Below are positions 1-64,000 of a stretch of 64,000 nt of DNA, piece by piece; position 1 is the stretch's first letter, and every line of letters starts with the position of its first letter. Made by a program: the position numbers and the translations under genes. The notes under the pieces were generated by a model. The model ran no database searches. It worked only from the letters and a program-made list of their open reading frames with translations, and was not told where the DNA came from. The stretch is from a virus: IMG/VR virus record IMGVR_UViG_3300034175_000060, positions 1 to 64,000 of that record; one strand, 5' to 3'.

Positions 1-141
1 GGCCTTGACATTATCAATGACAACCCTTATCATGAGAAGAACATGTTCGGTGCTCTGCCTCTTGCTTGGTTCGAATGGATGGATGGGCATGAAGAGGAGT
101 ACCAGAAAGCTAAGAAGGTTCTGGATGAGGAATATGAATAA
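1..141 (+). CDS. 3' end of a hypothetical protein (partial)
   Basis: Frame 1 is open from the window edge (GLDIINDNPY...LDEEYE) to TAA at 139-141, overlapping the next ATG. Confidence 0.6.
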   Translation, partial: GLDIINDNPYHEKNMFGALPLAWFEWMDGHEEEYQKAKKVLDEEYE

Positions 142-718
142 TTGGGAGAACTTCTATTACTACGACGAGGTAAGTCCAAGTTGTTTACGGAGAAAGACTG
201 ATTGGGTGTGTGGTAAGCACCGAATTACTTTAGGTAAAGTAGGTGATGATTGTGTCTGTAAAAATTCCAATGGATACTACTCAGTTAAGCATCAAAAGAA
301 AGATTACAGAGTACACAGAGTAATTTGGGAACTATTTTTTGGAGAAATTCCTTGTAAGATGTACATAGATCACATAGATGGGGATATAAACAATAACAAA
401 ATATCTAATCTTAGGCTTGTGGATCATGCCTATAATATGAGGAACAGAAAGAAAAATAAGAATTCCGGCAAAATGCAAGGCGTCACTAGGGCGAAACAAC
501 GCACGAGGAAAGATGGCAGTTTTTCAGAAGTTTGGCTTGCAAGGTGGTATGAACTAAGTGATGGAGATCATCGTGCTAAAAGCAAAAGCTTCAATATTGA
601 TGTTCATGGAGAAGATGTAGCTTTTGCTTTAGCTGTGGCATACAGAAATAAGATGATCGAACAGTTAAATTTTGCTGGCGCGGGGTACACAACTAGGCAC
701 GGATCGGACGCTGCATGA
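134..718 (+). CDS. HNH homing endonuclease with C-terminal AP2-like domain
   Basis: VHRVIWELF...IDHIDGDINNNKISNLRLV (HNH_3 type); GAGG RBS before ATG 134. Confidence 0.85.
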   Translation: MNNWENFYYYDEVSPSCLRRKTDWVCGKHRITLGKVGDDCVCKNSNGYYSVKHQKKDYRVHRVIWELFFGEIPCKMYIDHIDGDINNNKISNLRLVDHAYNMRNRKKNKNSGKMQGVTRAKQRTRKDGSFSEVWLARWYELSDGDHRAKSKSFNIDVHGEDVAFALAVAYRNKMIEQLNFAGAGYTTRHGSDAA

Positions 719-1080
719 CTAAGAAAAAACTCGTCCTCTTGAAACACAAACGTATGTGGGAACCTGTTGTGACAATCCTTGTCAACCTTCTTGTGCAGGA
801 ACCGCCTCGCACTAATGGAAAAGGTAGGCGCGCTAAAATTAGGCTGCGCCTGCACAAAGACTTCAAGCATGTGAAAAAGTGGCCAAAATCTGTCTTTGTA
901 CATTGTGACGATGTTGAGTACATCATCCGTGAGCTACGAGCTTGTACATTGCTAGATCATCTGCACGAGCTTGGGATTTCCAAGTGGAGTTCTCATGATA
1001 TTTATAGGATGCGTATGGGCGCTATGTCAGGTGTGAAAGATTTTGAGAATTTTCTTGACATGGGTGTGGATGGTCTGTAG
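715..1080 (+). CDS. hypothetical protein
   Basis: 121-aa ORF coupled to the previous gene by an ATGA overlap. Confidence 0.7.
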   Translation: MTKKKLVLLKHKRMWEPVVTILVNLLVQEPPRTNGKGRRAKIRLRLHKDFKHVKKWPKSVFVHCDDVEYIIRELRACTLLDHLHELGISKWSSHDIYRMRMGAMSGVKDFENFLDMGVDGL

Positions 1081-1083
1081 GAT
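1055..1083 (+). promoter_or_regulatory. sigma70-type promoter
   Basis: TTGACA-17 bp-TAGGAT. Confidence 0.6.
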
Positions 1084-1115
1084 GTGAGAATACAAATTTC
1101 TTAAGGGGAAAACTA

Positions 1116-1637
1116 ATGAAACGTTCTATTGCACGGAAGTGGGCGGAAATGCTTGAGATTGGAAGGAACTGTGAGATGGGTGGGAAGCTGATTGAAGACA
1201 AACCTGACACTAACCCTAAGAAGCAATTCGGAGATAAATCCATCCCACTCAACTTGTGGCCTGCACTAGCATCCTCCTACGGTGCTCTGGGACTCTACAA
1301 CGGTAAGCTCAAGTATGGGCAGAGTAACTTCAATGCAACGCCTGTGGAGGCTTCTATTTACATTGCTGGAGCTTTGCGACACTTGAGTGCATGGGCAGAA
1401 GGTGAGGAGCTTGACCCTGCTGACGGTGTACCAAATCTAGGGGGTGTTCTGGCAAATATTGCTATCATCCTAGAAGCTCGTGCAGCAGGAACTTTGATTG
1501 ATGATCGCAAGCTTGGTGATGGATATTTGCAAGAGCGAGAGTATTTGAAAGATATTGTAGCAAGCTTGCAGGTGTTGCACCAAAGCAAAGCACCCCGCCA
1601 CTACTATTTGGCAGACAAGAAAGTAAACAATGAATAA
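1116..1637 (+). CDS. dATP/dGTP diphosphohydrolase-like (DUF5664-type) protein
   Basis: KxPLxLxP...GxxKYGxxN...AxxRHLxAWxxGEExDPxDGVPNL pattern. Confidence 0.75.
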   Translation: MKRSIARKWAEMLEIGRNCEMGGKLIEDKPDTNPKKQFGDKSIPLNLWPALASSYGALGLYNGKLKYGQSNFNATPVEASIYIAGALRHLSAWAEGEELDPADGVPNLGGVLANIAIILEARAAGTLIDDRKLGDGYLQEREYLKDIVASLQVLHQSKAPRHYYLADKKVNNE

Positions 1638-2154
1638 CGCAATCCTGTTACAATCTGGAGAGTTCTACAGCTACACCAATCCAGAGCAGAACAAGTTTAC
1701 TATTGAGGACATTGCGGAAGCACTGTCAAACATCTGTCGCTTCGGTGGACATGTTAGCACTCATTATTCTGTTGCTCAGCACGCGGTTAATGTTAGCTAC
1801 GATATCGAACCTGAGTATGCACTAGACGGATTGCTTCATGATGCTGTGGAGGCTTTCTTGTGCGATATTCCAACACCCTTGAAGATGCTTCTTCCAGACT
1901 ACCAAGAAATTGAAGAGAAGCATGAACGAGAAATGTTCAAGCGTTTCAATTTGACGTACCCGATGGTTGATGCTGTGAAGCGTGCAGACAAGCGAGCATT
2001 TTGCACAGAAGTACGTGACATGAAGCCTAAGAATGCTCATTGGGATTCTTATTGTGACATTGCTACGTATGATTACAAGATTGTCCCTTGGAGTCATCAG
2101 GAGGCTAAGGAGAAATTCTTGGCAAGGTATTATGAGATTGTTGGTAAAAATTAA
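1630..2154 (+). CDS. HD-domain deoxynucleotide phosphohydrolase (YfbR/YfdR-like)
   Basis: IEDIAEALSNICRFGGH..YSVAQH...LLHDAVEAFLCDIPTPLK motifs. Confidence 0.85.
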   Translation: MNNAILLQSGEFYSYTNPEQNKFTIEDIAEALSNICRFGGHVSTHYSVAQHAVNVSYDIEPEYALDGLLHDAVEAFLCDIPTPLKMLLPDYQEIEEKHEREMFKRFNLTYPMVDAVKRADKRAFCTEVRDMKPKNAHWDSYCDIATYDYKIVPWSHQEAKEKFLARYYEIVGKN

Positions 2155-2155
2155 T

Positions 2156-2184
2156 TTGACACAGTTGTAAGAAGTCTGTACAAT
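2156..2184 (+). promoter_or_regulatory. sigma70-type promoter for tRNA-Arg
   Basis: TTGACA-17 bp-TACAAT directly upstream of the tRNA. Confidence 0.75.
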
Positions 2185-2192
2185 GCACACAT

Positions 2193-2269
2193 CTGCCCGT
2201 AGCTCAGATGGATAGAGCACAAACCTTCTAAGTTTGGTGTCACAAGTTCAAATCTTGTCGGGTGGACCA
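2193..2269 (+). tRNA. tRNA-Arg(UCU)
   Basis: Cloverleaf: TAGCTCAGATGGATAGAGC D arm, CAAAC-CTTCTAA-GTTTG anticodon arm, TTCAAAT T loop, encoded CCA. Confidence 0.92.
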
Positions 2270-2300
2270 TGAATTTTAACGTAGTAAATAGGAGAGTAAA

Positions 2301-2612
2301 TTGAAGGAAGAAGATACTTTGGCAGTAAAACTTTGGAAGCTGTTGGGTGCACTTGTACTGTTTGCAGTATCTATTTATCTAAGCACTTACACAGTACAAC
2401 ATCTGTGGCAATGGTTTGTAGTCCCATTGTTCAGTGTCCCTGTTCTGGGTCTGCTCCAAGCGATGGGCTTGGCAATGTTTGTGCGATACTTGACTAAAGG
2501 TCCAACGTATTATGTAGAACGTGAAGATGCTTACAAGGATCGTCTGATTCATTCTATCATGCATCCTGTGTTGGCTCTAGGTGTTGGGTACGTTGTGCAT
2601 TTGTATATTTAA
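2301..2612 (+). CDS. hypothetical membrane protein
   Basis: Several hydrophobic segments; AGGAG RBS before a TTG start. Confidence 0.7.
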   Translation: MKEEDTLAVKLWKLLGALVLFAVSIYLSTYTVQHLWQWFVVPLFSVPVLGLLQAMGLAMFVRYLTKGPTYYVEREDAYKDRLIHSIMHPVLALGVGYVVHLYI

Positions 2613-2717
2613 TTAAGAATTACAGCTTGCACAGAAGCTGGGCGAATACTAATATGTCGCTATCCAAATGGACTGTGCATTAAATCTAAAACTAAGTAAA
2701 CTAATAGGAAACTAAAA

Positions 2718-3368
2718 ATGGCAGCTAAAGAAAAGAGCAAACTGGGTGTTATCGAAGGCACTCTGGTATATGCAAAAGTAGGTCAACCTGACAACAAATA
2801 CCAGAGTACTGAAAAGGAATGGTCGATTGAAGTTATCGTAAGCGAAGAAATTGCGGACGAGTGGGATGAACAGTTCAAGAAACAGCCATCGAAGAAAATC
2901 AAAGCAAGTGATTTCTCAGCTAAGTACAAGATTGACTTGCCAGAGCATTTGAAGGGTGAAAAGAGCGTCTACGGTATTAAACTGAAACGCCAAGCCACTA
3001 ACGATGGTGAACCTGTTGACGAGTCCTTCCGACCGAAGATTTACATTGATGATGCTGACGGCAATCGTACTGAGTGCGGGCAAAGTCGTTTGATTGCGAA
3101 CGGTTCATTTGGTAAAGTAAGTTACTTTATTTCGACTAACGACTTCGGCACGTTCAGCCGTCTCCAGAATGTTCTGATGAAGGAAGAAGACTTTATTGAA
3201 TACGAGTCGAAATCTTCTGGCGGTGGTTCGGAATTTGGCGAAGCTAAGTCTGTGAAGTACGAGGAGCCAAAAGAGAGTGTTATGAAAACTCGTGCTGAAA
3301 AACCTGCACCTAAGAAAGTCGTAGAGCAAGACGACATTAGCGAAGAAACTGAACCAAGTCCCTTCTGA
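2718..3368 (+). CDS. single-stranded DNA-binding protein (T7 gp2.5-like)
   Basis: Beta-rich core (GTLVYAKV, IANGSFGKV), acidic tail ending in PF, replication-module context. Confidence 0.75.
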   Translation: MAAKEKSKLGVIEGTLVYAKVGQPDNKYQSTEKEWSIEVIVSEEIADEWDEQFKKQPSKKIKASDFSAKYKIDLPEHLKGEKSVYGIKLKRQATNDGEPVDESFRPKIYIDDADGNRTECGQSRLIANGSFGKVSYFISTNDFGTFSRLQNVLMKEEDFIEYESKSSGGGSEFGEAKSVKYEEPKESVMKTRAEKPAPKKVVEQDDISEETEPSPF

Positions 3369-4327
3369 TGTCAGCGGCACTCATAGCAGAGTGCCTTCTT
3401 GATGTGAAAGACGAAGATGTGTCCAACATAGGTATTTACGTGATTACAAGTGAATCCGGTAAGTTCTATGTTGGACAGTCTGTTGATCTTAAGAAGCGGG
3501 AATATGAACACTTTAGAACATTAAGAAACAACACTCACCATAATAAGCACTTGCAGAACAGTTTCAACAAGTACGGCTATTTAGACTTCTATGTAATCGA
3601 ATATCATTATGACCCTTGGCAGCTAACAGCTAGAGAAGAATACTGGATGAATTTTCTTGACAGTTATTATAACGGAATGAATCTTACTCCTAGTGCTGCT
3701 ACTTCATTAGGTTGTGTCAGGACTGAAGAACAGCGAAGAGTTATTTCGGAAATTACCAAAGAGTTTTGGAGCAAAGAAGAAAACCGTAAAGCTCAGTCTG
3801 AACGTAAGAAGAATTTCTACAAGAACAATCCTGAAGTTCTTTTAAAGATGTCAGAGACAACGAAGAAGATTCTTAAAGATAGTCCTGAACGTTGTGAGAA
3901 GCACTCAGCACTTATGACTGAAAGAAGTAACACACCAGAGTGTCTTGAAGCCTTTACTAAAAGAATGTCTGATTGGCGTAGCACAATTTCATCAGAAGAA
4001 GCCCGTAAGATGGGACTTAAAACGGCAGCTACGAAAAAGTCCCTCGGTGATGAGTACAACAAGAGAATTTTACTTAAAGCTAGTAGAACTAAAGTAGTCA
4101 ACATGATTAAGGGTGACAGCCACATACAGTGGCATATTCTAAAATCAAGAGGCGGGAGACTTCTAACTACCTGTTCTGTACGCTGGACAGAAGCAGATGG
4201 TTCCCAGAAGCTAAAGCGTTTCTCGGCTTTGAAATATGGCGTCCTACCAGCTTACAAAATGGCTTTCTTGTACCGAGGTGAATTACAGAAAAGACTTCTA
4301 CTTGATTATGACGCTTTGTTGAATTAA
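3368..4327 (+). CDS. GIY-YIG homing endonuclease
   Basis: GIYVI...FYVGQS..L..R...H...HHNKHLQNSFNKYG...E..W.....GMN. Confidence 0.9.
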   Translation: MSAALIAECLLDVKDEDVSNIGIYVITSESGKFYVGQSVDLKKREYEHFRTLRNNTHHNKHLQNSFNKYGYLDFYVIEYHYDPWQLTAREEYWMNFLDSYYNGMNLTPSAATSLGCVRTEEQRRVISEITKEFWSKEENRKAQSERKKNFYKNNPEVLLKMSETTKKILKDSPERCEKHSALMTERSNTPECLEAFTKRMSDWRSTISSEEARKMGLKTAATKKSLGDEYNKRILLKASRTKVVNMIKGDSHIQWHILKSRGGRLLTTCSVRWTEADGSQKLKRFSALKYGVLPAYKMAFLYRGELQKRLLLDYDALLN

Positions 4328-4332
4328 AACTT

Positions 4333-4363
4333 GCCCGGATTCCTTAACGGGGTCTGGGCTTTT
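4333..4363 (+). terminator. intrinsic terminator
   Basis: GCCCGGAT...GTCTGGGC hairpin followed by TTTT. Confidence 0.7.
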
Positions 4364-4377
4364 CCTTTAGGAGAACT

Positions 4378-5337
4378 ATGAGAAAATACGACCTGCTAGT
4401 GGATTTTGATACAGCACTTGTGTCAGCCGCTGCGGCCCAACAAAAGAATACAATCCTTGCTCGCTACACAGCAAACGGTAAAGCTAAGCCATTTGACACC
4501 CGCACAGCCTTTAAAGCATGGCTCAAAGACAATCCTAAGTGGAATGCTGAACAGTTTGAAATTGAAGATGTCAACACAATTGTTGGAAGTGTCAGAAATG
4601 CTGTAGATGGTTTGTTAGGGAAGATGAATGATATCTGTGAGAGTAATCCTGTGAAGTCTGCCAAGTTTGTTATTGGCGGTGTGCATGGAAACTTCCGCGA
4701 CCATGTTGCGCGGATCCAGCCGTACAAAGGACAGCGTAAAGCCAAACCATTGTTATTTAATGACATCAAAGCTAAACTGATTAAAGAGATTTCTTCTTAC
4801 ATTATTCAGCCTACTAGCAATCATGAGAGTGATGATGTAGCATCGATCTATCTTGCAGAACATCTAGAACATGGAGAAGACTCAGATCGTGCTATATCTA
4901 GTCCTGACAAAGATCTGAAGATGTGTATTGGCTGGCACACTGATGCGAACAAATGGGATACTCCTGCACTGTACACAAAGGACTTTGACGGCTTCTATCA
5001 ATACTGTTGGCAGGGACTTCGAGGAGACTCAATCGATAACATCATGGGTATCCCTCACGGTGTTCCCTCTGTCAAAGAGAAGTTCGGCTTACGCGCTGGT
5101 AAAGGCTTTGGAGAAGCCGCCGCAACTAAATGCCTAGCAGACTGCACAACTAAAGAAGAACTCGCACAACGCGTTGCTTGGGTTTACAAAGAAACCTTTC
5201 AAGACGGCTATGTAATTCCTTCTGGTGAAACTCTTAGTTGGGTTGAGATGATGGATGAGAATATGCAACTCCTCAAGATGCTTGACTATGAAGGTCAGGT
5301 TTATAAATTTAGCGAAGAATGGGACATTAAAACATGA
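4378..5337 (+). CDS. 5'-3' exonuclease / RNase H (T7 gp6-like)
   Basis: LLVDFD, NFR......YKGQR, ESDD, SPDKDL, GDSIDNIMGI motifs. Confidence 0.88.
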   Translation: MRKYDLLVDFDTALVSAAAAQQKNTILARYTANGKAKPFDTRTAFKAWLKDNPKWNAEQFEIEDVNTIVGSVRNAVDGLLGKMNDICESNPVKSAKFVIGGVHGNFRDHVARIQPYKGQRKAKPLLFNDIKAKLIKEISSYIIQPTSNHESDDVASIYLAEHLEHGEDSDRAISSPDKDLKMCIGWHTDANKWDTPALYTKDFDGFYQYCWQGLRGDSIDNIMGIPHGVPSVKEKFGLRAGKGFGEAAATKCLADCTTKEELAQRVAWVYKETFQDGYVIPSGETLSWVEMMDENMQLLKMLDYEGQVYKFSEEWDIKT

Positions 5338-6146
5338 ACAACAAATCCTTCCGCATCAATAACGAGCAATTTGGTAACGCAACTGTGTGGCCCATCTCTG
5401 AGCACATGCACAGCATCAAGTGGGACAATTGGGAAAATTCTTATTGTATATTTTCCGAGCATATGGAAAATAACCTCAAAGACGGCACTTGGACAAAACT
5501 AGAAGACTCCTTGCCGCGTAGTTTTAAATTCTACTGTGAATCTGAGCCAAGCTGTATTTACACTTACACTCAACAAGCTAATGGTAACCCCCGAGTCTCT
5601 TGGGAGGGTGTCGGTAAGAACTACACTAACAGTTATACTCTGGAGGATGTGAAAGAATGTATTGCTGATGGTCGGTGGGTTGTGCTGCCAGAGAAAAATA
5701 AAGCTAAACGAATGTCCCCAGAAACATTTGCAGACAAATTTGAAGATATCTTATACCGACAAACTGAAGATGCAATTTACACCAGCAGCCCCACTTCGGG
5801 CGGTTACTCCCGTGATCCTGACCATTCTATCGGAGAGGACGTTGATGAATTGATTGCAGGGTATACTAAAGCTGTAGAAGAGACTAAATATACTGCTGAC
5901 GAATATTGCGCAAGCTTTGAAGAAACTTCTGTAGACATTCTCGCAGAAATCAAATCCTTCACAGAACAATCTATAAATAGCACTGTGCGTATTGTGAAAG
6001 ACGGCGCTTATGAGTTGCATTCTAACGGGTATCGTGCAGCATACGCCTACACTGACGAAGAACTTCTGGAGTTGATGGCAGCTATTCTTGTTGTGGAGAA
6101 GGCTCTTAATAAGAAGATTGTTAAGAAGATTGAGGATATTTTTTAA
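5334..6146 (+). CDS. hypothetical protein
   Basis: 270-aa ORF coupled to both neighbours. Confidence 0.7.
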   Translation: MNNKSFRINNEQFGNATVWPISEHMHSIKWDNWENSYCIFSEHMENNLKDGTWTKLEDSLPRSFKFYCESEPSCIYTYTQQANGNPRVSWEGVGKNYTNSYTLEDVKECIADGRWVVLPEKNKAKRMSPETFADKFEDILYRQTEDAIYTSSPTSGGYSRDPDHSIGEDVDELIAGYTKAVEETKYTADEYCASFEETSVDILAEIKSFTEQSINSTVRIVKDGAYELHSNGYRAAYAYTDEELLELMAAILVVEKALNKKIVKKIEDIF

Positions 6147-6691
6147 TGGCTGTTAAGAAGCCTTCTAAAGCCCCTTTAACACGTTGCGGTGGTACACAGA
6201 CAGAATCTCAGTATCTGGCATGGATTCGTAGCTGTCTGCGCTCTAAGAGCCTCAAATGGAAGCCTCGCACAGATTGTATCAACGCTGCAAGGCGACCTTA
6301 CAAGGGTCCAAACAAGCAGCAGAAGTATGAAGTAGAATGTGCCATGTGTGGTGGATGGTTCAAGCTAAAAGAGATTGCAGTTGACCATTTTCCGATTGAG
6401 GCTGGAGGAATTAGGTCTATTGAAGATATCGGACCATTCGCTGAGAGGTTGTTCTGCGAGACTGACAACTTACGCTGCTTGTGCCATGAGTGTCACAGAA
6501 AATGGACATTGGCAAGTTCTAAAGGGATTACTGTTGAACAAGCTGCACTAGAGATTCTTGTGAACGATACTCTCAAGGATAAGAAGAAAACTCTTGCACT
6601 ACTGAAAGAAAACCTGTATAATAACTGTACCAACGATGAGAAGCGTAAAGCTGCTTTGATGGAAATTTTTAGGGAGAATAAGATTGACTAA
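6146..6691 (+). CDS. Zn-binding HNH-type endonuclease
   Basis: CAMC...VDH...NLRCLCHECH. Confidence 0.75.
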   Translation: MAVKKPSKAPLTRCGGTQTESQYLAWIRSCLRSKSLKWKPRTDCINAARRPYKGPNKQQKYEVECAMCGGWFKLKEIAVDHFPIEAGGIRSIEDIGPFAERLFCETDNLRCLCHECHRKWTLASSKGITVEQAALEILVNDTLKDKKKTLALLKENLYNNCTNDEKRKAALMEIFRENKID

Positions 6692-6932
6692 TTTCAAACC
6701 TGCTTCAAAGAATGAGCTTCTGGATTTTCTTACGTCTTACCCAGAGCCACTGGTGCGAGATTGGACAGGTATCTGCGAACCACCACTTGTCTCTTATAAT
6801 GACTTCTCAGGTAACAAGAAGTGGCCTGAGAGTATTGTAGCAAAATACCATGACACTGAGAGTTATCCTAAAGACTCAGGTAATGCATACACTTGGGAAG
6901 AAAATCAATATTTTATTAAGGATACTGAATGA
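6684..6932 (+). CDS. hypothetical protein
   Basis: 82-aa ORF with GGAG RBS; upstream promoter-like TTGCAC-17-TATAAT at 6594-6622. Confidence 0.65.
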   Translation: MTNFKPASKNELLDFLTSYPEPLVRDWTGICEPPLVSYNDFSGNKKWPESIVAKYHDTESYPKDSGNAYTWEENQYFIKDTE

Positions 6933-7789
6933 GTAATCAAGACTGGCAAGTTGCAGCAGTTCGTTTAGCAGAAACAGAAGTGATGTCTTGGCGTGACATT
7001 GCCATCCAGCTTGAGGTGGCAAAGTCCACAGTGAGTGACTATCTGCGCAGTTATTTCAAATTCAAAGATGAGGCACGTGTGGAAGAAATGTACGAAGAAC
7101 CTGCACCTAAACAGAGCCATGACAATTCTCGTATATTGTTCATCTCTGACATGCACATTCCATATCACCATCCGAACACTATTCCGTTCTTGAAGATGTT
7201 GAAGGAACGTTATAATCCTACGCGAGTGATTTGTTTGGGAGATGAGCTTGACAAGCACGCGCTGAGCTTTCATGATAGCGACCCGGACTTGATGAGTGCT
7301 GGCGATGAGCTTCGTGCTTCTCTGCCGGTTATCAAGCAAGTAGAAGAATTGTTCCCTGTTATGGACATCATTGACAGTAATCATGGTAGTATGGTGTTCC
7401 GCAAATCTAAGGCTCACGGCATTCCACGTCACTATCTGAAAAGCTACAATGAAGTGTTGCAAGTTGGCGATGGTTGGAAGTGGCATCATGACATGACTAT
7501 CGAACTTCCTGACGGCCAGAAGGTTTATATCCATCACGGTAAGAGCGCTGAAGCGATTAAAACCAGTCAAGCAATGAGCATGAGTCATGTGTGTGGTCAC
7601 TTCCACGAGAGCTTTGGTGTGAAGTATTGGGCCAATCCTAACGGTTTGTTCTTTGCAATGAATAGTGGGTGCTTGATTGCAGACGATAGTTACGCATTCG
7701 CTTATAACAACACCAATTTGAAACGTCCTATTATTGGGACTAGTTTGATTATTGATGGTGTACCTATTCTAGAAGCCATGCCACTATGA
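6929..7789 (+). CDS. calcineurin-like metallophosphoesterase with N-terminal HTH
   Basis: DMH, GDELD, SNH, HHG, GHFH metal motifs; SWRDIAIQLEVAKSTVSDYLR HTH. Confidence 0.85.
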   Translation: MSNQDWQVAAVRLAETEVMSWRDIAIQLEVAKSTVSDYLRSYFKFKDEARVEEMYEEPAPKQSHDNSRILFISDMHIPYHHPNTIPFLKMLKERYNPTRVICLGDELDKHALSFHDSDPDLMSAGDELRASLPVIKQVEELFPVMDIIDSNHGSMVFRKSKAHGIPRHYLKSYNEVLQVGDGWKWHHDMTIELPDGQKVYIHHGKSAEAIKTSQAMSMSHVCGHFHESFGVKYWANPNGLFFAMNSGCLIADDSYAFAYNNTNLKRPIIGTSLIIDGVPILEAMPL

Positions 7790-8442
7790 TTGGCGAAAGA
7801 TTCAACAGATGGTTGGTTGTTGTACGCGGTGAGGACTATATCTACCCAAGTACCGGCAAGAGTGCTATAAGATATATTTGTTCTTGTGATTGTGGAGAGA
7901 CTAAGTTGGTGCACAAGAGTCATCTCAAGAACGGTTCTAGTCAGTCTTGTGGTTGTCTAAATCGTGAGATTTCTTCTACTGCTGGTGGCTTGTCTCAGAC
8001 TCGTGCTTACAGGTCTTGGTCAGGGATGATTGGCAGAACGGACCCTAACAACACTCAAGCATCCAATCAATCTTACAGAGACAAAGGAATTACTTGTAGC
8101 GAAGATTGGAAATCCTTTGAAAACTTCTACAGAGACATGGGAGATTGTCCAGAGGGTTATGAGCTAGAACGGGAAGATGTTATGGGAAACTACTGTAAAG
8201 AGAATTGCACATGGTCAGACGAAGTTACCCAAGCAACTAACCGCACAAAGTTCAGTAACAACACTTCTGGTTATACTGGCGTAAGTTGGAGCGAACAACA
8301 TAACAAGTGGCGAGTTGGTCTTTACGTAAACAAGATACGTTATGAAGGCGGGTTATTTGAGAAGGATGATTTTGCCTCTGCTGTAAAGGCCAGAAAAGCA
8401 CTTGAATTAAAGCATCTTGGTTACATAAAGGATCACATGTGA
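7786..8442 (+). CDS. HNH-type homing endonuclease with AP2 domain
   Basis: CSCDCG...SCGC, FENFYRDMG.CP.GYELER.DV.GNYCKENC.W, NNTSGYTGVSW. Confidence 0.85.
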   Translation: MIGERFNRWLVVVRGEDYIYPSTGKSAIRYICSCDCGETKLVHKSHLKNGSSQSCGCLNREISSTAGGLSQTRAYRSWSGMIGRTDPNNTQASNQSYRDKGITCSEDWKSFENFYRDMGDCPEGYELEREDVMGNYCKENCTWSDEVTQATNRTKFSNNTSGYTGVSWSEQHNKWRVGLYVNKIRYEGGLFEKDDFASAVKARKALELKHLGYIKDHM

Positions 8443-8693
8443 TGGAACAAGTCCCAATAAGCCTACACGGCCTTCCAATTCAAGCTGTCCTCATCAGCAA
8501 TGGACAAATAGGTTTTATTAAGATGGGAATGTTCCCTACGATATTCGACTGGAATAATGAGACAATCATTTCCCAAGAAAATATTATTGTGAAAGGTGAG
8601 ACATTCCTGTATAATCATGGATACAGAGCTTCTGAGAATCTTAAGGATTGGCTCACGAGTTTGATGATAGATAATCCGTTTGAGGAGAATTAA
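8439..8693 (+). CDS. hypothetical protein
   Basis: ORF in a tightly packed operon. Confidence 0.6.
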   Translation: MMEQVPISLHGLPIQAVLISNGQIGFIKMGMFPTIFDWNNETIISQENIIVKGETFLYNHGYRASENLKDWLTSLMIDNPFEEN

Positions 8694-8914
8694 TGGAACC
8701 AGAGGCATTATTCGACAGCATCACTCGCATGAGGATTGTGGAGAAATCAAACGGCAGGTTTGCGACAGAGTTCCTTTCATGTTCAGAGTGGCATCCTAGT
8801 TGGGATTTTAAAACGCTAGAGGGTGCTGAAAATTGTATAAGGAAAGCTTTGACTCTTCTACAAAATAGGCGTGTACCTACCACAGTAAAAATTATTAAGG
8901 AGTATGAAGTATGA
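8693..8914 (+). CDS. hypothetical protein
   Basis: GAGGAG RBS; overlapping stop/start. Confidence 0.65.
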   Translation: MEPEALFDSITRMRIVEKSNGRFATEFLSCSEWHPSWDFKTLEGAENCIRKALTLLQNRRVPTTVKIIKEYEV

Positions 8915-9363
8915 AAAGTAAAGCAATTAGCAACGCATACGAGAGTGTTTATAAGTTTCACGAGATTGCAGGAGTTCTAGATAACCCTGATTATGAAACC
9001 GTAGACCTGTATAACAGTCTGGCCTTCGAAGAACTGAGCGAGAGCATCACAGCATTAGAAGAGAACAATCCTGTAGAAATACTCGACGGCGCAATTGATG
9101 AGTTCTACATTGCTTGCGGTAAGCTTGCGGTGTTGGAGAAGATGGGATACAATGTAGAAGAAGCCATCAAACGGGTATGCGACAACAATTTGTCGAAGTT
9201 TCCTAGCCTTGTAGATGGTTGTGCACATTTGAAAGAGTATACTGCAACTGTGAATCAGAAACATAATGTGTATGTAATTAAAGATGGAAATGGTAAGATT
9301 CGGAAGCCCGAAGGATTTGTCGGAGTTGTGCTGAATGACTTAGTACCGGGAGTTAAATCGTGA
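8911..9363 (+). CDS. MazG-like / PRA-PH NTP pyrophosphohydrolase
   Basis: EELSE...EILDGAIDEFY...VCDNNLSK...GKIRKP. Confidence 0.75.
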   Translation: MKSKAISNAYESVYKFHEIAGVLDNPDYETVDLYNSLAFEELSESITALEENNPVEILDGAIDEFYIACGKLAVLEKMGYNVEEAIKRVCDNNLSKFPSLVDGCAHLKEYTATVNQKHNVYVIKDGNGKIRKPEGFVGVVLNDLVPGVKS

Positions 9364-9941
9364 TTAGCATCAGCCTCACAGATATGAAATTAGTCTCAGA
9401 ACTCTCAGAGATGTCAGAAATTGAAATGGTACAAATTGAGAACGATGAGTTGATGCAGAAGTATTTTTACCAGATTGGAATGGATTGTTATGATTTCCCC
9501 TTCGTATATGTACCAAACAAGCATCGTACCCTTGCTGGTGAAGTGGTCACAGGATTTAGGTGCGTGGGTGAGTTGCGCTGTGACTCCGCTTTCCGTGATA
9601 GCTATTTGGCTGGGATCACAGAGCGCCTAATTATCAGTAGCTACTTGGACACTTCTTTGATGCTAGAGATTGCAGAGTTGTCTTATAAAGTACGAGACTT
9701 CGACGACTACCTCAATGACTGTGACAGTATTGACTTTGACGAGAGTCGTGCGCTATTCCCAGCAAATCAGTTGGAAGATGACTGGGTAGAACAAGAAGCA
9801 ATTATTAAGAATCTGCAAGATGTCTTGACTATGATACGTGGTCCTGTGTATAATGCTTCTGGTGCTCTTAAGACAGCAGAAGAGTACAAAGAGTTTGCTG
9901 TAGCACGAGAATTTTATGAGGAGAAGTATGCAACGAATTAA
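9360..9941 (+). CDS. hypothetical acidic protein
   Basis: 193-aa ORF with GTGA overlap. Confidence 0.7.
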   Translation: MISISLTDMKLVSELSEMSEIEMVQIENDELMQKYFYQIGMDCYDFPFVYVPNKHRTLAGEVVTGFRCVGELRCDSAFRDSYLAGITERLIISSYLDTSLMLEIAELSYKVRDFDDYLNDCDSIDFDESRALFPANQLEDDWVEQEAIIKNLQDVLTMIRGPVYNASGALKTAEEYKEFAVAREFYEEKYATN

Positions 9942-11763
9942 TTACCAAGGGATTGAGATTCACCAAGAAGACCCAGAGTACATCACTGAGTTCTCCAAAA
10001 CTCTCGTAGATGGCTTTTACAAGCGTGACGATGAAACTGTATCACAAGCCTTATCCCGCCCTGCTGTAGCTTTCTGTCAAGGTGACTACGAGTTTGCTCA
10101 GCGCATTTATGACTATGCTTCAAAAGGCTGGTTCATGTATGCAGGGCGAGTATTGTCAAATAGTCAGCGTGGCAGTTGGGTAAAGAAGGAGAATCCTACC
10201 GATTGGCGTACTCATGACTTTGTGGCAGAAGAGAAGTTCTATGGTCAACCTATCAATTGCTTCGCCTTTAATGTACCAGATACGGCTAAAGGTCAAGTAA
10301 GCGTTATTCAAGAACTTGCAGAACTTTGTATGATGGGTGGTGGCACAGCAGCCCACATGGACATTCGTGGTATTGGTGGCAAGGCTGTCGGTCCAATCCC
10401 TTATATGAAGATGATGGACAGTGCTATTGCATACTTCCAACAAGGTAAAAGCAAACGTGCAGCACTTTGTGCATACTTGGATGTAGATCATCCAGACATC
10501 ATTGAGCACATCCGTTTCCGTACTCCGGGGGGTGATACCAAACGCCGCAGTGACAACCGTAAGCAGTTTCACGTAGCGGTCAATCTCACAGATGTGTTTA
10601 TTGATGCTGTATTGCAGAACAAAGATTATGATTTGAAATGCCCTCACTCTGGTCGAGTATTTGAAACTCTGCCAGCACGTAAAGTATGGGAAGAAATCAT
10701 GGAAACTCGTGCACTCACTGGTGAGCCATTCCTGTTGAAGATTGATGCAGTAAATCGTAACCTGCCACAATCCCAGAAGGATTTAGGTTTGGAAATTCGT
10801 GGCTCCAATCTGTGTACGGAAATCACCTTGCCTACTAATGCAGAACGAAGCTTTGTGTGCTGCTTGAGTAGTTTGAATCTGGAGAAGTTTGACGAGTGGA
10901 AAGATAGCAATATCGTAGAAGACCTTGTACGTTTCTTGGATAATGTCCTGCAAAGCTTCATTGACTTGGCTCCTGATACAATTAGTCGTGCTAAGTATAG
11001 TGCATCAAGGGAGCGTGCAATTGGAATTGGTGCTATGGGTTTCCACGGTTATCTCCAGAGTAAGAGTATTCCGTTTGAAGGTGGCGGTTTCAACAGTTCT
11101 GTGCAGCACACTAACATCTTGTTTAAACATATTACTGAACGTGGCGTGGCGGGCAGTCGGCAACTTGCTATTGAACGCGGCGAGCCGGAAGATATGAAAG
11201 GCACAGGTTTGCGAAACTCTCGTCTGTTTGCTTTGGCTCCTAACGCAAACAACTCGGATTTGCTGAATACTTCACCAACAATTGAGCCTTATTTCCGTAA
11301 CATCTTCTTGAAGAGTACGAAGGCTGGTAATTTTGTTGTGAAGAACATGCATCTTGCCAAAGTGTTGCAGAAGTATGGTAAAGATAATGATGCAGAATGG
11401 AAGAGTATCAAGGACAACGAGGGACGTGTTGACCATTTAGAGTACCTTACAGATCACGAGAAGCTTGTTTTCAAAGTGGCTATGGAAATGGACCAACATT
11501 GGATCGTTGAGCTTGCAGAGCATCGTGGGGCTATCATGGGGGAACACGGGCAGGCTCAGTCACTGAATGTGTACATTCCGTTTGGCAGCACTAAGAAGTA
11601 TGCAAACAGCATCCACCTTAAGTTTCTGAAAAGTCCTAATGTCTACACGATGTATTATTACAGAAGCGAGCGAGAAGGTAATAGTGACAATGCTAAAGTG
11701 ATTGAACGTAAAGCATTGGTTGATTGGTCTGACACTGGCGAATGTCTTTCGTGCGAGGGATGA
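9928..11763 (+). CDS. nrdA: class I ribonucleotide reductase alpha subunit (no ATP cone)
   Basis: PINCF, GSNLCTEI, VCCLSSLN, YYYRS, C-terminal CLSCEG. Confidence 0.95.
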   Translation: MQRINYQGIEIHQEDPEYITEFSKTLVDGFYKRDDETVSQALSRPAVAFCQGDYEFAQRIYDYASKGWFMYAGRVLSNSQRGSWVKKENPTDWRTHDFVAEEKFYGQPINCFAFNVPDTAKGQVSVIQELAELCMMGGGTAAHMDIRGIGGKAVGPIPYMKMMDSAIAYFQQGKSKRAALCAYLDVDHPDIIEHIRFRTPGGDTKRRSDNRKQFHVAVNLTDVFIDAVLQNKDYDLKCPHSGRVFETLPARKVWEEIMETRALTGEPFLLKIDAVNRNLPQSQKDLGLEIRGSNLCTEITLPTNAERSFVCCLSSLNLEKFDEWKDSNIVEDLVRFLDNVLQSFIDLAPDTISRAKYSASRERAIGIGAMGFHGYLQSKSIPFEGGGFNSSVQHTNILFKHITERGVAGSRQLAIERGEPEDMKGTGLRNSRLFALAPNANNSDLLNTSPTIEPYFRNIFLKSTKAGNFVVKNMHLAKVLQKYGKDNDAEWKSIKDNEGRVDHLEYLTDHEKLVFKVAMEMDQHWIVELAEHRGAIMGEHGQAQSLNVYIPFGSTKKYANSIHLKFLKSPNVYTMYYYRSEREGNSDNAKVIERKALVDWSDTGECLSCEG

Positions 11764-11764
11764 T

Positions 11765-12721
11765 ATGAATAAGATTACAGAAGCTACAACAATTTTCGTC
11801 CCTAAGTATCATAAGTTGAAGGAAGTGTATGACAAGCATGAGCGCGCACATTGGTTACCTGATGAAGCCGACATGTCTACTGATGTAGCACAGTGGAAAG
11901 ACGGCACAATCACTGAAGGGCAGAAGCAGTATATCAAGATGATTTTGCGAGGCTTTACCCAAGCTGATACGAATGTTTGTGCTGGATACGTTGAGAAGCT
12001 TTTGCCAGTGTTTAAGAACGCTGATGCTCGTATCATGTTGTTATCCTTTGCTGGGCGTGAGACAACTCACATGTATGGGTACAAACGACTTAACGAAACA
12101 TTGGGTTACGATAGTCAGGAGTTCATGTCAGAATTCCTCTCTTACAAAGAGATGAAGGACAAGCATGATTTCATGATTGAAGACATTGACTTGCGTTCTA
12201 ACAAGAACAAGGCTGAATATCTTGCAAAGCAAATCTTGATGGAAGGTGTTAATCTGTTTGCATCGTTCGCTATGCTGCTTAACTTCTCACGGCTGGGTCA
12301 ACTTCCCGGAATGGTGAGCGTCAACCAGTGGAGTGTAATTGATGAGTCAATGCACGTTGAGGGTTTGGCAGAGTTGTTCCGAATCTTTATTGATGAAAAT
12401 CCTTCGATTGTAAATGAAGAATTCAAGAAGGTTATTTACAACACGGCGCGTAAAGTTGTAGAGATTGAAGATGCAAACATTGATCTTTGCTACTCTGTAG
12501 ATGTTCCTGACAAGCTCTCTAAACAAGACTTGAAAGACTACATCCGGCTTATCTGTGACTACCGTATGCAGCAGATGGGATTCAAACCGCAGTTTGGTAT
12601 CACTGAGAACCCTTTGCCGTTTATTGAGGAAATCACTGGCGATGGTGTGTTTGGCAACTTCTTTGAAGCGACTATCACTGCCTACAGCAAAGACTCCCTG
12701 ACAGGTGAGTGGGAATACTAA
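11765..12721 (+). CDS. nrdB: ribonucleotide reductase beta subunit
   Basis: FTQAD, RETTHMYGY, EGVNLFASF, DESMH di-metal and tyrosyl motifs; NFFE near the C terminus. Confidence 0.95.
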   Translation: MNKITEATTIFVPKYHKLKEVYDKHERAHWLPDEADMSTDVAQWKDGTITEGQKQYIKMILRGFTQADTNVCAGYVEKLLPVFKNADARIMLLSFAGRETTHMYGYKRLNETLGYDSQEFMSEFLSYKEMKDKHDFMIEDIDLRSNKNKAEYLAKQILMEGVNLFASFAMLLNFSRLGQLPGMVSVNQWSVIDESMHVEGLAELFRIFIDENPSIVNEEFKKVIYNTARKVVEIEDANIDLCYSVDVPDKLSKQDLKDYIRLICDYRMQQMGFKPQFGITENPLPFIEEITGDGVFGNFFEATITAYSKDSLTGEWEY

Positions 12722-12724
12722 AGC

Positions 12725-12753
12725 TTGACAAACGGGAGAAGACTCTATACAAT
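12725..12753 (+). promoter_or_regulatory. sigma70-type promoter
   Basis: TTGACA-17 bp-TACAAT. Confidence 0.7.
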
Positions 12754-12777
12754 GAGCTTCTCACAATAAGGAGAACT

Positions 12778-12957
12778 ATGAAACAACTTAAACAATTAGC
12801 TTCATTGCTAATCACTATCCCGCTAGCCTTCATTGCATTGCTAGTGATTATCGTAAGTGGAACTGTCACAATTACTGTGATGGCTGTGGCTCTGTACACT
12901 TGGGTAATCTGCAATGGGATGAAAACTGTGTATAAAATGATTTTGAAATCTAACTAA
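12778..12957 (+). CDS. small membrane protein
   Basis: AGGAG RBS; long hydrophobic stretch. Confidence 0.6.
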   Translation: MKQLKQLASLLITIPLAFIALLVIIVSGTVTITVMAVALYTWVICNGMKTVYKMILKSN

Positions 12958-12966
12958 GGAATAACA

Positions 12967-13338
12967 ATGACCACCAATAACATCACCCTGCAATCCTACG
13001 CACAAGAAGTTCTGCCAAGTCTGCGCGCTCTTGATACTAAATCTCAAGTGCTTAAAGAATGGGAAGCGGACCAAACTTTTCTAACTCAGAAAAAAGCCGA
13101 AATCAAAGCTATTCAAGAAGAGATGAAAGCTTATGTGGAGAACAAAGAACCAGACTTGGTACGTGAAATTAAAGATCTGAAAACTGATATTGGCTTGGCT
13201 GTAAAAGCTATGGTCAAAGGTACTGATTATAAGAGTGCTCAGATGAAACAATACCTATCTAGTCGCGCAAAAGATAAGGTAGATGATGTGCTAGCCAAGG
13301 CAGAATTATTTGAAGAACTGGAAGAAGTTCTCAACTAA
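12967..13338 (+). CDS. coiled-coil protein, possibly a T4 DsbA/GapR-like DNA-binding protein
   Basis: All-helical with a C-terminal pattern reminiscent of DsbA; the function is a weak inference. Confidence 0.5.
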   Translation: MTTNNITLQSYAQEVLPSLRALDTKSQVLKEWEADQTFLTQKKAEIKAIQEEMKAYVENKEPDLVREIKDLKTDIGLAVKAMVKGTDYKSAQMKQYLSSRAKDKVDDVLAKAELFEELEEVLN

Positions 13339-13358
13339 TCTATTTTTGTTAATCAATT

Positions 13359-13376
13359 GCCCCTGTCGGGGCTTTT
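13359..13376 (+). terminator. intrinsic terminator
   Basis: GCCCC-TGTC-GGGGC followed by TTTT. Confidence 0.65.
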
Positions 13377-13390
13377 AGTATTGGGGATTT

Positions 13391-13951
13391 ATGAAAGAAT
13401 TTGATGTGCACGAATGGTTTTATTATGATGCAAATAGTCCCACTGGTCTGAGGTGGAATAAGGAAATTAGGTCAGGCAGAGATGGTTGTATTCTCAAGCA
13501 TAACAAAGGTGATATAGCAGGTTACCACGATCATAATAAAGGATATCTGAAGGTCTCAGCCAATCACACGAGTCGCTGTGTCCATCGCCTTGTCTGGGAG
13601 ATTTTCTACGGACAAACTGACTTGCAAATTGACCACATTGACGGAATTAAAAACAACAATAAAATAGAGAATCTCAGGCCGGTGGACAATAAGACTAATT
13701 GTAAAAATAAAAATATGTACAAGTGTAATAGCACAGGCGTCACGGGTGTTGGATTCACGACTACTAATAACGGAGTTCTTTACGTTATGGGTTACTACAA
13801 GGATGAGAATTGCAAGAATTGTCGCAAGCACTTTTCTACCAAAAAGTTCGGACTTTTGCCAGCATTTAAGATGGCTGTAGAATATAGGCAAAGAATGATT
13901 GCTCAACTAATCGAGGAAGGTCAACCTTATACAGAACGTCACGGTAAATAA
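13391..13951 (+). CDS. HNH homing endonuclease with AP2-like domain
   Basis: VHRLVWEIF...IDHIDGIKNNNKIENLR; NSTGVTGV. Confidence 0.88.
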   Translation: MKEFDVHEWFYYDANSPTGLRWNKEIRSGRDGCILKHNKGDIAGYHDHNKGYLKVSANHTSRCVHRLVWEIFYGQTDLQIDHIDGIKNNNKIENLRPVDNKTNCKNKNMYKCNSTGVTGVGFTTTNNGVLYVMGYYKDENCKNCRKHFSTKKFGLLPAFKMAVEYRQRMIAQLIEEGQPYTERHGK

Positions 13952-13954
13952 CGC

Positions 13955-13985
13955 AAAAAGCCCACAACCTTCTCAGGGAGTGGGT
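13955..13985 (-). terminator. terminator at the convergence of the replication and lysis operons
   Basis: GCCCAC...GTGGGT hairpin preceded by AAAAA. Confidence 0.6.
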
Positions 13986-14019
13986 AAAATCTTTCTACCA
14001 GAAAGAATATCTTTACGTG

Positions 14020-14262
14020 TTACTTGTCTTTTACAGCGTCTATCAATGCCTTGTGAGAATCGTCACAACGATGGTAGATTGCTGCGTTACTAGTTATATT
14101 GGTCAACATATCTTTGCCAGTTAATCCCTGCAATTGCTCCAACGGTTCGCATTGAACTAGGAGTGATGCAGGGATTTTAGCATTTGGGATTGGCTTATTA
14201 GATGCGCAGCCTCCAACGCTAATTAGCAGAAGCACAGCAACAATCTTATTTAGGCGCTTCAT
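14020..14262 (-). CDS. o-spanin (Rz1-like lipoprotein)
   Basis: Signal peptide with lipobox VGGC; Pro-rich; follows the i-spanin. Confidence 0.85.
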   Translation of the reverse strand: MKRLNKIVAVLLLISVGGCASNKPIPNAKIPASLLVQCEPLEQLQGLTGKDMLTNITSNAAIYHRCDDSHKALIDAVKDK

Positions 14263-14593
14263 AAGCTTCCCCTTTCAGCGCCTTGTTAGCTACGGCCAAT
14301 CCTTGCTCATCAATACACACATTCTTGTATATTTCTCTTTCAACAATCTGAGGAACAATCTTGGTAATTGTGTTAGTCTGGATAATACGTTCAGCTTTAG
14401 TGTTCTCAAGCTTCGTAGCCACTTCTTCATAGCGTGCTTGTGCTTTCTGGTTTGAAGTTGCCTGAGCAACCTTCCAAGCGTCATCTGCTGAGTTGTACCC
14501 TGCGTTATAAGTGAACCAAGCAGCCCCTGCCACAACAGCAATCACAATCAACCACTCAGCAATCTTGGCTTGTATTCCAACGAGATTAAACAT
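14246..14593 (-). CDS. i-spanin (Rz-like)
   Basis: N-terminal TM helix then coiled coil, with a C-terminal Cys; start MFNLVG after AGGA. Confidence 0.8.
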   Translation of the reverse strand: MFNLVGIQAKIAEWLIVIAVVAGAAWFTYNAGYNSADDAWKVAQATSNQKAQARYEEVATKLENTKAERIIQTNTITKIVPQIVEREIYKNVCIDEQGLAVANKALKGEAYEAPK

Positions 14594-14825
14594 CCTTCTC
14601 ACCTTTAACTTCCAGAGACTGTTTAGTACGAACACGAAGATAAATATTGAATACAACCACAACCATCCCGACAGTTTTAAATATGTTATCTGGGACATAT
14701 TGTGCCATCTGTGGGAGATTATCTTGAACACCTGACACAATATCATTAGCGAAAGGGAAAGCTGCTAGGAACAAACCATTGACCCACATTGTAAGAGATT
14801 TAAAAGCTCCTCTAATCTTGTTCAT
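14586..14825 (-). CDS. holin
   Basis: 79 aa, two TM segments, basic C terminus, between endolysin and spanins. Confidence 0.75.
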   Translation of the reverse strand: MNKIRGAFKSLTMWVNGLFLAAFPFANDIVSGVQDNLPQMAQYVPDNIFKTVGMVVVVFNIYLRVRTKQSLEVKGEKDV

Positions 14826-14826
14826 A

Positions 14827-15384
14827 TTATCCCTTTACAGAAGCATACAAATCCGCCTCACGCTTGCGACGATTCCTCAATCCATCGTTAGGCTTACCGT
14901 TTGCTATAATATATTGATTGAATTTATTAAATACAGCAATATGATCTTTAGCTTGCACACGCTTACTGATGTCGTATTTAATGTAATTTGTGATTCCAAT
15001 ATTGTAGACGAGTGAGGTAATGGCAGCTTGTCTCTCAGGAGAGAACGTAGCCAATGCAGGAGTGGCCTTAATAGCTGCTGTCATAAACTCTCGCACACGC
15101 TTGTCAAGCTTTGTATCAGCTTCTTGTTGAGTGTACACAGTGTTCTTGGTAACCCCTTGTGTTTCACCAAAGCCACAAGTATAAGGGGTGGCTTTGAGAT
15201 ATTCCCACTCTTTAGGTACAGCCCATTTACCTTGCAGGTACGCGTTCCACTGATTGTGAGCTTGGATAGCCTGTGCAAGATCGGACGCTGGATCGCAATA
15301 AGCCTTCAGGTAACAACCTTCAGAAAGCTTCACAAGTTTTGTGGCAATCTTTACAGCCGTTTCATTTAAAATAATTTCAGTCAT
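14827..15384 (-). CDS. endolysin (GH24 lysozyme)
   Basis: SEGCYLKAYCD...TCGFGET, SLVYNIG, GLRNRRKREADLY. Confidence 0.9.
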   Translation of the reverse strand: MTEIILNETAVKIATKLVKLSEGCYLKAYCDPASDLAQAIQAHNQWNAYLQGKWAVPKEWEYLKATPYTCGFGETQGVTKNTVYTQQEADTKLDKRVREFMTAAIKATPALATFSPERQAAITSLVYNIGITNYIKYDISKRVQAKDHIAVFNKFNQYIIANGKPNDGLRNRRKREADLYASVKG

Positions 15385-15445
15385 ATCATTGTTCCTTTAG
15401 GGTAGAATTACAAAAGGGTCGTCTTAGTGCGACCTCAATATTTAA

Positions 15446-15811
15446 TTAGGAGTTGTTGCCGATGTTGTTTGCCCTAAAAAGCAAATTCAACTGGTTCAAA
15501 ATATTTGTCTCGGTGCTTCGCAGTGCTTCCCTCATTTGAGCCATCTGTTCACGCATATCTGCCCGCAACAATTCAATATCCCTATCTGCTCTGGCCTGTG
15601 ATTTCTCTACTAGATGCTTGGCTTCATCCCTCATCTCACTCAATCCTTTTTCAAGTTTAGATTCGATTTTTAGGAATCTATCGAGGTTGCTGGTATCTGA
15701 GTTTTTTAAGTCTTGTATCTCTTGTCTTGCAAAAAACCATACGGTGCTAAAAAGAACTGTTAAGATAAATAACAGTCCGGGGAAAAGCCAACTAAGTGTT
15801 TCTACTGGCAT
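15446..15811 (-). CDS. membrane-anchored coiled-coil protein (lysis-associated?)
   Basis: Single N-terminal TM plus coiled coil; just upstream of the endolysin. Confidence 0.6.
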   Translation of the reverse strand: MPVETLSWLFPGLLFILTVLFSTVWFFARQEIQDLKNSDTSNLDRFLKIESKLEKGLSEMRDEAKHLVEKSQARADRDIELLRADMREQMAQMREALRSTETNILNQLNLLFRANNIGNNS

Positions 15812-15869
15812 ATATATAGTCCTTTGTTTAATGTAAAATATAATGATTGAAGATTGCCCTACTACCACC

Positions 15870-18203
15870 TTACAACAAGCCTTCAATAGTTGCTGTCAAA
15901 TAACTCTTCGTGGTATAAGCTACATTGATTTCCCAATCTTTGTAATAACCGTAGACAATTAAGGAAGACTTCTTATTACTAGTTCTATCCATTAAAGTTG
16001 TGTTGGCATTCCACACACAAGCTGTTGCGCGGATGCTCGCCAACAATCGTGCTGTCTTATCAACGTCGGCATCTTCCAACATTTGCTTAGTGTTCATCCT
16101 TTTAGCATAACCCCTCTTCGTGAGTGTAGGATTACCAAAAGCATCCATAGTTTTTATGGAATAATCTGTAACACCAATAGTTGGACTAGTCTCTGTCGAG
16201 CCTAAGTGATATTCTGTACCCACAACAAAGTTACCAATGGCAGGTGCAGCATTCGCTGAATATACGTCAATTAACACATACGCATCAGTATACGTAGGTA
16301 ATCCAGTGAGGGAATAATCCGTGATAGGTATACCCCTACCTGTAAAGTCGATTACTTTAGAATAGACCTGCACATAGTTAGAGAATATTTTCACAGTGAT
16401 CGTGTCAGCGCTGACGTTCACAAAATTTAGACTAGACAGACTATTTATTTGAATCCAAGTGTATATATGCCCAGCTACAGCACCTGTAGTCTGAGTACCT
16501 ACTTGACTATCAAACATCGCATATGCATTTGTAGCACCTATAACAGACCACCAAGTAGGGCTTGTGTCAGGTTGATGAGCAATGTTAGATGCTTGTAGAG
16601 AAGCATACTTTACGTGATTGAATATTACAGAGTTGTTGCCTGATACATCCACTGCATAATTCGTAATGTTTGACCAGACAGGAAAATCATTTTCTGCTAT
16701 GTTTGAATATATCAAACCAAATGTTGATACATCAGGTTGTCTAACACCATTGACTGATGTTGTTACATCAGCAGGAGCTATGGGACTTGGCGCGTTTGAT
16801 ACGGATATAATAGGTGATGTCTCGCAATAACCTTCTTCAAATTGCATACCCCATCCAACACAAGCATTAGCTGAGTTTCCACCTGTCCACGATGTTGATC
16901 CGTCATTGTTTACAGAAGGCCAAAATTTAACAACTGCTGTGGTATTCCCAGTACTATTGTTAGGCACACCAATAGACAACCTCCACCAACCAATTCCACC
17001 TGAACCAGATGGGTAGTTTTTGAGATTGAGATAAACTGGGCTAGAAAATAAAGTTGTAGTATTCGTGACACCTGTTGATGGGTTCAAAGATATGCCAGCA
17101 CTTGTCGGTGTTGCACCTCCTGCGTATTCAACCGAGAGTCCTACTATCGACCCACTGTTTTTTCTGACGAACACAGAAAATATCTTCATACTAGAGTCAT
17201 TTACCACAGTGCACGACTGACCAATGTAACCTATTATTCCAGATGTGGTGTTACTTGTAACAAAACCCCCATTGTTCATTGTAGTAGGGTCTGTACCAGT
17301 GCCGCCGTTTTGGGTTAAATTCACAAGTGATTTAGTCCACACTGCATCCTGCGGACTGTTAGACTGTACAAGCAAATTCCTAGCAGAAGGCTCTACCAGT
17401 AACTTAGGTAGAAGAGCTAGATTATCAGGAGTGTAATCCATCCTTGCAACATTCGTAGAAATTGCCAGCAATCCTGCGGAATTTACCCTGTACCTAGTAC
17501 CACCCCCTGACACGTAAGTTTGGACGGAAGGGATGTAACTAGAAATATCACCACTCTCTAATTGTGCTCCCCACAAATACAGTCCAGAGATTCCATCTCC
17601 AGTGTAAGTAGTGGAACCATTATAAATACCAAAAGAGATTGTACCTCCGCTAGATGGCTGGCTCACTATACACCTATACCAACCATTCGCTAAAGCTTGA
17701 ATACTAGCAGTACCTATGGGTGCAGCGTTACTGATGATAGAGTAAGTTCCAGAGGTTAAATCAAAAGTTGTGGTTTGATCCGAACCTGTTCCAGAATTTA
17801 AACGTATGTATATTTTATTACGTTCTTTAGCTTTAGCATATACAGAAAACGTCACAGGGTTTGTAGCCGTGAGTGTTCGTGAGAGTGTATGTAGAGAGTT
17901 CTCAGCAGTTTCCACGTACCGATGTGCTGTGTAAGTTCCATCAGGAGCTTTAGTTGCGTGATACCCGATATTTAAGCCAGTCGTAGAATAACCACCTTGC
18001 AAATCTTCTGAATAATTCGAGAAGTTTGTTTCGAGTGATTCTAATATCGGTGTTGGGGGTGCTGTGAGATTTGCTGGGTCATACCCCAGCCGTAGTATAT
18101 TATTCGCCGCATACGAGAGCGATCCTGTGCTGTTGACGTAGCTTGCCAAAGACGCCCTAGTGAACGTAGTAGCACTGATTGTTTTTGGAACGGTTACGTC
18201 CAT
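15870..18203 (-). CDS. tail-tip protein with inserted carbohydrate-binding-like modules
   Basis: Follows the tape measure; two repeated beta-rich modules (GWYRC..WGAQLE / GWWRL..WGMQFE); conserved-looking C-terminal core. Confidence 0.7.
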   Translation of the reverse strand: MDVTVPKTISATTFTRASLASYVNSTGSLSYAANNILRLGYDPANLTAPPTPILESLETNFSNYSEDLQGGYSTTGLNIGYHATKAPDGTYTAHRYVETAENSLHTLSRTLTATNPVTFSVYAKAKERNKIYIRLNSGTGSDQTTTFDLTSGTYSIISNAAPIGTASIQALANGWYRCIVSQPSSGGTISFGIYNGSTTYTGDGISGLYLWGAQLESGDISSYIPSVQTYVSGGGTRYRVNSAGLLAISTNVARMDYTPDNLALLPKLLVEPSARNLLVQSNSPQDAVWTKSLVNLTQNGGTGTDPTTMNNGGFVTSNTTSGIIGYIGQSCTVVNDSSMKIFSVFVRKNSGSIVGLSVEYAGGATPTSAGISLNPSTGVTNTTTLFSSPVYLNLKNYPSGSGGIGWWRLSIGVPNNSTGNTTAVVKFWPSVNNDGSTSWTGGNSANACVGWGMQFEEGYCETSPIISVSNAPSPIAPADVTTSVNGVRQPDVSTFGLIYSNIAENDFPVWSNITNYAVDVSGNNSVIFNHVKYASLQASNIAHQPDTSPTWWSVIGATNAYAMFDSQVGTQTTGAVAGHIYTWIQINSLSSLNFVNVSADTITVKIFSNYVQVYSKVIDFTGRGIPITDYSLTGLPTYTDAYVLIDVYSANAAPAIGNFVVGTEYHLGSTETSPTIGVTDYSIKTMDAFGNPTLTKRGYAKRMNTKQMLEDADVDKTARLLASIRATACVWNANTTLMDRTSNKKSSLIVYGYYKDWEINVAYTTKSYLTATIEGLL

Positions 18204-18217
18204 AGGTTTCCTTAAAA

Positions 18218-18240
18218 GAGAAGGGAGCTAGCTCCCTTCT
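18218..18240 (-). terminator. hairpin after the tape measure gene
   Basis: AGAAGGGAGCTAGCTCCCTTCT perfect palindrome; followed by CTTTT on the - strand. Confidence 0.55.
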
Positions 18241-18243
18241 TAG

Positions 18244-21200
18244 TTACACTGATGTTGTCTGCACTGCCGTTCCTTCTGGAGTTACATCAACAAATCGTTT
18301 GTACAGCTTACGAATATCATCCTGCATCTCTGATATAACTTGCATATTCAACTCACTGGATTTCTCAATAGCTTCAACTACCGTCGCAGAATCCCCACCA
18401 TTGCGTGATGCTTCTGCTTGCTGTGCAGTCAGGACTTTTTCACCCTTGTGCAAGCGAGCAATATAATTATCACGCGGTACTTTTTCTAAACCGCCCGCAT
18501 GAGAGCCGTCAGGATGTTTAGCCAAATACTCTGGTGATTTCATAAAGTCGGCAGCGATTTGTGATGTAGAAGTTCTCTGACTGGACCAGAAAGCCAACCC
18601 TGCCGAATCTGCTTTTCTACCTAAGATACTTTCATAAAGAGCCGCAATTTCAGCGTCAGAGGCAATCCCAGAACCAATAGGCTTACCATTACTCCCAACA
18701 ACACCTGCCTGCTGCTGAGCACCAATGGCCCCACCCACAGCACTGTTGAAAGATATCAAAGCTGTCTTCAAATCCATAATAGCGACAGTCGTACCATTCA
18801 TAGCATCCAGTTGCATTTGTGCTGCATTGAGGATAGAATCAAACTTAGCGTTTTGCATATCCAAAGTTTCTTTAGCAAGAACCAATTGACTTTTAGCTAC
18901 GTCCAATTGCCTATCAACAGCACTACCTTGTTCCTTGGTGATATCATTAAGATTGGAAAGTTTGCCTGCTGTTATTCCAATATCTTTGATATAGTCTGAA
19001 TACGAGCTAAATGAATCCGCTGGGTCTTTACTCAAAGATGCTAATGTATCTTTCATTTCATCTGCTGAAGGCAACTTACCCGTTTTTCTTGCAGTAGATA
19101 GCGCAGCATCAAGATTTGTTTGAGCTTGTTTGCGAGACATTGCAAACGTGCTTTCTGCAAATCCAGTGACAGTTTTGAAAGCACTATCCAACGAGCTTGA
19201 GAGTTCGGTAATAGCTTTTCTTGATTCTGTCAGCGATGTTACTTGAGCATTTAAAATGGCTGCTTGTGCATCGTAAGCTTTTTGTGCTTTATCTTTAGCC
19301 TTATCAACAGCTAAGCTGAGTGAATCAAAAGCGTTGTTAGCTGAATTCTTAGAAGACTCTATAAGATCATCCGACGCATTTTTAGCAGCTTCTGATACTG
19401 CAATAAATGCTGGAGCGACATTCATCAAAGCAGCATACATCTCTTGACCAGATTTAGTATTCAAGTCCTGTGCAAGCACAAGATTCTTAAATTTCTCCAT
19501 CGTGTCAGTTGATGCTAGCCCTAAACGATTCATCTCTTTAGTCAGGGACTCTTGAATAGGCTTCAACTTGTCAGCATCAGAAAGGAAATTATCAACAAAG
19601 TAGGAAGTGCTCTCTGTCAGCTTGTCAATACTTCCAAACAAAGCTATAAAGTTCTGTGAAGACTCAACTGCTGCAATACCTGTGGAAGTCATAGAGATGC
19701 CAAGCACAGCAAATACATCTTGCACTTGAACAAGCTGGTTAGCCACACGTGCCAGAGTTTCCAAGTATCCTTCGCCAACTTTCTGGAAATCCGCCAATCC
19801 TGCTACACCAAACTGTGCCATATCATCACCAAGTTTTGCAAAGGCTGACTCAAGTGCTGCTGAGATTTCTTCACCAGTCATATCTTTGGTGGAGATTTCC
19901 GCGATATTGATTGCAAATGTTTTCAACTTGTCTTCAAAAGCTTTTCCACCAATGCCCAATGTGTTTGCAGCACCGGTTACAGTATCTGACAAACCTTTGA
20001 TAATCATAGTGAATTGGCTATTGATTTCGTCACCAAGCCCTTTTGTCTCTGTCGAATACTTATCGCTTGAGAATAAGCCACCTTTTTTCTTGATATCAGT
20101 GTATTGGGAAGCTGTAACACCTTTAAGAAGTTCTGCGAGAGAACCTTTATCGATCTTGATACCAACATCTTCTACAGATTTTTTACCGCCGAAGATGGAG
20201 CCAATAACTTTGCCCATCAAGCCGCCAGTGAGCTTCTCGCCTATTGAAGCTCCACCAATCGAATTAGCAAACTTTTGTGCCGATCCCATCTGATCTGCTG
20301 CAACTGGACCAGAAAGATTAGTTCCACGCACTAATAAGCTAGAAACGCCGCTGATTCCTTCTACAACCTGACGTAAAGACTTGTCCATTGAGTTGAAGTG
20401 GACTAAGCCTAATCCTGAGTCTTTAGCAATCTCATCCAAAGCGCGTTGAATAGAATCGCTCTTAGCGCTGGAATCTCCGAGAACAGAGCCTGTACCATTA
20501 GATTTCTGCCGGAACTCGGAAGTTTGTGGTGCAGAAGAACTACCTCCACCAGAGAATCCCAATCCTGCCATGAGTGCCAAGAAAGCAGCAGCACCAGCAA
20601 AACCAGCCCAACCACCTTGTGCAAACAGTGAAGCCACACCAGAGGCAACTTTAGGTGCGATAGTGGCGATTGACGAAGCTATCTCAATTGCCGATGCCGC
20701 TTGGCTGGCTACACCCATCAACTTGTAACCTTTTGATCCTTCTGTGAAGAACCCTTGTGCCGAATTAGCTAAATCACCATACAATTTAGTTTTAGCACCA
20801 AGCGATTTGTTGTCAGTGTTATGGTATTTCGTAATTGCTTCAACCATTCCGCCAGCAGCTTTACCACTCTTGCCAAAAGCATCTGACAGGGAATTAGAGA
20901 TGGATTTACCAACTCCTGTCCACATTGTCTTATACTTTTCGGCCAATGATTTCTGCTGATTGAGTGCTTCTCCGTAAGCTTTCTTGTCACCTGTGGAAGC
21001 ATCTGGTGCATCTGCGAAACGCTTAAGTTTTTCAAGTTGTGCTTGCAAATCTGGCAAAGAGGCTTTATACTTGTCTGTGGCGTCTTGTGCAGCATTCCAC
21101 ATTGCAGCCAAACCTTGATCTTCCGAGGCTGTTTGAACTCCTTTGAGGGTGTTACCAATTTCCAATGCAAGAACGTTATATTCTTTCGAAAGTTCCTTGA

Positions 21201-23937
21201 CACGAGCACTGTCCATTGCGGAAGCTTGTAATTCTTCAAGCTGCCTCAGACGTTCACCAATCTCAGGGATTGTGTCACCGTACTTCTCGAAATCTTTCTG
21301 CACAGCTTTAACGGCTGGAGCGTATTCTGTACTCCAACGAAGTGCTGCGGCAGCTACAAAATTACCCTCTTCTTCAAACTGCTTAACTTGTTCTTTGGCA
21401 GCATCTTGACGAAGGCCAGAAATGTACACATCAGTTTCTTGTGCAGCTTTGCGTTTAGCTTGCTCGATGGCCTCTGTGTTAGCTTCTTGCAAACCTGAGA
21501 AACGCTCTACGTCAGCCTGCTTGTTCTTACCTTTTGAAGCTATAGTAATTTGTTTCTTAAGGGCATCGTCAATCTTTGCGTATTCTTCAAGCTGGTTTTT
21601 AGTGCTGTCGCGGATAACTTGCAGCTTGCCCATTTCACCAGCTTTGAATCTGCTGTTGAGCATATCATCAAAGTTTTGAATGTCCTTCTTGGCCGCTTTT
21701 ACTTGAGCGTTAAGTTTAGCAATTGAGGCTGCATACTGGTCATTCATCGCTGCACCATCAACCTTGCCGGACAACTTATTGGTAGGTTCATCTTGCTCAA
21801 CTTTGCGATTTTCTTTTGCAATAGCTTCAGTCAGTTCTTTGTTCTTCTTAGCTTGATTGAAAAGAGCTTCTTCCGCAGCAGAGACAAGTTTAAGATTGTT
21901 TGCAGCTTTAGTACGAGCACGATCTAATTCGTTTGTTGCTTTGAGCGCAGCAGAGACATCAAAGTTACCTTTTGTTTTTGCCAGATTTGCTTCAGCTTCT
22001 TTGATTGCGAGTTGATCCAACTGAATCATACGTTTACGAGATTCATCTTTCTCAATCTCAGCATTGATTTCTGACAGTGATTTACGATCCTTCATCTTGG
22101 AGTTCACTTTCTCCAGATGCTCTGCTTCTTTAATCAAACCTTCCAGATAGCCATTGCTGTAAGCTTCAGCATTCTTTGCAGAACGGTCCGCTTCCCCACC
22201 ACCCTTCAACAAGTTGTAAGCTGTAAGGGCAACAATCGCTGCACCAACTACAGCTAACAAAGGAGGGAAAAGGGTAGTCAGGGTTACTGTCCCCGCTGCA
22301 AGACCCGCAACCGCAGTAGTGATAGAGGCAAAGATTCCCGGCAACATCTGGAGTAATGGGACAATTCCCAGCGCAACTTTAATTGCCACAAAAGTTGCTG
22401 CCAATTTAGCCAACAAAGGTAAATTTTCTGCAACCGAAATTGCCAAAGAGGCAAAACTTTCTGCCAATCCAATAATACCATCTTTAAATTCTTTTGAGTT
22501 AAAGATACCTTTCATTCGAGCCGTAAAGGCAATCAACTCTGGCTCAATGCTTGTGAAAGTATCTGCAAAGCTTGATTTCAATGTGTTGAACATAGAATCA
22601 ATTTGGCTCTTGGCTGTCAAAGCCATCTGTGCAGCACCTTTAGCCGCAAAGCCGTAACTGTTATCTACATTCTTGCGGAATCGCTCAAGAGCATTCTCGC
22701 CATTACCAAGCTCTGTGTTGTACTCACCAAGCAACTGTGTAAGCAAGCGTTGACCACGTTCATTACTAATACGGCCTTGCGCCAACTTAGATTCGCTAGC
22801 ACTGAGAGATTTAAGCGCACCATCAACTAATTCAACAACTTCTAACAAAGGTTTAAAATTGCCCTCTGTGTCTTTCAACATGGCTTGTGTAATTCCCATG
22901 TCTCGGAATGTGCCACCAACTTTATCAGACTCTGCTGCCAATTCTTTATAGAAGTTCTTCAGCGCCGTACCTGCTGCTGTGCCTTTAATGCCCAGATTAG
23001 ACAACACACCCAAGCTTGTACCGATATCTTCCAGTGAAACACCATACAGACGATTTACTGACGATGCAGACTTAAATGCTTCTGACAAACTCTCAACTGA
23101 AGACATGGACAATGCTGCTGTTTTAGCAATCACATCCCCTACGCGTCCAAAACCTTCTGCCACATAACCTACAGCCGTACCAACGGATACCAGAGTGGTT
23201 GCAGCTTTCTCAATACTAACTCCACCAACTGTTGCAAGATTTAAAGCTGCACCAATTGATGAAGCAGCCTGACTTGCATTCAAACCCGCCAGAACCAGAG
23301 TTTCAAGTGCTTTGGCAACTTCTTGTGGTCCGTACACACCTTTACCCAAGTCTTGCACAACTTCACGAAGATTTTTAATAGACTCTACAGTTTCATTACC
23401 GCGAACACGGATACCTTCAAGAGTGTGCTCAACATCCACACCAACAGTCACAATACCCTTCAGGGAAGCTCCAATTGCCAAGCCTACAGCCATGCCAGCA
23501 AAGTTACCATACGTCAGCCACAGAGCGCCTAGCGAGCCTGACAAGCCTCGTGCGAGTGCATGAGCTTCACGCATCTCATTATTGTGGCGGCGCTGGACAA
23601 CTTCTGCACGTTGCAAGTTTTGATTCATTAAGTTGAGTGACGTGGAGAGCAAAGTCATAGCTGCTGCTAAGTCTGCTGTACCTCTTGCTGCTACACGTGA
23701 ATTTGCAGCCATGTTACCGAGTAATGCATCTTGCTCGCGCAGACGTGTTACAATGCTTTGAGTTGATTTAGCAGCCAACTCATTAGCCACGTTCATCTTC
23801 TTTGTAGCTTCGATAAGGGAGTTGATGCGACGTTCTGCGTTAGCTGCGGACGTGCCAAGGCCAGAAAGCGCCGTAGACGCCTCCTTAATTCCTACTGATT
23901 TTACTTCTACAATTAACGATGTGATGTCTGCTGCCAT
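18244..23937 (-). CDS. tape measure protein (TP901-like core) with C-terminal DUF4214-like domain
   Basis: 1897 aa, Ala-rich helical; GIKGTAAGTALKN motif; HAGG..VP.D.YIARLHKGEKVLT terminus. Confidence 0.92.
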   Translation of the reverse strand: MAADITSLIVEVKSVGIKEASTALSGLGTSAANAERRINSLIEATKKMNVANELAAKSTQSIVTRLREQDALLGNMAANSRVAARGTADLAAAMTLLSTSLNLMNQNLQRAEVVQRRHNNEMREAHALARGLSGSLGALWLTYGNFAGMAVGLAIGASLKGIVTVGVDVEHTLEGIRVRGNETVESIKNLREVVQDLGKGVYGPQEVAKALETLVLAGLNASQAASSIGAALNLATVGGVSIEKAATTLVSVGTAVGYVAEGFGRVGDVIAKTAALSMSSVESLSEAFKSASSVNRLYGVSLEDIGTSLGVLSNLGIKGTAAGTALKNFYKELAAESDKVGGTFRDMGITQAMLKDTEGNFKPLLEVVELVDGALKSLSASESKLAQGRISNERGQRLLTQLLGEYNTELGNGENALERFRKNVDNSYGFAAKGAAQMALTAKSQIDSMFNTLKSSFADTFTSIEPELIAFTARMKGIFNSKEFKDGIIGLAESFASLAISVAENLPLLAKLAATFVAIKVALGIVPLLQMLPGIFASITTAVAGLAAGTVTLTTLFPPLLAVVGAAIVALTAYNLLKGGGEADRSAKNAEAYSNGYLEGLIKEAEHLEKVNSKMKDRKSLSEINAEIEKDESRKRMIQLDQLAIKEAEANLAKTKGNFDVSAALKATNELDRARTKAANNLKLVSAAEEALFNQAKKNKELTEAIAKENRKVEQDEPTNKLSGKVDGAAMNDQYAASIAKLNAQVKAAKKDIQNFDDMLNSRFKAGEMGKLQVIRDSTKNQLEEYAKIDDALKKQITIASKGKNKQADVERFSGLQEANTEAIEQAKRKAAQETDVYISGLRQDAAKEQVKQFEEEGNFVAAAALRWSTEYAPAVKAVQKDFEKYGDTIPEIGERLRQLEELQASAMDSARVKELSKEYNVLALEIGNTLKGVQTASEDQGLAAMWNAAQDATDKYKASLPDLQAQLEKLKRFADAPDASTGDKKAYGEALNQQKSLAEKYKTMWTGVGKSISNSLSDAFGKSGKAAGGMVEAITKYHNTDNKSLGAKTKLYGDLANSAQGFFTEGSKGYKLMGVASQAASAIEIASSIATIAPKVASGVASLFAQGGWAGFAGAAAFLALMAGLGFSGGGSSSAPQTSEFRQKSNGTGSVLGDSSAKSDSIQRALDEIAKDSGLGLVHFNSMDKSLRQVVEGISGVSSLLVRGTNLSGPVAADQMGSAQKFANSIGGASIGEKLTGGLMGKVIGSIFGGKKSVEDVGIKIDKGSLAELLKGVTASQYTDIKKKGGLFSSDKYSTETKGLGDEINSQFTMIIKGLSDTVTGAANTLGIGGKAFEDKLKTFAINIAEISTKDMTGEEISAALESAFAKLGDDMAQFGVAGLADFQKVGEGYLETLARVANQLVQVQDVFAVLGISMTSTGIAAVESSQNFIALFGSIDKLTESTSYFVDNFLSDADKLKPIQESLTKEMNRLGLASTDTMEKFKNLVLAQDLNTKSGQEMYAALMNVAPAFIAVSEAAKNASDDLIESSKNSANNAFDSLSLAVDKAKDKAQKAYDAQAAILNAQVTSLTESRKAITELSSSLDSAFKTVTGFAESTFAMSRKQAQTNLDAALSTARKTGKLPSADEMKDTLASLSKDPADSFSSYSDYIKDIGITAGKLSNLNDITKEQGSAVDRQLDVAKSQLVLAKETLDMQNAKFDSILNAAQMQLDAMNGTTVAIMDLKTALISFNSAVGGAIGAQQQAGVVGSNGKPIGSGIASDAEIAALYESILGRKADSAGLAFWSSQRTSTSQIAADFMKSPEYLAKHPDGSHAGGLEKVPRDNYIARLHKGEKVLTAQQAEASRNGGDSATVVEAIEKSSELNMQVISEMQDDIRKLYKRFVDVTPEGTAVQTTSV

Positions 23938-23946
23938 GTTATTCCT

Positions 23947-24513
23947 TTATGATTCTAGGTGGAAACCCATGGCTTTCATTCTCGTAAGAATGTCATCTGC
24001 CATTGCTTCTTCTTCATCCTCAGTGAGTTCTACTTCAGCTAAATCTTCTATATCCAAAGGACACATACAACGAGGGTCTGTAGCTTCTTGCGCCATCCAA
24101 CAATACTCTTGACTCATCTGACGAATCATTTGTAAATCAATGTCAGGGAGTGTGCAATATTTAATAACTATTGGAACAGGCTTGTGACGTTTATTCTCAG
24201 GGTTCTTTACCCATTCAATTACTGTTTCAGAGTAGAAGCGCTCAGACCAAGCAATGAGAACATCCCAATCGAGAGCGTCTATTCCCATGCCTTTTTGTGA
24301 CACTGTTCCAGCTTCTCTCCACAAACCTACAAGATACTCTTCGTAGCTTGACAGTTGTGGGGGTTCTAGGATAGGATCATTAGCGGCACGTTGCTCTCTT
24401 CGGGATTTAGGCTCTCCCGGCTGACCGTCTGGAGTGGCATTAAGCCAAGCACTGTGACGAACATACCGGGAGAGGTTTTCTTTTACTTCTGCATAAAAGA
24501 TTCCGTATTTCCC
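23947..24513 (-). CDS. tail assembly chaperone, frameshifted extension (gpGT-like)
   Basis: The -1 frame is open from slippery GGGAAAT (24513-24507) through YVRHSAWLNATP into the 23947-24324 ORF. Confidence 0.8.
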   Translation of the reverse strand, partial: GKYGIFYAEVKENLSRYVRHSAWLNATPDGQPGEPKSRREQRAANDPILEPPQLSSYEEYLVGLWREAGTVSQKGMGIDALDWDVLIAWSERFYSETVIEWVKNPENKRHKPVPIVIKYCTLPDIDLQMIRQMSQEYCWMAQEATDPRCMCPLDIEDLAEVELTEDEEEAMADDILTRMKAMGFHLES

Positions 24514-24884
24514 AGATTTTCACTAAGAATGTCGGTGATCCAGTACAGTGCAGGGTTCATGTACAGTTCTTTGAAGTGTGCCTGAGTGGTCAGCGGGCCG
24601 TTACCCAAATCGAAATTACGAATAGATTTAGTAATTGCAGCGAAGAATTCTGCATTGTCTTCTTGGGACTCTTCGGGGGTAGCAACCCGCTTGCCCCGCT
24701 TAGCTTTTTTCTTCTCCGCACCGATCAGGTAGTTACGCATCTGCTTGGACGAGCGGCCGTACACTTCAATTTCCAGTGGCTCTTTCTCAGCTTCATCAGC
24801 ATAGAGGTAAGTGCCATCTGGACCTTGCAGGTGCAGTACAGTTGTATCTTGCAGCGCGAGTGCGTTAATGTTAAAATTTGCCAT
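24483..24884 (-). CDS. tail assembly chaperone (gpG-like)
   Basis: 133 aa between tail tube and tape measure; slippery site near its 3' end. Confidence 0.8.
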   Translation of the reverse strand: MANFNINALALQDTTVLHLQGPDGTYLYADEAEKEPLEIEVYGRSSKQMRNYLIGAEKKKAKRGKRVATPEESQEDNAEFFAAITKSIRNFDLGNGPLTTQAHFKELYMNPALYWITDILSENLGNTESFMQK

Positions 24885-24924
24885 GATTATATTTCCTTTG
24901 GTAGATTATGCGGAATTCCGCGAT

Positions 24925-25857
24925 TTAAGCTCTGTATTCAGAGTCTAGTTTTGAAATTAGTTTAATAAAGTCTTCTTGTGTTACATCCACGAAGCATTCT
25001 GTATATCCGTCGAATTTGTAGTCAGGTGATTTAAAATTCATCCTTAAATTCGATAATTGTTTCTGTTCTATATCTCTTGCGCGATTACCGTCGTCAAACT
25101 CATAAATAGCAACTTTTTCGAAAGGTATTCCTGATGACATTCTTATTTCTCGCAGGCGGCTTTCAGGGCGTTTATTAGTGATCCCTATCTTGATAGTTTC
25201 ATTAGATTTCAACACATAGAGAGATGCAGGCTTACCTTGACTAAACCCAGATTTGTTACATCTGGTGCAACCACAACCTCGTAAATGTGTACAAGGAGTC
25301 TGACTGAAGGTATAATCACAACGATTACATTTTATCTTTCCAGCGTCTTTAGCAGAGATATACTCAAATTCTGAATAATCATAAGTACCAATACCGTGTT
25401 CTTCCTCAGCCTCTTCTACAAATTTTTCTTTAGTTTTTGCTTGAGTAGGGCCAATGCGCTCCAAACCACACTTAGGACAACCATTACCTTCACAGAGATT
25501 CTGTGCTGTCGTTTCCACAATACCGTGTTTTAAGCAAACGAAACTGATCTTATTCTTACCTTTGGTGTAAATTGAATTAGAGAAATCATACAAATCTGAG
25601 TAATGGTTTATCATCTCAACCAAGAACTGTTCTTGTGTTTTGGTCTGAGATTTGCCACACTGAATGTCTCCACAGACAGGGCAACCATAACCTTGTTGCA
25701 GACTGTTAGGCCGGGTTTCAAAATCACCGTGCTCATAACAACCCACTGTAACTTTTATGTGAGCATATTCATAAACTACTCTGGAGAGGTCATACCTGTC
25801 TCCATGAATCTTTATAATATTCTCTTTAAACTTTTCTGTTGTAAGTCTAGGTGGCAT
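24925..25857 (-). CDS. putative homing endonuclease (Zn-ribbon repeats plus GIY-YIG/T5orf172-like domain)
   Basis: Three CxxHG...GCPxC-type repeats; LYVL...KIGITN...R; FDGYTECF. Confidence 0.75.
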   Translation of the reverse strand: MPPRLTTEKFKENIIKIHGDRYDLSRVVYEYAHIKVTVGCYEHGDFETRPNSLQQGYGCPVCGDIQCGKSQTKTQEQFLVEMINHYSDLYDFSNSIYTKGKNKISFVCLKHGIVETTAQNLCEGNGCPKCGLERIGPTQAKTKEKFVEEAEEEHGIGTYDYSEFEYISAKDAGKIKCNRCDYTFSQTPCTHLRGCGCTRCNKSGFSQGKPASLYVLKSNETIKIGITNKRPESRLREIRMSSGIPFEKVAIYEFDDGNRARDIEQKQLSNLRMNFKSPDYKFDGYTECFVDVTQEDFIKLISKLDSEYRA

Positions 25858-25964
25858 GTGTATCCTTCATAAGATACACTAGATGGGAAGCGGATAAATG
25901 TCCGCAATTCCCGTAGTGTTGAAAATTAAAGCCACCAAGTATTTCTACTAAGTGGCTAATTTGT

Positions 25965-26435
25965 TTACGCTGCTTGGTAGAAGTTACCGCTAATTTCCAC
26001 GTTCGTATCGAACGAAGTAATCTGGTTGACCGAGCCAACGTTAATTGGAGCAGACATAACTTGACCTTGGAAATACAGAGTAGCTTGTGGCAGACCTGTA
26101 GCACCACCACCAATTGTCAGCTTAAACGAGTAAGCCAGTGGATCATCAAGAGCGATCAGAAGCTTAGCTTGACCCGGATCACTAGGAGCATAAGCACCTT
26201 GCAGAGCCAGTTGACCTGAGTTCGACGTACCCTTAAATTTATATGTTGTCGGATCGGCAACAGGTTCGTGTGTAATCAGCGAGAACACTTTACCGATAAC
26301 ACCAATGTTGGTCAGTTCTTTGACTTGAACGTAAGTTTGGGCAGCAAAGCCCGCAGCGTCAAAGGTTGCTGGAACAGCGTTGGAAGTGCAGATGTACAGT
26401 TTTGAACCTGCACTGGGGAAGGCTAGAGTAGCAAT
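25965..26435 (-). CDS. major tail tube protein (apparent AUU start)
   Basis: The frame extends upstream of the track ORF: ATLAFPSAGSKLYIC...PATFDAAGFAA..Y..V.EL..IG; YKFKGTSNSG, DPGQ motifs; GAGG RBS before ATT. Confidence 0.85.
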   Translation of the reverse strand: MATLAFPSAGSKLYICTSNAVPATFDAAGFAAQTYVQVKELTNIGVIGKVFSLITHEPVADPTTYKFKGTSNSGQLALQGAYAPSDPGQAKLLIALDDPLAYSFKLTIGGGATGLPQATLYFQGQVMSAPINVGSVNQITSFDTNVEISGNFYQAA

Positions 26436-26454
26436 TTTGGGTACCTCTTTATAG

Positions 26455-27177
26455 TTAAGTTTTATTTGCGGAGATTATCTCTCCAAATGTCTCTGTAATT
26501 TTTAGGTACAGATCGGAGCGGTCAACATCCACAAATGTTTCTGTGTAACCGTCAAAAGTTTTATTGATATTCTTATAGGTTTTCCTGAGATAACGCAGAA
26601 CTATTGTCTCTATATCTAAGGCCGTTTTGCCTTCAAAGAACTTAAGCTCTAATAGAACATCAAAATTTAGTCCGGAGTCTCTTGAGACTAGACCACACCT
26701 TTTCTTAACAGTGCGGTTAGTTATTCCGAGTTTGGTGTAATCATCACCGCAACCAAGTACATACAACGATCCGGGCCGCCCACTTTTGAAACCTGATTTA
26801 GCGCAATCAGGACAATTCTGCCCTTGTCGATGGTTGTCAGGTGTCTGATGGAAAATGCCGTGTAATGGGCAAATGATCTTGATTTTCGTAATCTTGTCTA
26901 AGTAGTCAACCAAAGAATAGTCATAAAAGTCTCCCCGAATCTCTCGGGTTTTCTCAACCCATTCCTCTGTAGTTGGACTGTAAGTAGGACTACATTTATC
27001 ACAACCTCTCCCCATCATATGAGAATCAGCATTTTGTTCAAAGTCACCATGCACAGGACAAGTAATAGTAACCAAGCTCCTACGGTTCTTATAAACTGTC
27101 CTATCATATGAAAACTTAGCACCATTTATTACTTTACTTCTTCGAATAAATTCCTCTGTGGTAAGCTTTCGACCCAT
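26455..27177 (-). CDS. putative homing endonuclease, paralog of 24925-25857
   Basis: Two CPxHG...CxxC repeats; SGFKSGRPGSLYVL..KLGITN; FDGYTETFVDV. Confidence 0.75.
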   Translation of the reverse strand: MGRKLTTEEFIRRSKVINGAKFSYDRTVYKNRRSLVTITCPVHGDFEQNADSHMMGRGCDKCSPTYSPTTEEWVEKTREIRGDFYDYSLVDYLDKITKIKIICPLHGIFHQTPDNHRQGQNCPDCAKSGFKSGRPGSLYVLGCGDDYTKLGITNRTVKKRCGLVSRDSGLNFDVLLELKFFEGKTALDIETIVLRYLRKTYKNINKTFDGYTETFVDVDRSDLYLKITETFGEIISANKT

Positions 27178-27186
27178 TTGCAACCT

Positions 27187-27543
27187 TTATTGAATGATGG
27201 CAGCTTTGACCACTGCACCTGTTGCTGCTGAAATTGCCACAACACCTTGCAAGAAGCTGCTAATGGAATCCAACTGAACGACTGACATACCACTTGCAGG
27301 AACCGTGACGGCATAACCAGAAGCGACTGAGAAGACTGCACCACCTGTGCCGGGAACAGCAATTGTCGTACCGCCTGCCCCATCAATTGTGACCACAACA
27401 GCACTAACGCTCGTATTCGTCAGAATAAGTTCTTGACTTGCATTAGCTACATATGACAGAGTGTCGCCAGAAGTGCCAAGAGTGACTTGGGCAGGATTGA
27501 TTGCGCCGGGGACGCCTTTTTGAGTATTTTGAATAGCAGCCAT
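27187..27543 (-). CDS. small beta-rich virion structural protein
   Basis: Ala/Gly/Thr/Val-rich 118 aa in the tail operon; AAGGA RBS. Confidence 0.65.
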   Translation of the reverse strand: MAAIQNTQKGVPGAINPAQVTLGTSGDTLSYVANASQELILTNTSVSAVVVTIDGAGGTTIAVPGTGGAVFSVASGYAVTVPASGMSVVQLDSISSFLQGVVAISAATGAVVKAAIIQ

Positions 27544-27570
27544 TTGATTTCCTTAAATGTGTGACCACCG

Positions 27571-27984
27571 TCAGGTGGGAACAACTTCGCCTTCTTGGCG
27601 ATAATTAATTGTGACAGGAACAATTCTCCAGCCACTCTCATCCTTGATTGCCCTTGACTTGAACGGAGTTTGTGTTATACTCACTGTTCCAGAAATAGGG
27701 ACAACAGGGAAGTGGGCGATAACTTTGTTTGCTAGTGCTTCACCCTTGCCAGCACCTTGCCCGGAGGGATACCAAACATTCACTTGCATAACTCCAAGTT
27801 CTCTGATACGATTACCGTCAACAGTAACATTGACAGTGATAGCAGGAACAATTACACATTCAAGGAATGGGGAGTTTGTAGGCTTAGTGAAGGGGGAGTC
27901 CTCAAAAGCAATCGGTAGAATCGGAACTTGTGCATCAGCAAAAGCTTTAAGTTTTGTTTCTAATTCTGCGCGAACCGTAATCAT
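27571..27984 (-). CDS. tail terminator-like protein
   Basis: PIAFE..F.KP...G..QVNV.YP.GQG...WRIVPVTINYR; gene position. Confidence 0.75.
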   Translation of the reverse strand: MITVRAELETKLKAFADAQVPILPIAFEDSPFTKPTNSPFLECVIVPAITVNVTVDGNRIRELGVMQVNVWYPSGQGAGKGEALANKVIAHFPVVPISGTVSITQTPFKSRAIKDESGWRIVPVTINYRQEGEVVPT

Positions 27985-28436
27985 GTTTTGTACCCCATAA
28001 TGTAAGCTTTAGCTAAACTCGTCATCATGTACGGGCCGACATTACCTGTCCAGTTCCAACCTGTTGCAGCATCTAGTCCACGAGGCCAACCTACTTTATC
28101 GGCCCTGTAGGCGTAGCTTACGTTATTCGCCAGAGTAACTGTATTGTCATTTCCCCAAAAAGGGTTCTGAGCAAGCATAGCGTCAATCCGCCCAATACTT
28201 GCAGAACCAGAATGGTCTTGTGTAGAGTCAATAGCTTTACTTGGGGATTTTCCGATAGAAGGGAACCAATTATTAATCAAGGTTCCTTGGGAGTAGTAAG
28301 CTTCAGGAGTGCTGTTCTTACTTGGGGAGTAGTCTACATGCTTTACAAAATATTCTCGTACTATTTTATTCGTACTAGAAGAAGCTTGTATTGTTGCCTT
28401 TGTGGCGAACTTACTTATTCCGTGTGAAAGAGACAT
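27981..28436 (-). CDS. tail completion / neck protein (HK97 gp10-like)
   Basis: GTLINNWFPSIG...LANNVSYA....GW; gene position. Confidence 0.65.
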   Translation of the reverse strand: MSLSHGISKFATKATIQASSSTNKIVREYFVKHVDYSPSKNSTPEAYYSQGTLINNWFPSIGKSPSKAIDSTQDHSGSASIGRIDAMLAQNPFWGNDNTVTLANNVSYAYRADKVGWPRGLDAATGWNWTGNVGPYMMTSLAKAYIMGYKT

Positions 28437-28458
28437 ATGCTCCTTTCTTATAGAGAGT

Positions 28459-28486
28459 ATTATACACCATATTTGTCCACTGTCAA
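28459..28486 (-). promoter_or_regulatory. conserved structural-gene promoter (copy 1)
   Basis: TTGACA-GTGGACAAATATGGTG-TATAAT. Confidence 0.75.
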
Positions 28487-28490
28487 TAGC

Positions 28491-28889
28491 TTAGCGGCGC
28501 AACATAAAGTTATATAACAGGGGCGCATTCATCTGAGGATTGGCCTCTTTCATGACTACAATTTTGTACGTTACGCCTGCTACGGTGATACGATCACTTG
28601 TTGGATTAGGTACGAGCAGAGGAGCAAGAACATCGGCCTTATTTGTGGGATACATATAGCAATCTTTATCGCCTTGCAGGATGTCAGTGCCAAACTTTGA
28701 AGACTGCCCATTCACCATTCTGTCAAAATCTAGGAAGATTAATTGCACAGGAATTTGAGTCTCAGAGGTTGTACTCTCTCCGGTTGTGGTGTCATACACA
28801 GGAGTGCCATATTGGATGTAAGTTCCGAATAGAGCGTCATCGTTAAAGAACTCCCGGATCATATTGTCGAATTCGGAAGCTGCGCTCAT
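28491..28889 (-). CDS. head closure / head-tail joining protein
   Basis: YDTTTGE, ILQGDK, PTSDRI.V.G.TYKIV, ends LRR. Confidence 0.7.
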   Translation of the reverse strand: MSAASEFDNMIREFFNDDALFGTYIQYGTPVYDTTTGESTTSETQIPVQLIFLDFDRMVNGQSSKFGTDILQGDKDCYMYPTNKADVLAPLLVPNPTSDRITVAGVTYKIVVMKEANPQMNAPLLYNFMLRR

Positions 28890-29365
28890 GGCACTTCCCA
28901 GCCTGCGGAATTACTTCCCAAAGGCCCGTAACGCGAACCGTCATTAGGTCCGATGTCCGCTGCAACAGCCATGGCTTGACTCTGAGTTCCATTATAATAA
29001 CAACGGTTCCAGTCGGAGACAAACTCTTCCAACATATCTCGTTGAGTGGTATCGAGGCTTTGATAAGGAATTGGAGAATAATCGACAAAAGCAGGATTGT
29101 TGACAGCTAGCATCAAGAAATCCCTGTAATGCGCGTAAGCTTGCGATCCTTTGACCTCTAATTGAAGTCCCATCCTACGGTCTGTCTTTTGTGACAAAAT
29201 ACCTAGAATGTAGTACGCACATGTTTTAGCAGCAGCGTTCAAGTTGTCATTACTATCAATAAGTGCTTGCAGGTAAACGCTGTCAGGTAGGTGGGAGATA
29301 TCTCCAAAATCTGCTACCCTAAGTCGCAGTTTACCTAAATTTGTGGTGGGGTCAATAAGTGCCAT
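28886..29365 (-). CDS. head-tail adaptor protein
   Basis: GKLRLRVADF...LPDSVY; lies after the capsid gene. Confidence 0.7.
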   Translation of the reverse strand: MALIDPTTNLGKLRLRVADFGDISHLPDSVYLQALIDSNDNLNAAAKTCAYYILGILSQKTDRRMGLQLEVKGSQAYAHYRDFLMLAVNNPAFVDYSPIPYQSLDTTQRDMLEEFVSDWNRCYYNGTQSQAMAVAADIGPNDGSRYGPLGSNSAGWEVP

Positions 29366-29377
29366 TAATTCTCCTTG

Positions 29378-30055
29378 TTACCACATATCAGACCAGTGGC
29401 GATTACCTTTAGAAATGTTAGACAATCTGTCTATAACTCTGAGATTGCTTGAACAGTGAAGCCCGCAAACCTTCTCTGAAATTAACGGAACAATATGATC
29501 TACGTTATATTTTACACCTGTTACTTCTGACCTGACGCGTGACAAGTGGTATATCTCATCCACAAAGAATTGGTCGTCAACGCAATTCGCCCACGCCGGA
29601 ATAGCCCGCTTCTTAGAAGCCTGCCTTCTTGTCTGGTATTGCGTCAGGCTATGCCTGTTGGCCTGCCGCCAAGATTTGTTAACCTCGGCAATACGCTCTT
29701 TATTTATCTCCCGATATTTAATGCCGGAGGTTCTTATAGATTCTCTATTTTGTTTGTGGTAATCAAGAATATAATCTTTATTAATGTAATAATAGTTATT
29801 CGCGTACTCTAGGCGAACCTCTCGGTTAGCTTCGTAATTTAAATTGTTTGCTAATCTGATTTTGTCCCTGTTTGCAGCAGAGTATTCTCGCTGACGAGCA
29901 ACTGTATCTTCTCTAAATTGTGGGTCGGTCGCGTATTTAAGCTTCTTCTGCTTATTGCAACATACTTTGCAAGTATTTACACGGCTGTCTCTATTCTTGG
30001 CAAATTCTTCCAATTTTTTGTCAACACCACAAACTTTACAGACTTTCGATTCCAT
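29378..30055 (-). CDS. HNH homing endonuclease
   Basis: CKVC...CKVC Zn finger, PAWAN, VDHIVPL..KVCGLHC..NLRVI...NISKGN. Confidence 0.85.
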   Translation of the reverse strand: MESKVCKVCGVDKKLEEFAKNRDSRVNTCKVCCNKQKKLKYATDPQFREDTVARQREYSAANRDKIRLANNLNYEANREVRLEYANNYYYINKDYILDYHKQNRESIRTSGIKYREINKERIAEVNKSWRQANRHSLTQYQTRRQASKKRAIPAWANCVDDQFFVDEIYHLSRVRSEVTGVKYNVDHIVPLISEKVCGLHCSSNLRVIDRLSNISKGNRHWSDMW

Positions 30056-30145
30056 AATTCTCCTTATGAGTACAATCTCCCATTATACATGAAGAGATTG
30101 TACAAGTAAAGAGGCTAGTAGTTATCTAGCTATCTTAATTTATAA

Positions 30146-31186
30146 TTACACACCAGTGCTGCTGAACAGACGCACAACTGCCTGAGGGCGCAGCAACGCA
30201 CTGATGTGATTGCTCTCGGTTTCGATGTCAATCTTAGTACCATTCTGTGCGGCTTGTTCGAATGCGTACATTTTCTCGCCTTGAGTATTCACCAGACCAA
30301 AACGTTCTGCTGGAGCAAAGTAAGTTTTGAAGGTATCGGAACCTTGTGGAACCGCAACGCCTTCGTTCGCGGTAACAATCTTCGAACCGTTGTACGAGTC
30401 ACGCACTTCACGGAAAGTGATACCACCGTAGTAGAACTCACGGCCACGTGGCATTGGGCTACCACCAGCAGCAAGGCGGCCGCGCATTGGATCAAAACCA
30501 GCGGCAGTGTTTTGCGAATACTGATAAGCTGCGATAACTGAAGGATGCTTAATCAGTGCATTGAAGAAGCCAGTATCAACAGGTGCGATAATACCGTCAA
30601 ACGCTCCATTGCCGCCCATACCATCTTGTACAAACTGAATCACCAGTTCAATCGATGCCAGAACCTGCGAAGTCGAACTACCGAACAGGAAGTCCACTGC
30701 GTTACGGGTCACAGAAAATTCAGAGTTCCAGTCTTGCACCACAGTACCGTTAGGTGCATATGCAGTACCTGAGAACAGAGCTTGTGCGCGTGCTTTATTC
30801 AGAGTCCAATCGTGGTTCTGACGCATGCGATCCAGCTTGCGCATACGGACAGCATCCAGTTGCTCAACTTCATTGAAGCTGTCATAAGCCGATTTGTTTT
30901 GCAAATCTTTTGGCGAGATATGGTCATCCAGCGGGAAGTGTGGCACAGCAAAGGTGTGCAGCTTACGCTGGCCGTCTTTGTTAACCAGATTCTTTTCACC
31001 ACGGACGCGATCCAGAATCAGCGCACCGTCAACGGTAGTTTCTTCAAACATCACGGTATCGGAAGCAACGCCTTCTTCGGTAAAGATGCCCAGTTGGTTA
31101 AAAGTACCCCACTGGATAGGCATGTTGCGGACTGCGGACGTAAGGTCAACTACGTCAAAATTATTAAGGGGGCTACGAACCAGCAT
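30146..31186 (-). CDS. major capsid protein (lambda gpE-like)
   Basis: 346 aa; VPHFPLDD.I.PKDLQN, TYFAPA, ETESN...RPQAVV. Confidence 0.92.
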   Translation of the reverse strand: MLVRSPLNNFDVVDLTSAVRNMPIQWGTFNQLGIFTEEGVASDTVMFEETTVDGALILDRVRGEKNLVNKDGQRKLHTFAVPHFPLDDHISPKDLQNKSAYDSFNEVEQLDAVRMRKLDRMRQNHDWTLNKARAQALFSGTAYAPNGTVVQDWNSEFSVTRNAVDFLFGSSTSQVLASIELVIQFVQDGMGGNGAFDGIIAPVDTGFFNALIKHPSVIAAYQYSQNTAAGFDPMRGRLAAGGSPMPRGREFYYGGITFREVRDSYNGSKIVTANEGVAVPQGSDTFKTYFAPAERFGLVNTQGEKMYAFEQAAQNGTKIDIETESNHISALLRPQAVVRLFSSTGV

Positions 31187-31250
31187 ATTTATTTCCTTTA
31201 ATTGTCAGAGAGAGCGCCCCTTTCGGGGCTTGTGTTGTCAAAGACAACTA

Positions 31251-31670
31251 TTAGATTTGAGTCAGAACGTCGATACCGGAATTGGTAGTCAGAGCAGCCA
31301 TGGCGGTGTTACGGACAGCACCAGCGGTAACGCTTGCACCGAACGTCAGAGCTTGGTCAGCGACGCCGCATGGGCCGCGATATACAACCAGAAACTTCGT
31401 GTCCGTGGTGGCAGGAACAACAGTCGAAACAGGGCGACCAAAAGCGTCACCAACGACTACGACTGAAGGGTTTTGTGAACCATCTGTAGCAGAGGTTTCC
31501 GTCAGTTTATACTTACCAGTGGCAGTTACCAGACCCAGAACTGAGCCGATTGGCAGAGTAGCAGCCGGACCATTCAAGGTAATAACTTTTTTGCAGTAGC
31601 CCCACTCTGGTTCGTGTTCCCGTTTGATAAGAGCAGAGTAGTGCATAGTTTCAGTAGCAATAATTGCCAT
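31251..31670 (-). CDS. head decoration protein (lambda gpD-like)
   Basis: IGSVLGLVTATGKYK....ATDGSQ; directly upstream of the capsid gene. Confidence 0.85.
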   Translation of the reverse strand: MAIIATETMHYSALIKREHEPEWGYCKKVITLNGPAATLPIGSVLGLVTATGKYKLTETSATDGSQNPSVVVVGDAFGRPVSTVVPATTDTKFLVVYRGPCGVADQALTFGASVTAGAVRNTAMAALTTNSGIDVLTQI

Positions 31671-31688
31671 AATATTTCCTTTGTGTTT

Positions 31689-32369
31689 TTAAATTGGCGA
31701 AATGCCGGATTGAATCGACTTATCCCCAGAAGCATCTGGTGTAAGCTTACCGCTGAAAATAAGCCATTCTGTATCCTCGTTTGGATTCCAGCCTGCCTTA
31801 ATCTTTTTGAACATGGTAGATAGCTGATCTTTAGTTACACCGAGAGCAGTAGCTGCCTTGCTATAACCGTGAGTGGGGTTCTCAACAAAATACTTGTAAA
31901 CTTCGTCTGCCATCTTCCAAACACTCTTGTTGGAGAACTGGCACAACCACGCAACTTTTTTAGAATTAGTCTTCGCAGAGTTATCTAAAGCCGCTTGATT
32001 AGGTTTTCGACCTTGGGCTTTAGCGATAAAACTTAATTTTTGACGAGTGTCTTCTGATAACTTTGAACCTAATCTATTACAATTACCGCCAGCATCACAG
32101 TTATAGCCTATCCGAGGTGTTGGACGTAGTTTGTTTTCTAACTCGTAACAATATTTAACATCTGCAAGAATAACTTCTTCAATAATTAACAGTTCACCGT
32201 ATTTTCTAATAGCATTGTGTATTGGTAATTTACTACCTCCTCGTGCTTTAGATTGGTGTTCTTTAAATCGGTGAACAGCGCCTTTTGCTGCTACACCAAT
32301 ATATCCTTGTGAGAACATATCAGTGTGCTCCGGGAGGTGTATCCAGTAGACACAACTCTTACTTAGCAT
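31689..32369 (-). CDS. GIY-YIG homing endonuclease (NUMOD3-like linker)
   Basis: VYWIH...GYIGV....RF.EH...AIRKYG...E....GYN...GG; LSEDTRQKLS. Confidence 0.8.
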   Translation of the reverse strand: MLSKSCVYWIHLPEHTDMFSQGYIGVAAKGAVHRFKEHQSKARGGSKLPIHNAIRKYGELLIIEEVILADVKYCYELENKLRPTPRIGYNCDAGGNCNRLGSKLSEDTRQKLSFIAKAQGRKPNQAALDNSAKTNSKKVAWLCQFSNKSVWKMADEVYKYFVENPTHGYSKAATALGVTKDQLSTMFKKIKAGWNPNEDTEWLIFSGKLTPDASGDKSIQSGISPI

Positions 32370-32898
32370 CTGCACTCTTGTATTGAGCAGCAAATTTTGC
32401 TGCGAGGCGGGTTGCAGTATCGGCTTCGTCTACAGGTGTTTCCACCGTCGCAGCTACGCCTTTTTCTTGGAACATTTCTGATTTACTTTCAGCTTCACGG
32501 TTGACAGCAAATGCACTCAACACAGTATTGAAAGTGGTGTCATCGGCACCTTCCAGCGATGCCAGAACAGGAGCAGCGCCAATAGTACCCAGCACAGCTT
32601 CCAGTTTTTCTTTACGAGCAGCAATCACAACAGCTTTAGCTTGTGCAGCGAATTCAGCTTGAGCCGTTTCCGATGCAGCCAGTGCGGCGGACATTTTCTC
32701 AACTTGTGCAGCCATAGCTACAAAAGCGTCTTCTTTGGTTGCCAGAGCGGCTGTAGCCTGTTCGAGACTAGCAGTAAGCTCTGCAATAGTTGCGGCAGTT
32801 GCTAGTGCAGTCGCCTCAGTGGTTTCAGTCATTTCGACTTCCTCTTGAATAGCAGCTTGCACTGCTGGTTTAAAATACTTCTGAAGATGTTTAAGCAT
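32359..32898 (-). CDS. capsid scaffolding protein
   Basis: Ala/Glu-rich coiled coil between protease and decoration genes. Confidence 0.75.
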   Translation of the reverse strand: MLKHLQKYFKPAVQAAIQEEVEMTETTEATALATAATIAELTASLEQATAALATKEDAFVAMAAQVEKMSAALAASETAQAEFAAQAKAVVIAARKEKLEAVLGTIGAAPVLASLEGADDTTFNTVLSAFAVNREAESKSEMFQEKGVAATVETPVDEADTATRLAAKFAAQYKSADAK

Positions 32899-33736
32899 TC
32901 TTCTGTCCTTTTTGTTGTGCCAGATAAGCAGCAAATTGTTTATGATCCATTACACCATTAGCCAGCCCAACTTCTACAGCTTTCGTGGCACTAAACATCT
33001 TCGCATCCATTGCTAAAATAGTCTCTTTAGGGATGCCTGTGAATTTAGTTACATGCTCTGCAAATTGATCGCCGAGGTTGGTGACTTCTTCTTGCAGAGT
33101 TTTAAGGAAGTTTTCAGAGAAACTTCCGTCTGGATTGAAAGCAGTTTTGCCGGGTGTGCTGCTGATATAGATTGGCTTGATACCTGCATCTGCCAGAGCT
33201 TTACTTTGATCTACGACACAACAGACACAACCTACAGAACCCGTTGTAGCGGATGGGTGGATGTAAACTTCATCAGCAATAACACTCAGCGCCAGAGCAG
33301 CGCTTGCGGCCATCTCATCTATATAGCTAATCAGTTTTACGTTGTTGTCATCTGCTATATCGCGCAGTTCTTGGCAAGTAGTGAAGCAATGAGCGGCAGC
33401 GCCGCCCGGTGAGCTAAACGTCATGAGGATAGTGTCTACGCCCTCATCAATAAGCTCTTGTGCTTGCTCTAGGATACCTGTGTAGGAAGTTCCTGACGGA
33501 CCGCACAAACCCTCAACAGGTTTGTATGAGATTGCACCATCAATACAGATTTCACCAATACCACCAACTTGTTCTAGCTTCTTCTTTGTGTCTGCTGATT
33601 TGGTATCAGGGACAAAAGAAAAGCTTGCAGAGTTCCGTTCTTTCAGGTATTCTACGATTGGCTTAAGTGCAGTAGCTGTGATAAGCTGAGGGGAGTTGTA
33701 TATCGAATCAAGGAGACGATGGAGTTTGTGTGACAA
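32891..33736 (-). CDS. prohead maturation protease (S49 family)
   Basis: SSPGG, MAASAALAL, TGSVG motifs. Confidence 0.88.
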   Translation of the reverse strand: MSHKLHRLLDSIYNSPQLITATALKPIVEYLKERNSASFSFVPDTKSADTKKKLEQVGGIGEICIDGAISYKPVEGLCGPSGTSYTGILEQAQELIDEGVDTILMTFSSPGGAAAHCFTTCQELRDIADDNNVKLISYIDEMAASAALALSVIADEVYIHPSATTGSVGCVCCVVDQSKALADAGIKPIYISSTPGKTAFNPDGSFSENFLKTLQEEVTNLGDQFAEHVTKFTGIPKETILAMDAKMFSATKAVEVGLANGVMDHKQFAAYLAQQKGQKNA

Positions 33737-33746
33737 TTGTATCTCC

Positions 33747-35246
33747 TTACTTATTGTTTACGTTTGCGGCAGAAGCATCACCTTTGCCCATAGGGCTTTT
33801 AGATGTTCCTTCCCCTGCTGTTTGCATACCTTCACCAGCGTTAGACTCAACACCTGCCATTGCGGTAGAAAGTTCTTCTTTATCCACAGGCTTGTCATCT
33901 GGAAGTTCAGCAACACCGAATGCGCGGCGAATACGGTTCATTACAGGTCGGTCCATCTCAATACCTCCGACACTGAAGATTTGTTGCACAGCTTTTGCGA
34001 ATTCTGACAAATTAATGTCTTCGATATCCTCATAGACAAACTTAGCCATGTTTTCTTGTGACCAACCATTTGCGCTGTAAATAGACGACATCAAGTCTTC
34101 GTTAAGAACTGTTGCAATTTCACGCAAGCGGTAATCAATAGCCAGTGTGAGGATAGAAGTTTTACTTTCAGCTAAACTGAAACTACCTCCGCCATCGGCA
34201 CCCATCTTAAGAACGTCTACACTCAGCGCTGAAAGAACATCCGATTGCAAACGTTTGATGATGTTCTCTACGTCATACTTAGCACTACCTTTAGCTTCCA
34301 TCAAGTCATACGTAAACAAAGGATTTTTACCTTCGTCGTACATTCCGGGAACTAGTAGACCGCGCTGAGTACCAGCATTGTAGTTATCAATAATTTGTTG
34401 GAAAGCAGCTACCGTAGCTTTGTCAGCATCACTGCCAGCAGGATCAAGGTACTTTGGAGGTATGGTAATCTTCAAGATTCCTTGGACATCTTTAGAGATA
34501 CCAATCAGTTCACTTTCTTGAAGAAGACTTAATGTCTTGACAGCCAAGTAAATTGACTTGTATAATGAGTTACCTTGGGGATTACCTTTATTGCCAGATG
34601 CTGTGAACAAGAGGAACTTCTCACGGTCAATTGGCACTAGTCCAGTTTTTTCATCCTTACGGCTTGCGTAACGATAACTGTTTTCGACGTTTGAAATGTT
34701 TTGTTGTACACCCAACAGATTTGATCCAGAATCATCAAATATCCATTTTTCAATAGTATCTTGATTCCGTGGAGCTAACTTCTTAATACCGACAAGGCCA
34801 TCATTGTACTTGGAGCCATTGCGGAATAACCTTCGACGCAACACCTTCTCATGAATACCAAAACCGTACTCAAGGTACGGGACAACTTCTTCAATAAAAC
34901 CCTTCCAACTACCTTCCATGTCGTCTGTCATAGTACTAACAAGACGTGCACGTTCTTTCTCAATGTCACTAGCATCTTTAGGGGGTTCAACCCGCCAATT
35001 AACACGAGAAATCATCATGCGGTAAACATTCATAGCCCCACCAACTGTAGGGTTATTTCTTACTTCGTTTACTGTGCGGATAAAAGCGGGGTATTGAAAA
35101 GCTGCGTTAGCTTCTGCATAGATTTGCCCGTTACGAGACTTAAGGCCGACAAAGCCTTGTTCCGTAAGAGAAATTCGTGGTATAGTAATGTCTTTGTCGG
35201 GGGAAGCTGCGGAATTTTCGCCAGATGGCGTATTTGTATCAGCCAT
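33747..35246 (-). CDS. portal protein
   Basis: 499 aa after terminase; YLEYGF..HEKV, NPQGNSL, GSFSLAESK. Confidence 0.88.
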   Translation of the reverse strand: MADTNTPSGENSAASPDKDITIPRISLTEQGFVGLKSRNGQIYAEANAAFQYPAFIRTVNEVRNNPTVGGAMNVYRMMISRVNWRVEPPKDASDIEKERARLVSTMTDDMEGSWKGFIEEVVPYLEYGFGIHEKVLRRRLFRNGSKYNDGLVGIKKLAPRNQDTIEKWIFDDSGSNLLGVQQNISNVENSYRYASRKDEKTGLVPIDREKFLLFTASGNKGNPQGNSLYKSIYLAVKTLSLLQESELIGISKDVQGILKITIPPKYLDPAGSDADKATVAAFQQIIDNYNAGTQRGLLVPGMYDEGKNPLFTYDLMEAKGSAKYDVENIIKRLQSDVLSALSVDVLKMGADGGGSFSLAESKTSILTLAIDYRLREIATVLNEDLMSSIYSANGWSQENMAKFVYEDIEDINLSEFAKAVQQIFSVGGIEMDRPVMNRIRRAFGVAELPDDKPVDKEELSTAMAGVESNAGEGMQTAGEGTSKSPMGKGDASAANVNNK

Positions 35247-35276
35247 AGTGGGCGCTCTCCTTCGTATTTAGAGGTT

Positions 35277-35304
35277 ATTATACACCAGATTTGTCTCTTG
35301 TCAA
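35277..35304 (-). promoter_or_regulatory. conserved structural-gene promoter (copy 2)
   Basis: TTGACA-AGAGACAAATCTGGTG-TATAAT upstream of the portal gene. Confidence 0.8.
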
Positions 35305-35348
35305 TAGGTAATATGTATAAAGACCGTTGTAAGTGTATAATAACGTTA

Positions 35349-36869
35349 TTAGATTGTCGGGACTGGCGACTTCATAACCAGACTTGGAATGCTAAATGTT
35401 GGGATAGTGACAGAGCGACAGAGATGATTAAACGCATCTGAGCAACTATCGACCATGTCATCTTTTTGATTTTTCTGTATTTTCATATCAGAAGTGAAAT
35501 TCTCAAGTTCTCGGAAGAAGTCGTCATTCCAATCACCCCTAACCACTTTAACCGCACCAGCTTCCGCCATCGAACAAAAAGGCAAGAATCGAGTTAGTTT
35601 AGCTTTTCCTGCCGTTGTGGGGGCAGTTTTAACAGGCACGCCATTTTCAGCAAGAGTGGTTTTAAAGAAATAAACTGCCGTCTTCCCACTGGCAGCAGGA
35701 TCAAGAGGAATGACAACTTGACAACTTTCTACGTCATCTTCATGCGCAGTTTTTGCTACAAGCTTCAAAACTTGGTCAGTTGTTACTTGTGCACGAATAA
35801 CATCTTCTATGTAGTATGTACCAAATTTATCTCTACTAACCTTTACACCAGCGGTATGATCCGGGTTATTCGTCTTAGTTTTAGTTTCTGACGCAAAGTC
35901 CCAAGCACGCACTCTGCCAGTTACTTGTGCAGGAGGTATATCTACAATCTCAACCCACTCTCGATTAAAATACATACTTCCGGCTTCTTTAGCTGTCCAC
36001 GATCCGTGTAGGTATTTTAATTGGTTTACGTAGGGTTGCGAAAGGAGACTAGGCAGGTAACTAGTATTCTTAGGTGGTAAGAGGTAAGGATTGTCGAACA
36101 CATTCGTAGGAACGAAACGGAAGCTTTTAGGCATACACAGTCGTGTACGTTCTTCCCGACTGAAAGCATTCATTTGATCTTCAGTCATACCATGCGCGTA
36201 GATAAGACCCTTTTCTCTGCCATATTTCTCGTAACATTCTTCAGGAGTGTCTGCCCACTGAGCTTTATTATCTTCTACCACAAACCAACGGATTTTATTT
36301 TCTGTGCCCTCCATAGGCACACCTGTATCTGGATCGAGAGAATAATCCACCCAAGATTTCAGAAAACTGTTAATATCTGGATTGCAAGTAAGGATCAGTT
36401 GAGGGTGAATCTTTGATCCTACTGTACGCAGGCGAGACTGCAAGAACAACACTTGCTTTTCTGTCCATTTATCAGCAGCTTCATCCACACAAATTCGAGT
36501 TAGCTGACTTCCCTGCCAAGAACCTAAGTCGTCGTCGCACGATATAGCGGAGAAAGAGATAGTAGCTCCGCTGGGGAATTCCCACATCTGTGCTTGCGTT
36601 TTATAGGGGATTTTGGTAAAATCTGAGTACACTTGTTTGGACTCGTCTATTAGCCCGCCAGGTCTCTTGAGTTCTGGGGCGTACCGACGTAAGATAGCAC
36701 AACGAAAATTAGGGTCTCTAATTCCGTCTAAGTTTTTCGTCAACGAAATTCTAGATTTGCCGCCACCCGCCCCTCCACCCATTAATATCACATCAGTAGT
36801 ATTGTCTTGTAATATAATCTGTTGCTTTACACTGCACGGCCCATAAGAGCGTTTAGCCTGCTTAGCCAT
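35349..36869 (-). CDS. terL: terminase large subunit
   Basis: Walker A GGGAGGGKS, Walker B CVDEA, LTCNP, nuclease RAWDFA...KDDMVDS. Confidence 0.95.
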   Translation of the reverse strand: MAKQAKRSYGPCSVKQQIILQDNTTDVILMGGGAGGGKSRISLTKNLDGIRDPNFRCAILRRYAPELKRPGGLIDESKQVYSDFTKIPYKTQAQMWEFPSGATISFSAISCDDDLGSWQGSQLTRICVDEAADKWTEKQVLFLQSRLRTVGSKIHPQLILTCNPDINSFLKSWVDYSLDPDTGVPMEGTENKIRWFVVEDNKAQWADTPEECYEKYGREKGLIYAHGMTEDQMNAFSREERTRLCMPKSFRFVPTNVFDNPYLLPPKNTSYLPSLLSQPYVNQLKYLHGSWTAKEAGSMYFNREWVEIVDIPPAQVTGRVRAWDFASETKTKTNNPDHTAGVKVSRDKFGTYYIEDVIRAQVTTDQVLKLVAKTAHEDDVESCQVVIPLDPAASGKTAVYFFKTTLAENGVPVKTAPTTAGKAKLTRFLPFCSMAEAGAVKVVRGDWNDDFFRELENFTSDMKIQKNQKDDMVDSCSDAFNHLCRSVTIPTFSIPSLVMKSPVPTI

Positions 36870-36889
36870 TATGATCCTTTATCTGAAAC

Positions 36890-36926
36890 AACAAAAACAG
36901 GCTTGCCATTTCTAGCAAAGCCTGTC
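36890..36926 (-). terminator. intrinsic terminator between the tRNA cluster and terL
   Basis: ACAGGCTTTGC...GCAAGCCTGT followed by TTTTGTTGTTT on the - strand. Confidence 0.65.
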
Positions 36927-36937
36927 CATAAATATTC

Positions 36938-37023
36938 TGGCGGAGGAAGTAGGTTCCGCCCCCAAGCCTGTTCCCAAGCTACTAGTTTTCAAGGCTAGTT
37001 CTGCACCTCGGCAGTCATCCTCC
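36938..37023 (-). tRNA. atypical tRNA-Ser(UGA)
   Basis: GGAGGA/TCCTCC acceptor, G73+CCA, CTTGAAA anticodon loop, long variable arm; the T loop lacks TTC. Confidence 0.7.
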
Positions 37024-37181
37024 AGATTTGTAGCTGCCACGCGACCTATGCAGACATACAATGATGAACCTTACTGTCCACCCTCACCACTACTTGCAAA
37101 TCCTTGGCGTATCTTATTGACCAAGAGAACCTGTTTCCAAGTTTCTATGCAGAACAATAAGGGCTGTAACTCGCAAATTCT

Positions 37182-37328
37182 TTACGCCACCTTCAACTCC
37201 AAAGGTGTACTATTAATCTTCTGAATCAACTCATCAACTTTAGAAGCTGCTACAGCTAGCTCCTCTACCAGAGCCTTATACTCTGCAACATTACTCGTCA
37301 CAGTGATTTTAATATTTTCTGCGTTCAT
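37182..37328 (-). CDS. small helical protein (48 aa) inside the tRNA cluster
   Basis: AAGGAG RBS; MNAENIKITVTSNVAEYKALVEEL... Confidence 0.6.
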   Translation of the reverse strand: MNAENIKITVTSNVAEYKALVEELAVAASKVDELIQKINSTPLELKVA

Positions 37329-37514
37329 ATTTTCTCCTTGTTTGTATTACATGAAAACGTTAATAAACTGAACAACTTGCACAGAAACGTGTAAAATTGT
37401 TTCAAAACGTTAAAAATACTATTTGCTTCGTACAAAATACTTCCAGCTTCGCTCAACTCAGATACCCGGAGAGGAGGATTCACACTAAGGAGCGAAGCTG
37501 GAAAGATTCTGATA

Positions 37515-37583
37515 AGCCTCCGTGGGAAATCGAATCCCAAGAACTTCCTTGGAAGGGAAGACCCACACCTTGTGGACGGAGGC
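37515..37583 (-). tRNA. tRNA-Gly(UCC), short D arm, no encoded CCA
   Basis: GCCTCCG/CGGAGGC acceptor, CTTCC-CTTCCAA-GGAAG, TGGGA-TTCGATT-TCCCA. Confidence 0.75.
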
Positions 37584-37690
37584 ACTGATAAATAGTGCCG
37601 GTTACGAATGTCGCTCTTTTATAAGGAGCTTTCCGGCTGAAGTCCTGTACACTCTGAGGAGTCTCGTCGGTTTGAACACTTCACGAATTC

Positions 37691-37765
37691 TGGAGCCGAC
37701 TGAGAATTACGATATCTCGGCCTAATCATTACAGGTGATTCGCTCTGCCTCTGAGCTAAGTCGGC
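37691..37765 (-). tRNA. atypical tRNA-Thr(UGU)
   Basis: GCCGACTTAGCTCAG...AGTCGGC-T-CCA (thrU-like); anticodon loop CCTGTAA; T loop ATCGTAA. Confidence 0.8.
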
Positions 37766-37867
37766 GGTGTTATTCTCGCTTTGCAGAATCCCTGCACCAT
37801 AATTTCTCTATCCAAGCTCGATAGATGGCGGGCCACTGAAGGTAGCGCCTTCATGTCTAATACAACC

Positions 37868-37895
37868 ATTATACTCTAATTCTCAGAATTGTCAA
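37868..37895 (-). promoter_or_regulatory. promoter of the tRNA cluster
   Basis: TTGACA-16 bp-TATAAT. Confidence 0.7.
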
Positions 37896-38200
37896 CTGAT
37901 TTTTTGCAAATTCTCAAAATCAACCTCTGGAGTATCATCCTCTTCTTCCCGCTGAACACCATTACCAGTTTTGTGCTGAACGATCATCAATTGCAATTCC
38001 CTCTTCTCAGCCTTGTCCTGCATGTCATCTCGGATATTCAAGATAGCTTTACAAGCATCCAATTTGATCTTCTCGTCCAAACTCTTAGCCAAAGTGACCA
38101 ATCCTGCCACAGCATCTGGTGCAGCTTTGTCCAAATCCCTGATAATCTTCTCTAGTGCACTAGGCGTTCGACGCCTCTTCACAATCTTCTGTTCTGTCAT
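37892..38200 (-). CDS. helical protein, candidate terminase small subunit
   Basis: GGAGG RBS; first gene of the virion operon; function inferred from position only. Confidence 0.5.
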   Translation of the reverse strand: MTEQKIVKRRRTPSALEKIIRDLDKAAPDAVAGLVTLAKSLDEKIKLDACKAILNIRDDMQDKAEKRELQLMIVQHKTGNGVQREEEDDTPEVDFENLQKIS

Positions 38201-38221
38201 GCTTTCCTCCTAATTACAAGA

Positions 38222-38249
38222 ATTATACACCAGATTTGCCCCTTGTCAA
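38222..38249 (-). promoter_or_regulatory. conserved structural-gene promoter (copy 3)
   Basis: TTGACA-AGGGGCAAATCTGGTG-TATAAT. Confidence 0.8.
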
Positions 38250-38304
38250 TACCCTGAGAATGTCTTGCAAATAACACAACATATAAAGTTGTCATTCTGA
38301 CTGC

Positions 38305-38387
38305 TTGACTGCCAGCAAATATAGTGTAGAATAAATTCCATCGCAGCAAAAATAATTCTTGACAGCACTCAAAATTAAGAATATTCT
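38305..38387 (+). promoter_or_regulatory. tandem sigma70-like promoters, divergent from the virion operon
   Basis: TTGACT..TAGAAT (38305-38332) and TTGACA-17-TATTCT (38359-38387). Confidence 0.55.
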
Positions 38388-38538
38388 GAGAACACTTACA
38401 ACCCAAGGAGAACCCTATGTTACTGAAATTGAAGTATTCCCTCATACTTACATACGCTGCTTTCCGGCGCAAATCTGTGGTAGACTTATTCGGAGGTACA
38501 TATGTTGTCTCAGGAAATTACGTTCGGAGGATTCGCTA

Positions 38539-38700
38539 ATGCTTGTATATTACAAGTCGGACAAGGATAAGCTTTGCGTGACGAAGGTTAGCACAGATAG
38601 CCATGAAGAGGCTTTGGACGAGATGAACCAATGGCTACACATTAATATGGTGTCTTACAAGAAGCCTGTACTTGCCCTGATTCAAGGTGGCAAGCAATGA
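38539..38700 (+). CDS. small hypothetical protein
   Basis: GGAGG RBS before ATG 38539. Confidence 0.55.
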   Translation: MLVYYKSDKDKLCVTKVSTDSHEEALDEMNQWLHINMVSYKKPVLALIQGGKQ

Positions 38701-38809
38701 CAATTATTGAAGAATTTGTACAAGAGTATGAAGCCAAAGAAGATGCTGAAGATATGCACCACAGTGTCTACTTTATCCCAGAATACTATCAACCTGAAGG
38801 AGAATAATC

Positions 38810-39076
38810 ATGCAATACAAAACTATTGTTAGTCCAAGCATCCCTGTAGCTATGCTAGAATTCCAAGATGCTCTGCTCGCAGGATGGCGCATTGATGTAG
38901 ACAATCTGCCTGTCAGTCACATTATGTACTATGAAATTCAACTTGTCCGAGAAGATGGGGAAGATGTGAAAGAAGTGTTCAACACCGTGCACAATCCAGA
39001 GGATACTATTACACCTCCTGAGATTACTTCCGCACGTAAAGCTGGTCGTCCTCCGCAGAATAAAGGTGATAAATAA
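38810..39076 (+). CDS. hypothetical protein
   Basis: AAGGAG RBS; basic C terminus (RKAGRPP). Confidence 0.7.
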   Translation: MQYKTIVSPSIPVAMLEFQDALLAGWRIDVDNLPVSHIMYYEIQLVREDGEDVKEVFNTVHNPEDTITPPEITSARKAGRPPQNKGDK

Positions 39077-39242
39077 TGACCGTTATGGAATGGACAGTTG
39101 AACAGATTTTGCAGGATTCCGAGTGTTGTGGTAATCCTTTGCGTTGTCATAGTGAAGCTTTGAGTGAGAGGAATGTGTTTCGTAGTTGTGTTGGTGTTGT
39201 AGAGGAAGAAGTTCTTTGAAAAATAAGTCTAAAGGAAATAAC

Positions 39243-39992
39243 GTGAGCCGTAATGCTAATCGTTTTGCAAAGAAACAGGTGACTGGGTCTGATGAGGATC
39301 GAGTTGTAAAAGCGAAGTTCCTTGCAGTGTCACGAGAAGAAGTAAAGTTGAAGGCAATTACGCCCCTCAACGAACGACAAGAAGAATATTTTGAAGCTTT
39401 GCGTACTAAGGATTTGGTTGTAGCCAGCGGCATGGCCGGAACCTCAAAAACCTTTGTAGCATGTTGCTTTGCCGCTGATGCCTACCGTGCAGGAGATATC
39501 AATAAGATTGTTCTGGCTCGTCCCGCTGAGAGTTCTTCCAAATCTCTGGGTTTCGCTAAGGGCGACCAGACAATGAAGATGATGCAATGGGTTATGCCTA
39601 TGATTTCTGTGCTGTACACGCGCATGGGCAAGGCTGTAGTTGATCTTGCAATCCTTGAAGGTAATATCATTTTGCAACCTTTGGAGTCTATCAAGGGTAT
39701 GAGCTTTGGTAAATACACTTGGGTTATTGCTGACGAAGTGGAGGATTGCACAATTGAAGAAATCAAATCTATTGTTACTCGCAGTGGTGGATGCCGGATG
39801 ACATTATGCGGTGACGTCTCCCAAAGCTGCCTGAAAGAGACAAGCGGGTTATTGGCCTTGATGAAGATTATTGAAGGTTCTCCTCGGTTGCAAGAAAGTG
39901 CAGCTTTAATTGACTTTGACTCGTATGACCACATTGTACGTAGTAAGTTGTGCAAAGACTTCATTATTGCCTATGACAAAGCGGGATATTGA
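39243..39992 (+). CDS. phoH: PhoH family ATPase
   Basis: GMAGTSKT, LARPA, LGFAKGD, KGMSF, IADEVED, CGDVSQ. Confidence 0.9.
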   Translation: MSRNANRFAKKQVTGSDEDRVVKAKFLAVSREEVKLKAITPLNERQEEYFEALRTKDLVVASGMAGTSKTFVACCFAADAYRAGDINKIVLARPAESSSKSLGFAKGDQTMKMMQWVMPMISVLYTRMGKAVVDLAILEGNIILQPLESIKGMSFGKYTWVIADEVEDCTIEEIKSIVTRSGGCRMTLCGDVSQSCLKETSGLLALMKIIEGSPRLQESAALIDFDSYDHIVRSKLCKDFIIAYDKAGY

Positions 39993-40714
39993 TGGATGAA
40001 AATATAGGTAAAGTGTTTGGTAGACTTACTGTCTTGGAGAAAACAGCCATTAAATCTAAGTACCATTACTCTTGCCAATGCTCTTGTGGCAACGTAAAAG
40101 AAATCTCCTTTGGGAATTTAGTAAAGAAGAACTCTCCAACATTGTCTTGCGGTTGCCTTAGAAATGAAAACATCACTAAAATTTGTGGTAAACATCTCAT
40201 GGCAAAAAGTAAGGAGTATAAATCTTGGTCTAAAGTAAAAGAGCGTACAGGAAATCCTAAGACTCATAACTATTGTGATTATGGCGATAAAGGTTTTCTT
40301 TTGCAAGATTCTTGGCATAGCTTTCAAGCATTCATAGATTATATGGGGTTGATGCCAAAAGACGGTAAGAGGTACACAATTGACAGGATTCAAAATCATC
40401 TAGGTTATATAGAAGGTAATGTGCGATGGGCTACCAACCACGAGCAAGCTCGAAATAAAACAAAGCCGAAGAATAACTCGTCAGGATTCGTGGGTGTTGC
40501 TTGGCATGATAAACCCAGCCGTGATAAAACATCTTCACTACTTTACGCAACAGCTATTTGGTATGCTCTGGAGGGTAAAAAGAAGTCAAAGTGCTTTTCG
40601 GTAAAAACTTACGGGCTACTCCCAGCCTTCAAACTTGCTGTAGAATATCGTAACAAAATGATTGCAGAGCTAAACTCCCAAGGTGCTGGCTACACTGAAC
40701 TTCACGGTAAATAA
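39992..40714 (+). CDS. HNH-type homing endonuclease with AP2-like domain
   Basis: CQCSCG..SCGC, TIDRIQNHLGYIEGNVRWA, NNSSGFVGV. Confidence 0.85.
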   Translation: MDENIGKVFGRLTVLEKTAIKSKYHYSCQCSCGNVKEISFGNLVKKNSPTLSCGCLRNENITKICGKHLMAKSKEYKSWSKVKERTGNPKTHNYCDYGDKGFLLQDSWHSFQAFIDYMGLMPKDGKRYTIDRIQNHLGYIEGNVRWATNHEQARNKTKPKNNSSGFVGVAWHDKPSRDKTSSLLYATAIWYALEGKKKSKCFSVKTYGLLPAFKLAVEYRNKMIAELNSQGAGYTELHGK

Positions 40715-40722
40715 GGACTAAC

Positions 40723-41412
40723 ATGAAACACAACAAATCTAACGCACAACATCCTTTCCTGTCCTTGGGACAACCTCACGTCTTCACAGTCACAGGTTCT
40801 CCTCAGAATATGAACTACAAAGTGACCATCAATGATGACTTTGACCATGCATCGCAATTTGAAGAAATTGTAGAAGTTTTGGACAGTGCACAAGAAGGTG
40901 ACAGCCTGTATATTTCTCTGGCTACTGATGGTGGCTCTCTGTCTAGTATTCTCCCTCTGCTGGGAGCTATTGACAGTACGGAAGCACATGTGCATATCCA
41001 CTGCGCCTCTGATGTAGCCTCTGCCGGTACTATGCTGCTGATGAAAGCTCACAGTATTTCCATTAATGACTATGTGACAGTGATGTTCCATGAGGTGAGC
41101 TTCGGTTCACAAGGCAATGGTAGCCGTGTTGCTGTGCATGTAGGTCATGTACTGAAATCCTCAGAACGTCTCGTGCGAGAGATGTACAAGCACTTCTTCA
41201 ACAAAGAGGAACTTGATAAAATGCTAAGTGGTTTTGAATTCTACATGGACAAAGAAGAGTTCTTGAAACGTTATGTCACACGTATGGAGTTGGAACAGAA
41301 GGATCAAGATGACTTTGAAATGCAAGCTATGAAAGCATCCCGCCCAAAGCGTGTCAAGAAAGCTGCACCAAAGCTTGAAAAGATTGTTGACACTTCTGAC
41401 AAACCTGAGTAA
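40723..41412 (+). CDS. ClpP-like serine protease
   Basis: ATDGGS, VASAGTMLL, VMFHE ClpP-fold motifs. Confidence 0.8.
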   Translation: MKHNKSNAQHPFLSLGQPHVFTVTGSPQNMNYKVTINDDFDHASQFEEIVEVLDSAQEGDSLYISLATDGGSLSSILPLLGAIDSTEAHVHIHCASDVASAGTMLLMKAHSISINDYVTVMFHEVSFGSQGNGSRVAVHVGHVLKSSERLVREMYKHFFNKEELDKMLSGFEFYMDKEEFLKRYVTRMELEQKDQDDFEMQAMKASRPKRVKKAAPKLEKIVDTSDKPE

Positions 41413-41425
41413 ACTAGATGTATTG

Positions 41426-41457
41426 GCCCTGTTTCAGCGAAGGCTGGCAGGGCTTTT
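41426..41457 (+). terminator. intrinsic terminator
   Basis: GCCCTG...CAGGGC followed by TTTT. Confidence 0.7.
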
Positions 41458-41486
41458 CTTATTTGTAACAAATATTGGAGAATAGA

Positions 41487-41660
41487 ATGAATACGCCACG
41501 ACCTTTTACCAACCCACCTATGCCGGGTGTTGCTGAGAAACTAATCTACAAGAACGACTTGAAATCCGCTGTAGACCGTCTTGACACTTGCTGGAATAAA
41601 ACTCAACTAGAAGACATCCTCAACAGTGTGAAATTCTTCGTACAGAAGATGGAGAAATAA
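41487..41660 (+). CDS. small hypothetical protein
   Basis: GGAG RBS. Confidence 0.55.
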   Translation: MNTPRPFTNPPMPGVAEKLIYKNDLKSAVDRLDTCWNKTQLEDILNSVKFFVQKMEK

Positions 41661-41806
41661 ATGCCTACCGTAAAAGATGAAGCACAGAAAGAGAAAGACG
41701 AAATGTTCCGCCAAATTAGGCACATGACAAACTTGTGCACTTGTCCAAGTTATATTACAATTACAGAATTGAATTATATTCTTAGTGTTCTGAAGGGTGA
41801 GAAATA

Positions 41807-42010
41807 ATGCTCCGCAGCCTATTCCAAGCCATCTTCGGAAGCTTCTCACGCAAGGCTGCGCAGGAAGCTAGGCGTATTGGAGATCATGATATGATTATGC
41901 GTATGATTGTCCAAGCTAATGCTATTGCACGTGGGGAGGAGATTTCAAATCCGTCTGGATTTACTCTCCCTAAACCTATTATTCCTGAACGTAGAAAGGT
42001 TGCCCGATGA
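41807..42010 (+). CDS. small hypothetical protein
   Basis: 67-aa ORF in a coupled run of small genes. Confidence 0.55.
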   Translation: MLRSLFQAIFGSFSRKAAQEARRIGDHDMIMRMIVQANAIARGEEISNPSGFTLPKPIIPERRKVAR

Positions 42011-42370
42011 ATAGTAATTTTGAGCAAGGTGAAGTAGATAGATATTGGCCTAAGAATCACGCTTTGGAATATTACAAGGCAATACTTGAAGGTTTGTTGG
42101 AGCGTATAGAACGTGTTAGAATGAAGATTATTGAATTGGAGAGGAAAGCACCATGAGACATTACCGTAGACACAGTTGCCTTGGGCCAGTTGGTAGCTAT
42201 GTGCTGCTGATTCTTTTTGATGGTTGTGCTGATGGGAGGGTGTTGATAGGGTGGCTCTCATAGGAGGGCTTTTCTGTATTAGTAGTGCGCTATTTAGTTG
42301 TGTCCAATACAAGCTTGACAACTGTCAGAATTGTTATAAAATGGTAGTTCTACAGAAGAAAGGAATTATC

Positions 42371-42589
42371 ATGGCAAAAGTAAAATTCAGTAAAGACGTG
42401 GCACTATCTTATCGTGAGCAAGGAATGTCTCACCAAGAAATATCTGAAATTATGGGTTGTTCGCTGAAGTGGGTAAACAGTGCCTTGGTGGGAGTACCTA
42501 AAGGCAACATGCGTGTCCCTGTTGACGATACGAAGATTCAAGTCATGAATCTAGTTAGAGAACTGCTAGTGAAACTGGAGGCATTGTAA
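42371..42589 (+). CDS. small HTH DNA-binding protein
   Basis: GMSHQEISEIMGCSLKWVN; own promoter TTGACA..TAAAAT at 42315-42342. Confidence 0.7.
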   Translation: MAKVKFSKDVALSYREQGMSHQEISEIMGCSLKWVNSALVGVPKGNMRVPVDDTKIQVMNLVRELLVKLEAL

Positions 42590-43785
42590 TGTTGGGTACG
42601 CGAATTAAAACTATCAACTTCGGCTGGTGTGAAGCTATCTCTGACATGTATGTAATTGAAGGTAAGAAATCTCGTGGTGGTTGGGTTGATGTCAAGTTTG
42701 ACAACACCGGTTATGTGAAGAGAAATGTCATAGTTGATTTCTTCAATCAAGGTTGCGTGCGCGACTCCAGCATACCTATTGTAATCGAGATTGGTCAGAT
42801 ATACCACACAAATCTTTCTGGTGATGTGAAGATTATTGGAGGGGATAGAAATCTAAATATCCAGATTGAGTTTCTGGAGAGCGGCAATACTTACAAAGCG
42901 CAGAAAGACGCACTTCTCACAGGATTTGTTAAGGACAAACCATCTGTTGACAAAAGGCTGGTTAAGGAAGAGGAAGAAAAGCAACACAGGAAGTATGTTG
43001 CAGAATGTGAAGCTTCTGTGAGAAAGAACGCAGAAGAACATGCTAAACGCATCAAACAGGCTAAGAAGGATGAACGTGCGAAGTTAATCAAAGAACACAA
43101 AGAATTTGTTGAAGCTTCTAAGCAGGAACGAAAACATAAGAACGAATCGTTGCTTCAGAAAGCGTTAGATTTCTCTTATGTGCAAATCGACCAAACTACT
43201 TACAGTGCAGGGCTTCTTAACGTTGATTTCAAAGATATAGAGGGTAAGTGGGTGTTGCGATACAGAAATCCTAAGACCAAAGATTTCGTTCAAACTCGCT
43301 TAGGTAAACTCCATAACAACATGACCCAACGAGGAAAGAAAGATTCTGCACTGCAAGACGTACATAACAAATCCTACAACGGTGTCTCCGTAAGCGAAGA
43401 GTTCAAGAATGCACAAACATTCTGTGACTGGGCGGTACAGCAACCCGGATGGGGCTTAGGTTATGATCTTGAGAAAGATTTATTGGTAGACGGCAACCGA
43501 GAGTACTCTTCTGAAGCTTGCTGCTTCCTGCCTGCGGACTTGAACATGGTTATTGCTTTCAAAGGTAAAGTTGATTGTATTAAGAGCGGAGAGTGTTATA
43601 CAGCACGAGCTTCGGCAAGAGGTGAGAGTTTTGTCCTCGGTAGATTTGAGACTGAGGAAGAGGCAACTTCGGCTTGTCTTGAATACAAACACGAGAGGGC
43701 CATGAAACTACTTGAGATATTCAAGCCGTACATTTCTCCCAAAGCTGTAGATAAGTTAATTGAGCTATTTGGAAAATCTCATTGA
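42589..43785 (+). CDS. putative HNH-related homing endonuclease (duplicated N-terminal module, coiled coil, AP2-like end)
   Basis: YNGVSVSEEFKN..TFCDW...LEKDLLVDGNREYS..CCFLP..LN; LGRFETEEEA. Confidence 0.7.
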   Translation: MLGTRIKTINFGWCEAISDMYVIEGKKSRGGWVDVKFDNTGYVKRNVIVDFFNQGCVRDSSIPIVIEIGQIYHTNLSGDVKIIGGDRNLNIQIEFLESGNTYKAQKDALLTGFVKDKPSVDKRLVKEEEEKQHRKYVAECEASVRKNAEEHAKRIKQAKKDERAKLIKEHKEFVEASKQERKHKNESLLQKALDFSYVQIDQTTYSAGLLNVDFKDIEGKWVLRYRNPKTKDFVQTRLGKLHNNMTQRGKKDSALQDVHNKSYNGVSVSEEFKNAQTFCDWAVQQPGWGLGYDLEKDLLVDGNREYSSEACCFLPADLNMVIAFKGKVDCIKSGECYTARASARGESFVLGRFETEEEATSACLEYKHERAMKLLEIFKPYISPKAVDKLIELFGKSH

Positions 43786-43810
43786 CTTTTGAGACAGCTA
43801 TCTATATAAT
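43782..43810 (+). promoter_or_regulatory. promoter of the resolvase gene
   Basis: TTGACT-17 bp-TATAAT. Confidence 0.7.
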
Positions 43811-43837
43811 TACTACATCAACTTACAAGGAGAATTC

Positions 43838-44503
43838 ATGAAACGTTTTGCTTATCTTCGTTGCAGTAGTGACGTACAAAGTACGGATCACCAAAAGAAT
43901 ACTATCATTCAGAGTGGGTATGTTCCAGATGTTTGGTATTCAGAAGACGGTGTATCTGGTACTACGTCTGCTAGTAAACGCCCAGAGTTTCAGAAGATGA
44001 TGCTAGAGGCAGTGGAAGGAGACGAAGTTTTGGTATTTGCTGTAGATCGCCTTGGTAGGAGGGCTGCTGACATCCTTCAAACGGTAGAATTATTCATCGA
44101 AAAGAAGATCAAACTACGTATCCATGCTTTCGACAATCTAGACATCACAAGTATGTATGGCAAAGTTTTGGTGCAGTTCTTGGCTGTGTTCGCGGAACTG
44201 GATCGTGCTCAGATCATTGCACGCTGTGTCAGCGGAAATCAAAAGAAGAAAGATGCTGGTGTTATCCTTGGCAGAGGCTTCACTATTCCGCCTGAAATTT
44301 TGGAAAATTTAAAAATCGATCAAGATTCTGGTATGACTCTAAATGAACTGGCGGGGAAATATGACATCAATCGAGCCACAATCAGTCGGAATCTTATTGA
44401 ATGGGGAAGCAATCTCAGTGAGTACGAAACCCGCTGGAATACATTCCAACAGCAGAAAGAAGATCGTCGTTTGAGTAAGATTGCCAAGCTTCAAAACACG
44501 TAA
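43838..44503 (+). CDS. small serine recombinase (resolvase/invertase family)
   Basis: YLRCSS..Q, GVSG....RPEF, GD.V.V..VDRLGR, FAELDR..I..R, C-terminal HTH. Confidence 0.92.
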   Translation: MKRFAYLRCSSDVQSTDHQKNTIIQSGYVPDVWYSEDGVSGTTSASKRPEFQKMMLEAVEGDEVLVFAVDRLGRRAADILQTVELFIEKKIKLRIHAFDNLDITSMYGKVLVQFLAVFAELDRAQIIARCVSGNQKKKDAGVILGRGFTIPPEILENLKIDQDSGMTLNELAGKYDINRATISRNLIEWGSNLSEYETRWNTFQQQKEDRRLSKIAKLQNT

Positions 44504-44518
44504 TTATAAATTCATTCG

Positions 44519-44553
44519 AGGGAGACACTTACACAGTGGACTCCCTTTATTTT
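44519..44553 (+). terminator. intrinsic terminator
   Basis: AGGGAG...CTCCCT followed by TTATTTT. Confidence 0.65.
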
Positions 44554-45207
44554 CGCCCAAATTTCTCTATAAAATTTTTTTAGAATCACCCTCCCAATCC
44601 CACCTCAAATAACCCTTAATAGAACTTATTTTGTAGGTTATTCCACCATTTATACCACTTATTTTCTCTTAAATAGTGCCATTTTGGTGCGATTATTTCA
44701 GTAAATTATTTTCAAATTTAATTGGACAGAAGCTGTCGTGTGGTTTAACAGGCAGGACACCACGGCTGGAATGTTGTCTAAACTGCACCAAATATCTCGT
44801 TGAGTAAATCCAATGAGATGGAGTGTTGCTTTCAGAGCAATCACCAATACGCATAACACTATCCCTCATAGCACCTCTATCCATCACCCTACCCACCACC
44901 TATAATCCCTTTCTAATCAGCTACATACGCCCCTCTGTGAGCCTCGTGAGCGAAGCGAGCTACCCTCCCACATATACCACTATCACGCCTCCTGTAGCGC
45001 CTCTGTCAATAACTCCCATCCCATTGTGATAGCAGCCTGACAACTGTTGTTCTCATGTAACTTATTGCACATCGGTAATGTTATCTAGGAGAAACATTAT
45101 ATGATAACTAGACTGGTCAGTACAGTTATGAATAAATTCCGCGATAAAGAACACTCTTGTGAATGGGGATGATATTTGAGGGTTTAATACCGAACGGTAA
45201 AGAAGAG

Positions 45208-45248
45208 TTATCCCAAGTTATACACAGGGTTATCCACAGTTGTCACAA
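45208..45248 (+). promoter_or_regulatory. tandem DnaA boxes
   Basis: TTATACACA (45218-45226) and TTATCCACA (45230-45238) match TTWTNCACA; degenerate copies flank them. Confidence 0.7.
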
Positions 45249-45370
45249 TAGCATGTATTATGTGTGAATACAGGTGTATTGTCAGGCTACCTGATATAGA
45301 TAGGATAGGCCACAGATAGGGCCTGTGAGGACTACCACCTGTGTACATACACATAGCCTAGCACAATAAC

Positions 45371-45391
45371 AAAACCCACCGTGTAGGTGGG
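45371..45391 (-). terminator. terminator of the early region
   Basis: CCCACC-N5-GGTGGG followed by TTTT on the - strand. Confidence 0.65.
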
Positions 45392-45451
45392 GCGAGTGTA
45401 ACGAGAAAGCGCCCCGTAGGACGCCTTGTATGGATGTTATTGTGAGAGTTG

Positions 45452-45661
45452 TTAGCCGATCATAACCTTGTGTGCGGTTGCTTCGTCCCACCGCGCTTTG
45501 ATGTCAGCATAAACAGCTTCGGCCAATTCATCGTTGTTCAACACCGCTGCCAATACTTTCAAGTTTGACAAACCGTTATAGCCTTCACCGTTAACCAGCG
45601 CTTCTGCAATCTCTTCTACATCCATACCGTTGATGATTACTGGATTGTTTGCGTTGTTCAT
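45452..45661 (-). CDS. early hypothetical protein
   Basis: AAGGA RBS; own promoter TTGCAT-17-TATTAT. Confidence 0.65.
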   Translation of the reverse strand: MNNANNPVIINGMDVEEIAEALVNGEGYNGLSNLKVLAAVLNNDELAEAVYADIKARWDEATAHKVMIG

Positions 45662-45768
45662 GATGTTTTCCTTTGTTTGGGTTGTTTGCTACTGAGACTT
45701 CATAATACAACGCATTTAGCCCACATGCAAGCCTTATTTGCACATGAGCGTAAGCGAATGTTGTGTTG

Positions 45769-46101
45769 TTATTTGACCACTTTAACAGAGTAAGTAGCAG
45801 TGTCACCCTTGAATCCGCTATTCTCATTATATTGCTTACGTGCTTGCTTCAGAGCATCATTTCTATCATATGCAACAACTTCCGTCTTATACTCTTCCGA
45901 ACTCCAGCCCGAACCGTACGATTGATAGTTAGGAGTAATGGTTACAGAGAAGGTTTTGAAGCTCTTCTTAGGTTTTGCTACCGCTACAGTACCACTAAGC
46001 TTTTCTTCCAGTTGCTGTACAGTTCCTTCAGTATATCCGCCTTCGGTGATGTAGAAGATTTCTTTGCCTTCGCGGGTCAGTTTGCCGATACGTGCGTCCA
46101 T
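45769..46101 (-). CDS. early hypothetical protein
   Basis: AAGGAG RBS before MDARIGK. Confidence 0.65.
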   Translation of the reverse strand: MDARIGKLTREGKEIFYITEGGYTEGTVQQLEEKLSGTVAVAKPKKSFKTFSVTITPNYQSYGSGWSSEEYKTEVVAYDRNDALKQARKQYNENSGFKGDTATYSVKVVK

Positions 46102-46193
46102 TTGAAACTCCTTGTTTTGCTGTGTTTGTTTGCACTTCCAATACAAACCATTCTACACGCTTCCCAGCCGAACACAAGCAATTTCTACACAAT

Positions 46194-46391
46194 CTAATCT
46201 TGTCTCTTCTCTGCAACAGCAAGCGTCGCACCCCTACAACCATACGTCACCCACACTTGTTCCGCCTCATATTCTGGAATAGCTTCTCTATAGATAATTT
46301 CATAGAACGGGTATGGAGTGTATGCACTTGTCTTTCTAAAGGATTCGTACATATATTCTAACAGTGTTTCATTACTCTGCATAATATTCAT
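46194..46391 (-). CDS. hypothetical protein
   Basis: Small ORF in the - strand cluster. Confidence 0.5.
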   Translation of the reverse strand: MNIMQSNETLLEYMYESFRKTSAYTPYPFYEIIYREAIPEYEAEQVWVTYGCRGATLAVAEKRQD

Positions 46392-46614
46392 CCTTATACC
46401 GCCAGTGGTTGCAATAATGCGGAACAGGCTCATGATAAAAGATAACAGGCACTTTCTTCCACACCCATTGCAGCCACGCTATGCGCCCATCAGCAAGCCG
46501 TTTAGGCCACAGGGCATACACATGTAGCCTGTTATTGTACAGATGCTCTAAGTGTGCTTGAGAGGCTTTGTATCGTTCTTCTTTAGTTTTACCTAGGAGC
46601 ATATTATTCCTCAT
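46372..46614 (-). CDS. hypothetical protein
   Basis: FALWP/WL.WV-type small phage ORF. Confidence 0.55.
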   Translation of the reverse strand: MRNNMLLGKTKEERYKASQAHLEHLYNNRLHVYALWPKRLADGRIAWLQWVWKKVPVIFYHEPVPHYCNHWRYKDEYYAE

Positions 46615-46801
46615 TCCTCTTCATCAAATAAAACGCATACATATCATTCGTACGTGGCTTAGGGCATTCCCCTTTAGACGGCTTACAAGCTATCTCCACA
46701 CCCATAACCACCTTCACCACTGTAACGGGATAGCCTAACGTGCAGCGAGCTATGTAGCCTGTTTCTAAGGCTTTGCAGCGTGTGCATGTTCGGGCTTTCA
46801 T
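46604..46801 (-). CDS. small Cys-rich protein
   Basis: CTRC...C...C...C. Confidence 0.55.
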   Translation of the reverse strand: MKARTCTRCKALETGYIARCTLGYPVTVVKVVMGVEIACKPSKGECPKPRTNDMYAFYLMKRNEE

Positions 46802-46804
46802 AGG

Positions 46805-47296
46805 TTATTCCTTTGGGGAATTAGGAAGCTTGCGCCAATGTGTTACAACACCCTCGACAATTTCATGGTCACGTGAATGTTGCCACTTGCCATCTGCAAC
46901 ATAGGCCATCATAACACTGCTATCGTCTTTACAGACAATCAAAAAGTCTACCAAATGAGAATCAGGCATCCCATCAGCAACACTATGCCATTTACTCTTC
47001 TTAGCCTTCTTTACAGCAGCTTGGGAATGCTTGGCTATTCCGCGCTCCGCTTGTCCTTCGCTATGGCGTCGGATGAATTTCTCTGTGTCTTTAGTTTCGT
47101 ATTCTGTGTATTCTTCAAAACCACCGCCAGCAGGATTGTGAACCAATTCGCCATCACTATCTGCAAAGATATAAGCTGCATTGAGATACTGAGCGTCAGA
47201 ACCACTATACCAGTGATAGCCTAACGTTTTAATCAGCACACACTGCAACCGCTCAGATTGTTCTGGATTATCTACTTTAAATTTATAAGCTTTCAT
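46805..47296 (-). CDS. DUF551-like domain protein
   Basis: C-terminal WHSVADGMP...VTHWRKLP..P. Confidence 0.65.
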   Translation of the reverse strand: MKAYKFKVDNPEQSERLQCVLIKTLGYHWYSGSDAQYLNAAYIFADSDGELVHNPAGGGFEEYTEYETKDTEKFIRRHSEGQAERGIAKHSQAAVKKAKKSKWHSVADGMPDSHLVDFLIVCKDDSSVMMAYVADGKWQHSRDHEIVEGVVTHWRKLPNSPKE

Positions 47297-47297
47297 A

Positions 47298-47498
47298 TCA
47301 TTCGTCCTCATACTTAATAAGCGAAGTGCTTTTCAGCAAAGAAACATAAGTGGCATCCTTGTAAGCTTGTTCTTCGCTGGGGAAATACTTTTCAGATAGC
47401 TGCTCAGTTTTATCATTGTACCAAAACCATTTACTGCTGCAAAGTGCTTGTTGGGCAACATAACCAAAACTCTGCGCGTGTTCTTTATAAGTTTTCAT
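47298..47498 (-). CDS. hypothetical protein
   Basis: GAGG RBS. Confidence 0.6.
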   Translation of the reverse strand: MKTYKEHAQSFGYVAQQALCSSKWFWYNDKTEQLSEKYFPSEEQAYKDATYVSLLKSTSLIKYEDE

Positions 47499-47573
47499 GT
47501 TATTCCTCTGTTGTCGATGTATTGATCATAATCTGCTTAGGAAGCTGTGTCAAGGGATTTGTGAGGATTGTTG

Positions 47574-47900
47574 TTATTGTGTATCACCAAAGATTTTATA
47601 CACTGTATCCGCATCAATTTCCACCAAGCCATCTTCTGCCAGATTGCACGCTGTACGAATCTTTCGATACTCTTCTGTGGCTTCTTTACCCCAATGATTC
47701 AGTAATTGCCACTGTCCCCGATATTCTTTATCCATACGTTTCATAGCCTCAAACCGGCTAGGCTTCCTGAACAGGAAGAATCCAGTAAGATACTTGTCCA
47801 CAAGCTTATTCTGCTCCGCTTGAATCTCTTTGAGCAATGTCTGCTCGTATTTGAAAGCTGCCTCTCGCAGTTTGTAATAGTTTAGTTTTATTGTAATCAT
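47574..47900 (-). CDS. hypothetical protein
   Basis: Coupled ORF. Confidence 0.6.
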   Translation of the reverse strand: MITIKLNYYKLREAAFKYEQTLLKEIQAEQNKLVDKYLTGFFLFRKPSRFEAMKRMDKEYRGQWQLLNHWGKEATEEYRKIRTACNLAEDGLVEIDADTVYKIFGDTQ

Positions 47901-48094
47901 TATTGCTCCACATTTGTTATCTCAGGCGTATCATCAGAATCTAAATGCCAGTATTCATCAACATCATATCCTCCTTCGATACGCACATCAGCCATAGTCC
48001 TAGAATTAGCTATCTCGATGGCTCCCTCTTCGGAATCAGCTTCTACCTCAGTACAGCAGGATACAGTAACGCTTCCGTGTATTTGATAGAGCAT
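47900..48094 (-). CDS. small acidic protein
   Basis: VEADSEEGAIEIA motif typical of small phage proteins. Confidence 0.6.
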   Translation of the reverse strand: MLYQIHGSVTVSCCTEVEADSEEGAIEIANSRTMADVRIEGGYDVDEYWHLDSDDTPEITNVEQ

Positions 48095-48106
48095 GTCAAT
48101 ACCCCA

Positions 48107-48310
48107 TCAGTAACAACGACTAACAACACTACCACCGGGCATCACATCTGCTGTGCAAGTGGTAGTGTTGCCAAAATAGTCAGTTGACGTAAGCGTGCTT
48201 CCCAACGAATTGCTTGTAAGCTCCACAGAAGGCTTTTGCACTGTAGCGGCTAGCGCAAGGAAGAGACATAGGGCAATGACAAATGTTACGAGGAGGGTTT
48301 CTGGTTTCAT
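48107..48310 (-). CDS. small secreted/membrane protein
   Basis: Signal-like N terminus; GGAG RBS. Confidence 0.55.
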   Translation of the reverse strand: MKPETLLVTFVIALCLFLALAATVQKPSVELTSNSLGSTLTSTDYFGNTTTCTADVMPGGSVVSRCY

Positions 48311-48437
48311 TTTGCACTCCGTTTAAATGGTTTCATGATAAGGGGTTCCTTTTAGGTGGATTTATACTGCTCTTGTAAATATTGTTCCTGTTCGTGCAGC
48401 ATGTCAAGCCATTCTTGTAATTGCTGTTGTTCTGGCG

Positions 48438-48680
48438 TCATGCAACCTCCAATATAATACTAGGCAAATTCAATTCTACACCCTTCCACCACTTGCACAA
48501 GGTTTCTTTCTCCTTAGCTGTGCAATAGTAGCCTAGAAGCTCCCAAAAAGCATGTAGGCGCTTGTTTGTCTCAACACCGGGCGGATGCTCTATATGGTCT
48601 GACAAGATGCGCAGGTAGTCGCTAATGAGGACGGCTTTGCACACTTCATATTGTTGATCGTCTGTAAGTTCAATATTCAT
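48438..48680 (-). CDS. hypothetical protein
   Basis: 80-aa ORF. Confidence 0.55.
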   Translation of the reverse strand: MNIELTDDQQYEVCKAVLISDYLRILSDHIEHPPGVETNKRLHAFWELLGYYCTAKEKETLCKWWKGVELNLPSIILEVA

Positions 48681-48858
48681 AATTCCACCACATAGCCAAC
48701 TTCAATTAATCGATTATCCACAGGATGCTGAATATACACATTAGCATCACACGGCTTACCATCTCGCAGACAACGAGTTTTCACCATATCGCGACCTAGG
48801 TCGTCTAGTTCGGCGGGGTCTTGCAATAGCTCTATAACTTCGTATTTCATATCAATCC

Positions 48859-50148
48859 TTATTTAGAACAATCTTCAACTTGCAGAATACCATCTTCTAA
48901 CCAATTCATTTTCATACTCACAACTCTGTCAACCTCGACAACTCGTTTATACGCATAGCTCATAGCGTCCACAAGCTTATCGGCATTCTTACGTTGTACT
49001 ATAAATGAATCGTGCACAACTAAAACAGGCTGTTGAATCTTTACAAACTCATCTAGTACGTAATGAGCAATCCAGCTATCTTTATTCTGTAGCACCAATC
49101 CTGTGCACTCTTTGTTGCAGAACTTGCTTTTGAATTCCGGCAGCTTCTTATAGACTTCCTTTACAACCTCATCACCGGAGCTATAACAGAATGTTCCTTT
49201 CGGTTCCTCCGCAATTAGATCGTCAATAGCATTCTTTGCTTTGTACTCAGACGTAGCATTGAGCATAATGTTTATGCCAAGCTTTACAAGCCGTCTATTG
49301 TCTGTGCTATAATTTTGCTTGTCTAGCACATGGTAGTAGATATCCATACCTCTATACTTACTAACACACATTATATCAGAAAGCATGTTAATGTGCAAGC
49401 AATCGAAGTCAATCTCAACAATAGATTCACCGTCAATTGTTGTTCTCAGTCGATCTTTAGTTTTCTTGTTCTTGATCTTGAGAATAGCAGCTTTGAACCA
49501 CCGACCGCCAAAGAAGAAAGATTCATTGTTGAATATCCTACCATACATGTTCACCATGAAGCTACCGGCATAGTCTAGGAATATGTGATTAGAATTCAAT
49601 TGATTGACGGCAAATACAACACGCTCGGCCTCTACTAGTTCCTCTGTGAACTCATAAGCTATAGGATTCTTATTCTTGTCTCTTAGTTCGATACTTACAT
49701 TGGCAAGAATATGGTTATCCTCGGCTGTTGTCACTAACTCAGGCTTAGCACAGAACTTATCAATAAAGCTATCGGAGGGAACAACATACGATGACTGCTT
49801 ATCTCCAATGTCACCATATTGCCTAGGAGCAAGGTAATTGAACAGATAGCCTAGCTGTTGTAGTTCAGCCACAGCATTGTATATGTTATAATTAGATAGC
49901 TTACGTACATTGTAGATAGAAGGCAAGATACCTGTCTTACCTCTGAGATAGTATAGTCTCTGTCTACGCTTGACACAAGCAATCATATTCATGATGACAA
50001 CATGTAAAGCTGATCTATTCTTAGTCTTCCATCGTTCAGTGATCTTCCTCACTCTCTTGTCTATCTCTATGTTTAGCATCATCACCTTACTGTTACTAGT
50101 GTATGATTGTGTGCTTAGTGTTATCCCTTCTTCTGTTACTGTAATCAT
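48859..50148 (-). CDS. compact PolA/T7-RNAP superfamily polymerase (TV-Pol-like)
   Basis: GGRWF; motif A EIDFDCLH; motif B RRLVK; LQNKDS; motif C VHDSFIV. Confidence 0.7.
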   Translation of the reverse strand: MITVTEEGITLSTQSYTSNSKVMMLNIEIDKRVRKITERWKTKNRSALHVVIMNMIACVKRRQRLYYLRGKTGILPSIYNVRKLSNYNIYNAVAELQQLGYLFNYLAPRQYGDIGDKQSSYVVPSDSFIDKFCAKPELVTTAEDNHILANVSIELRDKNKNPIAYEFTEELVEAERVVFAVNQLNSNHIFLDYAGSFMVNMYGRIFNNESFFFGGRWFKAAILKIKNKKTKDRLRTTIDGESIVEIDFDCLHINMLSDIMCVSKYRGMDIYYHVLDKQNYSTDNRRLVKLGINIMLNATSEYKAKNAIDDLIAEEPKGTFCYSSGDEVVKEVYKKLPEFKSKFCNKECTGLVLQNKDSWIAHYVLDEFVKIQQPVLVVHDSFIVQRKNADKLVDAMSYAYKRVVEVDRVVSMKMNWLEDGILQVEDCSK

Positions 50149-50319
50149 CTATTCCTCTTGTAGTCTCTTCAGCTAGGCTAGTAGTCCTCCGCAGGTCAGG
50201 CGGGCTTACTCATTATGGCATGAAATCAACGCCTAAAAGCCCACAAAGCTAGGCTGTATGCGGGTTCTAAGGCATTTCATAGTGGGTTATTGGTGAAAAT
50301 CACCCTTCACATAACGATC

Positions 50320-50347
50320 ATTGTACAGCAAGCCTGCACACAGTCAA
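50320..50347 (-). promoter_or_regulatory. promoter upstream of the polymerase-like gene
   Basis: TTGACT-16 bp-TACAAT. Confidence 0.6.
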
Positions 50348-50383
50348 GACAATTATAACTATCACCACAATAGCAATCAACTA

Positions 50384-50896
50384 TCATACACCTACCTTAT
50401 CAGCCATCCATCGAACAACTTTCTGCACTACAGAATGTTTCACTTTAGCAACAGGTTCAAGCTTCTTAAGAGATTCACTAATCTTGTGCAACACTTGTAC
50501 AGAATCTTTCCTGAAGTCTGTTTCAAAGATTGCCTTAATATTATTAGCTGCCAAGCTTACAGAGATGGTATTTTCTACAGTGTAGCCTTTCTCACAGTCA
50601 ACACGTTCTAGTGTCAAGTCTGTGGGCCGACGTACGTTATCACTTCCTGTACGAGTAAGCTTGATGCCTGTGTATGCACAATGTTCCACTTTTAACAACT
50701 CTTCTACATCTTGACGAGTTAAAGAGAAAGCAATCTTACGCGCCCTACTGCTGTTAGCTTTGTTGCGATAGAAATTATCTATACGGTGTTCGGTCCATGG
50801 CTCGGAGTCAGCAGGAGGCAAGTTCTTTACAGTTTCTGCTTTCACTTTCTTCACAGCTTTTCTTTGCACAGCTTTAGGTATTTTAACAGTAGTCAT
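50384..50896 (-). CDS. HNH-fold protein resembling the T4 Srd family
   Basis: CAYTG...LTLERVDCEKGYTVENTISV...NNIK. Confidence 0.6.
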   Translation of the reverse strand: MTTVKIPKAVQRKAVKKVKAETVKNLPPADSEPWTEHRIDNFYRNKANSSRARKIAFSLTRQDVEELLKVEHCAYTGIKLTRTGSDNVRRPTDLTLERVDCEKGYTVENTISVSLAANNIKAIFETDFRKDSVQVLHKISESLKKLEPVAKVKHSVVQKVVRWMADKVGV

Positions 50897-51132
50897 AATC
50901 TCACCCATGTTTGATAATCACCCTCACTATACTCCCTGCCATTCACCCTATCCCTAGCCTTCTCAATCTCTACCAGCGCCTCCCTATGCCCCTCACAAGC
51001 CCTGTTCGCTTGATCGTCGCTAAGCCTCCACAGTGCTGGCACGCGAAGCTCTCCTAGAGCCTTACAGAACGTGCAATAGGTGTTTATGTGCTTAGGAATG
51101 TGTACATCAATGCACCTCCACACTATCCACAT
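50893..51132 (-). CDS. hypothetical protein
   Basis: Cys-containing small ORF; start uncertain. Confidence 0.5.
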   Translation of the reverse strand: MWIVWRCIDVHIPKHINTYCTFCKALGELRVPALWRLSDDQANRACEGHREALVEIEKARDRVNGREYSEGDYQTWVRL

Positions 51133-51269
51133 AATACCTAGTATCCTTCCCTGCCATAGCTTGCAACTCCTTAGCCATCTTCATAGCATCATCTTTCTTA
51201 AGGTAACAGATAATAGTTTTGGAATGGGAGTATTCCGGCTTATTTTGTTGTACTCTATAAATAATCATT

Positions 51270-51494
51270 TCAAATCCCATTCCAACTGTCTGTTACAAGC
51301 GACATATCCGATGACAATACAATGTGCCACCAGTCCCATTCACACTTACTTTTCCTATCAATGTCCCACTCATGATAGTAACCAGCTTCAAAGAATTCTA
51401 CAGCTTCATCCAAGCTATCAAAGTCTCCTTGGTAATCATTAATACCACCATTGGCGTGGAAGTTGTTTCCAGCAAATAACAAATAAGCTTTCAT
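51270..51494 (-). CDS. hypothetical protein
   Basis: YLLFAG....GG..DY..DFDS..EA small phage protein pattern. Confidence 0.65.
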   Translation of the reverse strand: MKAYLLFAGNNFHANGGINDYQGDFDSLDEAVEFFEAGYYHEWDIDRKSKCEWDWWHIVLSSDMSLVTDSWNGI

Positions 51495-51817
51495 TAGTCA
51501 ATCCTTTGGTTATTAACAGCTTCCAATGCCAAGCAAATACCGTAAAGATTCCCTTTATCCCACTCTGTCCAACCTTCTTTGGCAGAGTATTCTAGAAGTA
51601 AGGTTTTTAATTTGTCTTCCACAGACGTACTACTTTCCTCCAACCTACAAATCATAGCACGAAGCCGCTTAGTTTCATCTAAGAATGTCTCAAGCTTCAC
51701 ATAGGTTCCTTGCTCAGATTCTACCATGACGGCATAATGCCACTCTGAGGAGGATTCACCACCACCATAACATTGCTCTGTTTCAATAGCAGGGCTAAAT
51801 TTGCGTACCATAGTCAT
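51494..51817 (-). CDS. hypothetical protein
   Basis: Coupled ORF. Confidence 0.6.
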   Translation of the reverse strand: MTMVRKFSPAIETEQCYGGGESSSEWHYAVMVESEQGTYVKLETFLDETKRLRAMICRLEESSTSVEDKLKTLLLEYSAKEGWTEWDKGNLYGICLALEAVNNQRID

Positions 51818-51820
51818 TCC

Positions 51821-52021
51821 TCAAAAATGATGTGCACCATGACAATCTTCTGCAAAGGTAGTTTGGCTAAAATCATTCCGTAGCTTCACTTCCACACTTG
51901 TATTAGCATGATTATACTTAGTCTCTGCCGAATATTCCACTTCTACACTAACTTGCAAGTACTTCTCAACAGCAGCCATAACAGCCGCGTCGAAGTCTTC
52001 TTGTGTGTCGAATGTAATCAT
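51821..52021 (-). CDS. hypothetical protein
   Basis: Small ORF. Confidence 0.55.
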   Translation of the reverse strand: MITFDTQEDFDAAVMAAVEKYLQVSVEVEYSAETKYNHANTSVEVKLRNDFSQTTFAEDCHGAHHF

Positions 52022-52022
52022 A

Positions 52023-52205
52023 TCACACCATCCTAGACAGCGCATCACGCGCATCAATTAGAGCATCATAGGCACTATCGCAATCTTCCTTCAAGCTGTT
52101 CAAGTCGGAAATAAACTCATCAAGCTTATCCCGGTCTTGTGCAATCTTTATCATATGCTTGTCAATACCTCTGATAATACTTTTAATCTTAGTTTTAGTT
52201 AGCAT
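52023..52205 (-). CDS. small coiled-coil protein
   Basis: AGGA RBS. Confidence 0.55.
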   Translation of the reverse strand: MLTKTKIKSIIRGIDKHMIKIAQDRDKLDEFISDLNSLKEDCDSAYDALIDARDALSRMV

Positions 52206-52250
52206 GTTATTCCTGCTCCAATGTTATTCGTTTCACTCAAGCCCTCTCGC

Positions 52251-52502
52251 TTATTGCTCAAGGGTAATTGTGCCGACAAACTTTGTAAATTCGCTACGCT
52301 TCCAAGCTGTGCAATGTTCTCCGGTTTGGTTGTAAGAGCCTAGCTTTGGCCGATTGATAATAACACCAGCAAAGTAATTCTCGCCCTCATAGACGTTACC
52401 ATCTGTTACCAGCAATAAAAAGTCATGTTGGTCAATCACCAAGCTCCCCGGCTTGAAAATGTCCTCGGAGGAAGCTTCTTTGTGTTCGATTGTTATTTTC
52501 AT
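52251..52502 (-). CDS. hypothetical protein
   Basis: GGAG RBS; coupled. Confidence 0.6.
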   Translation of the reverse strand: MKITIEHKEASSEDIFKPGSLVIDQHDFLLLVTDGNVYEGENYFAGVIINRPKLGSYNQTGEHCTAWKRSEFTKFVGTITLEQ

Positions 52503-52729
52503 GCTTTATTCTCCAATCGTGCAAAAACACCACCTCTGGATGTAATTGATGTCTTACATTGAGACATATACTCTAGCGACATTTTGTAGTTGTTGTATTG
52601 TTGTTGAAATTTCTCTTCGCCGGTTTCTGCAAAACGTATTGCCGCCGCCTGCATAGAGTCTTTTACCAAACTAATTTTATAGTCAAATTCTTTAATAATT
52701 TCTAGGTAGAGTTCGTGGCCGGTGGTCAT
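52499..52729 (-). CDS. hypothetical protein
   Basis: AAGGA RBS. Confidence 0.6.
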   Translation of the reverse strand: MTTGHELYLEIIKEFDYKISLVKDSMQAAAIRFAETGEEKFQQQYNNYKMSLEYMSQCKTSITSRGGVFARLENKA

Positions 52730-52999
52730 TATTTATTCCTTCACACAATGGTCAATACTAAGTTGCAGAGCCAAACACAGCGCCTCTAGCTTATGCTCTG
52801 GCAAATCTTTCAGCAACGAATAATCATCTAAGACACCGGCGATGATTTCGACCAAGTCTTTAGTGCTTACGGTGAGGGTTTTCATAATTATTTCCATTCA
52901 TTGTAAGAGCCTCCACGGCTCGATTGACGTTCAGGCTACATACAGACGTATTCGTCAAATAGCGATCCTGAGTGGCTTACAGGCTGTTGTAGAGGTATT

Positions 53000-53218
53000 C
53001 TAAGGCTGTTCTCCGCACTCAGCAAGGAACTGTGCCATGCTAGCCTCTTGATGTGCCTGCCAAGCTTGCACATAAGCATTGTGATAGAAGTTAAGACCAT
53101 CTCGATAGAAAGTGTTTTCAACCTCTTTCCATTTCTTGTATGCTGCTTTGGCTTCCAAGCGTGTACGATGAAATTCCTCTGTGACTGAGAAGTTTACAAG
53201 TGTTGGTTGAATTTTCAT
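53000..53218 (-). CDS. hypothetical protein
   Basis: GAGG RBS. Confidence 0.55.
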   Translation of the reverse strand: MKIQPTLVNFSVTEEFHRTRLEAKAAYKKWKEVENTFYRDGLNFYHNAYVQAWQAHQEASMAQFLAECGEQP

Positions 53219-53344
53219 GATTTTCCTCGTTTCGTTATGTGCTGCCATGTGTTAAGAATAACCGAATTCAGAACATTACACAAGAATTATTTACAAATTT
53301 ATTTAACAGCGCACAAAACTGCCCGCTTGTACGGGCGGGGTTGC

Positions 53345-53536
53345 TTAGGTGGTAGCGACTGGCACGTTATGCGCGGGAATGAATTCCATGCCGTTAAACT
53401 GGCGAATCTTAATTTCCTTGCCGCAGCAGTTGCATATAGTTTTGTCGCCTACTTGCTTGATGCTGTAGAAGTCACGGCCAACAAGGCGGTAGCCGCTGGC
53501 TTCACATTTGTTCCAGTTGGTTTTGCGCTTCGCCAT
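53345..53536 (-). CDS. small Zn-finger protein (cassette 1)
   Basis: C..SG...CNCCGK...H; GGAG RBS. Confidence 0.65.
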   Translation of the reverse strand: MAKRKTNWNKCEASGYRLVGRDFYSIKQVGDKTICNCCGKEIKIRQFNGMEFIPAHNVPVATT

Positions 53537-53578
53537 GATCATTTCTCCAATAGATGCCCGATTAACGGGCGGGGTTGA

Positions 53579-53833
53579 TTAGATGATGCGGCCGACAAGC
53601 TTAGAAGCCGCGATTCTGTTAGGTTGAATACTCGCAATAGCGCCGGAAATAGAACCTAAAACCGTCGCATGGGGCGCGCGCGCTTTGAGCGTGTCTTCGG
53701 CGCGAATCAACAATCCGATAAGGTCGGAATAGGTCGGAAGCTCTACGTCAGCTAAGAGCACATCAACTTCAGAAATTGCTTTAGCCCTGTGAAGCCCTGC
53801 GAGGTGGGCAATACGGTCACTTTGTTGAGACAT
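53579..53833 (-). CDS. hypothetical protein (cassette 2)
   Basis: Same 19-bp RBS region as cassette 1; LPTYSDL motif. Confidence 0.65.
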   Translation of the reverse strand: MSQQSDRIAHLAGLHRAKAISEVDVLLADVELPTYSDLIGLLIRAEDTLKARAPHATVLGSISGAIASIQPNRIAASKLVGRII

Positions 53834-54186
53834 GATCATTTCTCCAATATTCCCTGCCGGGAGTTCCGCCACGCCTGTTTCTACTTTCGTAGTACCTCGC
53901 CCATGCTCGGTTTGCGCTGCTCAATGAACATCACTATAGCACAACTACCAGAACTCGCAACAAGTATTTTAAATTATTTGCACATAAAAGAAAAACCCCT
54001 TTCGGAGCCTTTGCTAACGTACAACTACAACATCTCGACATTGATCTACGGAAATAATTATCTTGACAGCATCAAAACCTTGACACTCTCGCATGAGTTT
54101 GTTTTCCGCATCGTAATTATTTTCTGCCAAGATGTATGCAAGTCTGTTTTCTTTGAATGCTGTGTCAAAGCGGATTCGGTATATGG

Positions 54187-54408
54187 TCACTTCGTTTTCC
54201 TTTCACCGTTAATTTCTGGCAACTCGTCCCATTGCCAATGCATCATAAGACCTGTAATAAAATTTTCTGCCCGCCAATCTGGCAGATTCCAAAGAGAGTC
54301 TAAGCTGTCTTCCCAATGTCCGCCAACTGGTTTGCAATAGCAACAGATAAACCATTGCCCAAGGCGGACATGTGTGGGTTTTGTCGATATGAATTGGGCG
54401 AGAGTCAT
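54187..54408 (-). CDS. hypothetical protein
   Basis: Small ORF. Confidence 0.55.
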   Translation of the reverse strand: MTLAQFISTKPTHVRLGQWFICCYCKPVGGHWEDSLDSLWNLPDWRAENFITGLMMHWQWDELPEINGERKTK

Positions 54409-54569
54409 TTCTTATTATCCTTTGTTGCTTTCCACATCAAAGCTAAATCCATAGCACGCCAAATTTCATCGTTGAATTTCCCTGTGGGGATTCCAAGAGT
54501 AATGCGAGCTTGGCAGTATATTACGAGTTCTTCGAAAGTGTAGTCTTTCAGTTCTTTTTGCAGGTTCAT
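54405..54569 (-). CDS. hypothetical protein
   Basis: Small ORF. Confidence 0.5.
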   Translation of the reverse strand: MNLQKELKDYTFEELVIYCQARITLGIPTGKFNDEIWRAMDLALMWKATKDNKK

Positions 54570-54570
54570 A

Positions 54571-54825
54571 TCAAGCTTTCCAAGGGAGAATTTCAATCAA
54601 TGCGTCTCTATATTTGAAATTAAACTCTTGCAATTCCTTTTCCCGATGAGCCATCATTTCACGTAGCTGTTTAATCTTCTCTTCGGCCACATCGTCAGGA
54701 AGAATAGCTTCGGGGTTTTTAAACCATCCGTGAAATTGCTCTACAAAAACCTTGTCACCATCTGTTTTAAGAACTTTACCCCAGACAACATAAGGGAACA
54801 AATCATATTTCATGAATGCAATCAT
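54571..54825 (-). CDS. hypothetical protein
   Basis: GGAGG RBS. Confidence 0.6.
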   Translation of the reverse strand: MIAFMKYDLFPYVVWGKVLKTDGDKVFVEQFHGWFKNPEAILPDDVAEEKIKQLREMMAHREKELQEFNFKYRDALIEILPWKA

Positions 54826-55025
54826 TGCGCAGCCTCCCATGTCATCAAATTCCTATCAGCCGTGCTATATGCCTCAAAGGCGTCAATATAGGCCGTTAGA
54901 GCGCTTGTACAGACATCAACGGGCATTCCCATTAGGATGGCTTGATTGCACACCCTGAGCGCGTGTATAGCGTCTGCGCGGGTGTTTTGTGCGATGATTG
55001 TTAGGGTTTGTTGTAGGGGATTCAT
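54822..55025 (-). CDS. hypothetical protein
   Basis: Coupled ORF. Confidence 0.55.
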   Translation of the reverse strand: MNPLQQTLTIIAQNTRADAIHALRVCNQAILMGMPVDVCTSALTAYIDAFEAYSTADRNLMTWEAAQ

Positions 55026-55118
55026 TTTAAGAGCCTTTAAGTAACGATTCTTTATAAGCCCTGAAAGCGGCTAACATTGCCAAGTGCTTGACATACCATT
55101 CGTTATAGGCTTCTTGGT

Positions 55119-55298
55119 TCATACTATCACCTGTTGAATACCAATATCAGAATCACCTTGTGCAACTTGCGTTCCATCTGCGCAGCCGTCCCGCCACTCC
55201 ATTGCACAAATACCGAAGTTGTTTTCAATAAAAGGATTATCATCCCAACCTTTACCTTGCGTACCGGCAATAAATCCTGCTAAGTATGCTTTGGTCAT
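55119..55298 (-). CDS. small protein with an Rmf/CrpP-like pattern
   Basis: AY.AG..AG..GK...DNPF......EW..G. Confidence 0.5.
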   Translation of the reverse strand: MTKAYLAGFIAGTQGKGWDDNPFIENNFGICAMEWRDGCADGTQVAQGDSDIGIQQVIV

Positions 55299-55302
55299 AA
55301 TA

Positions 55303-55572
55303 TTATTCTCCAAAAACTTGAACATGAGTATCAATCCAATTGAAAATGTATTTCAAAGCATGAGCATCTGCGACAATAACGTCGTCACCTTGCACACTAC
55401 TTTCTGTTACATCTTCACCATCACGAAACACACAAATACTGGAACGGCTCAACGAATCATAAGCACCGCAACTATCGTCCATTGCAATACTGATTTCATA
55501 GCCCTTATAAGGGATTTTGCAGCAAGCTTGCTGTGTGCCGTTTGCAATCTTTGGGGACCAAATGTTATTCAT
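55303..55572 (-). CDS. hypothetical protein
   Basis: Small ORF. Confidence 0.55.
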   Translation of the reverse strand: MNNIWSPKIANGTQQACCKIPYKGYEISIAMDDSCGAYDSLSRSSICVFRDGEDVTESSVQGDDVIVADAHALKYIFNWIDTHVQVFGE

Positions 55573-55576
55573 GATA

Positions 55577-55777
55577 TTAACCGTTGGTAGAAATGTTTGT
55601 GACTGTAATGTACGATTTACGTTTATTTTCAAAATAATACTCAAAATCGCTGTCTTTTTGTTCCATTTTAGCACCCTTTGCAAGAGAAATTGCTACTGTG
55701 TAGGCTTCATTTTTGGAAGCGAAAGAGCTTTGATAAACGAGTAAAGTTCCGCGATCAACCATTTGAACTTTGTACAT
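55577..55777 (-). CDS. hypothetical protein
   Basis: GGAG RBS; promoter TTGACA..TAAAAT at 55835-55862. Confidence 0.55.
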   Translation of the reverse strand: MYKVQMVDRGTLLVYQSSFASKNEAYTVAISLAKGAKMEQKDSDFEYYFENKRKSYITVTNISTNG

Positions 55778-55873
55778 AATAATTTTCTCCGTTTCAATAT
55801 TCCGCCATGATGGCTTGTGGGACAACATAAAAGTATTTTACACTAGTTCTTAGGATTGTCAAAGCTTATTACA

Positions 55874-56107
55874 TCAAATCTTGTCTAAGGCTTTCGGGCG
55901 AATATTATCATTAGCATGTGCTGCCAAGATATCGCACAAAGCACTCTCCAATTCCTCTATGCGCTCGTCAGCCTTGATAACAATTTCTGCGGCGGCATGG
56001 CGAGCGTCTCTGTGCCCTTCCCTGTAGAAATAGTGGTCCATGTTGTCTAAGAAAGTGTCAGCTTTACGAACTTCTGATAAGTTCATGATGGTATCGTGCA
56101 AGTTCAT
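55874..56107 (-). CDS. hypothetical protein
   Basis: GHRDARHAAAE motif. Confidence 0.6.
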   Translation of the reverse strand: MNLHDTIMNLSEVRKADTFLDNMDHYFYREGHRDARHAAAEIVIKADERIEELESALCDILAAHANDNIRPKALDKI

Positions 56108-56394
56108 TCCGCTTCCCCTTGTGCTTTGGCAATAGCTTTAGACGCCTTGTAAAGTGCATCACATTGCAACAAGCAGTCATCATCCGCCAGAATCATTTTA
56201 AGCGCTTCTAGCATATCAGGCGCAGCAGAGAACAAACGTGCAGTAGCTTCCAATTCCTCCACAGGCGTATCACGATATCCTTGTACGTTAGCCCATACAC
56301 GATTGCGAAGCTGCGCTTCTCCTTTGCGCCAGCTATCGAACTCCAGTTGATAGACAGTGGTGCAGACTACTTCAAAAGATTGTTTCGTTTCCAT
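56104..56394 (-). CDS. hypothetical protein
   Basis: ARLFSAAPDMLEALK...AIAKA motif common in phage early proteins. Confidence 0.65.
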   Translation of the reverse strand: METKQSFEVVCTTVYQLEFDSWRKGEAQLRNRVWANVQGYRDTPVEELEATARLFSAAPDMLEALKMILADDDCLLQCDALYKASKAIAKAQGEAE

Positions 56395-56396
56395 TC

Positions 56397-56666
56397 TCAA
56401 TTCTCCAATTTCAAAATTAAAGGGGCATACAGCCAAAGGCGCATCATCAAATCATTATACATGCTAAACGGGCTAACAGCGCTACGAATCGCTGACAAGC
56501 ATTCTTGTACGTCTGTTCCTGTGAGGGCGATTTCCTTGTCAGTGTTTATGACACAGTCGATAGACTTAAACCAGCAGAGGACGATGAAGCAATCCTCTTC
56601 GGAGTAGTTGCCAGAGAGTGATACTTTGGCTTGGAATAGCCATTCGTTGTATTCTGTGGTGGTCAT
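56397..56666 (-). CDS. hypothetical protein
   Basis: GGAG RBS. Confidence 0.55.
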   Translation of the reverse strand: MTTTEYNEWLFQAKVSLSGNYSEEDCFIVLCWFKSIDCVINTDKEIALTGTDVQECLSAIRSAVSPFSMYNDLMMRLWLYAPLILKLEN

Positions 56667-56670
56667 AATA

Positions 56671-56868
56671 CTAGCTCCGGCAAGTGACGATGAATTTAAT
56701 CAAAGCTGCTTCCAATTCTGCTACACGGTCGTCTTTAGCAAGACCGGTTATTGCACAGTTCGTGCAAAGCATATCGAAAACATCATCAATCAAATCTTGC
56801 TCAGAGCAATTAATATGCCCTGCTTCGCGTTGATCCAGCCAGAATTTAGTTTCATTGTTGATAGACAT
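56671..56868 (-). CDS. hypothetical protein
   Basis: AGGAG RBS. Confidence 0.6.
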   Translation of the reverse strand: MSINNETKFWLDQREAGHINCSEQDLIDDVFDMLCTNCAITGLAKDDRVAELEAALIKFIVTCRS

Positions 56869-57008
56869 TTTATTCTCCTGTCGACTCGTTGAACTTCCAA
56901 TAAACATATTATTGCACACTCTTAAGCGCAGCGCAAGAGAAGTTCTAAGAATACTGACAACTAGAATGTGCAAGATTTATTTACTGTTGCGTAGAAACTA
57001 CTGTTGTT

Positions 57009-57383
57009 TTATTTCATCAACTCAGCATAATCAACATCTTTGAAATTGCTTTGCTCGACCAATTCAAACCACTGTGCCAGTTCTGCACGATAGCGCGTTG
57101 CATAAGCTTGACCAAGCAAAGCTTCGTGACGAATATCGATCATACTTTCAATCGTGTAAGTGGAGGATTTGCCATCAAACAGATGTTTCACAGTGAAATA
57201 CTTAGCAGCTTGACTAACGCTGAAGCCATCAACACTAGGGCGACCACTGCGATGTTTCTTTTCGGCTTCCTTTTCCAGACGCTCCAAGTTATCACGAATC
57301 AGGCCAAAGCCTTGATAGATGTCTGGAATAGCTGCAAACAGAGTGTTGATGATTTTACTAGCTTGGGTTTTGGTCATGTTCAT
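57009..57383 (-). CDS. hypothetical protein
   Basis: 124-aa ORF with an upstream promoter-like sequence. Confidence 0.6.
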   Translation of the reverse strand: MNMTKTQASKIINTLFAAIPDIYQGFGLIRDNLERLEKEAEKKHRSGRPSVDGFSVSQAAKYFTVKHLFDGKSSTYTIESMIDIRHEALLGQAYATRYRAELAQWFELVEQSNFKDVDYAELMK

Positions 57384-57457
57384 TTTGTGCTTTCTGTATC
57401 TGGTTGTGTTCAAGTGAGTCTATTATTGCAGCTATTCCAAGAATTGTCCAGATTTAT

Positions 57458-57766
57458 TTACACTGGTACACGTTTATGCACAATACGATGACTCCCAATC
57501 GTTCCAGCATTCTCGCGGTATTCCTTCAGGCGCTGATTAGCTTCCTTGCGCGTTTCTTCGGTGCATTCAACGTCCCAACCATGTCCGTAATTACCTTGAA
57601 TTTCAAATTCATCTTTCAAGACACGACGCACTTTGGTTACAACAATATTCGCATCGTATCCGTCATGGCTTACCAAAGCTTGCTTAACATCTTCCACGGT
57701 GAAGCCTTCATTGTAGAACACACGGTCAATGATTTTACGGCCCAGTTTGATATTGAATGCTTGCAT
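57458..57766 (-). CDS. hypothetical protein
   Basis: GGAG RBS; IDRVFY...VKQALVSHDGYD. Confidence 0.65.
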   Translation of the reverse strand: MQAFNIKLGRKIIDRVFYNEGFTVEDVKQALVSHDGYDANIVVTKVRRVLKDEFEIQGNYGHGWDVECTEETRKEANQRLKEYRENAGTIGSHRIVHKRVPV

Positions 57767-57845
57767 TTTATTTCTCCAAGAGGTTGTTTGCTTCAGTGAT
57801 TCTGTTATCTGCGATTTTCTGACTCAGTGCAAGAACTATTTACAT

Positions 57846-58085
57846 TTATTTTGGATCAATTTGCAACAGCATTTCAATGTCAGCTTGCGGAGTCTTAGCT
57901 AGCGCTAGTTGCCGCACAAGTTCCGCACGCTCGTCGCAATGGTAGAACTTGCGAATATGGTTCATCAGATTACCAGTGTCCGAGCGTACCTGAGCAATCA
58001 CACATCCCTGCCGAATAATTTTCACACTAGATTGATAGTGTCGGCTGGCGTTTGATTGGCGAATTGTATATTGTCCGATAATCAT
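57846..58085 (-). CDS. hypothetical protein
   Basis: Coupled ORF. Confidence 0.55.
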   Translation of the reverse strand: MIIGQYTIRQSNASRHYQSSVKIIRQGCVIAQVRSDTGNLMNHIRKFYHCDERAELVRQLALAKTPQADIEMLLQIDPK

Positions 58086-58306
58086 GCTTGCACCAATTCC
58101 ATAGAGTATTTACCTGAAGGAAAATCATATTTCTTTGCTTCTTCGTGTACAGCCAATTGCGACACACTGGTAAACACTACATCTTTTTCCTTCATTGGCT
58201 CAGAGTCGTCATAAATTCCCAAAAACCAGCAGCCAGTGTGATACATTTTCATGTGTTTTGCCAGTGGCGATGATGCATAAGCATAACCAACATTTTTAGT
58301 TTTCAT
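58082..58306 (-). CDS. hypothetical protein
   Basis: Coupled ORF. Confidence 0.55.
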   Translation of the reverse strand: MKTKNVGYAYASSPLAKHMKMYHTGCWFLGIYDDSEPMKEKDVVFTSVSQLAVHEEAKKYDFPSGKYSMELVQA

Positions 58307-58521
58307 AATCCAAGCTCCTTAAATAATTCTTCATCGGAAATACTCTCTATTGTGCTATCAGCAATTCCTAAGAATTTCCGTTCTGCTGCAATTTCTTTTT
58401 CAAGCTGATTTACCCACACTGTACGGAGCTCTTTCTCTTGAGAGGACTTTGCATTAGTTAGCCGTGTGCGCTCGTTAGAGAGGTTTAGATTTAATGCGTC
58501 TAGGTGGCTGTAGTTGTTCAT
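58303..58521 (-). CDS. hypothetical protein
   Basis: Helical small ORF. Confidence 0.6.
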   Translation of the reverse strand: MNNYSHLDALNLNLSNERTRLTNAKSSQEKELRTVWVNQLEKEIAAERKFLGIADSTIESISDEELFKELGL

Positions 58522-58560
58522 GATTATCTAGCTACGTTTCTAGCAATGATTTAGCTTTGA

Positions 58561-58839
58561 TTATTCGTTTTGCCCCGGCTTGTAATCCTTGCTGTTCATC
58601 TTTGCGAAGTTTTCAAGATATTGAATTGCCATACTCAGGCCAGCAATATCGCTTCCTATCTCTTTATCAACCGCTGTAACGGCTCTGCCGATGACATTGC
58701 TATAGTCTAGTGTAGTGGTCGCCATATGCTTACGAACGCCTAAGAATACGTTCTCTTGCAACAGGTAGCTGTTAGCGCGCTTCAGGTGGTACAGTACAGT
58801 TTCGATGCTGCGTTCTTGTGCTGCTGTAAGCTTTGCCAT
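58561..58839 (-). CDS. hypothetical protein
   Basis: AGGA RBS; promoter TTGACA-17-TAAGAT at 58873-58901. Confidence 0.65.
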   Translation of the reverse strand: MAKLTAAQERSIETVLYHLKRANSYLLQENVFLGVRKHMATTTLDYSNVIGRAVTAVDKEIGSDIAGLSMAIQYLENFAKMNSKDYKPGQNE

Positions 58840-58901
58840 GATATTTCCTGTTAGTTGCGTTTCAATAGAGCTATCTTAAATCTTCTAACTGGCCTTGTCA
58901 A

Positions 58902-59117
58902 TCAATTTTTCTCCCAAAACCAAAATTGTTCTACAAAGGATTCTACAAACTTAGCCGTAACAGGCCCGCTAGCAAGCAACTTTCCATGACCTTCAAAGCG
59001 GAGGCGCTTACCTTTGATGACAACTTGCACATACATCACTTTGTCATTGCGAGCGATAAAATTCACGTCTGTAAGAGTCGCGCCGTATTGTTGCAGAGCT
59101 TGTTTGATAAGTTCCAT
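58902..59117 (-). CDS. hypothetical protein
   Basis: Promoter TTGACG-17-TATAGT upstream. Confidence 0.6.
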   Translation of the reverse strand: MELIKQALQQYGATLTDVNFIARNDKVMYVQVVIKGKRLRFEGHGKLLASGPVTAKFVESFVEQFWFWEKN

Positions 59118-59378
59118 GATTTTCTTCCCTGTAGTTCGTTTCGACAGACAAACTATAGCAAGCCATAATCCAACCGTCAAGAACTTTTCAGTCTAATTTC
59201 AGATTGGCTAAGAACATGTCAGATACGAGATAGCAATCGGTGCGGACACTATATAAAGTAGTTCTCAAGCCGTCATCCTCCGAGTGGCACAAGGCGAACA
59301 GCTAGCGAAAAAGGCTAGAGTTGTTGTATTTTGTAGAAAGTGCTTTACAGATTGCCGAAAGTCTGCAATAATATATTC

Positions 59379-59655
59379 ACTTGCATCGGAGATGGTAAGC
59401 TAATCCAATCCTGCCCGAATGCTTTTTCGATGTCAAACTGACAATTGTTGTCTAGAAACTTGTATTCTGGTAACATTCTGGGTAATTCTGCATGCCCTCA
59501 AACCATAGATAATATGGTCAAAATACAAAACGACCCTCCAAGATTCGGTGAGATATAGGCAAATCGGCCAAGGCTTTTCAGTTTCGAAAAGACGTTTCAC
59601 TCTGAGACAACATTCTTCTAGATGTGAAAAAGCCACCCGAAAGTGGCTTGTTGTT
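59379..59655 (+). ncRNA. candidate structured non-coding RNA
   Basis: No credible ORF; + strand promoter TTTACA-17-AATAAT (59344-59372); nested helices; ends at a terminator. Confidence 0.4.
59627..59655. terminator. bidirectional terminator
   Basis: AAAAAGCCAC-CCGAAA-GTGGCTTGTTGTT. Confidence 0.7.
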
Positions 59656-59870
59656 ATTCTTCATATTCAAAAAGAATATACCAATGATCCTCATCATTCC
59701 TACGACCACCTCCATACATGACATGCTTTGTTAATTCATCAATATGATAATTGTCGTTGTATTTAGACAGAGTGTTTTTGAGTTGGTACCACGTAGGCTT
59801 TTTAGCCAAGCTGCTAAAAAGTATTCACCGTATTGGTCGTATTGATTATGCTCGTCAGTTAGAATCCACA

Positions 59871-60071
59871 TTATTTACCTTTCTCCGGCATTTTATCTAC
59901 AATAATCTCACAAATATCACAATAAGCACGCCCATTCTTGGCTCCATGCTTCACAATAGCGATCTTCGAAGCTTCTTGTGCAAGGTCGTACGTGGTATAT
60001 ACGCCTACAAAGTATTGACACCAATCGTCATATTCTGCACCATTACAGTACTCTACTAGGAATAGTTTCAT
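59871..60071 (-). CDS. hypothetical protein
   Basis: GAGG RBS; VGVYTT..LA pattern. Confidence 0.6.
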   Translation of the reverse strand: MKLFLVEYCNGAEYDDWCQYFVGVYTTYDLAQEASKIAIVKHGAKNGRAYCDICEIIVDKMPEKGK

Positions 60072-60429
60072 GGCAATTCCTCAACAAAATTATCATACTC
60101 TGCGTACAACTTATTAATCTGTTCCTGATAGTCTTGCAATTCTTCCTCCAAGCTATCCATTTCATCAGCAATATGTTTGATTTGCTGTTGTAGTTCTTCT
60201 TTACGTGTAATATTCATTTCATCTCCGGTATGCAGTATTCTTCAGGATAGCACAAAAAGTGGGTAACAGCAACGTATTCATCAGGCATACTAATACTGTT
60301 TGCACCATTTGAGACAGCAATTTCCATTACTTCATGTAGAATACTACTTATTTCACACATTGGGATTGGTTTCTTGTAAGTCATTTAAATCGGCCTATTG
60401 GGCAACAATCCATTTATGCCAGCAGAACA

Positions 60430-60966
60430 TTATGGCTTCTCCGTTGGCTGTGGTTCGGCAGAATTCGCTGCAAGAAGAAGTCGAATAGCATCCGTGGCAA
60501 GTATGTAACCTCCGTTCTCGATACCATCTCGGTAGAAGTGCGGAAGCGCATTAACTGATGCGTATATGTTATCTAGGTCAGCGTCTGACGCACAGGCGTC
60601 TTGAACCAACCTCAAGAGTTCTTTTGCATCACTGAACTCCTCTTGGAAATGGAAGAACAATGCAATCAAATCGTCCATTCCTTTTCTATCCCAGAACTCG
60701 ATGAATTCTTCAGTGGAATAACACTTCAGAGAGGTGCGCCCGCTGCCATCTGCCATAAGGATTCTTCCCGGTACGCCGGCGGCGCGCTGGGCGAGGGCGC
60801 GGGTAATTATCAGCGTCAGGTCGGACGTAGTGACCGCAAGCATTTCCTTTTCGTCAAAGTCGTCGTTATATTCCAGTTCGCAAACGTCGCGTAAGATGGT
60901 CGAAATTACCGCCCGCTCATCCTGCGGCAACTCCCCGCCCTGCTGTACTTCGGTATTGGTGGTCAT
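60430..60966 (-). CDS. mosaic hypothetical protein
   Basis: 178 aa with a GC-rich 5' part. Confidence 0.65.
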   Translation of the reverse strand: MTTNTEVQQGGELPQDERAVISTILRDVCELEYNDDFDEKEMLAVTTSDLTLIITRALAQRAAGVPGRILMADGSGRTSLKCYSTEEFIEFWDRKGMDDLIALFFHFQEEFSDAKELLRLVQDACASDADLDNIYASVNALPHFYRDGIENGGYILATDAIRLLLAANSAEPQPTEKP

Positions 60967-61775
60967 GCTATGGTCCTTGTCATCCAGTTGGCGCAGATTG
61001 CGCGCACGTCAGGTTCTTGGGGGTCGTCGCCCAGGCAGCGGCAATGCTCTTGCAACGTGCAACGGCCTTTCACCTCTGGCTGCGCTGGTGCTGCGGCTGG
61101 CTGATGGCTGGCGGCGAGGATGGAAATTACCTCCTCTAGATGCACCCAAGCGCCCTGCGGATCGTCGCGCATGCCAAAGGAATCGGAGTCGCGAAGATCA
61201 CAGACATAACGTTTGATCCCGCTCAGCGCCACTTGCGCATGCTGCTGTGTGGCGGCTGCAAGAGCTCCGTCGCGCTCAGCCTTCATCTGGTAAAACATGG
61301 TCTCGGTTCCGGCCTTCTGCGCCTTCAGTTCTTCGATATGGTTTTGCTGGTGCGCGGCCACTTCCTCACGCGCTGCCGCCACGGCTCGCGCTGTGTGGGC
61401 GTCGACATACTGAATAACCTGCGTCGAGCAGAACACTGTCTCGCCATAGTTGCGAAGCACGTCGCGAAACTCGTCGCTATCCACCGATGCCGCTGGTGTG
61501 GCGGATACGTAAGTGCCATTCATGACTAGCTCTATTTCTTGCTCTGTGAATCCGCGCCCATTTGGAGAAACAAAGAACCCGTGCTCGTTTCTGATGGAGT
61601 CACCGGCTACCCAAAGTAATGGACCATGAATTTCCAGCAATGCTTTATGCATTTGACGCTGACTCTCAATTGTAAATTGCACACCACATTCAGTCCCCAT
61701 CATGTGCAACCCTCGCAAAGCATCACGTGCAATATCCTTAGCATCCGCTTGCGTAGCCTTATCAAAATCATTCAT
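60963..61775 (-). CDS. mosaic hypothetical protein (Ead/Ea-like modular type)
   Basis: GGAG RBS; GC-rich 3' two thirds with Ala/Pro/Gln linkers. Confidence 0.65.
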   Translation of the reverse strand: MNDFDKATQADAKDIARDALRGLHMMGTECGVQFTIESQRQMHKALLEIHGPLLWVAGDSIRNEHGFFVSPNGRGFTEQEIELVMNGTYVSATPAASVDSDEFRDVLRNYGETVFCSTQVIQYVDAHTARAVAAAREEVAAHQQNHIEELKAQKAGTETMFYQMKAERDGALAAATQQHAQVALSGIKRYVCDLRDSDSFGMRDDPQGAWVHLEEVISILAASHQPAAAPAQPEVKGRCTLQEHCRCLGDDPQEPDVRAICANWMTRTIA

Positions 61776-61839
61776 AATTCTCTCCAATTAATTTGTATGC
61801 ATCAAGAATAACCTACAATGTTAAGAATGTCAAGAATTA

Positions 61840-62049
61840 TCAAGGCTTCCTATCATCTCTCACAACACGCGTTGCAGGAGGTTCTGGAGGTGGTGGAGGA
61901 ATCTTATCAGATTTACTAGCCGACTCTCCAGCCGTCAAAAGAAGCTTCAAGGTGGTAAGCTCGGAAAGCTGAATAGGAATGCTACTACCAGATTGGATAC
62001 CAAGAATCATTGAGTCTAGCATCATTAGTGCGATTTGTTTGTTGTTCAT
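61840..62049 (-). CDS. hypothetical protein
   Basis: Pro-rich C terminus. Confidence 0.55.
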   Translation of the reverse strand: MNNKQIALMMLDSMILGIQSGSSIPIQLSELTTLKLLLTAGESASKSDKIPPPPPEPPATRVVRDDRKP

Positions 62050-62375
62050 TTGTCAGCCTTCAATTTCTCAGTTGCTGCAAGAACGATGGCAAGATTCACC
62101 AACTCACGATTAGACAGATATCCTTTGTCAGCATAATAAACGCACACAGGAGTGATTCCGTCACGAGCCATTGCTGTAACGTATTTCTCGTAGAAGTGTA
62201 CGCTAATTTGCATGTCTTTCATAATATTGAAAGTATAGTCGTCATTGTGTACAATACAAGGTAAATCACCAAATCTGTTGCGAATCCACGCGCAGCAGCC
62301 ATCGTCAAACACTTCAGCAGAAACGTCGTTAGCGTGCCAGTAATCTAGTTCAATTTGGGTAATGTCGTAATTCAT
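62046..62375 (-). CDS. hypothetical protein
   Basis: AAGGAG RBS. Confidence 0.6.
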   Translation of the reverse strand: MNYDITQIELDYWHANDVSAEVFDDGCCAWIRNRFGDLPCIVHNDDYTFNIMKDMQISVHFYEKYVTAMARDGITPVCVYYADKGYLSNRELVNLAIVLAATEKLKADK

Positions 62376-62560
62376 ACAATCTCCTTCAATGTGAAGCGCT
62401 CAAATTGCCAGCATTGCCACTTAGGCATACCTTCCAACACTAGACAACCATCTCCTGCAAGAGTTTCCACAACATACTCATTACCAAGTGTGAGGCCGTC
62501 TACAGGGCCTGATAGCTCTTTTGTGTAGATTACTTTGTCGCCGGGGTGGAATGTGTTCAT
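62372..62560 (-). CDS. small SH3-like protein
   Basis: FHPGDKV...LTLGNEYVV...RF. Confidence 0.55.
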   Translation of the reverse strand: MNTFHPGDKVIYTKELSGPVDGLTLGNEYVVETLAGDGCLVLEGMPKWQCWQFERFTLKEIV

Positions 62561-62856
62561 TGGAAACCGTCCGCGATCTGAGAGGCTGTGTCATATGCGG
62601 CTTGCAAACCTGAGATATAATCCCATTCCTCGCCTTCAAGCTCAGCAGCATGTAGGAGTTCTCTCAAAGCATTTACAATTTTATATTCGATTTTCATATA
62701 TTCTTTCAGTATGGAACAAGTTCATAAGGGAAATTATTCTAAAAACGCTCACCGAGGATTTTTAAGGCAGCAATCAATTTCTCTGCATTCGCTTTCGTGA
62801 GGGACTCTGGCACATGAATGCTAAAGAATAGGGAGAGGGCTTTATCGTGGCTCATG

Positions 62857-63060
62857 TTATTCCTTAAAATAAAAGTGGCGACTCTGGAATGAATCATTGT
62901 TCATCTTTCCGGGAATTACAATGCTGCCGAAGTCATCTGTAAAACCTTCAATCGTGTAATGCTTACGGCTGTGAGGCGTTTGATAGGCATGTGGCAGGGA
63001 TTCTACTAGGGACTTTAGCGAGTTGTAACCAAGGTGCTCTGGGAAGGTGTAAGGACTCAT
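62857..63060 (-). CDS. hypothetical protein
   Basis: AAGGA RBS. Confidence 0.5.
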   Translation of the reverse strand: MSPYTFPEHLGYNSLKSLVESLPHAYQTPHSRKHYTIEGFTDDFGSIVIPGKMNNDSFQSRHFYFKE

Positions 63061-63228
63061 TTTAAAATCCTTCTGCAATAGATTGAGCTTTAGAGAGCGC
63101 GGCTTGAATCCCTTTGGCATACCAGATATCTTGTGCCTCTGCGTAAGCACTCGCATTTTCTTTAGCTGCTTCATGCATTTCTTCCAGTGCTTCTACAATT
63201 CGTTCTGCGGTGGTCATTTAGCTCTCCT

Positions 63229-63570
63229 TTATTTATAAACAGTTTTCGATGGAACTACTTCAGCAGTGATGTATTCATATTTCAACAGCAAATCTACCCA
63301 GCGACTGTCAGGTTGGCTCCATCCTTCGAAGCGCTCTTTGCTGTTTTGCCACCATTCATAATTCAAAGCTACGATATCTTTAATATCTTCAATATCCGTT
63401 TTCTGTTGATATCTAGCCACAGCACACCAGTTACTTTCGCCAAAGCATGTGATTTCCACACTACCACTTTTGTAGAAGCCATCAACGATGAAAGAATCTT
63501 TAGTGAGCGCTACATTTACGCCAGCTTCCAAAAGTTCTTGGATGAAACTTGGGATGATTCGGTTAGTCAT
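63229..63570 (-). CDS. hypothetical protein
   Basis: DGFYKSG..ARY..LNYEWW conserved-looking phage protein. Confidence 0.65.
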   Translation of the reverse strand: MTNRIIPSFIQELLEAGVNVALTKDSFIVDGFYKSGSVEITCFGESNWCAVARYQQKTDIEDIKDIVALNYEWWQNSKERFEGWSQPDSRWVDLLLKYEYITAEVVPSKTVYK

Positions 63571-63754
63571 TTGGTTCTTCCACTTGTACACTGAATTCAA
63601 TATAATTTGCAGCCCATTCTTCTGCAATTTCGTCAAGCAGCTTTTCACGCTCTTTCGCGTTGAGGTTCTCCCACAGGTCGTCATCAATTTCTTCTATATC
63701 CGTCCGTACAGCAGTTGGATATCCAATAGATAGGTGCAATTTAATAGTTGGCAT
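63563..63754 (-). CDS. small acidic protein
   Basis: AAGGA RBS; SIGY...EWAANYIE. Confidence 0.6.
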   Translation of the reverse strand: MPTIKLHLSIGYPTAVRTDIEEIDDDLWENLNAKEREKLLDEIAEEWAANYIEFSVQVEEPND

Positions 63755-64000
63755 TTCGTTTCCTTGTTGTGAGGTAGTGAATCTATTTTAGGACAACTCT
63801 CACAACAGTGCAAGAGTTTTGTGAAGAATTTAGGTCATCGTATGAACATACTCGACAAAGGCTGCACAGGTTCGGTGGTTAGGCATTAACACGAAGCATC
63901 CCGCAGTGGTGTCATACACCTCCACCAAGACACTTTTGATTCTGTGAAGCGTAGGCACGTCCAAGGCTGTCTGAAGCTGATGCAGAGCTTCTATGGCTGT

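Follow-up and report, generated by a model that had tools for sequence, protein, structure and literature searches.

The window analysed here, a 64,000-nucleotide stretch of viral DNA, encodes a 429-residue protein that we predict to be a minimal family-A polymerase core fused to an N-terminal winged helix (Table 1). We propose that this protein acts as an origin-specific initiating polymerase (an initiator-primase), a function to which we give a probability of about 0.5. The family was already known, as divPolA2 and through the genomic context described for TV-Pol; the new leads are the winged helix, the loss of the residues that reject ribonucleotides and the coincidence of a homologue in the cholera phage ICP1 with an origin placed by published coverage data.

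Table 1. Features of the polymerase gene and its surroundings, in window coordinates.
Feature	Position	Strand	Basis or remark
Polymerase gene	48859..50148	minus	429-aa ORF, ATG start
Predicted N-terminal winged-helix domain, residues ~28-145	49714..50067	minus	structure matches, weak profile matches
Predicted polymerase core (residual thumb region, palm, fingers), residues ~146-429	48862..49713	minus	fold searches
G214-G215-R216, beta-hairpin arginine	49501..49509	minus	hhalign, G215-R216 onto Klenow G667-R668
Motif A strand and start of following helix, residues 241-252 (E245, catalytic D247, H252)	49393..49428	minus	
Motif B / O-helix, residues 282-298 (R285, K289, N293, N297)	49255..49305	minus	predicted helix 282-297
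Motif C hairpin, residues 376-385 (H379, catalytic D380, S381, F382)	48994..49023	minus	
Two sigma-70-like promoters 5' of the gene	50320..50380	minus	10/12 positions matched by each
Leader, ~170 nt, promoter to start codon	50149..50319	minus	blocks kept with 81%-identical relative L007
Pair of short ORFs in the same orientation (57 and 80 aa)	48438..48850	minus	directly 3' of polymerase gene

Conserved motifs of the 429-residue protein

In the public annotation the protein has just 337 aa (P0004), and we take the 429-aa frame as the better call because relatives align from residue 1. A profile search of the phage's own genome found the gene in single copy (E 6.3e-142), and the best PHROG match of the protein was phrog_4756, of unknown function (E 1.4e-45). 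The initial annotation had read the open reading frame as a compact polymerase of the PolA/T7 RNA polymerase superfamily carrying five ordered motifs. Every one of these occurs in the translation, in the order given: GGRWF (residues 214-218), EIDFDCLH (245-252), RRLVKLGINIMLNA (285-298), LQNKDS (353-358) and VHDSFIV (378-384).

To measure conservation, we aligned 106 diverse relatives of the window protein. Eight positions (G215, R216, E245, D247, Y271, K289, H379 and D380) are invariant in 106/106, and N297 (105/106), H252 (102/106), R285 (101/106) and S381 (100/106) are nearly so; position 293 is more variable, with Asn in 64 relatives, Leu in 25 and Met in 7. Judged by sequence, the motifs are not due to chance. 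D249, the second aspartate of EIDFD, is kept in just 7/106 relatives, with Ser there in 43/106, and we therefore assign the catalytic pair to D247 of motif A and D380 of motif C, and not to both aspartates of EIDFD.

A minimal family-A polymerase core

Fold searches with the predicted structure of the protein (pLDDT 94.8) returned a family-A palm and fingers, in keeping with the superfamily assignment. In Foldseek against the PDB, where a Pol I-type fold had been suggested as a check, family-A DNA polymerases made up all 48 matches listed (best E 1.8e-6). VIA-align gave its highest DNA polymerase score to apicoplast Pol (Z 16.1, 245 aligned residues, rmsd 3.7), followed by Pol nu (14.8) and Klenow (14.4), these top DNA polymerases aligning over 244-256 residues at an rmsd of 3.7-4.0. 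RNA polymerases were also matched, with Z scores of 13.8 for the yeast mitochondrial enzyme, 12.2 for T7, 8.9 for N4 virion RNA polymerase and 7.9 for N4 RNAPII. No fold match placed an exonuclease domain in the protein, in agreement with its annotated absence.

At the sequence level, neither Pfam nor NCBIfam nor the PDB yielded a polymerase match for the window protein. Up to E 10, the Pfam search returned no family, including PF00476 (DNA_pol_A) and PF00940 (RNA_pol); among the 106 relatives these two families matched none, and no Pfam family matched more than one. The predicted family-A relation is seen by fold and not by the PF00476 or PF00940 profiles. When the family profile was compared by hhalign with single sequences, T7 RNA polymerase (E 0.039), E. 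coli Pol I (0.15) and T7 DNA polymerase (0.53) appeared as weak local matches. The T7 RNA polymerase relatives listed were all about 74% identical or more, and a diverse profile of that enzyme was therefore not used.

For residue mapping only, we used low-threshold local hhalign alignments, which are colinear and statistically weak (E 0.054 for Klenow; 0.017). These place D247 on Klenow D705 and H252 on the Klenow steric-gate residue E710. Along the O-helix, R285, K289, N293 and N297 fall on Klenow R754, K758, F762 and Y766, and on T7 RNA polymerase R627, K631, M635 and Y639, so that the annotated replacement of the motif B tyrosine by asparagine is found at N297. The motif C hairpin aligns with Klenow H881-D882-E883 and with T7 RNA polymerase H811-D812-S813-F814; H379-D380-S381 fall on the first three residues of the latter, in agreement with the HDSF likeness first noted. 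On its predicted structure, then, the window protein is a minimal family-A polymerase core, with palm and fingers, the hairpin arginine, D247 and D380, and R285 and K289 of the O-helix. As read from the alignment, its clade lacks the residues by which DNA-type relatives reject ribonucleotides.

An N-terminal winged helix

The winged helix is the commonest fold for recognising a specific double-stranded DNA site. Such a domain had been raised as a possibility for the N-terminal part of the protein, and is borne out by VIA-align together with weak profile matches of the window protein to PadR-type regulators (E 0.024-0.04). Folded alone (pLDDT 80.7), the N-terminal domain aligned with winged helices of MarR, GntR, Rrf2, PadR, ORC and ribosomal proteins at Z 5.4-6.7 over 62-99 residues, and the model of the whole protein gave the same winged-helix matches. 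These models support the assignment of the N-terminal domain as a winged helix. The assignment differs from the published descriptions of related proteins, in which the N-terminal domain of divPolA2 is called unlike any known domain (PMC11348598) and that of TV-Pol is predicted to be all-helical (PMC2579912).

Relationship to divPolA2, TV-Pol and CCPol

The divPolA2 family of phages was described by Yutin et al. 2024 (Virol J 21:200, PMC11348598), with AUR84708 as its representative. Our 106-sequence profile matches MG592441.1 at 25472-26701(-) with E 8.4e-44 over profile positions 14-413, and this match falls inside the coding sequence NVP1063O_041 / AUR84708.1; a BLASTP comparison of the window protein with AUR84708 gave low identity (E 4e-5 over 107 residues). 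These matches place the window protein in divPolA2. It shares with the published family a length of ~430 aa, a family-A palm with conserved catalytic residues, the lack of an exonuclease and an N-terminal globular domain, and in both cases the gene accompanies a regular replicase within a variable neighbourhood (PMC11348598). The same account reports divPolA2 in barbaviruses and Vibrio phages, sometimes as two to three paralogues, and a barbavirus protein is a full-length structural match of the window protein. The active sites differ: AUR84708 resembles DNA polymerases, with Glu as steric gate, Tyr for Y766 and FDE in motif C, whereas the window clade has His, Asn and HDS in these places. At E up to 0.001 the family comprises 2229 representative clusters, with members in marine phages, enteric phages and mobile elements of bacteria. 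It has no Pfam, NCBIfam or PHROG name, and one of its Atlas clusters is auto-named 'DNA-directed RNA polymerase family protein'.

The initial annotation had pointed to TV-Pol (Iyer, Abhiman and Aravind 2008, PMC2579912). TV-Pol proteins are reduced to the family-A core, lack a nuclease and are marked by an Arg in the hairpin, two Asp, a further Asp in the fingers and RxxxK; their genes are linked to a D5-like helicase or to a resolvase, integrase or transposase. Some of them have an additional N-terminal domain and are encoded next to gamma-delta resolvases or integrases at hot spots of integration. The window family carries the equivalent residues, R216, D247 and D380 in 106/106 relatives, D269 in the fingers in 101/106, and R285-x3-K289, and likewise has no nuclease. 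Its bacterial relatives have the same whole architecture as the window protein, lie in integrative elements and come from the same kinds of bacteria as that paper lists (Rhodobacterales, Loktanella, Paracoccus). Around 12 hand-picked bacterial loci, we found a resolvase within 2.5 kb in three and an integrase within ~4.5 kb in four, and a recognisable replicative helicase or primase in none (~4.5 kb scanned per side). The window phage gene departs from TV-Pol in having neither a helicase link nor a tight resolvase link. A look-up for named alphaproteobacterial TV-Pols matched 22 of 301 genomes. Iyer et al. also described a TV-Pol element inside phage Ma-LMM01 (PMC2579912), in which two of our family profiles found no match, in a search run without a known positive. 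The TV-Pol lead fits in its features and in the context of the bacterial relatives. The remark that the family is little characterised overlooked both divPolA2 (2024) and the CCPol-MP primase (2020).

CCPol is a TV-Pol of SCCmec that, together with a second protein, MP, acts as a primase for DNA synthesis (Bebel et al. 2020, PMC7581432; Rice 2023, PMC10061031). It resembles the window protein in being a family-A polymerase, is carried by a mobile element and starts DNA chains; no other relative of such a kind is known to have been assayed. Priming by CCPol depends on MP, an OB-fold protein, and a helicase is encoded in the same operon, whereas the window gene has no conserved neighbour beyond close relatives and no helicase nearby; in place of a separate partner, the window protein would have its fused winged helix. 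CCPol, which uses dNTPs, also keeps the equivalents of E710 and F762, where the window protein has H252 and N293.

Gene setting and replication genes

The complete phage genome is 86 kb long, and homing endonuclease genes are abundant in it. It encodes its own DNA polymerase (genome positions 83617-85689; phrog_1252, E 2e-173) and a T7-type primase/helicase (phrog_239, E 1.6e-126), so the small polymerase is not the replicase. A separate full-size DNA polymerase was present in all nine phages examined, of this phage's own type in G000, G002, G004 and G005 and a PF00476 PolA in G001, G003, HNL01 and ICP1_2006_D. HNL01, a phage of Aliivibrio fischeri, has a homologue of the small polymerase (profile E 4.6e-127). 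Some phages have two copies of the small polymerase, and in one phage it is 81% identical to that of the window while the terminase is 45% identical.

The polymerase gene sits within a long series of small ORFs on the same strand, just downstream of two sigma-70-like promoters, which agrees with the early-gene setting first proposed. Promoter 1 (TTGATT-17-TATAAT, 50380-50352) is kept in the related locus L008 and not in L007; promoter 2 (TTGACT-16-TACAAT, 50347-50320) is kept in all three aligned sequences (window, L007, L008). In distant relatives the gene has the same place among small early genes, and a promoter is kept. As also annotated, it stands apart from the replication module, ~31 kb from the primase-helicase and DNA polymerase genes, with no helicase or SSB neighbour, and it is also separate from the nucleotide-metabolism and recombination genes of the phage. 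Near the gene we found no convincing iterons, tandem repeats, AT-rich stretch or strand-switch point, and no flanking repeats around it. Across the genome, no exact 10-14-mer recurs more than expected, and 7-10-mers in 49 intergenic regions are not above shuffles, sigma-70 elements excepted. A serine recombinase gene lies at 43838-44503, 4.4 kb downstream of the polymerase gene; of five related complete genomes searched, one has the recombinase and all five keep the polymerase. A similar pairing, ~6 kb apart, occurs in phage G002.

A candidate origin-specific initiating polymerase

The initial annotation had offered a primase, an RNA polymerase or an origin-binding initiator as possible functions; our analysis narrows these towards initiation, with none of the three proven. 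Mechanistically, the protein would be made early from host-type promoters, and its winged helix would bind the phage genome at a single site or at a few. At the bound site the polymerase would make a short initiating strand, which the phage replicase would extend to start theta replication. This strand may be RNA, because the clade has replaced the ribonucleotide-excluding residues of its DNA-type relatives. A similar arrangement is known from ColE2-type plasmid Rep, in which one polypeptide reads the origin and makes the first primer; its mechanism is like the one proposed here, its catalytic fold is unrelated, and we claim no homology. T7 and mitochondrial RNA polymerases also prime DNA replication at origins.

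Several observations support this role. The bacterial relatives lie in integrative elements, the setting in which Iyer et al. 2008 predicted priming for TV-Pol-type proteins (PMC2579912), and CCPol does prime DNA synthesis with MP. In PLE-like satellites, the initiator position is taken by a RepA_N protein in some cases and by a 'DNA Pol I domain' protein in others (PMC9410903). The host-type promoters point to early expression, and the genome shows no repeated phage-specific promoter motif of the kind that a dedicated RNA polymerase would need. Finally, ICP1_2006_E has a homologue at 58951-60618 (profile E 1.3e-50), and Barth et al. reported an early bidirectional coverage peak of ICP1 'near the 60 kb position' (PMC7145576; CRISPR/cas2-3 deletion strain). 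The homologue thus coincides with the theta origin placed by this peak, in a single observation in which the gene could be a few kb from the peak, because of the 1-kb resolution, the deletion strain and the uncertain plotted reference coordinates. Our search of the ICP1 literature (gp102, single-subunit RNA polymerase, initiator) found no study of the homologue gene.

Other observations count against an initiator. The distance from the primase-helicase and polymerase genes, with no helicase or SSB beside the gene, is not what one would look for, nor is the lack of iterons, an AT-rich stretch or a strand-switch point nearby. Two copies (or two to three) in some phages are unusual for an initiator, and CCPol primes only with a partner, of which the window gene has no conserved counterpart. 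The HDS motif C and the lost Glu/Phe sugar gate resemble RNA polymerases. This last point leads to a rival reading, in which the protein is a small DNA-dependent RNA polymerase dedicated to some of the phage genes, with the winged helix as its built-in promoter-recognition module; we regard this reading as rather unlikely. The single-subunit RNA polymerases among the structural matches share its palm and fingers fold (Z 7.9-13.8), and T7 RNA polymerase its HDSF motif C; the steric-gate Glu is His in 102/106 relatives and the F762 position Asn, Leu or Met, both residues being kept in the dNTP-using CCPol. The gene lies among early genes, as does the RNA polymerase gene in T7, no canonical RNA polymerase was detected in the phage (in a search whose control was also empty), one cluster carries the automatic name given above, and Yutin et al. 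themselves raise the option (PMC11348598). However, the k-mer searches revealed no conserved phage-specific promoter, T7 Y639, the sensor of the 2'-OH, is replaced by Asn (N297), PF00940 gives no match up to E 10, and DNA polymerases outscore RNA polymerases in both VIA-align and Foldseek. The window protein is also half the size of T7-like enzymes or less and has an unrelated N-terminal domain, and its bacterial relatives sit in small integrative elements with no obvious use for a private RNA polymerase.

The preference for DNA polymerases in the fold searches, Pol nu and Pol theta among them, would also suit an accessory DNA polymerase that repairs DNA, fills gaps or bypasses lesions while the phage replicates. 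Yutin et al. propose repair as one option (PMC11348598), and the missing proofreading domain and the regular replicase found alongside in all nine phages examined agree with it. We nevertheless consider this role quite improbable, as a fused, sequence-reading winged helix would not be expected in such an enzyme, the equivalents of E710, F762 and Y766, which serve sugar selection and template stacking, are all replaced, and the gene has its own strong promoter and probable early expression, apart from the genes for nucleotide metabolism and recombination. Finally, the gene might be the replication gene of a small selfish element of the TV-Pol and resolvase type, carried in the phage genome to its own benefit and not to that of the phage. 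The nearby serine recombinase, with the similar pairing in G002, the resolvase links of the bacterial relatives, the TV-Pol element known inside Ma-LMM01 (PMC2579912) and the crowd of homing endonuclease genes all speak for it, and the 81% identity of the polymerase against 45% for the terminase in one phage suggests exchange. Yet the recombinase is present in only one of the five related genomes in which the polymerase is always kept, in distant relatives the gene again stands at this position among small early genes and its promoter is conserved, and no flanking repeats were found, all of which makes such an element very unlikely.

An initiator-primase function of the window protein would account for the choice of start sites in many phages with T7-type replisomes and for the replication of small resolvase-type elements by one gene alone, and the protein would represent a minimal site-directed polymerase of ~430 residues. 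Should it prove to be an RNA polymerase instead, it would rank with the smallest of these enzymes known. More broadly, we tentatively suggest, with less assurance than for the window protein itself, that winged-helix PolA-like proteins are self-contained initiators, reading the origin and making the first strand, maybe as RNA, in ICP1, barbaviruses, this phage group and bacterial elements of the resolvase or integrase type. In that case they would add a third class to the enzymes that prime at specific origins, this one with a family-A fold, and the initiator of ICP1, a cholera phage that has been studied in depth, would be identified. The link to the ICP1 origin makes the initiator idea testable with existing data.

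Leader and downstream open reading frames

The initial annotation had marked a hairpin at 50150-50320. Folding of the leader gave a z-score of -1.45, with 12 of 200 shuffles equally good, which lends no support to a special structure; a search against Rfam matched no family. On the other side of the gene, the 57- and 80-aa ORFs are probably part of the polymerase transcript. Among nine related loci compared, the 57-aa ORF was found in two (L007 and L008) and the 80-aa ORF in one, and no small partner gene is conserved beside the polymerase beyond close relatives. At other loci, small ORFs 3' of the polymerase gene are also present, unrelated to those of the window.

Fold and family of the small polymerase

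All five motifs named in the initial annotation are present in the 429-aa ORF, in the order it gave, and its reading of a polymerase holds at the level of the fold, with family-A matches in both searches made. For the AlphaFold2 model built from A2, an alignment of 106 relatives of the window protein (pLDDT 94.8, pTM 0.91), family-A DNA polymerases made up 48 of the 48 Foldseek matches listed against the PDB (best E 1.8e-6). A second fold search returned both DNA polymerases (apicoplast Pol, Z 16.1; Pol nu, 14.8; Klenow, 14.4; T7 DNA polymerase, 13.3) and RNA polymerases (yeast mitochondrial RNAP, 13.8; T7 RNAP, 12.2; N4 virion RNAP, 8.9; N4 RNAPII, 7.9), each match spanning residues ~145–428. 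Residues 30–145 of the same model matched winged-helix proteins at Z about 6, ranked under the polymerases. When the N-terminal 150 residues were folded separately (9 sequences, pLDDT 80.7), the 50 matches listed were mostly winged helices (MarR, GntR, Rrf2, PadR, Fur, ORC, ScpB and ribosomal eS19-type), with Z 5.4–6.7 over 62–99 aligned residues and none as high as 8 among the matches listed; the A2 profile also matched PadR-type regulators (E 0.024–0.04). The modelling supports a winged helix as the N-terminal domain, an assignment that is new here and weaker than the polymerase match.

Searches of Pfam and NCBIfam with the window protein gave no match, and PHROGs placed it in phrog_4756, of unknown function (E 1.4e-45). 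It has 16 close relatives, while an exhaustive search reached 2229 representative clusters at E up to 0.001, and relatives occur in 57 records of Vibrio, Aeromonas, Pseudoalteromonas and Pseudaeromonas phages, all below 60% identity. As set out in the divPolA2 passages of Yutin et al. 2024 (PMC11348598), that family was initially found in 110 barbaviruses of 80–85 kb where a regular PolB is also present, and later in further phages, at times as two or three paralogues, with a variable gene neighbourhood. Because the A2 profile matched the CDS of its representative, AUR84708 of MG592441.1 (E 8.4e-44), and a barbavirus protein is a full-length structural match, the window protein is directly shown to belong to divPolA2. 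It is a genuine feature and a new member of a computationally described family (TV-Pol 2008, divPolA2 2024). The window phage has a single copy, while two are found in some genomes (loci L015 and L017 on one 83.9-kb contig; phage records 11895-B1, vB_CoeS_P1, R16F, P018-4 and J2-1), which fits the reported paralogues.

Active-site residues

For A2, about 45 of 150 listed matches had been excluded, mostly fragments and forms longer than 480 aa. Across its 106 sequences G215, R216, E245, D247, Y271, K289, H379 and D380 do not vary, and H252, N297, R285, D269 and S381 are almost invariant. The second Asp of the EIDFD motif in the initial annotation (D249), on the other hand, is not conserved (7/106).

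Residue equivalences by hhalign of the profile against single sequences (weak, E 0.017–0.15, and colinear across all motifs); numbers of known enzymes are from translated records
Window protein	Klenow	T7 RNAP
G215-R216	G667-R668	
D247	D705	
H252	E710	
R285 / K289 / N293 / N297	R754 / K758 / F762 / Y766	R627 / K631 / M635 / Y639
Q354	Q849	
H379-D380-S381	H881-D882-E883	H811-D812-S813

According to the part of Bebel et al. on sugar selection (PMC7581432), ribonucleotides are rejected through E710 and F762, both of which CCPol retains, whereas the window protein's clade has an equivalent of neither; its active-site signature looks RNA-like. In AUR84708 the gate residue is Glu, the Y766 position holds Tyr and motif C reads FDE. 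The ICP1 protein, the bacterial relatives and the window protein instead have His and Asn at the first two positions; motif C is HDA in the ICP1 protein and HDS in the other two. Judged by these residues, divPolA2 splits into DNA-like and non-DNA-like signatures, a division that is new here.

Bacterial relatives

With one genome scanned per species, 189 candidates yielded 171 relatives, including Rhodobacteraceae, Loktanella, Paracoccus, Mesorhizobium, Brevundimonas, Victivallales and Bacteroidota. All 12 hand-picked examples align across their full length, N-terminal domain included; three of these loci have a resolvase within 2.5 kb, four a tyrosine integrase close by, and five restriction or defence genes. 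No further recognisable replication gene was seen in the neighbourhoods scanned. In gene setting they resemble those TV-Pols that carry an N-terminal domain, for which Iyer et al. 2008 describe such a resolvase/integrase setting in the section concerned (PMC2579912); profile searches of phage Ma-LMM01 found no sequence link to a named TV-Pol. The patchy spread within one alphaproteobacterial order (22 of 301 genomes) is typical of mobile elements, and the link of divPolA2 to resolvase-type bacterial elements is new here.

Expression and phage context

Coordinates of the features discussed (L003, L004 and L109 are compared loci)
Feature	Position	Strand	Match
Polymerase ORF, 429 aa	window 48859–50148	-	phrog_4756, E 1.4e-45
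Upstream gap, 235 nt	window 50149–50383		
Gene directly upstream, 174 aa	window 50384–50908	-	HNH / endonuclease VII families; PHROGs 'Srd anti-sigma' and 'decoy of host sigma70' (E 6e-17 to 7e-24)
Serine recombinase / DNA invertase gene, 4.4 kb downstream of polymerase gene	window 43838–44503	+	phrog_125, E 3.5e-41
Phage DNA polymerase, 690 aa	genome 83617–85689 (L004 3617–5689), outside window		phrog_1252, E 2e-173
383-aa ORF	genome 65760–66911 (L003 1760–2911)		CapR homology domain PF21817, E 4.5e-13; endonuclease phrog_681
HNH/homing-endonuclease-type ORFs	window 5–718, 3368–4327, 6146–6691, 7786–8442, 13391–13951, 24925–25857, 26455–27183, 31689–32393, 39989–40714, 42589–43785; genome 74571–75212, 83033–83611		
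ICP1_2006_E homologue	MH310934.1 58951–60618 (L109 5992–7659)		profile match, E 1.3e-50
Divergent strand switch, 1.3 kb upstream of ICP1 homologue	MH310934.1 57539–57690		

The virus record is complete (86,208 bp, direct terminal repeats), and the polymerase gene belongs to a long series of small minus-strand ORFs. Since the gap upstream holds two sigma-70-like promoters, the downstream one kept in both aligned relatives (81% and 52% protein identity) and the upstream one in the 52%-identical relative only, it looks like an early gene transcribed by the host RNA polymerase. Downstream of the conserved promoter, the ~170-nt leader has long blocks in common with L007, the relative of 81% identity; it folds no better than shuffled sequences (z -1.45) and matched no Rfam family. 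The public protein entry P0004 begins at an internal Met (337 aa, 79% of the ORF) and loses most of the winged helix, as relatives align from residue 1. The product of the gene directly upstream could be a nuclease or a host-takeover factor.

The small polymerase is present in all five related complete genomes (84–89 kb), whose terminases are only 34–45% identical to that of the window phage and which have two kinds of replicase. Small ORFs surround the gene, and a non-coding gap of 105–230 nt precedes it, in 6 of 7 viral loci; no conserved helicase, SSB or other partner adjoins it in the loci compared. A DNA polymerase and a T7-type primase-helicase are encoded separately by the window phage, about 31 kb from the small polymerase gene, and the window protein is not the replicase.

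Putative role in initiation

Four lines point to a role in the initiation of replication: the fusion of a predicted site-reading winged helix to a polymerase core, the lack of any further recognisable replication gene on the bacterial elements within the neighbourhoods scanned, the analogy with known systems, and the position of the ICP1 homologue. As to analogy, CCPol-MP is a proven primase in the account of Bebel et al. (PMC7581432), and some PLE-like satellites are described as having a 'DNA Pol I domain' protein at the position held by RepA in others (PMC9410903). The ICP1_2006_E homologue is a 555-aa protein annotated as hypothetical (ICP12006E_102 / ORF100), on which a literature search found no paper. 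Barth et al. (PMC7145576) report, in the coverage results, an early bidirectional peak 'near the 60 kb position' in ICP1_2006_E with CRISPR and cas2-3 deleted; that the gene coincides with this published origin position, new here, is a single coincidence in 1-kb bins, with plotted coordinates that may not be those of MH310934.1.

Against an initiator stand the lack of iterons and of an AT-rich stretch near the polymerase gene, the paralogues in other phages and the RNA-like look of the active site. For divPolA2, Yutin et al. proposed, where they discuss function, either an RNA polymerase or a polymerase for repair (PMC11348598). Against an RNA polymerase, no repeated phage promoter was found in the phage genome. 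An enzyme making an RNA primer at the origin would reconcile the initiator and RNA polymerase readings. The T7 and mitochondrial RNA polymerases synthesize RNA primers at origins.

Other genes of the window phage

The serine recombinase gene lies in an otherwise lytic-looking phage and has a similar gene in one of the five related complete genomes. The 690-aa DNA polymerase matched no Pfam family at E 0.001, and reading its copy in the related genome G002 passes one in-frame TGA. HNH or homing-endonuclease-type ORFs number at least 12 across the genome, several within the structural and replication modules, where one separates the primase-helicase from the DNA polymerase; the 383-aa ORF probably encodes another homing-endonuclease relative.
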